Source of the DNA: Eledone cirrhosa
Lineage: Eukaryota
Direction: 5' to 3'
Assembly (NCBI GenBank): GCA_964016885.1
Contig: OZ024740.1
Location: forward strand, 105,462,001 to 105,526,000
DNA length: 64,000 nt
The translations under genes were made by a program, and so were the position numbers. This document shows positions 1 through 64,000 of this stretch, in pieces. Within the stretch, counting starts at the first letter, position 1, and each line of letters starts with the position of its first letter. The notes below the pieces were generated by a model, which had not been told where the DNA came from, did not search any database, and saw nothing but the letters and a program-made list of their open reading frames with translations.

Positions 1-29
1 TATATATATATAAATATATATATATAAAT

Positions 30-114
<85 letters not shown>

Positions 115-118
115 TTAT

Positions 119-826
119 ATAATAGAATAATCGAGTATCGGAAAATCAGCTCACGAATTAACGATAAACAAATCCGATATGAGTGGCAGAGGGCTCAATA
201 ATTTGGATAAATCAGAGCTATAACTATCGTTAAATTACCAACACATAAAGATTATGCCTAAAATCACCCGCGCAGCCGAAAAAGAACGACCAGGAGGATT
301 CGGGTCACTCAAATAAAATATCAATAAATCAATATTTTAATGAATGTAAAAAACTTACCCGCTAGAAGGGTGTTAAATCTAGCTTCTTGGGTTTCTGCAA
401 ATCCTTAATCCGTTCACTATCAGCCCACATAAAAATATATAAGACTTCTAGGGAAGGACGGGACCGGAAGAGCTTTATCAACGGGTTGCGTCCGAAAATA
501 AAGAAGTGACCTTTAGCCAGACACGCACATGGTGCCCAGCAAGGGAGATAACCTCTATATTAGCGAAAAACTTTCGCTAATGTAGAAATCATGTGGGGGT
601 ACAAAATATCACATATCGAATCAGAGTGCTCAATAGACATGTTAAAATAAACAGGAGCTATTCATCATTCAATAGAATCGACAAAAAAAATTATCAATAA
701 AATTAACTGGTCTAGAGCTAAATATAATAGAATAATCGAGTATCGGAAAATCAGCTCACGAATTAACGATAAACAAATCCGATATGAGTGGCAGAGGGCT
801 CAATAATTTGGATAAATCAGAGCTAT
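119..826 (+). mobile_element. Non-coding element with ~103-bp direct terminal repeats in (TA)n; probable PLE pseudo-LTR derivative
   Basis: 119-221 matches 724-826 (ataatagaataatcgag...aatcagagcta); (TA)n on both sides; degenerate hammerhead-like layout at 444-507 (acttc-TAGGGAA-ggacg...cgtcc-GAAA-ataa-agaagt). Confidence 0.6.
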
Positions 827-879
<53 letters not shown>

Positions 880-1011
880 AGGAGGTTATAGTTCACTTGA
901 AGCATTGTGTAATGAGGTATAAACGTTTGAATATGTGTAATAAGGCCAAGACAATGCAGGTATGGACATAGAAAAAAGAATGCAATAGTGAAAGATATTG
1001 ATGTGAATTCG

Positions 1012-1078
1012 TCTTTCACCTTGAATTTATTTAAATGTCCTAAATTTTCGAGATAATATCTCTTCTTCGGAGGCAAGT
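1012..1078 (-). ncRNA. Hammerhead ribozyme-like motif (variant core) in PLE pseudo-LTR
   Basis: Minus strand: ttgcct-CCGAAGA-a-gagat/att/atctc-GAAA-attta...taaat-TC-a-aggtga. Confidence 0.6.
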
Positions 1079-1485
1079 AAAGGTCTCAAACCAGCGTCTT
1101 TAAATCTCTAGCCAAGCCATGCTGACCGGAAATAGTATAGGGTATCTGTTCTAACTCTAATATCAAAGAATTAAAATTAGGTGGATAAAGAGTAGTCTCC
1201 CTTTAAGAGGGGTTTGTTTAGGTTTTTTTTTTTTTTTTTTTTTAAATTAATTTTATATACGTGCCTGTATATGTGTGTGGGAGAATGCATGAAGGTGTAG
1301 GTATGTGGGTGTGTGTGTGTGAGTGTGGGAAGATAGGTCTAATCGTAAAAGTGGGGGGTAGGTGTTATCTGGTGTTAGAACTGGTTTTGTGTGTGTATGT
1401 GTGAGAGAGAATAAGTGGAGGTGTAAGCGTGTGTGTGTGCGCGTGCGTGTGTGTGGGGTGTGTAAAAATGGGGCTAGAGGCCCTA

Positions 1486-4062
1486 TCAGGTTATAAATTG
1501 GGTGTTGAGCTCTAGTCTATTATTGATTGGCGGATGTGTTCTATCTATAATAAGTGCTTCCTTAATTCTAAGATTGCCGAGGTTTCTTTCCTTAGTTTCT
1601 ATCCTAACTGTTATGTTTTTATCGGTGTTTTTGCATTTAACTATGTGTTTCTTAAATGAGGAAGCGTTAGTATTGAGCTGTTCTTTTATTCTTATGTGGA
1701 GTGGTCTGGTGGTGCTACCTACGTAGAAGTTGTTGCATTTGTCACACTCTAGTCTGTATACTACGTAAGCCTGGTGGCATAGGTCTGTGTCGTTGATGGG
1801 GCAGTTGGCTAGTCTGCAGCAGTTGTCATGTCTGGTGGAGTGTCTCTTGGCCAGCCGTCCGCGCAGAGAAGGACCCGAGTGGGCCAGTTGGATATCCAGT
1901 CCCTCTCGTCTGATGGCTCTGCGGATGGCTGTTGTTGTTTCTTCACTGAAGTGTGGGAGCTTCAGGAAGCAAGTGTTAGTGCCTCGGGTGTGGTGTCCTC
2001 TGTTCTTTCTGGCACGGTTTGTGGTGGATGTCGTGTATCCGTTCAGTTTGAGTACTTCCAGGAAATGTGTGGAGTGTGTGTCTCGGTCTCTGGCGTCGGT
2101 GCATTTGTTCTTGATATGTGCCAGTTCGTTCTTTATGTATCCGAACTTGGCACCGAGTGGGAGGGCCGATCTGAAATGTACGAACAGGTCCCTGCTGGCG
2201 GATTTTTTATAGAAGCAGGTGTGGATGTTGCCTTCTTCTGTTACCCTGAGTTGGAAGTCCAGTAGGGATAGGGATCCGCGGTCATCGGGGTGTTCCATGC
2301 TGAACTTTATACTGGCGTCCATGCTGGAGAATGTTGCGTATATTTTCTCTGCCTCCTCACGGGATGATGTAAGGATGAGTATGTCATCTACATATCGGGT
2401 GAAGAAGGCATGGGAATGGCAGGTGTTGAGGGCTCGGCATTCTAGCTGGTTTATGTAGGTGATGGCCAGCAGGCCCGAAAGGCTGGATCCCATGGGTAAT
2501 CCTGTTGTCTGTCTGTATGTGTGGTGGTGGAAGGTGAAGTACGTGTTGTCTACTGTGAAGGACAAAAGCTGGTGTATGTCCGTCGGGTGGAGGCCGTAGC
2601 AGTGGATGTTCTCTGCGACCACGCAGTCCGTCAATAAATCGACAGCTGGGTGAGCGGGGACTGTAGTGTAGAGGGAGACAACGTCGAGGCTAAAAGCGTA
2701 TTTATTTAGTTTAAGTTGTTCTGGCTGGAGTTGGTGTAATCTACGTATAACTTCGTCGGAGCTACTGACATGTCCGGGGAAGGTGGAGAGTAGAGGCTTG
2801 AGGACCTGGGAGAGAAGCCAGGAAATTTTGTATAGGGGTCCTTCTATGCTAGAGACGATGGGTCTTATTTGCGTCTTAGTGCTATTCTTGTGGGTCTTGA
2901 TGAGGTGGTAGAAAGTGGGCAGTCTGCTATTTCTAGTGGTGTAGTTGAGTTTAATTTTATTCGGGAGTTGTCTTCTCCTACAGATATCGAACCAAATGGA
3001 ATTGGTCTGTTTTTCGATTTGTGCTGCGGTCATGTCCGGGATCACTGTGTACAATTCACTGTCGCTTAGGTGTTCGAAGGCTAGGTTATTGTATGTGGCT
3101 TGAGAGATGACGCAGAACTCTTTACCTTTGTCGGATGGTAAGTAAATAAGTTCCTTATTCCGTAGGTTCTTCAGGGCGAGTTGTTGTGTCCTGGAGAGGT
3201 TAGGGGCCATCTTCTTCTGTTTCCGTAAGATGTTAAATACGGAATGTTTTAGTCTCGAGAGTTTTTCTTCCAGCTCGCGGTTGGCGGGCGGTGGATAGAG
3301 TGGGCGATCTAGTTGGTATATCGGGAATCTGGGTGTGGTGGATTCCGTGGTGTTGTCGAGAGTCGATATCCATTTCAGTTGGTAGGCAGTCCGACAGAAA
3401 TTCGTTTCTATGTCGAGCCATAGTCTGTCGTCCAGTCTCTGTTTCAATATGAACTTGGGACCCAGGCTGAGGAGGTCTAATTCCTCTCGGGAGAGGGATC
3501 CTGTCAAGTCTGTGACGAGGTGTTTTGCGTCAGGTGTGTTGTTGGCCGGGGTGCCGCTAGGTTCGGTGTTGGTAACGTATTGTTCGCCTCTGTTGGTGTT
3601 TAGCGTTGGGATGTTGTTAAGACAGTTGGCCGTCCTGAGTTTGAGAAATGTTTGCGTTAGGCGTATTTTCTCGTAGTCTCGGCGGTGGTGGTATGACCTG
3701 TCTATAGTGGCGGAGATGACCCTGGACAGAGGTTCTGGGGTTTCAGCGAGTTGTGGTACAAGGCTGGAGATAGTTCGTATGTGATGTTGTAGCGTGCGGT
3801 GTAGGTGTTGTATGAGTTTTCTTAGGCAGAATTTTTGTATGTAACTGAGTGATCGTTTGAGGCCTGGTGATTTGAAGCATGTTGGTAGGTGTAAATTTTT
3901 GATGGTTTTGGGGATGATGTTATTCAGGCATCGTTTTAGGAAGTTTATTTGGCAGCCGGCTTTGGCGCGCTTTTCAGATAGCTGGAAGAGTTTCTTTACA
4001 GTTGTGAACTGGGCCTGGCTCAGGTGTAATGAAAGGAGGAGGTTATAGTTCACTTGAAGCAT
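1486..4062 (-). CDS. PLE reverse transcriptase + GIY-YIG endonuclease (858 aa from first ATG)
   Basis: Uninterrupted ORF with LGPKF, SDKG, IKTHK/IRPIVS, LDVVSLYT, GLPMGSSLS, RYVDD and VVYRLECDKCNNFYVGST; the ATG (MLQVNY) lies inside the 5' pseudo-LTR. Confidence 0.93.
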   Translation of the reverse strand: MLQVNYNLLLSLHLSQAQFTTVKKLFQLSEKRAKAGCQINFLKRCLNNIIPKTIKNLHLPTCFKSPGLKRSLSYIQKFCLRKLIQHLHRTLQHHIRTISSLVPQLAETPEPLSRVISATIDRSYHHRRDYEKIRLTQTFLKLRTANCLNNIPTLNTNRGEQYVTNTEPSGTPANNTPDAKHLVTDLTGSLSREELDLLSLGPKFILKQRLDDRLWLDIETNFCRTAYQLKWISTLDNTTESTTPRFPIYQLDRPLYPPPANRELEEKLSRLKHSVFNILRKQKKMAPNLSRTQQLALKNLRNKELIYLPSDKGKEFCVISQATYNNLAFEHLSDSELYTVIPDMTAAQIEKQTNSIWFDICRRRQLPNKIKLNYTTRNSRLPTFYHLIKTHKNSTKTQIRPIVSSIEGPLYKISWLLSQVLKPLLSTFPGHVSSSDEVIRRLHQLQPEQLKLNKYAFSLDVVSLYTTVPAHPAVDLLTDCVVAENIHCYGLHPTDIHQLLSFTVDNTYFTFHHHTYRQTTGLPMGSSLSGLLAITYINQLECRALNTCHSHAFFTRYVDDILILTSSREEAEKIYATFSSMDASIKFSMEHPDDRGSLSLLDFQLRVTEEGNIHTCFYKKSASRDLFVHFRSALPLGAKFGYIKNELAHIKNKCTDARDRDTHSTHFLEVLKLNGYTTSTTNRARKNRGHHTRGTNTCFLKLPHFSEETTTAIRRAIRREGLDIQLAHSGPSLRGRLAKRHSTRHDNCCRLANCPINDTDLCHQAYVVYRLECDKCNNFYVGSTTRPLHIRIKEQLNTNASSFKKHIVKCKNTDKNITVRIETKERNLGNLRIKEALIIDRTHPPINNRLELNTQFIT

Positions 4063-4199
4063 TGTGTAATGAGGTATAAACGTTTGAATATGTGTAATAA
4101 GGCCAAGACAATGCAGGTATGGACATAGAAAAAAGAATGCAATAGTGAAAGATATTGATGTGAATTCGTCTTTCACCTTGAATTTATTTAAATGTCCTT

Positions 4200-5360
<1,161 letters not shown>

Positions 5361-6040
5361 TAATTTTCGTTTCGTTTATATTTGTCGTTATTGAAACAAA
5401 TTCTATAATTTCACTGTCGGAAGAAGTTATTTTTCTTTCCATCTCCCACCACTACTAATACTTCAACCAGCCTTCTACGCTACTCCCTCTACATTTCATG
5501 CTCCCCTTCCCAACTCCTAGACTACACTCTGACTCCCCGCCTCCATCTCTCTACACATATCAACTAACACTTCAACCAGCTTCCTACGCTACTCTATATT
5601 CTGCCTCAATATTCCATAACTCCAACCAACTTTCGATATTACCCTTTCTACTTTCAACCTCCTCCTACCGCAAATACCCCTTAAACCAATTCCACCTACT
5701 ACTCCGTCTATTTTCCATCTCACACTGCAACTAATACTTGAGCCACTTTCCTATACAATTACAGGCAACTCTTCACCTACGTTAACGAATCATCGCTATT
5801 CCAAAATTGTTTGCCGCAAGGGATATAGAAATAAACAAAGAATGCTCCAGAATGGCCACAACGAACTCAATAGAAACAGTACAAGAGTGACAAAGAGTTT
5901 GTTTTAAAAAAAAACAAAAAAACAAACAAACAAAGAAACAACAACATCCCCTCATTTTCTCGTTCACTTATATATATATATATAATTGGTGTTGGATGCT
6001 TAAAGCATCCGTATACGGTATATATATATACCGTATGCGG

Positions 6041-6074
<34 letters not shown>

Positions 6075-6670
6075 ATATCATACATCGAGTGCTCAAACGG
6101 CCTACCGCATACATATATATATATATTCTAATAACCAACTTTTCACTATCTTATTAATTTGTGTTTGAGACACGTTGGCTGAGTACTTTTGACGGGAGCG
6201 GAAATATTAGTTATCTAATCTCCTGCCACCACGTAAAGTTTGTAAATCGGTGGCCAATCGGGGGACAGAGTTGTATCAGATTCCAGTTGCTCATCACTTT
6301 ACTGTGTCGGCCATCACAAACAGACTTAGCCGGCATGGATTGGAGTTGAATTCTGTCGACCGATTGGTTATTGATTAGGCGATACCCGCTGAGGAATCCA
6401 TATGTGCCGATTATGCATTGTTGCATAATATATGCAGACAGAGGGTGCAGTGCACCCTACTGCTGCATTAAATGTGGCCGAAACTCGAGTCAGGGAACTA
6501 CTATAGGCACCCGTTTACGTGTGTTGTATTGAAGCGAATAACTATGTGTATACTCTGGGAATGTATTCTACATTACCTATTGATTACGCTGAAATACAAC
6601 CGGTCCTGGCATTGATAAATATGCTGGGTCCGTCAACTCCTTATTGTTATTATTATTATTATTATTATTA

Positions 6671-9600
6671 CAGTTGCATTTATCTTGCTTTATGTTCATA
6701 CGAGTTATCACCAAGTCACAACCAGTGACCTCAAGAGACAACAAGGTCCGCCATGTTCAAGAAAGAACATACCTACTCACACATGCATTTTTAGTGTTTA
6801 GACTTGTGATGTACTTATATTGACAGAATCTTCCTTAGTATATGGGCAGTTCCCATTAGTACTATCTTTTGTATTTCTCCTATACGCGGGTTTCCTGGGA
6901 TTTGCGATAAGTAATCATTAGACCCCTTAGGTATCATTCCCAGAGCGCCTACAACCACTGGTATTGTTTTAGTTCTCAATTTCCACATTTTTCCAATTTC
7001 TATCTCCAGGTCCTTATACTTGCTCAATTTTTCAAATGTTTTTATAGATACATTCTTGTCTATTGGAACAGACATATCAATTAGCAGGCATACCCTCTTT
7101 TTAAAGTTCTTCAATATTATATCAGGTCTATTTGCATCTATTTTTCGGTCTGTTTGGATGTAAAAGTTCCACAAGATTGAGATGTGATCTTTTTCAAGTA
7201 TGGGAGGTGGTTGATGCTCCCACCAATTCTTTTGATGGGGCAGGCCAAAATGCTTACACATTATCCAATGTATGTATTGTGCAGCTCTGTCATGCCTGTT
7301 TAGGTATTCGGTTGGAGATATAGGACTGCACATTGAAATTATATGGTCAATGGTCTCTGGTTGTTTTTTGCATACACGGCATAATGGGCTGCATCCATTT
7401 TTTATTATGTTGGCTTGGTCATTTTTTTGTTGGCAGACACTGATCTTGTGCTGATATAATCAGTCCTTCAGTCTCTGATTTCAGTCCAGAGGATGCCAAC
7501 CACTGATGGGTTAAAGTTTTGTCAACATCAGGATTATTAACTCGCTCTGGGTATTTTCCATACAGAGGCTTTTCTTGCCATTTCTTAGCCAGTTTCTGTA
7601 GCAGTTCTTTCTTTGCAGTTACTTTTACCTGCTTTGCTTTTTCTGTGTTTTCCATTTCAGCAGTAAATGGGACTTCTGAAATTTTTAGTCCATTACTGTA
7701 TCTTTGTGCATCTTTTGTAATGGAATATGACCTTTTGATGCTTTCGTGTTTCAAAACGAGTTTGATCATCCAATCATGTGATTCCCTTAGATATGTAGAT
7801 AATCCAATTGTTGCAGTTTTCAACGCAATGTCTAACTGGATTAACCCACGTCCTCCTTCTTTCCTAGGGAGATATATTCTATCTATATCTGCCATAGGGT
7901 GATGCATTCTGTGCATGGTTAAGAGTTTTCGAATTTTTGTATCGAGCCTACGTATCTCTGTGCTTGACCAGTTGATGACATTGTAACTGTAGGTTACTAC
8001 TGGTATGGCAAGCGTGTTTATGGCATCGATCCTATTCCTTGCATTCAATTCCGTTCTTAAGATTGCTCTTACTCTGCGGTAACATTCCTTCCTTATCCTT
8101 TCCCTCATTGTCGAGTGCTTGATTCCGTCTCCTTCACAAAACACCTAGATATTTGTAAGTTTTTTCTTGATCAAGTTCTCTTATCACGTTCCCCCGATCA
8201 AGATTAATGTCTGAACTCTTCAGCAGCTTTCCTCTGGTGAACGTTGCTTTGGCGCATTTATGTAGTCCAAACTCCATTTTAATGTCATCACTGAACTGCT
8301 CCACAGTGGATAATAGCCCTTGCAATTGTTCATCATCTTTTGCAAATAGTTTCAGGTCATCCATGTAGAACAAGTGATTAATGGTTTTGTCATAGACTTT
8401 ATATCCATGTTTTGTTTCATTGAGCATTTTACTTAATGGTAAAAGTGCGATGCAGAATAAAAGCGGTGATAAAGAGTCACCCTGAACAATTCCACAATTA
8501 ATATTAACCCACCTCTCCAGCCTCCAGTGATTTTGTTTCACTATTCAAAAGGAGTGTCGTTTTCCATGTCTTCATACTGAATGACAAAAACCTCCTGACA
8601 ACGGGGGATATTTTGAAAATCTCTAAACATTTTTCAATCCAACTGTGTGGCAAACTATCGAATGCTTTTTTATAATCTATCCAAGCAATCGATAGATTTT
8701 TGTGTCTATTATGACAATCTTCCAGTATCATTTTGTTAACCAGAAGCCGATCCTTACAGCCATATGAGCCTCGTTTACACCCTTTCTGCTTAATGGGAAA
8801 TAGGTCATTTGTTATCAGGTGGTCATATGTGTATTCAGTTAGGACTGATGTTAACATTTTATACATTGTGGTCAAGCAAGTTATCGGCCTGTAATTTTTG
8901 GGATTGTTTGTCTCATCATTCTTCGGAAGCAGGAATGTAATGCCGTTAACTAGCCATGATGGTATCTTTTCTGGCTCCTTAACTATGTCATTGTAAAGTT
9001 TGGCTAACAGCTCATGAGATTCTGTGAAGGCATTTATCCAAAAGTTTTGTATTTTGTCTTTTCCTGGGGATTTCCATTTGCTGGTTTTTCTTAGAGCCAA
9101 GCGCAACTGTTCAACTGTTATATTTTCCCATATTTGTTCCTCAAGGTGAGCTGTATCTTTCATTTGTCTGTCTATCCATGGGGCATGTATGTTATGAACT
9201 TTTTCTTCGGCCCAGATCTTTTCCCAGAATTCTTGCACTTCCTCCTTGGGTGGTATTGATTTAGCAGTTATTGTTGACTTACCAATTTTTCTGTAGATGT
9301 TTCTTTGGTTGTTTTTGACATATTATTGTCCTTATAGAATCTAGATCGTTTTTCAAAGCGCCTTATACGAGCAGCTTTGGCCGACACTTTTTGCTTGATT
9401 ATTTCTATCAGCATGTCTATGTCACTTGTTGATTTTATACTGTTCTTTTTTTTCAATTTTTTAAGTTTAGTTTGTTTAACATGTTCACCTACTTTATAGT
9501 TTGTTAAAATTTCTATGTCAGATCGGAGAAGGTTTATTTGGCGATTGATGTTCTCTTGCCAAGTAGATTTCTTGTGGGAATTCCTTTGTTTTTTCATCTT

Positions 9601-10376
9601 CACTCCACACAAGTGAGTGGTGATTTTAGCCGATGCATAATAGAGATGATTTAAATCCGTAATGTTTAGTTTGTTTGTGATGATAATGTTTTTGAGAATT
9701 ATGTTAGTCTTGTGTATTATCTTTTGGTTCTGTTTGGAGTTCTGGATCTTAGGGAGGGTGTCTCGTTGCCCCATGTCAGATTCTTTCATTTTCATCCATT
9801 CGATCATAATTTCATCCTTCAAGTTGGCAAGTTCATTCTCATTCATTTCTTTATCATTTACGATCTCATTATTTTCATTTGGAGTTTCATCTTGAGCATG
9901 CACTCCCTCCACTTTTTCGATCCTTTCTTTAATTTGTTCTGTTGCCAGTGATTCCGCCCCAACCCTGGGATTCGAAGTGTTACAATCTACCTCGTTTTCA
10001 CTGACACATGTTTCATTTTCCCTTCGCTGACTTTGTGCTAATAGCTTGATCTGATCAATTTCTATATCAGTTAGTAACTTTTTTCTTACAATATTTCTTT
10101 GTATATTGGCTAGTTTGTTGCTGTCAATATAGCCTCTGTTTTCGGGATGTTTCTTTTTCCAGTTGATATATGTCTGTTCTGTATTCGATGTATTTGATGG
10201 GTAGTACATGGCAGTGTAGAAAGCCTCAAGGACTTCTTTATTATCTTCCCTTGACCATTTTTCTCTTTTTTTCTTTGGATTTCTTGGTGGTGAGCATGGA
10301 GGGCCAGTAGGAGTATTCCGGTTATGGGAGGTCTCCAGCTCCGAAGTGATGGGAAGTTTTGAACCATTAGCTGATT
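6671..10376 (-). mobile_element. R4/Dong-clade non-LTR retrotransposon, family A (frameshifted) in (TAA)n
   Basis: Consecutive ORF pieces 10367..6815 with KSPGKD, NYRPITCL, WIDYKKAFDS, QGDSLSP, HLFYMDD, GGRGL, CCHC finger, RHD and NRPDI..D RLE motifs; (TTA)n at both ends. Confidence 0.92.
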
Positions 10377-10390
10377 TTATTATTATTATT

Positions 10391-10465
10391 ATTTGTACCG
10401 TCCTGCATTGTCATGCACTGTCCTTAATGTCTACTTTATGTAAACCCTTGTGGTTAATAAAGAAA

Positions 10466-10467
<2 letters not shown>
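10391..10467 (+). mobile_element. Extreme 3' fragment of Tx1-like element
   Basis: Matches 24843-24919, ending taaacccttgtggttAATAAAgaaa-(ATT)n. Confidence 0.9.
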
Positions 10468-10503
<36 letters not shown>

Positions 10504-10520
10504 GTTATTGTTATTGTTAT

Positions 10521-13500
10521 TCCTTGAATCTCAGTCATTGATGTTGGTTAACTGGAAAGTCCGTTGGATTGAATATCAAGCCACTACCTGCAGCCTCAGA
10601 TATTCAGGACGTATCGGAGGGTTCTTGCTGTTCCAAGCAAGCATGCCTTTTGAAGCGTTCCAAAAAGCGTGAAGGGGCCGATTTTCTTTAACCATCCCTG
10701 GAAACCTTTGGAGATAGTCCCCAGTGCGCCTATGACAATCGGGATCACTTTGACTTCATGGCAGTTCCAAATCCTTTTCACCTCCCACTTTAGGTCCTGG
10801 TATCGGTTAATTTTCTCCCTCTCCTTCTCTTGCACTCTCGTGTCGAACGGGCAGGCCACATCCACAATCAGACACGATCTTTTTTCTTTGTCCACAACCA
10901 CCAGGTCAGGTCTATTGTGTTCCAGTTTTTTGTCCGTCTGTATCCTAAAATCCCAGAGCACCTTCACCTGATTGTTCTCCATCACCGCCTCTGGCCTATG
11001 CTCACGCCATTTCTCAGAATGTGGTAAATTGTTTACTTTGCACAGGTGCCAGTGGATCACCCTGCCCATCACATCGTGTCTCCAGCCCTTATAGTGGGTC
11101 TGGGCTAGGTGTTTACACTCGGACACAATGTGAGCCACAGTCTCCTCTCTCTCTCCACAGATCCTGCACAGTGGGCTAGCCTCCTCCTTGTAAATATGGT
11201 GCTTCAACCACTTCGTTTTGAGGGCCTGCTCCTGCGCAGCCATTAGCATTCCTTCTGTAGCCTTTTTGAGGTCTCCTCTTCTCAACCAGTTCCATGTCTG
11301 TGGATCTCTAAATTCAGTTTTCTCAAAGAAGGTACTATGAAGGGATTTTCCCTTAAGGCTGCTCTTCCTCCTTGATGTTATTTCCTCCTTGGACATCCCC
11401 TGGCCTACTGTCCCCTCCTTCAGTACAGTTCTGAGCATTGGCTCCTTACTATAGGTCACGTATTTGTATAGGTTGTTTTTCTCCATCTGAACACAGTCCT
11501 CTATGCTGATAAGACCTCTTCCACCCTCAGATCTCCTTAGGTAGAGTCTATCGACATCACTCCTCTTGTGGAACATGTTGTAGATAGTCAATAGCTTCCT
11601 AGTCTTCCTAACCATTTCTTTTTTTTCAGCAACATTCCATCTCAGAATTCCCGCACTGTACCTAATAATAGACACAGCTCGGGAATTTACTGCGCTTATG
11701 GCATTTCTGCTGTTCAGATGTGACTTCAATACGCTCCTTACTCTCCGAATGTATTCAGTTCTTAACAATTCCTTCATTTTTTTGTTCTTTATGCCATCAG
11801 CCTCCAGAACGCCCAAATACTTGTATCCTTCCTCCGAGTCAATTTCCTTTATCATCTCACCTGTTGGTATCTGGATCCCGTTACTTCTGCTCAACCTACC
11901 CCTCCTCATCACAATGACTCCACATTTACCAATACCAAACTGCATACATATATCACTGCTGAAAATACGGACAGTGTCAACAAGCACATCCAACTCCTTC
12001 TCACTTTTCCCGAAGAGCTTAAGATCGTCCATGAAGAGGAGGTGATTGATGGTAAGCTCTCCCCTTCCCAACTTGTATCCTGCTCTCACTTTTCGCAGCA
12101 TAATGGTCAAGGGCATCAGGGCAAGGACAAACAACAGAGGGGACAGGCTATCTCCCTGGAAGATACCTCTCTTGATCTTCACGCTTCCCAAGGGTACTCC
12201 AGTTGATGTCAACTCTGTCTCCCAGGACCCCAAACTCCTGCCTAGCAACTGTCTGATGTTATCTGCCACCCTGAAGATCTCCAGGCTTTTGGTGATCCAA
12301 GAATGAGGCACCATGTCAAATGCCTTTCTGTAGTCTATCCATCCCATGGCAAGATCAGTGTGTCTCCTCCTGCAATTCCCCATTACCATCTTATCAATAA
12401 GTAACTGGTCCTTTGTACCACCTGACTTCTTTCGGTATCCTTTCTGTTCGTCCGGTAACAAGTTGTTTGTGTGGAGGTGATGGTAGATTTCCTCAGACAC
12501 AATGCTCGTCAACAGTTTCCACATTACGGACAGACATGTGATAGGTCTATAGTTGGTAACATCATTACCCTTGATTCGGTCTTTCATTATCAGAACTGTG
12601 GTACCTTTTGTCAACCACTCTGGCACCTCACCCGACACCAAGCAGTCATTGAACATGGCCGTCAGCTTCGGGTGGAGGGATGTTAAATGTTTAATCCAAT
12701 ACCCCTGCACACCATCTGGGCCTGGTGATTTCCAGTTGGTTAGTTTTTTGGCCTGCCCCTTAAGAGTTTCAACTGTGATACTCAAATCAGTTTGTTGCTG
12801 TGCCTGCTCACCGATCTCCCTCTGTACTGTCTCAATCCACCCTGCCTGGACATTATGTCTAACATCCTGCTCCCATATTCCTCTCCAGAATGTTTTAGTT
12901 TGCTCCGCCCCAGGGATCAAGTCGTTGCCTCTTTCTTTCCCCTCAAGCTGTCCAAACAGCATCTTCTGGTTGTTGTCGAACATGCGGTTCTGTTTATACT
13001 GACTGACTCTGTTCTCGTATCGCCTGATTTTTGCACTCTTTGCTACAATGCGTTGCTTCAGTTCCTCTATGATAATATTTAGCTTTTTCCTCCTAGTTTT
13101 GTATTTTATTTCCAGTCTATTTTTAGTGCCTATGTTTTTTAGTGTCCCATTCAGTAGTGACTCAAGCTTTCCTATGTCATTTCTCATTTCCCCGATTTGC
13201 CCACTCAGTCGCTTCTTCCACCACGGCTCTGCTCTTTCTTGTCTGTTGTTTCCTCTCGCTTTTATACCAAGTAGTTTCCTCACCGTATTTGCTGTTGCTT
13301 TGAGGATATTGTTGCACTGGTGAAGGCTCCTCGCCTCAAGGTATGGGATGACTTTGTTTACCTTAGCTGTTGTTTCTTTTAACTTTTTCCGGTCTACAAA
13401 TCTTAGGTTCATAGGTCTCCCACTATCATTGTTCAATTCATCTACCACTAAATTTAGGATGTCAACCGAATCTTGTCCTAGCCCGTCAGCATTCATCTCC

Positions 13501-14173
13501 TCAGTGGCCGTATCTCTGTTCCAGGTATTATTTATCTCAGTATTCAGATCATTGTCTGCTTCGGGTGGTTCCTCCGTTCTCAGGACCTCTTCACCTTCAT
13601 TTCCCACTGGCTCGCTTGTCTGGCATACTACACCCGCCATCTCCAAGCCATTCTCTCTGCTCAGTTCCTCCAGTTCCAGCTCGCTTATCCACCCATTAGT
13701 TCTTATTACCCGAGCCTGCCCGGCCAATTTTTGTTCATCTAATTTAAATAAACCAATCTCGTTCCAGATGTTATGCATCCGTCTCCTGTAGCCCCTCTCC
13801 TTGGGGTCACTTTTCAGGTAACATTGCATAACAGTTCTATTCAATTCTTTCGTCCAGTTGGTTCTGGCCCCTTTCCTTCTTCTCCTTCCTCCAACATCAG
13901 CAGTATTTGTTGACAGTCAGGTTCCTGCTGCTGAGCCAGGGGGCACCTGCTGGGTGAGAGTCTGTCACATGACGTTCTAGTCTCCATTTCACCGTTATTC
14001 GAACTGTTTATGTTCGATATTTAAACACTCTTATCGAGGATTGGCGAATGTATGGTTACATAGCCATCTGTGGATCCGCCATTCCACTTGGCCCTTGTGT
14101 GGCATTATCACCACGCTGTATACGAACACACATAAACAAACAAACACACAGGCAGAAAGGGCCCCCAAAATGA
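10521..14173 (-). mobile_element. R4/Dong-clade non-LTR retrotransposon, family B, near full length, in (TAA)n
   Basis: 1082-aa RT-RLE ORF; flanked by (TTA)n at 10468-10520 and 14174-14227. Confidence 0.95.
10596..13844 (-). CDS. R4/Dong RT + CCHC zinc finger + restriction-like endonuclease
   Basis: KSPGPDG, NYRPITCL, WIDYRKAFD, GIFQGDSLSP, HLLFMDD, CRICGEREETVAHIVSEC, RHD, NRPDLVV..VDVACP..K..Y; true start uncertain because the frame is interrupted just upstream. Confidence 0.92.
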   Translation of the reverse strand: MNRTVMQCYLKSDPKERGYRRRMHNIWNEIGLFKLDEQKLAGQARVIRTNGWISELELEELSRENGLEMAGVVCQTSEPVGNEGEEVLRTEEPPEADNDLNTEINNTWNRDTATEEMNADGLGQDSVDILNLVVDELNNDSGRPMNLRFVDRKKLKETTAKVNKVIPYLEARSLHQCNNILKATANTVRKLLGIKARGNNRQERAEPWWKKRLSGQIGEMRNDIGKLESLLNGTLKNIGTKNRLEIKYKTRRKKLNIIIEELKQRIVAKSAKIRRYENRVSQYKQNRMFDNNQKMLFGQLEGKERGNDLIPGAEQTKTFWRGIWEQDVRHNVQAGWIETVQREIGEQAQQQTDLSITVETLKGQAKKLTNWKSPGPDGVQGYWIKHLTSLHPKLTAMFNDCLVSGEVPEWLTKGTTVLIMKDRIKGNDVTNYRPITCLSVMWKLLTSIVSEEIYHHLHTNNLLPDEQKGYRKKSGGTKDQLLIDKMVMGNCRRRHTDLAMGWIDYRKAFDMVPHSWITKSLEIFRVADNIRQLLGRSLGSWETELTSTGVPLGSVKIKRGIFQGDSLSPLLFVLALMPLTIMLRKVRAGYKLGRGELTINHLLFMDDLKLFGKSEKELDVLVDTVRIFSSDICMQFGIGKCGVIVMRRGRLSRSNGIQIPTGEMIKEIDSEEGYKYLGVLEADGIKNKKMKELLRTEYIRRVRSVLKSHLNSRNAISAVNSRAVSIIRYSAGILRWNVAEKKEMVRKTRKLLTIYNMFHKRSDVDRLYLRRSEGGRGLISIEDCVQMEKNNLYKYVTYSKEPMLRTVLKEGTVGQGMSKEEITSRRKSSLKGKSLHSTFFEKTEFRDPQTWNWLRRGDLKKATEGMLMAAQEQALKTKWLKHHIYKEEASPLCRICGEREETVAHIVSECKHLAQTHYKGWRHDVMGRVIHWHLCKVNNLPHSEKWREHRPEAVMENNQVKVLWDFRIQTDKKLEHNRPDLVVVDKEKRSCLIVDVACPFDTRVQEKEREKINRYQDLKWEVKRIWNCHEVKVIPIVIGALGTISKGFQGWLKKIGPFTLFGTLQKACLLGTARTLRYVLNI

Positions 14174-14224
<51 letters not shown>

Positions 14225-14227
<3 letters not shown>

Positions 14228-14591
14228 TCATTTGAAAAGGAAAATCAGGGTAGAGAGGGAAGTGCTCTCTTCCCAGCATTTTGTTGAAAGATGGGTGAGA
14301 GAAGCAAGTATTGCCCGAGTGAATGGGCCTTCTCTGAGTATGTGTCTGTAAATTAAAGGTGTAAAACTGGGAGAGGGCACTTGCCCTGGTGGTCAGGGCC
14401 ACTGTGGTCTTTTAATGGGCTTTCTCCACAAATGTCCCTCGGAAGTCTCCCCCCTATTGGGGAATTTTTCATTGTTTTTTTTTTCACTGTTTTTTTTTTA
14501 CACGCAGAAATGCCCATTTGTACTGTCCTGTATTGTCCTGTACTGTCCTTAATGTCTACTTTATGTAAACCCTTGTGGTTAATAAAGAAAG

Positions 14592-14592
<1 letters not shown>
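14225..14592 (+). mobile_element. 5'-truncated Tx1-like element (last ~370 bp)
   Basis: Highly similar to 24548-24919; (ATT)n on both sides. Confidence 0.92.
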
Positions 14593-14625
<33 letters not shown>

Positions 14626-17600
14626 GAAAGTGAAGCCACGCTTCTTATTGCCTCCAGTTTTTTTTTCAACAAGTTACCTCGTTTTCAACCGTTCTAAACC
14701 TTTTATTCAAGTTTTAAACTTGATAAAAGTTTAGAAGAAGTGACCCATCTAATACAGGGGTTCACTCGTAAATAATACGGCACCACTTTACGGGGTGTCG
14801 TATTGTGTAAAATTATTATTTGAAAAAAAAAATTTCTTCCAACATGGATAACACAAGAAAGAGAGAGAGCGCTGTCAGACAACACAGAGAGCGGGAGACT
14901 TTGTCAACATATTAACAAGACAGCGTTCTAGCGAAGGTAAATATAAAAGAAAATATTACGAAGGAAAAGAGGAACAATATCATTTTTAATGATATTGTTA
15001 CAGATTTAAAATTACCAAATATTTCTAACACAAACAACAACACCATCAATAACAATAGCAACAACAAAAATAACAGCGGTAAGGTCGAGAACGACAATAA
15101 CAATGACAATAACAACAGCCACAACAACGATAATAGTAGGAACAGTATCAACAAAAATAACAATAATAACAACAGCCACAATAACAGTAACAACAGCAAC
15201 AGTATCAACGAAAACAACAACAACAACAGCAACAACAGTACTAACGAAAACATCAACAATGACATCGATACCTGTACCAGCGATCTCAGCACCACCAGTA
15301 AGACCAGTAGCGGCAGCAATAGTGGTGCTGCTGAAAAAGGGACCACTTCTTTTGCTGGTTCGCCCGAAATATCGAAATAGTGTTAGTCACAGAGGAGGAG
15401 ATGGCAGTCGCAAGGGCCATGGTGACAAGAAACACTAATAGAGTCTCCCTGAAACCTCCACCCGATTTTTTTAAGGACCAGCAGCTACGGACGGTGACTT
15501 ACCGCACCGTAAGCAAAATTTCACATCAAGTGGAGAGAGCCATGGAGGCTCAAATCCCAAAGGCCTTGGGGTGCGTCTGGGCGCGCAAAACCCACATCAC
15601 CTGAGGCAGAAAGTACGCCACAGTAGACGTACTTTTCGCCACCCCCCAAGAAGCGAAGTCTCACTCTTTGGAAACCCTAAAGAGTGAGGAGATAGTCTTG
15701 GTGCTCTCCTACTGCGGGCAGAAAATTGTGAAGGTCAAAGTGACCCAGGTCCCACCCGACGTACCCATACCTTGGCTGGCTGCGTCCGTCCTTGCTGGAA
15801 TCGAGGACAGGACGACCATGCTGCAAGTAGAGAAAATAGGGAGAGAGAACTGGTCAGGTATAGGCATGCAAATGCTTATACAAACTGACCAGGAATGTAT
15901 CGACGCTATCCCCAATATCATAGACCTCTAGGAAGAACTCCAATTTTCTATAAGCGTGGAAGGAAGACGGCCAAAATGTTATCTCTGTGGGTCAAAGGGT
16001 CACCTCAGGGCCTTTTGCCCGCAGAAGACAGCGAAGAAGACGGCCTCTCTCCTTCCAATACATGGTCCGCTGCTACCAAGAGCAGGGCAGGCAACAAACG
16101 CAGAAGCCCCTCCCACAGTGAGTAGGAGGGCAACGTCCGTGGCACCCGTACCAAGGCCACAATAACTAAAGCAGCAGCATCAGTGGCAGCAACACCAGTA
16201 GCTACATTTGCAGTAGCTGCACCAGCAACAAAATCGTCGGAGAGGGCTCCACTACCACCACCAACAGCCGTGGAGCACATACCCCTTCCAGACGCCACGG
16301 AATCCGACATGGAGTCTGAGGCGGGAGTGAAGTGGAAAACGGTCTGCCGCAAAAAAGAAAAAAGAAAAAAACCCTTAGCTTCGCCCTCCAAAAGCGAAGG
16401 CACACAAAGAGGGGTAAAGGCTGCAAGGAGACTTGCAGCAACACCACCACCATCACCATCACCACCACAAGCACCACCGCCAACAACAACCACACCACCA
16501 CCAGCATCACCAAAAAACACCAACAACGCAAACACAACAAAACACACACACCCAACAGCAACAAGAAGAAAACAGCAACAAAATCACCCCCTCCCCCCAA
16601 AAGTACACAGTCATAAACATGGCAAATAAAGAACTCATACAACATATGAAGCAGCTCACAGACATCACAGAAAAAAACTACTACACCCCCACCAACACCA
16701 AATTCAAAATAGAACAGTACAAATTTTAATACAAAAATTCCCCAACGCAGTTGGAGACTTCAGAGGGTCGGTTACCAAGAGGATATACACTGACATCCTC
16801 TTGAAAACACCCATGACCAGCCAAAGGGACGGTTCCATTGTCCCTTCACCACACGATCAAGGTAAGTGACCCTTTCTCACTTGCCCCGTTTCTCATCCAA
16901 CATTGCTGTACTTAGAATAGGCAGTATAAATGCACGTGGCCTGGGGTCATCATGGAAGCAGGGTCACCTGCTCAACGACCTCAGGTCACTAAACATAGAT
17001 GTGGTGGCCATCAGCGAGACCATAATCACCGAAGTACGAATCTTCTTCGGCGGCTACGATGTATACGCATCTCCCAGCCGTCCAGAATCGGGGGGAGGGG
17101 TTGCCGTCCTTTTTCGGAGAGGCTTCGATCTTCCTAGACCCAGAAGGTAAGTTGGTGGTGCTGGACGTGACCGGCAGCGAAGGCAATGCTTTCAGGCTAG
17201 TAGCCGTCTACGCCCCAACATGGGCAGGACGGCCAGATTTCTTCAGACGTCTAGAGACCTTTCTTGGAACGTCCCGCTCTTTAGTGTCAGTGGGAGACTG
17301 GAACGGTATCTTGGATGCACGCTGGGATTGTGTGGGGCTAGTGGATAGGGGAGGAGGGTGCAAGAGCCTCACCAACCTGCTCAGACGTTTTGAACTGTCT
17401 GACAGGTATCGGCTGGATCACCCGAATGTGCCAATGTGGACATGGACAAACCGCATCGTGTCCTCCAGATCGTATCTCGATAGGGTATTCTGCAGAGAAC
17501 TAGATAAGGCTAGTATAAGTTGTCCACAATTTAAAATAGTCGACTACACAGACCACAAATTTGTGATCTGTGAGATCGACATAGACAGACTTCATAGACA

Positions 17601-18497
17601 AGGGCCCGGTTACTAGCAGCTGAACGTGTCTTTCCCGGCGCGCAAAGCCTACAGAGACCGGATTATCGTATTAGTTAAGAGGGCGTTGTCGGGAGCGGTC
17701 GTCAACAACAGGTGGGGGTTCGTCCTGAAAAGGGCAATTAAAGTAGAGTCGATTAGGTTTAGCAAAGGACTAGTGATAGAGGAAAATAGAGTAGAGGGAG
17801 AGCTAGTCAGAAAACTAGAAGAGGCGTTTAGGAAAGGCATCGCAACCGACGTGCTTGCGGCGAGATTGGAACTCGACCAATTCTTCAACGCAAAACACGA
17901 AGGCTGCATTGTCAGAGCTAGAGCGCGTGTCTGAAACACGAGGGGACAAAAGCCGTCCAATGGGCCCAGGTGCCAGAGGCGTGACGTGGCAACAAAGCCA
18001 CAATTCGGCCTTTGTCTGACCAAAACGGGTGCGTGCTGCTCGAACCCGAGCAGATGTGTGAAGCTTTTCAGCAGCACTTTGCTGAACTGTTCGGGAGCAG
18101 CGGCGGCCCGGATCGGGGCATGGACTTCAGTGCATACCTCGACGGACTGCCTCGGCTCTCGACGATCGCAGCACAATGTTGCGAAAAGCCAGTGAAATAC
18201 GGGAAGCGATGGCTAACTGCATGAGGGGTAAATCGCCAGGTTTGGATGGTCTGCCCTACGAGCTTTATGCATTTATGCCAGACTTGTTTGGTGACCTCTT
18301 GGCAGACGTCTACTGCAACTGGCAACAAAACGGGAGCATTCCCCGTTTTGTGAGCCGGGGAGCGGTGGTGCTGCTGAGAAAAGACCCAAACAAGGGGGAT
18401 GTTATCGATAATTTCAGGCCTATAACCCTGCTAAACGCAGAGTTCAAGATTTTGGCCAAGGTGTTAGCAACCAGGTTGGCGCTTGTCGTCAAGGGTC
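14626..18497 (+). mobile_element. Tx1/L1-like element, 5' part (ORF1 + APE + start of RT), decayed and 3'-deleted
   Basis: ORF1 knuckle CYLCGSKGHLRAFC; ORF2 SINARGL, VYAP, GDWN, LDR, TDH, KSPGLDG, NFRPITLLN; stops and frameshifts. Confidence 0.92.
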
Positions 18498-18499
18498 CT

Positions 18500-18955
18500 T
18501 ACGCTCCTTACTCTCCGAATGTATTCAGATCTTATCAATTCCTTCATTTTTTTTGTTCTTGATATCATCAGCCTCCAGAACACCCAAATACTTGTATCCT
18601 TCTTCAGTGTCAATTTCCTTTATCATCTCACCTGTTGGATTCCGTTGCTTCTGCTCAATTTACCCCTCTTCATCACAAGGACTCCACTCTTACTAATACC
18701 AAATTGCATACATATATCATTGCTGAAAATACGTACAGTGTCAACAAGCACATCCAACTCCTCACTCTTCCCGAAGAGCTTAAGATCGTCCATGAAGAGG
18801 AGGTGATTGATGGTAAGCTCTCCCTTTCCCAACTTGTATTCTGCTCTCACTTTTCGCAGCATAATGGTTAGGGGCATCAGGGCAAGGACAAACAACAGAG
18901 CGGACAGACTATCTCCCTGGAAGATACCTCTCTTGATCTTCACGCCTCCCAAGGA
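18500..18955 (-). mobile_element. Internal RT fragment of Dong family B
   Basis: Aligns to 11731-12195; GIFQGDSLS..HLLFMDDLKLF. Confidence 0.92.
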
Positions 18956-18967
18956 TTCTCGAGCTGA

Positions 18968-19019
<52 letters not shown>

Positions 19020-19227
19020 GGCGACCTACGTAGTAAATCGTATCATCGTGAGCTCCGCAAAGGTTTGTTATTTCCGTTTGTTAAAAATTGCCATTTATGG
19101 AAAATTTTATTGTTAACCATATATAAGCGCACATACATTGTTTTCCGAAAAGGACACCCAAAAAGATTGGGGCCTTGTGCCCAAAATTTAAACTTTTATT
19201 ATTATCAAAAAATTTCCTTGAAAAAAA

Positions 19228-21215
19228 ATGGTTAATTCACCTCTGCACCAAGCAGCTGAGAGCCTTTCTCACAAATTAACACCTCACACCGACACCACCA
19301 TTGTAAATGTTACTACGTTTGCCAACACTAAACAAAATATAAGCACTAGCAATATTTTTAATTTGTCTCAGGCAGACATTCATTTCCCGCCATTACCAAT
19401 GACTGCAGGTGTTAAAGCCTCCACCACCACCACCACCGCGACAACCACCACCCCCACCGCCACCGCGACAACAGAAACAAAAGAAGAAAAAAATAAATTA
19501 ACTCGTGATGTCGAAATGAAGTCAAGCAAAATGGACTCTTCCCCAGCAAAGACGACTGACGTCACCAGCACCACAACTGAAACTAAAATTAATATTAACA
19601 CAAATAACGATAGCAACAACAACAACAATGACATTATAAAAACGACCCTCAGTTTTGCCAGAGTAGCAAAACAGTTCGAAGCATATAACGGTAACTCAGG
19701 ACGATTTAGAAAATGCCAAACAACTGGTAAAGAGAGATGGGTACAGGGTCAGCCTCACCCCCCACCTAATAAAATGGAGCATCGGCGCCTATGCACCGTG
19801 TCGTATCGAACAATAAATGTAAAATCGCGCCGAGTGGAACGGGCATCCGAGTCCCAAATCCAAAAAGCTTTGGGACATGTGTGGGCAAGAAAAACCCACA
19901 TCAGACGTGGGCAGAAGTATGGAACCGTGGACGTGTTCTTTGAAACACCAGAGGAGGCTAGAGAACACTCCATGGCCCCATTAAGAAGTGACGACTTCAC
20001 ACTCGTCCCAAGCTATTGTGGCCAGAGACTCGTAAAGATCAGGGTGACCCACGTTCCACCGGCTATCGAAATTCCCTGGCTAATAGCGGCCGTCCTCGCC
20101 GGCATCGAAGCCAACACAAAAATAATAGCAATAGCAAAAGAAAAGCAGGAGAACTGGTCCGGATCTGGGATGGAGCTCCTGATCCAAGCGGACCAAAAAA
20201 GCAGTGAGGAGATCCCAGAGGTAATAGACCTCACTGACGGCAGCCACCTCACGGTAATTGTCGAGGGCAGAAGACCTAGGTGTGTCGTTTGTGGTGAAGG
20301 AACCCACCTAAGGGCTTTCTGCCCTCAGGCTAAAAGGTTAGGCCACCTCTCCTACCCACCCCAGTGACACAACCATCAACACCACCAGTAGCAGAGATGG
20401 CAGCAACAACTGTAGCAGCAACAACAGAACCAACTATAACAGCAACAACCCCAGCAACAGTAGCGAAACCAACACCACCACCACCACCAGCAAAACCAAC
20501 ACCACCACCACCCAACACTTCAGAACTAGCGCCAGCGCCTACACCATCCACCACGCCACAACCAAAACTAACGCCTGTGGAGGATTTTCCACTCCCCGGC
20601 CTATCACAACTGGAGACAGATTGTGACGACGAGGAGTCGGAAACGATATCCGGAAAAAAAAAGAAACCAAAAAAGAAAAAATTCTCTTCCTTCCCCCTCC
20701 AAAAACAAAATACAGAGGGAAACAAATAAATTAAGAAACAAAAAAGTTAGGACAGATATGCCACCATCCACACCAGCATCACCAACCCCATCACCACAAA
20801 CACCAACACCATCACCATCATTAACCCCAACACCACCATCACCTACACCACAAAAGTCACCAAAATGCGAAACAGAAACAAACCCACAACAAACGCAAAC
20901 AAAACAAAACAACCAAAACGATACACACTACACAGCATCAAATTTGAACAACAAGCAATTATTACACTACATCCAACACAACACCAGCATCACAGAAAAA
21001 GACTACACAACGACCCCAAAATTCACACCACCTCCACACATACAAATCACTCGCATCACACAGAAAACGTACATGACACTAAAAAAAAAAATTCCCCAAA
21101 GACATCGGAGACTTCCGACAAGCACTCTCCAGGAGGATTTATAAGGACATCCTTCCTGAGGAGGCCACAAGCAGTGAAAAGGATGGAAAAGCCGTCCTTC
21201 CCCTACGAGAAGTAA
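19228..21215 (+). pseudogene. Tx1-like ORF1 (RNA-binding, CCHC knuckle, Pro/Thr-rich tail), frame-disrupted after 20367
   Basis: CVVCGEGTHLRAFC; homologous to 15400-16870. Confidence 0.8.
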
Positions 21216-21254
21216 GGTAAGTGGTCTTTCTCATCTTTTCCACTCCTTTTCAAC

Positions 21255-24200
21255 ATGACCTCACTCAGAATAGGCAGCATAAATGCGCGTGGCTTGGGGT
21301 CTTCATGGAAGCATGGCCACCTGCTCAACGACCTCAGGTCACTAAACATAGATGTAGTGGCCATCAGCGAGACCAGAATCTCCGAAGCACAGGCTTTCGC
21401 ACCGATCTTCGGCGGCTATGATGTGTACGCATCTCCCAGCCGTCCGGGATCGGGGGAGGAGTTGCTGTGCTTTTTCGGAGAGGTTTGGATCTTGCCATAC
21501 GGGCCATCTTCCTGGACCCAGAAGGTAAGTTGGTGGTGCTGGACGTGACCAGCGGAGACAGGCAAGCTTTCAGGTTAGTGGCCGTCTATGCCCCGACAGG
21601 AGCAGGGCGGCCTGATTTCTTCCGGCGTCTGGAGACCTTTCTTGGAACGTCCCGCTCTTTAGTGTTAGTGGGCGACTGGAACGGGATCTTAGATGCACGC
21701 TGGGATTGTGTGGGATTAGTGGATAGGGAAGGAGGGTGCAAGAGTCTCACCAACCTGCTCAGACGTTTTGAACTGTCTGACAGGTACCGAATGGATTTCC
21801 CGAATGTACCAATGTGGACTTGGACAAATCGCATAGGGTCATCCAGATCATATCTAGATAGAGTATTTTGTAGGGAAATAGATAGGTCTAGCATAGGCTG
21901 TCCACAATTCAAGATAGTCAGCTACACGGACCACAAATTCGTGATCTGTGTGCTTGACTTAGACAGGCTTCATAGACGAGGACCCGGCTACTGGAAGCTA
22001 AACGCGTCCTTACCAGTGCGCAAGGCCTACAGAGACCGGATTAGCGAACTAGTTAAGCGGGCGTTGACGGGGACCATCGTCAACAACAAGTGGTGGTTTG
22101 CTCTGAAAAGAGCAATTAGAATAGAGTCCATTAGGTTTAGTAAGACTTTAGCAATAGAGAAAAATAGAGCAGAGGGAGAATTAGTTAGAAAATTAGATGA
22201 GGCGCTTAGCAAAGGCATCGCCACCGACGTACTTGCGGCGAAATTGGCCCTTGACCAATTCTTCAATGCAAAGCACGAAGGCTGCATTGTCAGAGCTAGG
22301 GTGCGTGCTCTCAGACACGAGGGGACGAAAGCCGTTCAATGGGCCCGAGTGGCGGAGGTGCGTCGTGGCAACAAAGCCACGATCCGGTCTTTGGTGGACC
22401 ACGACGGGCGCATGCTACTGGATCCCGGGCAAATATGTGAAGCTTTTCAGCGACACTTCGCTCAACTGTTCGGGGGCAGTGGCGGGCCGGATCGAGGGAT
22501 GGACTTTAGTGTCTACCTCGACGGACTGCCGCGGCTTTCGGCCACTGAGGCGGAGTGTTGCGAAAAGCCGATAACAACCGCTGAAGTACGGGATGCAATG
22601 ACTGGTTGCACAAGGGGTAAATCGCCTGGTTTGGATGGTCTGCCCTATGAACTTTACGTACAAATGCCAAACTTGTTCGGAGGCCTCATGGCGGACGTCT
22701 ACTGCCACTGGCAACAGAACGGGAGAATTCCCAGCTCTGTGAGCCGAGGAGCGATGGCGCTGCTGAGAAAGGATCCGAACAAGGGGGATAACACAGATAA
22801 CTTTAGGCCCATAACTCTGCTAAACACAGAGTTCAAGATTTTGGCCAAGGTGCTAGCAAAGAGGTTGGTGCTTGTCGTTGGTGGTCTGGTGGGAGAGGCA
22901 CAGACATGCGCCATTCCCGACAGATCCATCCACGACAACCTCCACCTCATGCGATACATCGTAGAGAGGGTAGCTAGGGAACCAGGCACGGGTGGGTCTT
23001 TGATCAATTTAGATCAGTCGAAAGCTTTCGGTAGGGTCGACCATCGTTACCTATCGGCAGTCCTGAGGGCGGCTGGCTTTGTGCTCGTCTTCAGAGGCTG
23101 GATCGCTGCCATGCACAGCGACATCTGCTCTGTGGTGAGAGTGAACGGTCACCTTTCGGAACCGTTCAACATCATGCGCTCGGTCCGCCAAGGATGTCTC
23201 CTCTCGTCCCTATTGTACGTATTGACTCTCGAGCCATTACTGCACAAACTGGAGACGTTGAGGGGGGGTCCCGCGCGAACTAGGATGCGGAAGATCCGTG
23301 TCAGCATATGCCAACGAGGTCACTGTAGTGGTGTCGAACGCCAAACACATCGAGGCGATCGGCACTACACTAAGAGAATACGAACCGGTGACAGGAGCAA
23401 TGATCAACCAGGAAAAGTCAGTGGTCCTGCAGCTCGGCACCTGGAGAGGCAAGTCCATGCCGTCCAACAGCGTCGTCGGGCGCTGGACGGACGGACCGGT
23501 TAAATTGCTAGGGGTCTGGTTCGGTCCAGACCTCCAGACGGACAAAAACTGGGACGAGGTGACGAGCAGGGTGGCTTCTCTCACCCAGAAATGGGCGGAG
23601 AGGAAGCTATCCCTGAAAGATCGAGCGGAGGTGGCGAATGCGTACATCGCATCAGTCATCTACTACCGCCTGACCGTCGTACCTTGTCCTAAGCCCCGCC
23701 TGACTGCGCTGGAGCGTTTGCTCTTTCGCTTCTTGTGGAAGGGACGCGCTCCGATGGTCAGGCGGTCCATCTGCTGTCAACACCCGCTACGTGGAGGGCT
23801 GGGCATGCCGTGGCTGATGATGCGCAGACACGCGCTCAGGCTACGACATCTCCACCTCTTCCTCGACGGTGATCAGGTGTGGTCGCCGCATGCTAGACAC
23901 GTTTTTCCCCAGCTCGTCTCCTTGACGGAGCTGCAGTCCTGGGTCAAGCGAAGACCGAGAGGGAGCGCTTGGAGACTGGAATGTCTTCAGGCGCTCACAG
24001 CCCTCGACCAATCGGGCAATGTGATCGGTGGAAACTCCACCTTGGCGTTCTATAGGGGATTAGTGGAGGGGAAGAGCGACGACGTACTTGGAGAAACTTT
24101 AGGCGTCGACGAAAATCAACTAGCCAATCTCTTCGGAAGGACTTTCGGGCCGGGGCCTATAGACAACTTCCAGAAATCCCTGGCCTGGCAGTGCTACCGG

Positions 24201-24674
24201 GGTGCTTTGCCAGTTCGGGATAAACTTTACAGGCATGGAGGTGCCGTCAGCCGGGCATGTCCGAGATGCGCGTAGGACGCCGAAACCGTCCTGCACGCAC
24301 TCGTCCAGTGTCCGAGCATTGCTGACTTGAGGGTTTATGTCGAACACCTGCTGTCACGTGTGGGACGGATCCAGCTATCAGCTGAGTCCATCGTGAGGAT
24401 TGCCCCGCCCTCTTCCTTTAGCCGGGAAGGGCAGGCAGTTTTTATCTGTCTGGTGGCCATGGCGAAAGAGATAGTATGGTGGACACGTTTGAAAGGGCTG
24501 AAGACGAGCACTTACCTCTTCGGTGATGCCCTGATTAACTTTTTCAAATTTCATCTGCAACGGAAAATCAGGGTAGAGAGGGAAGTGCTCTCTTCCCAGC
24601 ATTTTGTTGAAAGATGGGTGAGAGAAGCAAGTATGGCCCGAATGAATGGGCCTTCTCTGAGTATGTGTTTGTAA
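21255..24674 (+). pseudogene. Tx1-like ORF2 (APE endonuclease, RT, C-terminal Cys finger), inactivated
   Basis: GSINARGL, GDWN, TDH, NLDQSKAF, VRQGC, YANEV (expected YADD), CPRC..ET..H...C; two frameshifts and one stop. Confidence 0.92.
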
Positions 24675-24941
24675 ATTAAAGGTGGAAAACTGGGAGAGGG
24701 CACTTGCCCTGGTGGTCAGGGCCACTGTGGTCTTTTAATGGGCTTTCTCCACAAATGTCCCTCGGAAGTCTCCCCCCCTATTGGGGAATTTTTCTTTGTT
24801 ATTTTATTTCATCCTCTGTTTTTTTTACACGCAGAAATGCCCATTTGTACCGTCCTGTATTGTCCTGTACTGTCCTTAATGTCTATTTTATGTAAACCTT
24901 TGTGGTTAATAAAGAAAACATTATTATTATTATTATTATTA

Positions 24942-25006
24942 CAGTTGCATTTATCTTGCTTTATGTTCATACGAGTTATCACAAAGTCACAACCAGTGAC
25001 CTCAAG
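24942..25006 (-). mobile_element. 65-bp 3' end of Dong family A
   Basis: Near-identical to 6671-6735. Confidence 0.9.
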
Positions 25007-25091
25007 TGAAGGGAGCTAGTTGGTCAGTCGTGCTCTCTGTCTCTGATTTTTCGGACCCATAGTTTTTACATATTCCTTTGTTATATTTCGA

Positions 25092-25149
25092 ATACCTGAT
25101 GATATCACCGGATTCATATAGAACCCGGTCATTGAAGTGATCATAGTAT
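25092..25149 (+). ncRNA. Type I hammerhead motif (GAAA>GAAG)
   Basis: atac-CTGATGA-..accgg..ccggt..-GAAG-tgatca-TA-gtat. Confidence 0.7.
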
Positions 25150-26777
25150 AATAAACCTTCCCAGGATTTACACCAGTCCAGCCTCCTATTATTTTTATTT
25201 ATAATTAACTCCGTATTCGCACCCCCAACTACACAAATGAAGACGGGTGAACTGCACAATATTACACCAAGATTGACCATACGGAATGACCAATTCTATC
25301 CAGTGGTGAACCAACAAACCTAAAGAAATAATGCTCCAATAATGTTGAACACTTCCAAATGTAATATTGAACAGCGGCACTGACTTCAGTGTACAGCTAC
25401 CGCCAGCTTGGGATTAACTGATCTACTTACCATTCGGATTTTGACTGCTCTATCTACCGCCCACCCGATGCTGCTTCCCTGTCGGGAATATTCGACAAAA
25501 TTCTACGTATTATACTAAAACATGTATTGTATTGACTGAATTCTCTACTCTATACCTAAGGACATTTTTTGTGACTCACACTGAATTCGGAGACCCGAAC
25601 TTTACACTAGGTACCACCTGTACCATTCCATCTCTTCCATCCTCTATATCTATATGTACAACCTATATTATCTTACTACAACTTGATCTATATTTTATTT
25701 CCCCTTTGCTCTGATTCCTCCGATATGTTCTTATATACTTCCGTCTTACTACATCACTACCCTAGCTATGAAGACGTTTTATTTATGTATTTTACTTTTT
25801 ACTTTTATTAGTTTATTAATGTATTTTTATCAATGTATTCTTAATTTTTGTATTTTATCTTTGTATCCTGCTTTTATTTATTTGTAACTTTCCTTACTCA
25901 GGTCATTATGCACCTTTCATAGCCCCCTACCCAACAAAGAACCACACTACTTATAACCCAGACTAACTGGGACTTTAAAATAATTATAGTCTATTTGCAC
26001 TCTTTATTGGGTTTTGCTACCTTCGATTGATGTGGTGGCTTTTCCCGGCTGCGCGGTGGGCGCTCGGAAAGTTCAGCCTTCCTTGAGTGTTTGGAAAAAT
26101 AAATTTTCCCTCTTTCGGTAAACGAAATTATTAGGAGCGGGTTGCCTTGCCCCGCCGCGCCGCCTGTTTTGACCGCCATATTATACTTATACCTATAAAC
26201 TCTAGGCTTAGGCATAACTGTTAGCTGTATCATGCCTCTACTGGCACGTAAATAAACCCCTCATGTGTGAATTAATAGTATTCGTTTGGTATTGACGATG
26301 GCCTGTCGAAATTGTAGACTTCCCGCTAGCACACCCGGGGCCTAGGGTAGCTACGTTTCTAGAGTACTCGGAAAAATTAATTTCCATTTCTTTCGCTGGA
26401 CGATACCACTCGAAACTGGCTGACACGTGGTTAGGAGGTGCTGGCTGGGTTTCACAATCGAAGGCTTTAATCTTTATCCCACCCTGATATCTTATCGAGA
26501 TTAACTTTTTCATATAAGACTCTCACTGTAAGTTCATTAAATAATTAATTAATTTATTTTTTTAATTTATTTTCCAATTTTCAATTTATTATTTTTTAAT
26601 TTGATTTCATCCTATAACTCGTAACATAAGTTTAACGTTCCAATTTTCGGTTCACACATTAGACCATACAGACACCCATTATATATGTCTTTGTTAAAAT
26701 ATAGATTCTTTAGAATAACATTTTTCGCGGCGTTTTCTATTTTGACTGTAGTGTGACCCTTACGCTGACTTCTTTCT

Positions 26778-26811
<34 letters not shown>

Positions 26812-27007
26812 CCTTTTTTATTCTTTGACGGAGAGGTGGTAGTACATTATAAGCCTTCGCCCCCTCACCAGATGGTCATTAGCAGATCGAGTAGCCATCA
26901 CTTTGCGGGCGACTGGCCGAGGTGAAGGCAGCTAGTTGGTCAGTCGTCCTCTCTGTCTCTGATTTTTCGGACCCATGGTTTTTACATATTCCTTTGTTAT
27001 ATTTCGA

Positions 27008-27065
27008 ATACTTGATGATATCACCGGATCCATATGGAACCCGGTCATTGAAATGATCATAGTAT
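27008..27065 (+). ncRNA. Type I hammerhead motif (C3>T)
   Basis: atac-TTGATGA-..accgg..ccggt..-GAAA-tgatca-TA-gtat. Confidence 0.7.
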
Positions 27066-27131
27066 AATAAACCTTTCAAGGATTTACACCAGTCCAGCCT
27101 CCTGTTATTTTTATTTATATATATATATATA

Positions 27132-27939
27132 TTACGTGTTCCAACGACTTTCTTTAGCCGTTTCTCGCACCAACCGGAGGTATATGGTCTTTAAAGCGAT
27201 GAAATACCAATGAAGGTTGGAAGATCACTGATGAAGGACTAAATTTATTCCTATGTAACCCATTTGCAACCACGCAGCATGTCTTGTTTTCATATTCACA
27301 CATATATTTTCCTCCGCTGTGACCCGTCTTTTTCATTCTTACTGCTTCCTCTTTCTCTGTATCTTTCACTTCCCTTTATCATCTCTAACAGTCACACTCT
27401 CTCTGTTAGCCTCTTCCTCACCCTTCACTCACTCACTCTCTGCTACTCCCTCTCCTACACCCTCCCGCACACTTTGACCAGGTTGGTTGTTCCTTTTTTT
27501 CTCTCTTGTCTACGATTTCACAGAACTTATGTTCACTGAATTCAGGGACTAGACTCCTTCTTCCTCCCGTTTGATCTCTTGTCTACGATTTCACAGAACT
27601 TATGTTCACCGAATTCAGGGACTAGACTCCTTCTTCCTCCCGTTTGACCTGTGCGAAATTCTTTCCTTGCTCACATTTCGACCAGGTTTGATGGTCTTTA
27701 TTCTCTCTCGTCCACGATTTCACAGAATTTATATTCATAGATTTCTGGGACTTGACTCCTTCTTCCTCACTTTTCATTGCATTACCATCTTTGATTGTTT
27801 ACAGTCTCACTCGTTCCCCTTATTTACGTGTCCCAACGACTTTCTTTAGCCGTTGCTCGCGCCAACCGGAGGTATATGGTCTTTAAAGCGATGAAATACC
27901 AATAAAGGTTGGAAGATCACTGATGAAGGACTACATTTA

Positions 27940-27941
<2 letters not shown>
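27132..27941. mobile_element. Non-coding unit with ~119-bp direct terminal repeats in (TA)n
   Basis: 27132-27250 resembles 27823-27941, both ending CTGATGAAGGACT..tttattc; internal ~70-bp tandem duplication at 27502-27646. Confidence 0.65.
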
Positions 27942-27974
<33 letters not shown>

Positions 27975-27977
<3 letters not shown>

Positions 27978-28305
27978 TATAGTTTGCTTGAAGCATTGTA
28001 TATAATATATAACGTTGAAAGAGATAAAAGGCTAAACAATGGAAAATGGAGTGTAAGATGAGGTAACGAAAAGTAAAAGTTACCTGGTAATCTTTGATTT
28101 GTTTTGTTGTTATTGTTGTTCTTTTATCTGTCCAATATTTCGAGACCTAAAAGTCCCTTCATCAGGGTTTAAGGAACCTTCAGTGGATAACGTTCCAATT
28201 TCCTCTCTTTGGGATAGAATTTTGATTTTGATTAAAATTTTTTCTAAGTCGTTTTCAAGTGTTTTTCGAAAGCAGAAATTGTTTGCTTAAACGTTTAATG
28301 TGTGT
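27975..28305 (-). mobile_element. Pseudo-LTR relic related to the PLE at 876-4198, with hammerhead core
   Basis: ttatagtttgcttgaagcattgt resembles ttatagttcacttgaagcattgt; minus strand CTGATGA-a-gggact/ttta/ggtctc-GAAA at 28138-28165. Confidence 0.7.
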
Positions 28306-28310
28306 TAATA

Positions 28311-28497
28311 ATTGTTTCTACTTTTGGAACAACGCCAGCAATTACCCAGTACATTACTGGTACTTTATTTTATCGACCCCGTAAGGATGAAAGGCAAAGT
28401 TAACCTCGAAGGGATTTGAACTCAGACCATAAAGGGACGTAACTATGCTAGAAAGCATGAAGTCCAACCCTCTACCGATACTGCCAATTCACCGCCC
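28311..28497 (-). mobile_element. tRNA-like SINE
   Basis: B-box-like GAGTTCAAATCC on minus strand; same family as 31388-31569 and 58246-58420. Confidence 0.75.
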
Positions 28498-28637
28498 TTG
28501 TGTGTTAATAATATTTGCTCTGCGGTTTTGATTTTATCGACTTGCTCGCAGTGGGCCCTGAAAACTGATCTCTGATTTCGATCAAGCGAATGACAACTCA
28601 TACACAAGAAGAAGAAGAATAAATATATACTGTTGCG

Positions 28638-28683
<46 letters not shown>

Positions 28684-28740
28684 CATACAGATACTACACA
28701 CACATACATATACACACACAGAGACACAGAGAGAGAGAGA

Positions 28741-28782
<42 letters not shown>

Positions 28783-28840
28783 CATACAGATACTACACAC
28801 ACATACACACACAGAGATACACACACACACAAACAGAGAC

Positions 28841-28871
<31 letters not shown>

Positions 28872-29609
28872 TATATACACGGACACGGACACAGATACAC
28901 ACACACGCACACATTACATGCAAAGCATTACCTTTTATATCGACTAAAGATAGATCCAAGGCGAAGCCTATCTCGGAGGAATTGAACTCCAGAACGTGAA
29001 TTGGTGAAGCTAATTACTGCAAGGCCGACATCTGACCCACCATTCCATTATTTCTGCTACAATATTGTCTTCATATTATTTGAAATAGTATTTATAAATT
29101 TTTCCATTTCCAGAAAGAAATTATATACGTTCTAAATTCCCGAGCGTGTATAAAGCTGGCAGTATTAAGATGTTTCAATGTGTATCTCATTATCAGGAAT
29201 ACATATAATGGGATTTACAATAGTGAAACAGCCATGAAGGATTCATGAGTTTAATAGAGTTTTAAATTTAAGGATATGTTGCTATAAACATATGAACTAT
29301 ATAGTCGTACCTGTCAAACACAAATATGTGTAAAACTTAGGCGCAGTTCCATTTTGATTGTACGCCGGCCTCATAACATTCAGTAGCATGCACAAGCAGA
29401 GACTAAAGGCAAGTGCCAACCCCAGACATATATTTCAACACATCATCTTAACTACCCAAACTTTGGTCCATGAAGGAAGCTCTCTTCAGTCATTCCAGCT
29501 ATTAAGATTAACACCCACATCTCTCTCAAAACCCACCGCTACAGTCTTTATACTAAAAGAACACACTAGATATTGTAGTCATGAATATATTCTTGATCCA
29601 GGGTCTTGA

Positions 29610-29860
29610 AATCACTAAAAGAAGAGGAACCCTTCCATGGACTCCTTCCAACAACTTCTGTCCTTTTCCAGTCTTGGCCATGAGGGTCCCAGGTGGTTGG
29701 TGAGGTCGTCTCACCAATTGTCCTTGGACGTCCTTTTGAACTTGTCCATTTTCTTGGTGTCCACTCTGTCACTCTGATCGTCCATCTGTTGTTACTGAGT
29801 CACGAGATGTGGCCAGCCTATCTGTGTTTGTTCGTCTTGTTGGCTGTTATTATGTTGCTG
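29610..29860 (-). pseudogene. RTE-clade LINE 3' coding relic
   Basis: AGHIS..NNRWTIRVTEWTPRK...GRP motif typical of RTE C-termini. Confidence 0.7.
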
Positions 29861-29980
29861 ACTAATGAATATATTATTCCAGAAAATATATAGACGTGTT
29901 TGCCATGGCTTCAATGTTGATCAAAGGTGGAAAATTCGAAACACAATAACAATAAAAACAACAAGCGGTCCGACATGCCC

Positions 29981-30185
29981 AACGACGATGCTCAGCTGAA
30001 AAGTTCACAGGCGGACCAAGATACTCTCATGGAATGTCCAAATTAGGTTTATTTTTCAACATAGTCCCTGTAAAGAAACAATGCAGTTATTAATAAGAAG
30101 AGTTGACATTAATGCGTGCAAGATTTCACAGCTCTCGCTCTACTCCTTCATAGTCAGCCAATCAAACTTTCAGTCAACCCTCGTA
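29981..30185. mobile_element. Mariner-like MITE remnant
   Basis: Right end aaactttcagtcaaccctcgTA (reverse complement TACGAGGG..., mariner-type TIR); degenerate left end ..cagctgaaaagtt. Confidence 0.45.
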
Positions 30186-31144
30186 TGGAATCTGTAAGTG
30201 GCGATTCTGCCTTAAATAGACTAGATGGAAGCATGATATACCTGGTACAATAGATATGTGGGTCACACTAGTTGCCCGATTGGTTGATTGCCTCCTTAGT
30301 TAGTACTACTGGTTTAGAACTGAGCTTCAGAACCACAGGGCAGCATAATATTGAGTTATTGTATACAGTATGAACTACCTTGAGGCCTTCTGTAGTGACC
30401 ATGATGTTCTTGTTGTGATGGTCGTTAACTTGTGCCACTGAATGTAATGGTGCAACCGAGTATGTTTCTCGAAAATTTCAAGTGATCGGTTGTGTGGCTA
30501 AAGATCTTTTGTGTAATAAATTATCTTGTAGGAGACCACTGTGTTTATGTTGTCCCTGGTTTCATGATTATTTTATCTCTTAAAACATTAAAAAAAGAAG
30601 TGTTCCCTAAAATTGTGGTTCATAATTAAGCCAAGAAGTTGCCATCGATTTGTTCGTGGCTCAAAGAATCGTGACTTGTTCTTAGACTGAACTTCCTTGT
30701 AGATATTTTATTTTCAAGATAAGCAGAATGGGTTTCCGACCCAAACATAATGTGATGATTTGGTGACAAAAAGATCTGAGTAAAGCAACAATTATGACAG
30801 CAACAGCAACAACAATAACAACAGCACATATACAAACAACAGCAGAAGCAACAATATCAATAACAACAAGAACAATAACAATCTTTTTTAAAATATTCAA
30901 GTTGAGAAATCATCCACCGTAATACAAGACTTTTGTAGTTGGAATAGCTTCAAATATTTTGTTGTTAGTGATCTTAATGTGAGCATCTAATGTCCACAAT
31001 GGAAAAGTAAAATGGGATAGATATATAGATATATAGATAGAAAGATAGATATATAGATAGATAGATAGAAAGATAGATATATAGATAGATTCATGGATGC
31101 ATAGATAGATAGATGCGAATATAGATGTATAGATAGATGGATGT

Positions 31145-31569
31145 GTAGATAAATAAAATAATACAGATTCCTAATTTCGGCACAAGGATAGTAATTTTAA
31201 AAGAAATGTAAGTCGATTATACCGCCTCCTGTACTTGACTAGCACTTTATTTTATCGACCTCGGACGGAGGAAAGGCGAATTTAACATCAGCGAGATTTG
31301 AACTCAGAACGTAAAGAGCCACGATATTGCTACGCATTTGTCTTGCGCTCTAACGAGTCTGTCAACGTAACGCTCTATAGCTAAAATAATTGTTTCTACT
31401 TTTGGCACAAGGCTAGCAATTACCCCAGTGTATTACTGGTGCTTTATTTTATCGACCCCGCAAGGATGAAAGGCAAAGTTAACCTCAGCGGGATTTGAAC
31501 TCAGAACATAAAGGGCCATAACTATGTGCTGGAAAGCATGGTGTCTGACGCTCTAGCGATACTGTCAAT
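31145..31569 (-). mobile_element. Two tandem SINE copies
   Basis: Repeated ctttattttatcgacc...gaaaggc...gatttgaactcagaac. Confidence 0.75.
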
Positions 31570-31997
31570 AAAATAATAAAGAGAAATAGCAAAAACAATA
31601 ATAAACAACAATAGTCTTTTAATAATATTTGCATGTCCTTCTTCCTTTCCTTTAGAATTTATTAATTGTTAAAACAAAACGTATTCCGAACAATAAAAAT
31701 GAATGCATGATAAAAAGTAGATAATAGAATAAAATGTAAAAGTAAATAAACAAGTAAAGTTTAAAAAGCAAAATAAAAATTCAGATGAATAATGTATTCA
31801 AATTATTTCTTACTTCCTATACAGCCTCTATTTTCTATTCTCTTGCCGTTTACTTTTGTTTTCATGCTCAAACGATTTACATAATTTTATATTCAGCCCT
31901 TTTCCTTCTCTCTTTATCTTTCATTCTCTCTCTCTTTCTCTCTTTGTCTACCTTTCTCTCTTTACATTTTTACTTTCGTTCTTTCTTTCCTTCCTTC

Positions 31998-32063
<66 letters not shown>

Positions 32064-33207
32064 CTCATTATCTTTCTTTCTCTCATTATCTTTCTTCTTT
32101 CTTTCCTTTTGTCTTTACATTTCTTTCCATTCTCTCTCTTTCTCTTTCTTTCTTTCTCTCACACGTCTCCCCCTCTCTCTCTCACCATGTCCACAATTAG
32201 ATACTGTACTGTATAAATTTTCCTGTTTAAATTTCTACAATTCCATAATTCATTTTTCTTGATCACTCTTTAGCTTTCACTTCATCCAAGCTCCTACCAC
32301 CACCACCACCACCACCACCACCACCACAGTAATTATATCTCCACAGCGAAGCATATTCACGCCACCAGTTGATGTAGACTAGAATGATACAGTTGAATAT
32401 ATATAAGAAACGATCTTAAAGTTGTGATTTTGATTCACAGCTGTACGTTCTGTTCTTCAGCAAAACACTTTATTTCACGTTCTTCCAGTCAACTTAGCTG
32501 GCAAAAATGAGTTTTACCTGTTATTCAAATGCTAATGTCATGAGCAGTCTGTTGCCTTAGTCAAATAACTAGATATTTGTCATTGGACCTGACGAAAGCT
32601 CATTAGACATATCCCATAGGGCAGATCAATACATATCGGTTGTTTTCTGCAAGTTGACTTATAGACACGGACCACTCTTAATGTTCTACTGTAACCAACT
32701 CTGAAACCAGTTCTTTTCCTTACTTGTTTCTCATAATCTGGACATCTTTATTGAAAATGCACTTAAGTGATTGAATTGCTTTTTAGTTGCCAAATTCAGA
32801 ATGCGAGACACTATTTTTATGTACACACTTTATCATAGCGCTCCTCTCAGAAATTTTTACCTAAACTGTTTTGTTGGCGCATGTATATATATATATGTGT
32901 ATATATAACAAAGAGGGTGTGGTAACATACAAGGTGGACGACTATAACGCACCCGAGTACAGCTATTCTGATCTAGCAGTCGAAACGGGCGGAGCTCAGC
33001 CGTCGGGGTCCTGACTCTTTATATATATATATATATATATAATTAACTTGGTCATTTGCAATACGAACACATGTATACTTGTATTAGTGTTCATCCCTCT
33101 CATATATTCATTTGTATTACACGGCTCGGAAATATTCCCTTCTTTGAGCTATTTAATTGTAAAAGACTATTTTGAGTTTATAACTATATATATATATATA
33201 TATATAT

Positions 33208-33599
33208 CCAGGGAGTGACACTTGGAGTTACTGTAGGTTCCTTCGAGTGAGCACTCGATGTTTAGGTTCACTTCTGTGTCGAGGTGTAGAACTAGACAGA
33301 GTATATTTATAGTAAAATAAAACAAAGACGACTGGTTACTCCTTCATTACGTTTATTGATTGGTAGCACGCGTTTCGCCACTGATCAGCTCTTAGGTTAG
33401 ATCTGTATCGATGTAGCCCGACTCTGTTATCCACGGCTCGTCAGCCCCATTATAATGGTAATGAAAAGATGATTAATTTTTTTTCATTACAGAGTCGGGC
33501 TAGATCGATACAGATCGAACCTTGAGCTGATCAGTGGCGAAAAGCGCGTCACCAACCAATAAACGTAATGAAAGAGTAACCACTCGTCCTTGTTTTATT

Positions 33600-33601
<2 letters not shown>
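33208..33601. mobile_element. Fold-back PLE derivative: tail + inverted repeat with hammerhead
   Basis: Arms 33314-33428 and 33488-33601; minus strand CTGACGA-gcc...ggc-GAAAC-GCGT at 33367-33445; (TA)n flanks. Confidence 0.75.
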
Positions 33602-33642
<41 letters not shown>

Positions 33643-33721
33643 TATATTTATATTTTATTAAGGCTAAATAGGCAGTCTTGTTACTCTAGAGTTTCCCCTG
33701 TTTATTTCATATATATATATA

Positions 33722-33755
<34 letters not shown>

Positions 33756-34679
33756 TATATACAAAGACAACGGAAAAAGCAATGAAAAAACGGATTGTCC
33801 ATTCTCTTCAGCCAACCTCTAGAATTCACAATAATTTCAATGCATCAAAATTGAAACCATTCATTTCAGTGCACATCATTAGAATGTAATAAAAGAGGTA
33901 GAAACAAGACAAGTTATAGCTTTCGGTTGATTACACAAATAAAGACAAAAATAAAAAATAGAAACAATGCTAGAAACCAAAATGCATCAAGTAAAGAGGA
34001 TGTGAGAGATAGAAACAGTGCACGGTAACTTAGCTTAATGAGAAAAAAATGAGTAATAACACTCACTTTTACCCTTAATAAAATGAATATCAAAACTCTA
34101 CTTCTGTATTGAGTACTCCTTTCTCTCAGGCGTCAACCGCATACATATATACATGTATAAGTATATATGTATATGAATGCACGTGTATGTGTGCGTATGT
34201 GTGGGTATGTGTGTGAGGGGTGGGGTTGCTTGTATATGTATGTATATATATATATATATATGTGTATGTATGTATACACACACACGCACAAATACACACT
34301 TACGCACCCACACACCCATATAGAAACAAAATCCGGCATGCATATATCGATCCGATCCATCACCATCCTCGCTCGAAATACTGACTTGTTTTACGTCACA
34401 AGGCCCGTACGTCAGAAGTTTTTATGACTGACGTCAATGCGTTAGATTTGGCAGCCAACCCAGAATCAGTCATAATCCTAGAAAAATTCTCACTAAATCA
34501 ACGCTGGCAATCGCTCTGGTTCCTCATCTAATCATGAATATTGGCGATTGGATGATTATCGAAGGGGCTGGACGGTATCTATAAATGTAAATGTAAACGA
34601 AATCTATATGCAATGCTGGCTATATATATATTATAAATAACGTCAATTTTTCATATATATATATATATACATACACACA

Positions 34680-34763
<84 letters not shown>

Positions 34764-34833
34764 CATATATAAAGGCAGATACTTAACATACTTTCGTTGG
34801 GTTTACCGCCAACTCATTCAGTCTGCTATATTG

Positions 34834-34923
<90 letters not shown>

Positions 34924-34960
34924 GTATGTATGTATATATATATGTATATATATATGTATG

Positions 34961-35040
<80 letters not shown>

Positions 35041-35055
35041 TATATACATACATAC

Positions 35056-35097
<42 letters not shown>

Positions 35098-35099
<2 letters not shown>

Positions 35100-35562
35100 G
35101 ATATATTAACAAATGGAAACTATATTTATAAAACCATATTTATTTCATTATACATATTTCGAGGACACCAAGTTAAATTATGGTGTACTTTCATCAGATA
35201 AAATATAATATAGATCAGTTTTATAAATAAATATTGACATACCCTTAAAGAATGCGACCATTTTTGTTGGAAGCTCCCGGAGCTTCCAACAAAAATGGTC
35301 GCATTCTTTAAGGGTATGTCAAAAATGGTATGTCAATATTTATTTATAAAACTGATCTATATTATATTTTATCTGATGAAAGTACACCATAATTTAACTT
35401 GGTGTCCTCGAAATATGTATAATGAAATAAATATGGTTTTATAAATATAGTTTCCATTTGTTAATATATCGTATTTTTATTCCAATAATTTGTTGAGTGC
35501 TTTATATCAGTTATAAAAATATTTGCTTGTTGTATCCCAACAATTTAAATAGAACTTCTACA
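35098..35562. mobile_element. Fold-back palindrome + tail with hammerhead motif in each arm
   Basis: Inverted repeat 35098-35473 centred on gaagctcc-c-ggagcttc; CTGATGA-..acacca..tggtgt..-GAAA-tatgtata at 35373-35421. Confidence 0.8.
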
Positions 35563-35570
35563 TATATATA

Positions 35571-35632
<62 letters not shown>

Positions 35633-36077
35633 AACATATATATGTATACACACACATATACATATATATACATGCACAACACAACAATACAGACACAGAA
35701 ACACACACATGCACATACATATATATGCACACACGCGCGCACATACACACACACATTTACATGTTTCAGATTAATTCATTTGGAACGTGTCACGGAGAGA
35801 TGAAACACGTGTGTCTGTGGTAATGCCATACTGCGCGTATGAAATATAGTCTTCTTGTGTCACTGCTACCCGACCACCATGTGTTATTGATCGCAGGGTC
35901 GACTGGCCATTGACTCGGAATATAGGTATAACAACAACCACATACCTTTTTCTCTGGCCGGTTCCCTCTGCTTTAGCAAGCAAGTGCTTCTTCTCAGAAA
36001 TTGTTTTTTTCCGTTTTATTTTCTACTCACGTTCTAACATATATAAACGTTTCCATTCATATATATGAACACACACG

Positions 36078-36203
<126 letters not shown>

Positions 36204-36237
36204 CACACACACACACACACACAGACACACACACACA

Positions 36238-36328
<91 letters not shown>

Positions 36329-36481
36329 TATATATATATATATATACTTAATAACTAACAAAAAGTTATTGCTCTACATGGCCGAGGGGCTCATTCTACT
36401 AACATGGTTTAAAAAGAGGCTCGTTTGCAAAATTGCAAACGAATCGAATATTATTATTAATATTCGATAAACTCAGATTAC

Positions 36482-36525
<44 letters not shown>

Positions 36526-36843
36526 GAGGAGCCGGTTTAAAAGTGCCTCCTCCAATATATAGTGGTGGCCATGACGGAACCCCCAAACCAATGGTAGAAC
36601 ATACAAGTTAAGGGTATGAAACTTTGTTTATACTAAATAAGCTCTCTTACAAGGGATTGAGCACTGTTTTCCTTGAGCACTGTTTTCTACCAACATAACG
36701 CCAGCATCAGGAGTTTTCTAAGAGATGGCAACATGGCAATATGAATGGGCCTCTTATTTTTCTGTAAAACAAAAAATGTTTCCGTTTCCGCCTTCCCATC
36801 TCTTCAATCTTTCTATTTCTTCTTTAATTTACCATTCTTTCTT

Positions 36844-36868
36844 CTGACGAAGGACTAGCGTCCGAAAC
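36844..36868 (+). ncRNA. Hammerhead core + stem II
   Basis: CTGACGA-a-GGAC-tagc-GTCC-GAAAC; stems I/III unclear; degenerate relative at ~39925-40095. Confidence 0.55.
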
Positions 36869-37552
36869 ATTGAGACACTTTTCCTACTATATCAAGCATA
36901 AAATTAATAATAAATTTCTTCATTGTACTGTCGTTTGCCTTTTCTCTCTCTATATATATATACATATACAAAAGGCTAAATTATATATATAGATATATAC
37001 ATATACAAAAGGCAAGAATATATGTATGTGAACATATATACAGACGCACGTGCACACACATACGTACGTACATGCACACATACATACATACTAACATACA
37101 TACATACATGCATACATACATTTATACACATATGAGAATAATAAAATTAAGAACTGATAGCAAAAATCTGATTCCGAAGAAAATCATATATAGAGCGCTG
37201 AGATAAGTAAGTTAAATATCTATCATTTGACAACTTATCCTGTACGTAGGGTGAGTGAGTGTGTGATTTTTTGTGTGTGTATTTGTGTGTGGTGTGTGTG
37301 TTTTTAAGAGAAAGAAAGTGAATAAATATTACATTAATACACACCCAAAGACACACACACAAACGCAAGCATCCATCCACATACAAATTTATATACCAAT
37401 GTGTATGATGTGCATGCGTGTCTGTATGTGTGTGAGTGTGTATGTTTGCGCATACCTCTTCATACACGTTCATGTATGTATGTATATATATATATATATA
37501 TGTAATATATATATATATATGTAATATACACACAGATATATCATTGTATATA

Positions 37553-37614
<62 letters not shown>

Positions 37615-37629
37615 TAAGTAAGTCTTGTG

Positions 37630-38113
37630 GGATCATTTAAGAAAAATCTTTGTCCAATTGAGTTTGTCTCCTGATGATTTCGAAACTCGTTGATTTATCC
37701 ATGATCGGATATTTCCAAAAAGCGAATGAAAGCCCCGGGGGTAGAGATATGATTTTGGTATGTTTATGTACATTTTTTCTTCTAACTTTGATTTTGTACC
37801 TAATTATGTATGGTTAACTATATGTCTAGTCAACTTCTACAGGCTATTATAAATACTAGGTAAATCTTTTGTGGCTGTGGATCGCGGATAAAAAGCTATC
37901 ATTTATTGATCTATAATTTCTTCATAGGTACATTTTAAATTATAGCCTCGTTTAAATTATTTTTTATGTTGTTGATTATGCTGATTGGGACAATAAATAC
38001 TGTATATTTTTTATCAAATGATTCTATGGAGTTACTTTCTTATATATTACTCTGATTGTTGATTATTTAATTAATTAATTCGTCATTGAGCCACACCGTG
38101 AATGGTTCCCAAA

Positions 38114-38162
<49 letters not shown>

Positions 38163-38215
38163 TTCTGTCTAGTTTATGTGTATGTAAACTTCTATATTTC
38201 ATATATTTATATATA
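37630..38215. repeat. Dispersed repeat, permuted copy at 55223-55960 (probable PLE pseudo-LTR family)
   Basis: 37630-38050 resembles 55540-55960; 38033-38210 resembles 55225-55390. Confidence 0.7.
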
Positions 38216-38694
38216 TATAGGATAAAAGAGAAAACACAGGTAAGCATTAAAAAAAGGATTTTATCCAGGTATTTACGACCGTTTCATTGTTAAGTGCAAC
38301 CTTATATTGCTATACTGCAAATAGCAGCCACTCAATAATAACTGTTGTACGCGTCCAAATTTTCAAAATAGTGAATAAGTTACTTTTAACAAGTTCTTAA
38401 TAAATAGAAAAATATTTTTTGGAATTGTATTTGCTAGTATAGAGAGAGGAACAGGAATTAGAAAGTGGAGGGACAAAGGGAGTAGTATAGAGAGGAAGGG
38501 GGAGAAGAATTAGGAAGTAGAGTGACAAACTGAGATGGAGGGAGGGGTAGAGGTGGAAGGAATCTTAGGTCAGTTTTGATATATGTAGACATGATGTCCT
38601 CGATTTAGAGTGTAGTGAGTTAAAGAGAATTAAATTGCAACTCCGTCAAGTCGATAAAATATGTATTTTATCGACTTGACGGAGTTGCAAAACT

Positions 38695-39646
38695 CAACGT
38701 TGATCATCTTCAAGAGAAGCGGGCAGTAAGGGACCACCCATCTATTGTCGACTTAACCTCCCTTTACTGTTGTGGTGAAGCCTCCGTTCTCGGCCGTCAT
38801 CGCCTGTATAGGGGGTGCCCGTCGCCACCAGTCTGAGTCTGGTCAACAATTTTTTTTGGGTATCCCTTACTGCACGACCCCCTCTTTAGGACCCGACGCA
38901 CACGGACCATGTTAGCTTTGACGATGTCGTGTAATTCCTGGTCAGTTGCTGTGTTAGGGATTTCAGCCGAAATGAAGCTGTCTATGGCATTTGAATTGAT
39001 TTTATCAGCTAACCAAATCAAAATGTGAGCATGTGGCAGCCCTCATTTTTGCCATTCGACGGTGAACATGTCACATTTTACAGCCCCAAATACCTGACCC
39101 TTTTTTATTTCAGTCTGAACACTGTGGTAATGAGGTCATGTCTGTTCGAATAATTTTGCCCAGGAAAAAGTTCACGGGTTACATTCCGATTGATATGTCT
39201 ATAGCATTAATCTGTTATATGAAGTGTTATTTTGCGGGTTGTTATTTGCAATAAGCCGATTGAAAATGCCCCAGATAAGCCGTATGTCAATACGGAACGC
39301 TCCACTGCAGTGTTGTCATATAGGGAGTGAAGAGCGACACAGAGTAAAGCAGTTAAATTAGAGAGAGGGGAAATATACGGAACGCTCCATTTGATCATAT
39401 ACATTGTTTCTCTCTCTGCAGTGTTGTCATATAGGTAGTGAAGAGCAACAGACAGAGTAAAGCAGTTAAATTATAGAGAGGGGGAATGATCATGATCGAA
39501 TTTTGCCCTTATTGTTGATTGATTTGAATTTCTTTTGCTTCATGACCTTCTCCTGACGAAAAGCAATACTTGTCCCGACTTTGAATAGAATCCGTTGGAA
39601 ATTGTGGACGTGCATACGTTACAAATCTTAACAGACACATCCTCAG

Positions 39647-39650
<4 letters not shown>
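38695..39650 (-). mobile_element. Helitron fragment with decayed Rep (HUH) domain
   Basis: FTVEWQK*GLPHAHILIWL..IDSFISAEIP..LHDIV..M..CSKGYPK...G.PLYRR; 5' end tataaagctgaggatgtgtctg at ~39650. Confidence 0.88.
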
Positions 39651-39687
<37 letters not shown>

Positions 39688-39793
39688 TATATAATACAAT
39701 TTACGAACACACACTTGTGCGCGTATACTCATACACATATATGTGCATTTTTTTGTCAATCTCTCCATCCACTTCTTTCATTTTCACAATATC

Positions 39794-39898
<105 letters not shown>

Positions 39899-40100
39899 CC
39901 AAAATAGCTGGATGAACACACTTTTCTAAAACAAATGTTTCCGTTTCTTCCTTCCTTTATCTTATATTTCTTTTAGTTATCATTCTACCTTTTGATTAAT
40001 GACCAGCATCTAAAACGTTAAGACTCTTTCCCTACAATATCAAACGTTAAAATAATATATATATTTTCATTGTACTGTATCGTGTTCCTGCATTTTTCGC

Positions 40101-40164
<64 letters not shown>

Positions 40165-40166
<2 letters not shown>

Positions 40167-40651
40167 CTTTGAGTATGTGTTGGTTGTTTGCCGATACTTC
40201 AGTATGCAGGGTAGAGCACTCAACGGCGTGCGCAGGTGGGTCTGTTTACTTCGGAGTAATGTTAAAACAAGAAATGTAAGTCAACAGGTTAAAATTAACT
40301 TCGTTCATTCATATTCGCTGCTATATATATTTCGGTGATAACCATTATTCAACAGCTATGACATCATCAGGCAGCTAGAACTTGAACAGAAAAAAACAGG
40401 AAAACATAATGTTGGAATAAATTTTACCTTGTTAATTCGTTGATATGTTCAGATCCGGAGTGTGGTGTTATGCATCCAAGGAACTGAAAGCATATGATTT
40501 CAGTTTCTTGGATTATGTTTTCCTGTTTAAGTTCTAACTGCCTGATGAAGTCATAGCTGTTGAATAATGGTTATCACTGAACTATATATATATAGCAGCG
40601 AATATGAATAAACGAAATTAATTTTAACCTGTTGACTTACACTTCTTGTTT
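40165..40651. mobile_element. Tail + inverted repeat with hammerheads (same family as 62012-62550, opposite orientation)
   Basis: Arms 40265-40411 and 40512-40651; ctgc-CTGATGA-...-GAAA-tatata-TA-gcag on minus strand 40317-40374. Confidence 0.8.
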
Positions 40652-41089
40652 ATATATATATATGCATGTATGTATAGTATATTTGGCAATATACCGTATG
40701 TTTAATTAAACACATTTAGAAGACCATACGCTATCAGTTTTAAAGTAGTAATTATGTCACTTACTTCTTTTCAGTGAAAGAAGGGAGAGAAGCTGACTGT
40801 CTGTTTCACGCTGGTTGGCGTTCATCAGAGCTACGTACTCCCCTGCTTACGCCGAAAATTATAGAAGCTGGAATTTTATAGAATTCCAGTAATAATCAGG
40901 AGCTGATTATACAGAGCGATTGCCGGCCCAGCAAAAATTAGGTATTAGGATTGGTGCTCTGAAATAGCGATGTATATATGAATGTATGTATAGTATATTT
41001 TGCTGGAATCATTTCTATATATAATAAAGATACCTATACTCTACCAATGTATTGGTAGAGTATAGATATCTTTTTTTATATATATATAT

Positions 41090-41305
41090 ATAAGAAAATG
41101 AGTGTTAAAAAATGAGATGTCGTACACGGGTGAAAGTAGAAAAAATTGAAAATGCAAGTGGGTTTTTTTTAAGAGACTAACCACAACAGAAACACAAACC
41201 TTCTATCTCAATTTTACTTTTGAAAAGCATAACTGTGAAAACGATAAAGTAAATAAATAAATATTCTTAAAAGACTCCAGTTGCATTTTCAATTTCTTTT
41301 CCTTA
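41090..41305. mobile_element. Short inverted pseudo-LTR + tail relic of the 46563-50460 PLE family
   Basis: 41190-41305 resembles 50262-50398; 41090-41165 is the reverse complement of tail and arm end. Confidence 0.65.
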
Positions 41306-41477
41306 TATATATATGTGTGTGTGTGTATCCCGGGTTCAATCGGGGGTAACCACAGTAAGTAAGGAACTCCATACATAGCAGAGTATAAATGTTTAGTATA
41401 GAAATGGTTTCTACAGCACTAGAACAGTTTCATTCGAAGGAAATGTTCAGGATTTCCCTCAAAATTATCATTTCTAT

Positions 41478-42597
41478 ATTATATTAGCAGCAGGACCCGG
41501 TGTTTCACAGGGTAGGAAACGTGAAATAGCAACATGCATATGCAAACATTGAGGAATATAGCTGTGTACTTTTTGAATTCCCTTATTCTCAGGAAATGAT
41601 TGTTCATCTACGGGAAATGTAGAATACCAGCAGGCCGAATCCAATAGGAGCAGTGTCAGTGGGCTGATGTATGTCGTAAGTCTGTTCACGAATTACGTTA
41701 CGGATGGGGAACTCACGTCAGTCTGAAGGAGTGACGTAGTCAATTGTGTGAAAGCCAAGTAGGGATGTACGTTTAAGTAGGGATATTGAGATGACGAAAT
41801 CAGCGTGGAAACGCAGCTGCAGCAGAAGGCGGTCATAGTGCAATTAGCACAAGCGCTGGGCGACACTGGTTGCACTGCGTTTACACAGCAACAAAGGTGC
41901 AACAAAAGGGGTCACCGCGGAATTAGCACAACCACTGTTCGGCGTACTTGCGCAGGGCGTTCATACTGCGGTATAGGTGCAACAAAAGGAGTCTTAGTAG
42001 AAGTAGCACAGACGTGAGTATTACGGTTTCAATAACACAACGTACACGGCCCGGATTTGCACGCGATGAAAGCATGAAGCGTCAACAGGGCACCGACAAA
42101 AATTTTAAGGTTCTCCTCATTTCCTCAATTCCTCGAAAATGGTCCTGCTTAAAAGTAAGTAAGTGTTGTGTCCTTTGTTAAATAAACCAAATGTTTAACG
42201 AAATATTATACGCTACTTACGATGTTTAAGTAACGTTTATATTAAAAATGAAAATGGCATGTAATGCCCAATGCTAATTCGTAAATTTCCTAGAAACCAT
42301 TAATGGAATCGGAATTCTTTTTGTCCACAGCAATGCGAGGGGACTAACTAATGTGTGCTGCAAATTTCGAGGAAATCGGCTGCATTATCTTTAAGTTACG
42401 GCTCAAAAAAGCCTAAAAATGCCTTTGAAAAATATAGTTTTCCGCCTAATGCGAGCGCTAGGGCAGAAAAAGTTAAAATTCCTTTAGCTCATTGCACTTC
42501 TAGAAATATAAATAACGCATGTGTAAAGGTTGAAAAAAATTGGTCGGGTACTTCTCGAGTTTTAGGGATTTACACATACAGACAGACACACACACAT

Positions 42598-42630
<33 letters not shown>

Positions 42631-42635
42631 TCCTC

Positions 42636-42650
<15 letters not shown>
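41478..42650 (-). mobile_element. Non-autonomous Helitron-like element
   Basis: Minus-strand 5' tataaaacagaggatgt(ctgt)n, shared with 51430; 3' hairpin accctgtgaaacaccgggt followed by ..gCTAA. Confidence 0.65.
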
Positions 42651-42705
<55 letters not shown>

Positions 42706-43580
42706 GGGAGGGGGGAGGGAGAGAGACATTTATCGTTAAACCATAGTTTACTAACCAAGATAAACAATTACAATATAGCAACAGAATTATTGAGAAAGCA
42801 AGTTTTGAGTTCTTTAAGAACGAAACAAAATCAAATAGCTGGACAACGCTACATGTAATATTAGATAACGAGAGAAAAAGGATTGCAATCACACGATAAT
42901 CTGCGAATAGTATACAGGGAAATATATGCATGAGCAGGGTTCAAAAGCGATTTTTCAATTGGGCGTGTATGTATAAATGCTAAGCATGGATGCGAATGAT
43001 AAAAGAGGGATTATGATATATCGATAAAAACTCCATTGTGGTGTCAACAGTACTCAGGAACCTCTAGGGAGGGCTAAAAAAACATAAGGTCTTCAGAGAA
43101 GAAACCTCACCATGCATGTGTTTTGATATGATAAAAATACAAAACGTGTTCATGAATTAAATGGATTATGATATATCGGTAATGACATTTGAGGTATCAA
43201 CAACAGAATACATATATTTGTTTGCCAATGGTTCTCATTTTATATTTCATTTTTACGTTCACTTCATATGTATTTGAACAACTGACTGCTAAATAAATGT
43301 ATATACATAATCATCTTAGATAAAAAATGGAAATAAATTATATCTCTTTTTATATCGAATAACCCACCTCTTGAAGTCAAATCAAAACAATATGTATAAT
43401 AAATTTGATTCCATTACAAGTATTGAGTCCTTCCACCAGTAAATATTTGTTATTTATAACTTTGTAATATATGAACCCTAACGTTATCATACCATGATTT
43501 CATACGAATGAAACAATTCTAGTTTTATGGAAGTAATTTTTCTCTCTCTCTCTCCCTCTCTCTCCCTCTCCCCCTCTCAC

Positions 43581-43691
<111 letters not shown>

Positions 43692-43819
43692 ATATATATT
43701 ATATATATATAATAACAATAATATGGAGTAACGTTAAAAGCACTGGTGTTAGTGCACCATTAAATTCTCAGTGCTAAAATGTCGAATCTAAATTGTTCAA
43801 AAAATAATGAGTAAGCTGG

Positions 43820-45085
43820 AACTTCATGTGAAGGACTCACATCCTGTAAGTGCTCTATGGCCCAGCAGCAGGGATCCACATACTGCTGGTGTTGGAGGAA
43901 GAAGAAGCAATGAGGCAAGACCAACCGGTCGAAGGAATTGAATAAAAATCTAATGAAATGTTATCTGAAAAGTGATCCGACGAAGGCTATAGGAATCCAA
44001 TGTATAAAATATGGAACGATATTGGTCTATTTAAATTAGGTGACAAACACTATCGGGTTGGGATCGTGTAATAACTAATGGATGGATAAGCGAGTTGGAA
44101 TTGGAGGAACTGAGTAAGGAGATTGAGATGGAAATGGAAAGTAGAATTTATCAGAAGAATGAGCCTGTATAAAATGAGTAAACGATAAATAACATGTTCA
44201 GATAAATAACATCTATAGTAAAACCATTGAGAAAATGAATGCTGACGGGCTAGGATAAGATTTTGTTGATATTCTGAATTTAATGGTGGATGAAATCAAT
44301 AATGACAGTGGAAACCTATGAAGATTTGTAGACAGAAAAAAGTCAAAAGTAACGACAGCTAAGGTAAATATGGTCGTCCATCCCTTCAGGCGAAGAATCT
44401 TTACCAATGCAACAACATCCTCAAAATAGTCGCAAATGTGGTGAAAAAATTACTTGGTATCAAAACAGAGGAAAACAGACAAAAAGTACATAGCCTTGGT
44501 GGAAGAGGTGACTGAAAGATCAAATCAAGTAAATAAGAAAAGACATCGGGAAGCTTGAGTCATTACTAAACGAGACATTACAAAACATGAATGCTAAGGA
44601 TAGATTGACAAGAAAATACAACACAAAGGGAAAAAGGGCTAAATGTTATAATAGAGGAACTAAAGCAACGTGTCATGCCAACAGTGTAAAAATCAAAATA
44701 TATGAGAGCAGAGTTATCCAGTATAGACAAAATTGCATGTTCGACAACAAGATGTTATTTGAACAGTCTGAAGAGAAAGGAAGAGGCAACGATGCAATCC
44801 ATGAGGCTGAACAGACCAACACATTTTGGGTGCAGGATATTGAACATAATAGTTGGGCAGAGTGGATTGGGACTGTTAAAAAGGAGGTTAATTAACAAGC
44901 ACACCAACAACCTGATTTGAATATCTCGGTTGAGACCCATAAAAAGCAGGCCAATAAATTAACCAAAAGGAAATCCCCAGACTCGGATGATAAGGAGGAT
45001 ATTGGACTAAAAATATAACATTCCTTCACCCGATACTGACGGCCATGTTCAATGCCTGCTTGGTGTCGAGTGAAGTACCGCGTGG
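43820..45085 (+). pseudogene. Old decayed 5' half of a Dong family B relative
   Basis: Colinear with reverse complement of ~13975-12620 (CYLKSDP, GWISELELEEL, MFDN, ETIKKQA); many stops. Confidence 0.85.
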
Positions 45086-45319
45086 TTGGCTAGACTCATA
45101 CCCACCTAACCACACTACCTCATTCTCCCTGACCCCTTGTCTGTCCAGATACACTTACCATTCCCTGAACTCCCACTTTCTTCATCCGACCATTTTACTA
45201 CCAGATAAATTCAACCAAAGCTAATGGCCTATTTTTTTACACCTTACAAATTTTACTACACCACCGGAAAGGCTTGCTGAACACACAAGCCGAAACCGTT
45301 TGACACCGAGGTCAGGATT

Positions 45320-45920
<601 letters not shown>

Positions 45921-46525
45921 ATATATATATGACGCACTCTCAGTGTTATACGTTATGAAAAATCATTGTACAGTTTTGCTTCGAACAATAATTTTATTTC
46001 AGTCTTCCATTACCTTTAGTTTCGAAAGGTTTCCCCTTCTGCCCTTTCTGCGTAAGCAACAGTATGTAATGAATCAGCGATACTTCGTTACGTTATGGAG
46101 GCCTTGTGTCAAGTGAAATTGATGAAGTTCTTGCATGTCCCGATAGATTTTCCTTTTGTAGCTATTTTAGGAATTCTTTGACACCAGGAAATCTATCATA
46201 TGATCTTCACGTAAAGGTCATCCATAGGCCTGTCTTTTTTGGTTTCAGATTTTTTTTTCAAGCAGCTAAATCAGAAGCCTAATAGCTTTTCAACTGAAAG
46301 TGTTATTATGAAGATAAGAATTGTTATTTACAACGTGGACGTTTCTGTGATAATCTAACTGAATACCGTAATGCAGTCGAACGATACATCCTGCCGTATG
46401 TTCAAATATATACTACTCTTTAAAGTAAAATTATAAATCTCCCCCCCCCACACACACACACACGTACACACACATGTGCATATATATATATATATATACA
46501 TGCACGCACACACACACACAGATAA

Positions 46526-46562
<37 letters not shown>

Positions 46563-46569
<7 letters not shown>

Positions 46570-47202
46570 AAAAAGAGATGAAATCGAAAATGCAACTGAA
46601 GTCTTATTTTTTTAAAAAATATATATATTTATTTGGTTCCTTTACCGGTTTCGCAGTTCTTCTGCTTTTAAAAAGGTGAGTTGAGATGGAGGGTCTGTGG
46701 TTTTTCTCACATCTGGTTGGTCTCTGAATGTTACTTGTTTTATATGGAAAAAGTGTCTCGAAATTCCAGGTTTTTCGAGAAGTAATTTGATTGGTTTGTC
46801 AATAATTATTATAAATTTTGCGCCAGTTCGCGTTACAATAGTTCTTCAAATAAGAGAGGGGGGAGGGGGGGGGGGGTTGTCACAGGTTGTTTTTCATATA
46901 TGAGTGTTTGAATTTCTTTTTACTTGAAAAAAGGAGGCTCACGAAGGCTTTTTTTTGGTTGGTTATAAATGAAATTTGGCTGTCACGTGAACAAGTTTTT
47001 ATTACATTTTTGCGCCCTTATTTGGAAAACTATTCTGTAGTCTTTATAGTGAATGTTATGACAATGGAGAGATAGTGGTCAAGAGAAAAGGGATTGGGAG
47101 AAATGTTCTGGTTCAGTGAATATGGCCAGCTCGCCGGGGTGTCAGAGTTCAGATTTTCTATTGAGACTGAAGATATGTATGTTTATTTGTGTGCTTGTGT
47201 GT

Positions 47203-47271
<69 letters not shown>

Positions 47272-50200
47272 TATTGGAAGATGATTCTATTAGTAGAGAT
47301 GGGGGAGGGAGTTGTGTGTGTGTGTATATGGGTGTTATGTGAGTGTGTGCGAGTATGTTAAGATGGAGAGAATATATATTTTGTGTGTGTGTATATATAT
47401 ATGTGTGTAGGAAAGTGGTTCTATTAGTAGAAATGGGGAGGGAGTTGTAGGTGTGGGGGTTGTTATGTGTGTGTATGGGTGTTATGTGTGTGGGTGTATG
47501 GTTAGCATGTTAAGATGAAGAGAATATATATATATATATATTGTGTGTGTGTGTATGTGTGTGTGTAGGAAAGTGATTCCTTTAGTAGGAATATTTTTGA
47601 ATGAACATATTTTCCTTACTTTTTCGTGTTTGCTGTTGTATTGCCAGTGCAAACGTATGTTAAGGTTTATTTAGTTCGGGTTTTTATTTTCTAAAGTAGA
47701 AGGTGTTATGTGCGTGTGTGTATGTCATATTGTGGTGCTGACATAATGTATATTAAACCTTATTTAATGTTGGTCTATATTTTTGAATAAACATATTTCC
47801 CTTATTTATTCGCATTTGTTCTGTTGTATTGTTAGCGCAAAGGTAAAATGGGAAGACTTGGAATTTGGGTGTCTTATTACTTGCGCAAATGTCTAGATGT
47901 GCACTTAGTGGTATCTGTCTCGTGGTTGGATCTCGTAATTGTTGGCGATGAACTGTCATTCTATTTCTGAGTGTGAGTTTAGTTTGTCCTATATAATCTT
48001 CATTGCATCCTTTACATTTAATGGCATAAATTAGATTTTTTGATGAGCAAGTGAAGTTATTTTTTACAGTAAAATTTTGTCCTGATTTGAATGTATACGT
48101 GTTGCCTTCAATGAGGTGAGTGCAGGTTCCACAATTAGAGCGACCACATTTTTTGATACTTGGTTGTGGGTTTGTGGTAGGTAATTTGGCATTGGTGAGT
48201 AATGTTTTCAGTGATTTTGGTTGTCTTTTGCTTTTGATTATTTTGTGTGTTTCAAGGGCTTTTTTCATTCTTGGGTTTTGTTTTAGTAGTGGGATGTTAT
48301 TGTGAATAGTGTTGTAAGCTTCCGCATTTCTTGGGTTGTGTGTTGAGATATATGATAGAATATTGGACGTACCTTGAATTTGTTTCTGTTTCCGTAATTC
48401 ATCAATGCCTATTGCTTTAGCCCTTTCTATTCCATTATTTATTAGTAATAGTGGGTACTCTCTCTCAAGTAGAATTTCCTTTAATTCTTGAAGTCTTTTA
48501 TTTCGCGTCTCATAATTGGAGACAATTGTGCAAATTCTTCTTGCTAGGATAAAAGGAATGTTCGTCTTCGTGTGCTTTGGATGGTTGGAGGTGAATAGCA
48601 GATATTGTTTGGAATCTGTTGGTTTGTAGTGTATGTCAGTTTCGATATTTGTTTTTTTTTGTGATTAAGATGTCCAGAAATGGGAGTTGATCTTGGCTGT
48701 ATTCCATTGTGAATTGGATGTGGTTATTGATGCCATTTATTAAGTTTTTGAAATCCTTCAGTTGGTCGAGTGTGTGGGACCAAAGAATGAGGCAATCATC
48801 CAAGTAGCGTTTCCAATTCTCTGATAAATATTTGTGGAAGTTCAATCCGTATTTTGATTTGGACTGTTCATATATCTGGACTTCTAAGTATGCCATGACT
48901 AAGTTGGCATAAGTTGGAGCGGCTTTTGTGCCCATCGCAGTCCCCGATATTTGCTTGTAAGTATTGCCATCGAAATCAAAAAAGTTGTTCTGTAGGATGA
49001 ATTTTAATCCCTCGGTGATGAAGCTTTTTTCTATTCTGTCAGGTATCTCATTGGGATATTTCTCTAGCCAGAATCCTATTGCTTCTAGTCCGTATTGGTG
49101 TGGGATCGTTGTGTAGAGATTCACTACATCGAAAGACACAATAATAGTGTCGTTGTTGACATGTTTGGGGAGGTGGTTTAAGAGGTCCAGATCGTCACTT
49201 ACAAGGCTTGGTATGTGTTTCAGTATTGGTTTCAGTAGTATGTCTATAAAGTTGCTCAATCTGTGTGTTTCACATTGTGGGCCCGCTACAATTGGTCTTA
49301 ATTTAAGGTCTGTGGGGTATTGTGTGTTCACGCAGGCTGAGGTGGATTGTTTACAGGCATCGTTGATTATTTTACATTTGTGGATCTTCGGAAGTCCGTA
49401 AAGGTTGCTGGTTTTGTATTCAAAATTTGTTAAATAATCGCGTTCCTTTTTACTTAGGTCTTCCTGGTATCGATAAATCAGTGTGTTTAATTTGGTCATT
49501 ATTTTTGATTGCTGGTAGTTTTTTACTCTTTCATAGTAATTAATATTTTGTAAGAGAGAGAACATAGAATTTTTATATTTTTCAGCCTCCATAATGACAA
49601 CAGTACTTCCCTTGTCCGCTTCCTTAATTACAATGTCCGTATTGTTTTTTAGTTCATGGATAATCTCCCACTCCCTTCGACTTGTGTTGGGTTTGGGTTT
49701 AGGTTGCGGTAGTTCATGGTATGGGAAGGTAGCTATGTGGTCACAAAATTTGTCCAGAACTCTGTTTCTACCTTTTGTTGGGTTGTAGCTGCTTTTATTC
49801 CGTACAATTGATTCGTCGTTATTCTCCTTGTCAAAGAATTCCTCTGTGAGACGTAATTTTCTACAGAAGTGTGAGATATCGTCATTTATCTCGTTGGGGT
49901 TAGGGTATTGTGGTGTTGGTGTGAATTTCAGACCTTTGGAGAGAATTTTTACTTGTTGGGCTGAGAGGTTTGTATTTGAAATGTTAATTATTTTCGGTTT
50001 TTCAAAATCGGTTTGTGCCACCCGTGAGCCCCCTTTTTTTCAAGTAAAAAGAAATTCAAACACTCATATATGAAAAAACAACCTGTGACAACCCCCCCTC
50101 CCCCCTCTCTTATTTGAAGAACTATTGTAACGCGAACTGGCGCGAAATTTATTATAATTATTGACAAACCAATCAAATTACTTCTCGAAAAACCTGGAAT

Positions 50201-50460
50201 TTCGAGACACTTTTTCCATATAAAACAAGTAACATTCAGAGACCAACCAGATGTGAGAAAAACCACAGACTCTCCATCTCAACTCACCTTTTGAAAAGCA
50301 GAAGAACTGCGAAACCGCTAAAGGAACCAAATAAATATATATATTTAAAAAAAAAATAAGACTTCAGTTGCATTTTCGATTTCATCTCTTTTTCTTTATA
50401 CTTTCACTCGTGTAGGACACCTCGGTTATTTTTCATTTTGTAAAAAAAACCTCACTTTCT
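46563..50460 (-). mobile_element. 5'-truncated PLE with inverted pseudo-LTR and tail
   Basis: 46563-46943 is the reverse complement of 50023-50400; extra tail 50401-50460; (TA)n flanks. Confidence 0.93.
47753..50021 (-). pseudogene. PLE RT + GIY-YIG, frameshifted
   Basis: KGLKF, ADKG, LPKIHK, FDVVNLYT, GTAMGT, RYLDD, YKPTD, LIYAIKCKGCNEDYIGQT; frameshifts near 48650 and 48270. Confidence 0.93.
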
Positions 50461-50923
50461 AATATATATATAAATATATATATATGTATGTATGTATATA
50501 TATATATGTATATAAATGGAAACAATGAAATTTCATTTCTCACTCTTCGTACGGCTGGTACTTAAATATAAGTATGTATACGTACATACATATATGTATA
50601 CAGACGTACAGTAGTATGTATATATATACATACATGCACACATATATATATATGTACGTATGGGTTTACCGAACATTTATTATAATGCTCGGTTTGTTTG
50701 TAAACAAACAGCCCGAATTATTAGCCGTACAGTGTTCGGCAACCATCGTTGCCTTTTTGTTCAACACTGACAAAGAACGATGAACTAGTTTCTAGCTTAT
50801 TAGCTGTCATCAGCACCGTATACCTTCCTGTCAGTCGATTGAACGTTTGAAAGTATATACTTTCCTTATGCATATTAAAGACTGAGCAGCCTAATTTGGG
50901 ATAATTTGGGATAATTTGGGATA

Positions 50924-51960
<1,037 letters not shown>

Positions 51961-52154
51961 CACATGGTCTGTGGTCTGATGGAATTAACCCTTTAGCATT
52001 TACATTATTCTATATATACTATATTATTTTCATGGTAAAGGCTTTATCTCACATAATATAAAAATCTCATAGATTTAATATTATTTATTTTGAGAACAAT
52101 ACCTTAACCCTTTAGTATTAATGTGAGGGAGTTAAATATCTGTACACGAATATA

Positions 52155-52207
<53 letters not shown>

Positions 52208-52365
52208 TGTTTTTTTGGCGGTAATCTACTTCCTCATTTTTGAATCAGTTTGAGTATTTCTTTAGAACTGCTAGAGTAACAACCTAGCAGATACCCCAGG
52301 CACTGATGGTGATTATCGCTAAATACTGATATTGATTTGATTATCAATATTAGTATTATTGGGCA

Positions 52366-52492
52366 CCCACTGAAGAATTATAATAGCCCACTTGAATATG
52401 TATCTGTTGATCTTATACAAGCTCCTGCATAAATTGGTATAATTTCACGCAAATTGTAGGAATCTTATAATGAAACGAGACGTCCGTCTGGG
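52366..52492 (+). ncRNA. Type I hammerhead with intact core and long stem II insertion
   Basis: ccca-CTGAAGA-attataa...(~80 nt)...ttataat-GAAAC-g-agacgtc-c-GTC-tggg. Confidence 0.72.
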
Positions 52493-53084
52493 ATGAAATA
52501 TATTCGATATGTCTCATATGAAATAATACAGCCAATTTTCCACACAATACAATTAGTTAGCACCCCGAACGTTTTATTAGGAATATACTCACTTATTTCC
52601 TAATGTTTGTTGAGTGAGCTGGAATTTGGCCGGAGTATCGCTAAAAGCTTTCTCCGATAATGTATTTATTTATATATATATATATATTAAAATAACAGAT
52701 TAAAGTTTAAGCAAATAATCGCTGCTTTCACCCTTAACGGTATCTTCTGAAACTAAAAAAAATCAATCTGTGAACGCAGAAGTAAATATTTCGAAAAACG
52801 TTGCAACCGAAGGAAAACAGGAAGATGATACTTTGGTTCGTGAAGATGTTCCCTGGCATAAGAATATATACAGACACACACTATATATACATATAAACAC
52901 ACACACTGATCGCGTCATAATAGCGTAATGCAGACAGCAGACATACAGACAGATATTATAAGGGCGCAACGTTATATCTACGTATCTATCTAAAAAGAAA
53001 GACTAAGTATTATTGAGAGAGATCGCTAAATCGCCTAATGCGGTCCGTAGGGCATTGAAAATTTGAAATTTGTTTTGCTCAAAA

Positions 53085-53442
53085 CACTCAAATATAATAA
53101 GAACTTTGCAACGCGAACTGGCGCGAAATTTATTATACTTAATCACGTGACAGTCTTCAACCAACCAAATCACTTTTCTAAAAACCTAGCATTTCGAGCC
53201 ACTTTTTTTCCATATAAAAGAGAAGTAACATCCGAACACCAACCAGATGCGAGAAAAACCACAAACCCTCCATCTCAATTCAACTTTTGAAAAGCACAAA
53301 ACTGCGAAACTGGTAAAAGAACCAAATAAATATTCTTAAAAAGACTCCAGTTGCATTTTCGATTTCGTCTTTTTTCCTTATTCTTTCACTCGTGTAGGAG
53401 GTCTCGTTTTTTCCATTTTGTAAAAAAAACCTCATTTTCTAA
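53085..53442 (+). mobile_element. Solo pseudo-LTR + tail of the 46563-50460 PLE family
   Basis: Similar to 50110-50462. Confidence 0.8.
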
Positions 53443-53448
53443 TATATA

Positions 53449-53662
53449 TATAGGAAAATGTTTAACCCCGACGGCAGAGCTCAAGCCGTTTCGACGGCTA
53501 TTTCTGGACTAAATTAGAATTTTTAGTCCAGAAATAGCCGTCGAAACGGCTTGAGCTATGCCGTCTGGGTTAAACATTTTCCTATTACCCACTCTACTAC
53601 ACTTAGTATTGGGTACTCTGGTGCGTTATGGTCCATCTGGTTCCTTACCACACTTCCTTCGA
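53449..53662. mobile_element. Short fold-back palindrome + tail
   Basis: Arms 53449-53514 and 53521-53585 containing gtcGAAAC; tail recurs at 62598-62690, with a relative at 32912-33020. Confidence 0.72.
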
Positions 53663-53675
53663 TATATATATATAT

Positions 53676-53829
53676 GGTCCCCGCACTGCTGATTTCCTCC
53701 GAAATCTCAGAAAGACGGCGGCCCGTTTGAGAGGACAGCCCCGTGAAGTGGGGCTAGCTGCTGCAGAGGGTGGCTCTGACCATTCTCCGCGGTAGCGCCT
53801 TTGCCATTTTGTCTACGGGGAGCAGCTGA
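53676..53829 (+). pseudogene. CRE-clade-like non-LTR 3' coding relic
   Basis: GPRTADFLRNL...(frameshift)LLQRVALTILRGSAFAILSTG*, resembling the QR.S..IQRGNA..IL C-terminus of CRE RLE elements. Confidence 0.6.
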
Positions 53830-54094
53830 AGTACTGCTCAGACTGGAGTATAGTGACTGTCCCCACCTCTTCCTTTCTTTCGCCGCTTGATCCTTCTTTC
53901 TTTTTTTCCTTTTCATTTTCTTTTTTTTTCTTCCCTTTTTGTTCCTCTTAATAGTGTGTTTTGTTTTTATTAGATACTGCTTAATTATTTTTATATATTG
54001 TAAATGGCCTTTCATGATATTATGAGATTTTGTATATTGAATAAATGACGAACCCATTCTTTGAAACGAATGTTAATATTGAATTATTAAATAA

Positions 54095-54475
54095 GCACAT
54101 GGTCAGAAAATTTTGAAGAGTCGATTATATCGATCCCAGTAATTTAGTGGTACTTATTTTACTACACTGGAAAGATGAGAGACGAAGTTGGCCAGGGCTG
54201 GATTTGAACTCAGAACATTTAGAGTCGCAATTAAATTCGGCAAGGCAAAGCATTGGATAAAATATCTTGCGGTATTTAATGAAAAACTTCTTTACGTTCT
54301 GAGTTCAAATCCGGACAAAGTCAACTTTACCTTTCAAATGTTTTGGGTCGATAAAGTACCAGTAAAGTACCAATGAAGTACCAGTAGAGCAGAATTTAAA
54401 CTCAGAGCGCAGAAAACCGGAACAAATACCGCAAAGTATTTTGCTTTACGCTCTAACGATTTTGTTAATTCGCTG
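54095..54475. mobile_element. Cluster of degenerate SINE fragments in both orientations
   Basis: gatttgaactcagaac and gttctgagttcaaatcc motifs. Confidence 0.65.
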
Positions 54476-54938
54476 CGTATTTACAGCTAGGTAGAGCTGG
54501 GAGTCGTACAACGCCGCCAATAACTGCTTATTTCTCAAGCAGCAAGTTCGGTAACCTATTGACACAAGAATCTATGAAAAGTTCATAAAATTTCTAAAAT
54601 TTCATAAAATTTCAGCAAGGCATTTCACATTTTTCTATTCTCATAGTCTCGAAAACGCATTTATTCATATGGAACTTGGGAAGATATTTTTGCTTGTTGT
54701 TTACTATAAAACCTAATTTACTAGATGCTACGAAGCTATCTGCTTTTATTATGACCTTCATCGCAATATAAAGCTTCAGACAAGAAGTGCAAAGCTATAT
54801 AGTAAAATAGAATGACGTAGTGATGTTGTTTTCACCTATACTAGAGTGGGAGTATCATTTTTCAGGAAGCTCTTTCGCTAAGTGCCAATTTTTTCTTCTC
54901 TGTGTATCAGTAATTCTATCTTTTCTGTGCCTGCCACC

Positions 54939-54999
<61 letters not shown>

Positions 55000-55044
55000 T
55001 CTCTCTCTCTCTCGTTCTCTCTCTCTCCCTCTCTCTCTCTCACC

Positions 55045-55125
<81 letters not shown>

Positions 55126-55222
55126 AGTCTCCGTTTGACTGATGTTCGTCTGTTTGTCTGTCTTACGGCCGTCTCATATTACATATAGTTGTTTATTTAT
55201 GTATACGGATATATCTATATAT

Positions 55223-55953
55223 ATATATATATATATATATGGACTTACTTTCTTATATATTGCTCTGATTGTTGATTATTTAATTAATTAATTAGTCATT
55301 GAGCCACACCGTGAATGGTTGCTAAAAACATATATATATATATATGGCTCTGTCTAGTTTATGTATATGTAAACCTCTATATTTTATATACTCCCGTAAG
55401 GTTGAGTATAGCTTTAGGCAGTATTCGGCTGCGCTTTCTAGCAACCAGCCTACTCGCCGTCAGGCACCAATCACAAGCTTTCTGACTTGACCACAGGCCA
55501 TGTGACAATTCTTAGCCATTTTGAATTCGTTTCTGGCGAGGATCATTTAAGAAAAATCTTTATCCAATTGAGTTTGTTTCTGATGATTTCGAAACTCGTT
55601 GATTTATCCGTGATCGGATATTTCCAAAAAGCCAATGAAACCTCCGGGGGTAGAAACATAATTTTGGTATGTTTATGTACATTTTTTTCTTCTTCTAACT
55701 TTGATTTTGTACCTAATTATGTATGGTTAACTATATGTCTAGTCAGTTTCTACGGGTTATTAGAAATACTAGGTAAATCTTCTGTGGCTGTGGATCGCGG
55801 ATAAAATAGCTATCATATATTTATCTATTGTTTCTTGATAGGTACATTTTAAACTTACAGCCTCGTTTAATTGATTTTTTATGTGGTTGATTATGCTGAT
55901 TGGGAGAAGAAATACTGTATAGATTTTATCAAATGATTCTATCGACTTACTTT

Positions 55954-55960
<7 letters not shown>
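55223..55960. mobile_element. Permuted copy of the 37630-38215 repeat with short terminal direct repeat
   Basis: gacttactttcttatatat at both ends; (TA)n flanks. Confidence 0.65.
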
Positions 55961-56021
<61 letters not shown>

Positions 56022-56022
56022 T

Positions 56023-56097
<75 letters not shown>

Positions 56098-56113
56098 TAT
56101 ATATATATATATA

Positions 56114-59100
56114 TATAAGTTAAAACAATGGAATAAAAGATCAAGTCATTAGAAATATACTTCACTTCTTTACGATCGTTTCTAGGTGATGATAATACGT
56201 CGTAACTATACTTCTTTATCGATCTATGTAAGGTTAGTTACAAAATATCAGATAGGGAGAATATTTACTTACATGCATCTCACCAGCTGTTGTAAAAGCA
56301 ATAATAATTGTATTCAAAATTAGTAGTAAAATAGTAGTAAGTTTAGTTCTATGACCTTATTTGGAGGTAGCTGAAGAACTAACCAATCAGATTGTTTTTT
56401 TCCATATGATGTTAAGATGAAAAATAATTCACTTTAGTTGAGGGCAGACCCTTTGAAAGGAATGGTTGAATGGTATTAATAATAGAATTGCTATAAAAAA
56501 TCTATTAAGAAGAAAGGGATTGTCAAATTGATAGTTGAATGTATCTGGTATATCGAAGTTTAAAAGGAATGTAAAAATTAAATGTTGAGTTGTGTTGTAT
56601 GGAGTTTTTAGGTGAATATAAATTAAGGTCATGACTAGGAAAGATAGTATATTAAAAGATGAAAATTATAATAAGATAATGAAATACAGTAATACAATAA
56701 TATAATATAATGTAACACAATATAGTACGGTGTGCTAAATTGTATTTAGTATAATACAGCGTATGATACGCCTTAAAATACTTTCAAGTATGTCTATGTA
56801 TAAATAATCAAACTCAGATAAATGCATGTTGACATAGTCAAAACGCATAAATTTCATAGATCACAAAGTGCATATACCCACATTATAGATAGAGGTATAG
56901 TTATATTGATACTCAACTAAAAATATACATACGCATAAATAGATGTAAACATATACATACATCTACATATGTGCACACAATCATATACACATATATTTAT
57001 ATATATATATCTACATATACACACCTATACACACATATATATATGTATGTACACACACATACATGTACACACACACATATAAAACACTCATACACATATT
57101 ACTCCCGCTAACATTAATTACAATAGGAATAGCTCAAGGATTAATGAGAATGGTACAGGTACCCCCAACAACCATCTTACGTATGGTTGTAATTGTAGAA
57201 ATAGAAGCATCTTCCCCTTAAATGGCATCTATTTGATTAATAATGTAATATATTAATGACCTGTATCGACTACTGACTCCAACAAAACATATATAGGATC
57301 TACATCAAACACATTTAAGAAAAGTTTTTACGCACACTCTAGTAGTTTTAACAATACTAAACTAGCTAACACCACATCTATAGCTGAAGCAGTAAATAAC
57401 TATAAAAATAAAAACATAGATTTCAAACTATCGTGGAACACCATTCTACAAAGAACTCCATATCTTGGGAACAGGAGAGAATGCAGGTTAAGTTTAGGGG
57501 AGATCTTGGAAATTACTAAATCTAAAGACGATTTATTGAATAAACGACAGGAACTGATTATAGTTTGTAATCACCATATACGAAAAACATTTAAATACTA
57601 TTAACCTAATTAAATATTCTAAATAGCAACTCACTATAATTCTATGTAGAGTAACATTTGTTAGTATCCCTTTCCCCTAATTATACGCATTCAGGCTTAT
57701 TTCTTACCTTTTCATTTTATAGCTTCCTTAGATTTATGCGTTAATGACTAAGGGCAACAAGGTACACAACCACCCGTAACTGCATGAGTAAATATGTATC
57801 TATGTATGTATGATATGTGAATATATATGTATATATATATATGTGTGTGTGTATGTATATATATGCGAGTATATGTGTATGAGTGATTTTATATGTGTGT
57901 GCGTACATGTATGTATGTGTACATACATATATATGTGTGTATAGGTGTGTATATGTAGGTATATATATATAAATATATGTGTATATGATTGTGTGCACAT
58001 ATGTAGATGTATGTATATGTTTACATCTATTTATGCGTATGTATATTTTAGTTGAGTATCAATATAACTATACCTCTATCTATAATGTGGGTATATGCAC
58101 TTTGTGATCTATGAAATTTATGCGTTTTGACTGTCAACATGCATTTATCTGAGTTTCATTATTTATACATAGACATACTTGAAAGTATTTTAAGGCGTAT
58201 CATACGCTGTATTATACTAAATACAATTTACCACACCGTACTATAGGCAGTATCAGTAGAGGGTCGGACGCCATGCTTTCCAGCATAGTTACGTCCCTTT
58301 ACGATCTGAGTTCAAATCCTGCGGAGGTTGACTTTGCCTTTCATCCTTACGGGGTCGATAAAATAAAGTACCAGTAATGCACTGAGTAATTGCTGGCCTT
58401 GTGCCTAAAGTAGAGACAATTATATTATATTATTGTATTACTGTATTTCATTATCTTATTATAATTTTCATCTTTTAATATACTATCTTTCCTAGTCATG
58501 ACCTTAATTTATATTCACCTAAAAACTCCATACAACACAACTCAACATTTAATTTTTACATTCCTTTTAAACTTCGATATACCATATACATTCAACTATC
58601 AATTTGACAATCCCTTTCTTCTTAATAGATTTTTTATAGCAATTCTATTATTAATAACATTCAACCATTCCTTTCAAAGGGTCTGCCCCCAACTAAAGTG
58701 AATTATTTTTCATCTTAACATCATATGGAAAAAAACAATCTGATTGGTTAGTTCTTCAGCTACCTCCAAATAAGGTCATAGAACTAAATTTACTACTATT
58801 TTACTACTAATTTCGAATAAAATTATTATTGCTTTTACAACAGCTGGTGATATGCATGTAAGTAAATATTCTCCCTATCTGATATTGTGTAACTAACCTT
58901 ACATAGATCGATAAAGAAGTATAGTTACGACGTACTATCATCACCTAGAAAAGATCGTAAAGCAGTGAAGTATATTTCTAATGACTTGATTTTTTATTTC
59001 ATTGTTTTAACTTATACCATGACTCTGTTTTCCTTTTAATGTTTTATTGTTTTCCGGGATTTATTTTAACCTACACCATTTTCAACATATGGATTACATT

Positions 59101-59144
59101 GAGTTCTTCATGCAGAATAGACCCCACAACTTACCGTGGATATC

Positions 59145-59145
<1 letters not shown>
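56114..59145 (+). mobile_element. 5'-truncated PLE with ~1-kb inverted pseudo-LTR and tail
   Basis: 56114-57104 is the reverse complement of 57867-59016; spacer encodes a decayed GIY-YIG end (CNCRN..PLNG..VIY, TYIGST..FK, LLNKRQE) at ~57185-57600. Confidence 0.88.
58246..58420 (+). mobile_element. SINE inserted in the right arm only
   Basis: GAGTTCAAATCC; absent from the left arm at ~56715. Confidence 0.85.
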
Positions 59146-59243
<98 letters not shown>

Positions 59244-59246
59244 TTG

Positions 59247-59287
<41 letters not shown>

Positions 59288-60130
59288 ATGCATTAGTAGT
59301 AGCACTAACATAGTGTGGTTCATCGTAATAGGCGTGTATATGGAAACATATACGATATTTTTGGCATAATACATACAAGAATCCCAGGTTGAATATTTTA
59401 AGCTGTGATCATGTCACAGCTTAAAATATTCGCCGATGATAATGCCATGCAGCTGTTTCTGTATTTATATGCTCTATCAGTGATATTCACCCATTCGTTA
59501 CTGAGACGAGAATAAGCTAAAGCAAATATGGTTTAATTGCATATAGTGCCAACAACAAAAACAAAAACAAAAATAAACATCGGCTGGATATGCTCATTTG
59601 CATATATAGCGAAGTTGACTGTTGAGGAATAATTACCTGTAGCACAAATATAAGATGGTTCTAAATTCTCACATAATAATACCACGTGTATTTTTTTATT
59701 GTCTATGTGTTTATTTCTTAATTGATAATACTAAAATATTCTTTTATTTTATTATACTCTGCAATTGTATCTTCCAATTCACCGGATTAAATTGTATTCC
59801 TGGATTTACAGAGCTAATGAATTACACAGTGTTTTTTATTCCATCTTGTAAACCTGGCGATCACATCAAGAGCTGTATATAGTATGGGGCCAGATTAGTT
59901 AAATTCTTCAAAAGCAAACCTTACATAAACATATACGCATTACACACACACCAACACACGCCCCAACACACATATCTACACACACACAAACACACACATA
60001 TTTACATAAATACATTTATATTTACATATTTATAGATATATATATATACATTAATATTTACATGCACAGATACGCACACACGTACACACACACACGCACA
60101 TACATACATACACATATATATATATATATG

Positions 60131-60170
<40 letters not shown>

Positions 60171-60602
60171 CATATATGTATATATATATATACATATATG
60201 TATATATATATATACATATATGTATATATCAAAATAAAGATCCGAAGGCATGGTATAAATTTCCAATCATTTTAATCACGACACATGTTTCAATAAGAGA
60301 TAGATCGATCGTGCGGCCATGATCGATTATCACTGATCTCATCAGGTGAAAATGAATTGTCTTCAAATCCTTGATATGAGGGAGAACATTTAACGATATT
60401 CACTCACTAGAGTTTTGTCCCCTATATGAAGATTAAGCAGCCAAAACAGGCCGACTGCTATCGTCCTCAGTTAAGGTCATAAAACTATCAAGTCTCTATC
60501 TCTCAATAGCTGTAAAAGACGCTGGACGGGTCTAATCTCAACATCAAATCTTTAGAATTACAGTCAGTCATATTTAGTGTGGTCGACGCGAGGTCGAAGA
60601 AA

Positions 60603-60641
<39 letters not shown>

Positions 60642-60889
60642 AACATAGTATTCACCGAAAGTTATTTTACAAAACAACAAATGCTATATTGGTCAAATCT
60701 CAATTTTACGATGTAAATTGGAGAAATTGGTCAACCGCAACCCTATACACACGCAATTAAATTCAGTTCAATGATCTGCTATAGGTGTATCGATTGAATT
60801 GTAAATAGTGTATGTTTTGGTATATACACATCCGTATCGTCTAAAAAAGTGTATGTTTTGGTATATACACATCCATGTGAAGAGCAAGT

Positions 60890-61600
60890 AGTCAGTTCAT
60901 ATTGAACTCTGTATGTGCCGTTGTCCTATTGAGAATCTGAGTCCCCAAATCTGTGTGTGCAAGCAACCGCCATGTAGGCCACCAAGGGGCTCTGTGTTGT
61001 TTAAGCTTCCAGACTAATTCAGAAAGCGCCGTGCTATTTTTTTAATCTAATCTATTAAAGGTATGGCGGTGATTATACCAGCTAACCTTAAATTCAGTTG
61101 CAGTTGCCCCAACATACCTGAAGGTTCTATCTAAAGAGGAGACCTTACAGTCGTAGACTGTTATTTTCTGTTATCGACCTGGGTAGTTCCAGAGGAACCA
61201 CGGTACCTCTGGTATCGGGTCTCAGTTCTTCTCTGCTCTATGGGTAAGTTCCCAGGGGTTGGGGTGACCCGACTCGCCTCACTTGTATGAGTCCGTTCAT
61301 CCATAAGGCTGCCATTAGTTCTGCCATGTCTCATCTCGCCTTGGGCTGTCCTAAGACTACTATAATTAATCTTAGCTATATTCTGAGCTATGTTACTGGT
61401 TGTGGAGTAGGACAGCTTGATGGTATTCCTATTGAATATTTTATAGTATCTATGTGATCTAGGGAAGAATTTGTCTAAGGCCCTAAAGAAAAGCTTAGCT
61501 ATACTCGTGGTCAGGCCGGTGGAGTATGGGGGGGGGGGGGGGGTTGTACCACAGGATTTTTCTGGTCCGATGCCTCTTGTTCTTATTATCTATACTAGTG
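60890..61600 (-). pseudogene. Decayed PLE RT thumb/linker + GIY-YIG
   Basis: WYNPP.YS..LDKFFP.SH.YYKIFNRNTIKLSYS; VYDCKV..YVGAT..FK..STALSELVWKLK. Confidence 0.8.
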
Positions 61601-61946
61601 TTACCTGTCTCCTTGGTTGCTACTGGTCTATTAGAACTGATAACTGTCTGTGGGTCGAAGGTGTCCTGGGGTGTCCAGATGGTGTTCGGAATCGTCCCAA
61701 GTCTCCGGGGTGGTGTACCCCCCCATTCAGTTATTGGGATTACTCTCGATAGCCGGGGTTATATCCACTATGCGCCTCCTACATTTATCCCTATTCCCTC
61801 TACTCGACCCCTGTTCCATTTTACGTTCGACGGTTGTTTTATCAGTTCTACAATTAAGGTTACAATTAGAGTTTCCGCTGGCAGTACGGTGCTCGGATCC
61901 CGTCTTTGTACCTGGGTGATTATATATATGTATATATATATATGTG

Positions 61947-62011
<65 letters not shown>

Positions 62012-62018
<7 letters not shown>

Positions 62019-62543
62019 AAGTTAAATAAAAGTCAAATGATTAAAATTTAGCTTCGTTTACTACTGCTATATATATTTCAGTGACAGCCATCTTTGGCTG
62101 TGACCTCTTCAGGCAGTTTGAATTAGTATGGTATAGACAAGTACATATGTTGTTTAGGTGTATGATATTGTCAATACTCTGATATGCCCAGTTCCTTGTT
62201 GGGTTGTTAATTCACTGGGGAACTGGAGTCATATGACTCCAGTTCCCCAGTGAATTAACAACCCAACAAGGAACTGGGCATATCAGAGTATTGACAATAT
62301 CATACACCTAAACAACATATGTACTTGTCTATACCATACTAATTCAAACTGCCTGAAGAGGTCACAGCCAAAGATGGCTGTCACTGAAATATATATAGCA
62401 GTAGTAAACGAAGCTAAATTTTAATCATTTGACTTTTATTTAACTTTATTTTACACTACTCCGGAGTAACCAAACCAACCTGCGCACTTCGTCGAGTGCT
62501 CCAGCCTGCATACTGAGGTGTTGGTATACAACCAACATAAACT

Positions 62544-62550
<7 letters not shown>
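62012..62550. mobile_element. Perfect 442-bp palindrome + tail, hammerhead in each arm
   Basis: Arms 62012-62232 and 62233-62453, no spacer (centre CAT|ATG); actgc-CTGAAGA-ggtcacagcc..ggctgtcact-GAAA-tatata-TA-gcagt at 62348-62402 and its mirror. Confidence 0.88.
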
Positions 62551-62586
<36 letters not shown>

Positions 62587-62687
62587 TATATATATATAAA
62601 CATTATCCTATTACCCACTCTACTACCCTAAGTATTGAGTATTCTGGTGCGTTATGGTCCATCTGGTTCCTCACCACAGTTTCTTCG

Positions 62688-62735
<48 letters not shown>

Positions 62736-62929
62736 GTAAATATATGTGTTTTGTAGAACAGTTGATTGTTCTTACTCCACCAGCTGCTTACAAATCGAGT
62801 TAATTCAATTTACAGACACAATGTTTCGAGCCAGTAATTGTAATCTATTCTTTTATACATTACCATTATTGCAAACGTTTTTTTCACAAGAAGGAAACCT
62901 ACGCATTAACCATAGAAACACATACTACA

Positions 62930-63375
62930 CACACATACATTTTACACACATGTCTGCATACACTACACACAATCTCACATCACACACAAGCACACACAAG
63001 CACACACAAATACATTTTACACACATGTCTGCATACACTACACACAATCTCACATCACACACAAGCACACACAAGCACACACAAATACATTTTACACACA
63101 TGTCTGCAAACACTACACACAATCTCACATCACACACAAGCACACACAAGCACACACAAATACATTTTACACACATGTCTGCAAACACTACACACAATCT
63201 CACATCACACACAAGCACACACAAGCACACATAAATACATTTTACACACATGTCTGCATACACTACACACAATCTCACATCACACACAAACACACACAAA
63301 TACATTTTACACACATGTCTGCATACACTGCACACAATCTCATATCACACACAAACACACACACATACATTTTAC
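62930..63375. repeat. 75-bp CA-rich minisatellite (~5.5 units)
   Basis: tacattttac recurs at 62936, 63011, 63086, 63161, 63236. Confidence 0.92.
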
Positions 63376-63429
63376 ACTCATATACATTACACACCAACTT
63401 ACACTACTCACAAACTCACATCACGCACA

Positions 63430-64000
63430 AACACACGCTACACAACAGCATACACTATACACACTCACATTACACACAAACACACACTACACAACAGCAT
63501 ACACTATACACACTCACATTACACACAAACACACACTACACAGCACCATACACTATACACACTCACATTACACACAAACACATGCTACACAGCAGCATAC
63601 ACTATACACACTCACATTATACACAAACACATGCTACACAGCAGCATACACTATACACACTCACATTACGCACAAACACACGCTACACAACAGCATACAC
63701 TATAAACACTCACATTACACAAAAACACACACTACACAGCAGCATACACTATACACACTCACATTACACACAAACACACACTACACAGCAGCATACACTA
63801 TACACACTCACATTACACACAAACACACACTACACAGCAGCATACACTATACACACTCACATTACACACAAACATATACACAACAGCATACACTATACAC
63901 ACTCACATTACACACAAACACATGCTACACAGCAGCATACACTATACACACTCACATTACACACAAACACATGCTACACATGCTACACAGCAGCATACAC
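63430..64000. repeat. 49-bp CA-rich minisatellite (~11 units, runs off the window)
   Basis: cagcatacactatacacactcacattacacacaaac unit, period 49. Confidence 0.92.

Follow-up and report, generated by a model that had tools for sequence, protein, structure and literature searches.

Antiparallel stacking of R4/Dong-type and Tx1-like LINEs on a (TTA)n repeat in Eledone cirrhosa

Eight LINE copies occupy positions 6641-25009 of the window, the 64,000-nucleotide stretch of Eledone cirrhosa DNA analysed here. Four are RLE elements of R4/Dong type, all on the minus strand, and four are Tx1-like APE elements, all on the plus strand. The array is likely a stack of eight independent copies that arose by opposite-strand nicking of one repeat, each insertion leaving target on both sides; the nicking itself we infer from sequence. 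The division by strand was confirmed as the first-pass annotation had described it, and so was the order, DongA(-), Tx1 tip(+), DongB(-), Tx1 3′(+), Tx1b(+)/DongB-like fragment(-), Tx1a(+) and DongA tip(-). The features of the array and its two neighbours are given below.

6126..6640, unstranded: left anchor, a different dispersed repeat, class not assigned (3126 candidates genome-wide)
6641..6670, plus: (TTA)10 tract at the DongA 3′ end
6671..10376, minus: DongA, RLE LINE with frameshifted ORF and 5′ UTR partly gone; RVT_1, CCHC and PD..D..K motifs in translation; 98.3% to best other copy
10377..10393, plus: (TTA)5 tract at the DongA 5′ junction
10394..10467, plus: tip of a Tx1-like element, its last 74 bp, with AATAAA
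10468..10521, plus: tail-to-tail tract with TTG variant units
10522..14173, minus: DongB, RLE LINE with intact 1106-aa ORF (RT, CCHC finger, PD..D..K endonuclease), the youngest copy; 99.5% to best other copy
14174..14227, plus: (TTA)18 head-to-head tract
14228..14592, plus: 5′-truncated Tx1-like copy, its last 365 bp
14593..14625, plus: (TTA)11 tract
14626..~18497, plus: Tx1b, from a second Tx1-like family, complete at the 5′ end and lacking its 3′ part through deletion; weak Exo_endo_phos match; at 93% the least similar to other copies
~18498..18967, minus: internal fragment of a DongB-related subfamily, 5′-truncated at the tract; 91% to DongB
18968..19019, plus: (TTA)17 head-to-head tract
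19020..24919, plus: Tx1a, full-length two-ORF APE LINE, frameshifted, with AATAAA immediately ahead of the tail; 98% to best other copies
24920..24941, plus: (TTA)7 tail-to-tail tract
24942..25009, minus: tip of a DongA copy, its last 68 bp, cut off without TTA
25007..27119, unstranded: right neighbour, a dispersed repeat containing direct repeats of ~200 bp, which meets the DongA tip at an internal point (1870 candidates; flanks of 11 other matches)

Seven (TTA)n tracts link the array copies. They are every (TTA)≥4 run in the 64 kb window, with no plus-strand (TAA) among them. A TTA tract had been claimed at the junctions; this holds for the seven tracts and fails at the junction near 18497 and at the right end, 25009. 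Both boundaries look like deletions, and in the former the DongB-like fragment (18498-18967) lost its 3′ part when the deletion fused it to Tx1b. The absence of unique DNA over ~18 kb was borne out, as all but 2 bases of 6641-25009 are covered by matches to other genomic loci. The array copies are 93-99.5% like their best other genomic copies and differ in truncation point and age, and neighbours are antiparallel; most are truncated, and DongB alone has kept an intact ORF. Among the reads and contigs of four runs placed on 5500-14300, none reaches across the whole array, nor did an empty allele turn up; going from 3′ to 5′ along either Dong copy, read depth in this set drops roughly fivefold, which is what 5′ truncation predicts. 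An Rfam search of 1-30000 gave only sub-threshold matches, all to simple repeats.

As a rule, the left-anchor repeat passes at its right end into a short tail rich in T/A, for the most part ttatta(ta)n, and neither Dong nor Tx1 abuts this end in the 19 other copies compared. The seed of the array is likely the short tail of this repeat. A Helitron-like helicase fragment lies beside one copy of the left repeat and was not accepted as its identity. The earlier proposal of an array on one microsatellite stands insofar as TTA tracts join the copies; a single founder microsatellite is no more than a possibility, because the left seed is a short tail belonging to a different repeat and a deletion has removed the right anchor.

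The two kinds of element differ in anatomy. The single ORF of DongB gives RVT_1 at E=4e-23 and carries a CCHC finger and PD..D..K motifs at residues 917, 1003 and 1034. Its best solved-structure relatives are R2 proteins, a second aligned stretch reaching the R2 endonuclease region, and no Exo_endo_phos match (APE) was found in it with Pfam. The probable R4/Dong assignment rests on anatomy and target, as no relative named Dong or R4 occurs among the 120 listed relatives or their cluster members. The 5′ UTR is short by ~0.9 kb in DongB and by at least 0.6 kb in DongA. An HDV-like 5′ ribozyme is known for silkworm Dong and R4, its universality not being established; at the 5′ end of Dong here there was no Rfam match to such a ribozyme, a simple motif scan of the first 400 nt revealed no L3-like motif, and the folding z values were 0.4 and 1.2. 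For the Dong N-terminus, a diverged Myb/SANT-like domain without zinc fingers is described in the accessible part of PMC7998251; the N-terminus of the present ORF gave no Pfam match.

Tx1a consists of ORF1 with one CCHC knuckle and ORF2 with the order APE-RT-zinc finger, and Exo_endo_phos, RVT_1 and zf-RVT are all above cut-off in the natural copies L275 and L299. The best solved-structure relative is L1 ORF2p. Named relatives, 29-31% identical, comprise a protein from a coral that is annotated as Transposon TX1 and ZCCHC3-containing proteins of fish; Pfam found no ZCCHC3 domain in ORF1, and profile comparison of ORF1 with the fish relatives was not significant (E=0.25). We call the elements Tx1-like. 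Tx1b is 83% similar to Tx1a over 1.6 kb. Metagenome relatives of ORF2 are distant (22-40%), with a tract at 0/37 of their loci, a result that does not bear on how widely the specificity is shared.

The strand rule was examined at 5′ junctions across the genome, where the sampled loci are the best-scoring, hence youngest, copies. TTATTATT precedes 29/29 other Tx1a 5′ ends at loci found by an element-only query; with all loci collected, some of them from a query that itself contained TTA, exactly TTATTATT stands upstream at 46/46 distinct Tx1a junctions. Tx1b 5′ ends follow a tract of at least 4 units in 15/19 cases, and six further Tx1-like 5′ ends begin after ...TTATT as well. Since a Tx1 family is taken as target-specific when over 20% of its flanks have a common target (PMC4494074, in part), the 5′ flanks of both Tx1a (29/29) and Tx1b (15/19) lie far above this level. 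Both junctions of Dong elements show (TAA)n on the sense strand: for DongB, a (TAA)≥3 tract is met by Dong sequence, full-length or truncated, in 30/30 loci, in one of them via a rearranged Dong piece.

The same picture came from young copies whose 3′ ends are intact. The sense tract (TAA)n was present at 63 of 70 resolved Dong 5′ junctions and the opposite (TTA)n at none; for Tx1a, 22 of 31 junctions showed the sense tract and none the opposite, the background for this test being 61/21040 windows. The junctions with no tract (7/70 Dong, 9/31 Tx1a) mostly look like deletions, SINE interruptions or chimeras, and some are unexplained. The rule was obeyed by 19 of the 20 element ends that lie at tracts in 80 evenly spaced 10-kb genome samples, and this background set contains one degraded fragment in the wrong sense. 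The 95 tracts in 20 array regions yielded two apparent exceptions, both TAA/TTA polarity switches at which the element on either side still meets the repeat in its own polarity. Beside one DongA 3′ tract there is a Dong piece in the wrong sense, apparently a short inverted 5′ piece (L111). The fixed and opposite orientation at the array recurs in copies elsewhere, which carry the repeat at their 5′ junctions, so the outcome named beforehand as refuting the proposal, random orientation or 5′ junctions lacking (TTA)n, did not occur. The earlier reading, that two endonucleases read opposite strands, is supported in its genome-wide orientation; the strand may be set by the endonuclease or by RNA-tail pairing, and the sites are at most putative safe harbours.

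Co-clustering of the two kinds, which had also been proposed, was compared with background tracts from 80 regions of 10 kb, mostly on the four largest contigs, and was found in three of four tests. Dong lies across the Tx1a 5′ tract at 17/29 loci vs 3/49 background tracts (p=5e-7) or 3/27 long tracts (p=3e-4), and across the Tx1a 3′ tract at 14/27 vs 5/49; Tx1 lies across the DongB 5′ tract at 12/29 vs 5/49. Tx1 beside DongA 3′ tracts was not enriched (6/28 vs 6/49, p=0.34). Dong is in the same chain at 15 of 20 other Tx1a loci, so the array at 6641-25009 is one of many such stacks, which reach up to 18 kb, and not exceptional. Neither Dong nor Tx1 was found on either side of 32/49 background tracts.

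These observations are likely to be accounted for as follows. The sense strand carries (TAA)n in R4/Dong elements and (TTA)n in Tx1-like elements, and the probable reason is that the two enzymes start reverse transcription at nicks in opposite strands of a repeat they share. If the standard target-primed mechanism applies, the TAA strand would be nicked first by Tx1, whose flanks TTATT–element–ATTATT fit a T^AA cut, and the TTA strand by Dong, for which TAA–element–TAA flanks fit TTA^TTA; shared letters make both phases uncertain. Part of each 3′ tract comes with the element's own tail, and the repeat left on both sides of each insertion would be the target for the next one. Other repeats often furnish the seed in the form of a short TTA tail, and deletions afterwards fuse neighbours and erase tracts. 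A further proposal, speculative and on the whole improbable, is that the two lineages build each other's niche: each insertion would provide fresh pure repeat preferred by the other, positive feedback would give thousands of antiparallel stacks, read-through into an inverted neighbour would produce antisense RNA, and stacks would act as reciprocal small-RNA sources regulating both.

Alternatively, the strand might be set mainly by RNA-DNA pairing, with loose AT-rich nicking that is productive only if the primer pairs with the (UUA)n or (UAA)n RNA tail. Both element kinds end in the repeat, and inherited TAACAA units start 22/26 DongB1 3′ ends, which indicates that the tail is templated by RNA; the TTG variant units at 10468-10521 are evidently the inherited DongB tail. 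Moreover, a common ATT-tailed SINE has short ATTAT motifs as its insertion sites and is flanked by 10-20 bp duplications (by eye in many listed matches, uncounted), as tail pairing alone would give, and the Dong 5′ phase is loose, TAA–GGG being exact in 7/20. Nevertheless, pairing of the tail accounts for the 3′ junction only, and one exact repeat phase is found at 46/46 Tx1a 5′ ends, unlike the SINE with its mostly non-repeat 5′ flanks; we consider pairing unlikely as the main determinant. That insertion itself made most of the long tracts, by slippage at both junctions of targets of only two or three units, so that the array produced its own repeat instead of occupying an existing microsatellite, seems very unlikely to us. 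It would suit a left seed that amounts, in other copies of the left repeat, to no more than a short tail, the greater length of background tracts beside an element (median 12 vs 4.5 units) and the expansions of (GAA)n or (TTC)n found at several 5′ junctions of Dong, yet long tracts occur without elements too, 11/19 pure runs of at least 8 units having neither Dong nor Tx1 on the given side. Compound repeats arise by ordinary replication slippage as well. In any case, this would alter the origin of the tracts and leave the strand rule untouched.

It is scarcely credible that no targeting is involved and that the tracts are mere tails of elements brought together by passive build-up in gene-poor regions, segmental duplication or misassembly. 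Tx1-like sequences make up ~5.5% and Dong ~1.5% of sampled bases, so that chance neighbours are expected at times, and the want of a spanning read or contig noted above would fit misassembly. However, tails account neither for the sense-strand repeat at variably truncated 5′ ends nor for zero opposite-strand cases, the flips at polarity switches, the distinct truncation points (69 different among 74 Dong copies) and the divergences. An explanation by tails only was rejected, as was segmental duplication. A telomeric origin was rejected as well, as the triplet repeat is interstitial and the array lies at 105 Mb of a 443-Mb contig.

With opposite-strand targeting, as favoured here, (TTA)n joins the list of Tx1-like LINE targets, and RLE and APE elements would here have come to share one repeat, each kind working from a different strand. 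The mechanism of microsatellite targeting was described as not well understood in a 2013 review (PMC3812793, in part). Because the triplet target survives insertion, the strand and phase of cleavage and the shares of endonuclease and RNA tail are testable with short oligonucleotides. Recently active families of Octopus vulgaris include Dong-R4 and L1-Tx1 (PMC13282606, Table 1), and a text search of that article found no mention of their targets or nesting; the antiparallel Dong/Tx1 pattern may explain part of repeat landscapes like this one.

Several parts of the picture have already been published: Dong insertion into (TAA)n, Tx1 families on other microsatellites, and RLE/APE convergence on one target. 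The accessible portions of PMC7998251 and PMC3812793 report the first for most insects, mollusks and cnidarians, with no mention of interleaving with an APE element; as far as these accounts go, Dong of silkworm, mosquito, snail and ostracod has the same single ORF with RT and restriction-like endonuclease and the same target as here. Silkworm Dong self-cleaves (PMC3774820, in part), whereas the Rfam and motif searches above found no HDV-like motif at the 5′ end of the present Dong. Our literature search found no (TTA)n-specific Tx1-like lineage stacked antiparallel with Dong. Among microsatellite-specific Tx1 families, Kibi (TC)n, Koshi (TTC)n and crocodilian (TTCC)n/(TTTC)n families are described, besides the telomere-specific Tx1-1_ACar (PMC4494074, PMC10088271, both in part). 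These microsatellite families are, by the same partial accounts, likewise two-ORF APE LINEs of the L1 group with a simple-repeat target; unlike them, the Tx1-like elements here use (TTA)n, on the strand opposite Dong and in common to at least 8 distinct 5′ ends. Utopia (RLE) and Keno (Tx1, APE) converged on the same target in U2 snRNA genes (PMC4640811, in part), at the same site in the gene and with identical 3′ flanks, whereas the (TTA)n target is a periodic sequence that persists after insertion and serves the two kinds from opposite strands. SART and TRAS insert in opposite orientation into one insect telomeric tandem repeat, forming arrays (PMC10088271, in part). Both are R1-clade APE elements at telomeres, whereas RLE and APE elements here share dispersed interstitial tracts. 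The array works like SART/TRAS and is not a member of that system, being made of L1-group and RLE proteins on an interstitial triplet repeat.

The window occupies 105.46-105.53 Mb of a 443-Mb contig in the 3.0-Gb animal assembly. The array within it (6641-25009) holds eight LINE pieces, and the order and strands assigned to them in the first-pass annotation were confirmed for all eight. Its claim that the array contains no unique DNA also stood, as all bases but 2 match other genome loci. TTA runs of at least four units number seven in the 64 kb, and 7/7 lie inside the array. The further claim that every intact junction is a (TTA)n tract held for these seven tracts. TTA is missing at two other junctions, the fusion of Tx1b with a Dong fragment near 18497 and position 25009, where the DongA tip abuts an internal point of another repeat; both look like later deletions. 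Sequencing runs over 5500-14300 showed no spanning piece, and the depth drops 3'-to-5', as expected. Outside the array, an old DongB-related fragment (43770-45088, +, 72% identity) has no four-unit run of TTA or TAA near it. The right neighbour, a dispersed repeat at 25007-27119, carries ~200-bp direct repeats, occurs elsewhere often as inverted pairs and has no Rfam match; it resembles the terminal repeats of Penelope elements. Two Penelope-like elements lie in the window:

876-4202, minus strand, Penelope-like element with RT + GIY-YIG, terminal repeats and an open 903-aa frame
46563-50400, minus strand, Penelope-like element with RT + GIY-YIG and terminal repeats

DongB has a single intact 1106-aa ORF with RT, CCHC finger and PD..D..K endonuclease, for which R2 proteins are the best solved relatives. 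DongA has the same plan but is frameshifted, and the 5' UTR is incomplete in the window copies of both. At Dong 5' termini of other loci (e.g., L147, L058) the first 330 nt are common to DongA and DongB at 78% identity, although the two ORFs have diverged far from each other; since no ribozyme motif was found in this stretch, an internal promoter is one possible reading. Between the Dong 5' end and the tract, expanded (GAA)n or (TTC)n runs (L129, L140, L149, L052, L055) suggest junction slippage. Tx1a encodes an ORF1 with a CCHC knuckle and an ORF2 with APE, RT and zinc finger; L1 ORF2p is its best solved relative, and the database relatives that carry a name are fish proteins bearing ZCCHC3 domains and a coral protein labelled Transposon TX1. 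The clade labels (R4/Dong, Tx1) are based on anatomy, target and the relatives found rather than on a tree with named references. At L273+L274, L293+L294 and L299+L300, a 5' half of Tx1c type is joined to an ORF2 resembling that of Tx1a (90-95%), which suggests ORF1 exchange between families; two of these mixed elements keep intact 1161-aa ORF2 frames.

Targeting was scored at 5' junctions because 3' tails may be element-encoded. With an element-only query, 29/29 other Tx1a 5' ends were found after the repeat, and exactly TTATTATT stands upstream of Tx1a in 46/46 distinct junctions over all loci retrieved, including those found with a TTA-containing query. Tx1b follows a tract of at least four units in 15/19 loci, and six further Tx1-like 5' ends start after the same TT as Tx1a. 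In 30/30 DongB loci, the window's included, Dong sequence, full-length or truncated, reaches (TAA)n on its sense strand. It had been proposed that copies elsewhere would show the repeat in fixed orientation, and this is what was seen: among young copies (3' end intact), the sense-strand repeat is present at 63/70 resolved Dong junctions and 22/31 Tx1a junctions, the opposite one at 0 of either, on a background of 61/21040 windows. Four extra Dong copies, whose sequence entered UTR absent from the library used, were set aside. Most of the junctions without a tract can be read as deletions, chimeras or places where a SINE intervenes.

The orientation rule, Tx1 with (TTA)n and Dong with (TAA)n, each on its own sense strand, was also scored across whole regions. 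Evenly spaced background sampling (80 stretches of 10 kb, most of them on the four largest contigs) yielded 49 tracts, with Dong/Tx1 on at least one side in 17 and on both sides in 3; 19/20 element ends there obey the rule. From 3 in 0.8 Mb, tracts with elements on both sides can be roughly put at the order of ten thousand genome-wide. Twenty 20-kb stretches around Tx1a copies (the first 20 matches after the window's own) contain 95 tracts with only 2 exceptions, both TAA-to-TTA switches at which each element adjoins its own polarity. Dong is present in 15/20 of these chains, the longest reaching 15 kb inside its 20-kb stretch. The switches (L271+L272 near 5975-6049 and L281+L282 near 7937-7994, oriented on Tx1a) each connect two arrays back to back. 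Elsewhere, a short inverted Dong 5' piece left of the DongA 3' tract at L111, flanked by short inverted repeats, breaks the rule.

Co-clustering of the two groups was upheld in part. Dong lies opposite Tx1a over the 5' tract in 17/29 loci vs 3/49 background tracts (p=5e-7), or 3/27 long tracts and 2/13 pure runs of at least 10 in stricter sets; Dong occurs across the Tx1a 3' tract in 14/27 and Tx1 across the DongB 5' tract in 12/29. At DongA 3' tracts, however, Tx1 is not enriched (6/28, p=0.34; the window's own locus and one overlapping another were dropped). As the loci compared are those that scored highest and so represent the youngest copies, age and region may contribute to the enrichment.

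Formation of the array by serial insertion fits the sequence. Duplication or misassembly is disfavoured by truncation points, 69 distinct among 74 Dong copies, and by identities of 93 to 99.5% between window copies and their best other copies. The left anchor, a dispersed repeat (6126-6640), ends in 19 other copies in a short T/A-rich tail without Dong or Tx1, which makes a short seed probable. The anchor on the right has been lost. A single founder microsatellite is therefore no more than plausible.

An abundant SINE of ~187 bp with an ATT tail, present in many background loci and, for instance, at L073:1777-2000 (coordinates oriented on Tx1a), also seeds TTA tracts. It often shows 10-20 bp duplications beginning ATTAT, usually points the same way as Tx1 where it joins the arrays, and its last 25 bases resemble by eye the Tx1-like 3' end. 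The same internal ATTAT site (Tx1a ~1918-1937, window 20937-20956) holds a SINE in two Tx1a copies (L267+L268, L293+L294), one full-length and one truncated, by either recurrent insertion or a single insertion inherited and then truncated.

In target-primed insertion the strand complementary to the element's sense strand is nicked first, which would be the TAA strand for Tx1 and the TTA strand for Dong. The flanks are compatible with a T^AA cut for Tx1, the step preferred by L1 endonuclease, and a TTA^TTA cut for Dong, the shared letters making the phase uncertain. Because the repeat would remain on both sides of the insert, each insertion would leave two targets. Part of the 3' tract arrives with the element, as the same TAACAA variant units recur in 22/26 DongB1 3' ends; pairing of the RNA tail could help to set the insertion strand. 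Nevertheless, we favour recognition by the endonuclease as what sets the strand, because the Tx1a 5' phase is exact and the SINE, by contrast, has 5' flanks that are mostly not repeat.

The array pattern is real and genome-wide. Dong-R4 and L1-Tx1 are listed as abundant in cephalopods (PMC13282606, PMC8967140), the passages of these papers found by term search containing nothing on their targets. In literature outside most subscription papers and the 2004 Kojima and Fujiwara survey, antiparallel Dong/Tx1 arrays were not found, nor, with Repbase (a possible entry) also outside, was a (TTA)n-specific Tx1 family. Thus the combination was not found in print within the literature searched, while its parts are of known kinds. 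Dong in (TAA)n has already been described, mollusks included (PMC7998251, PMC3812793), and Tx1 families are known in (TC)n, (TTC)n, (TTCC)n and (TTTC)n (PMC4494074, whose supplements may list more). SART and TRAS occupy telomeres in opposite orientations (PMC10088271), and with Utopia and Keno an RLE and an APE lineage have converged on a single U2 site (PMC4640811).
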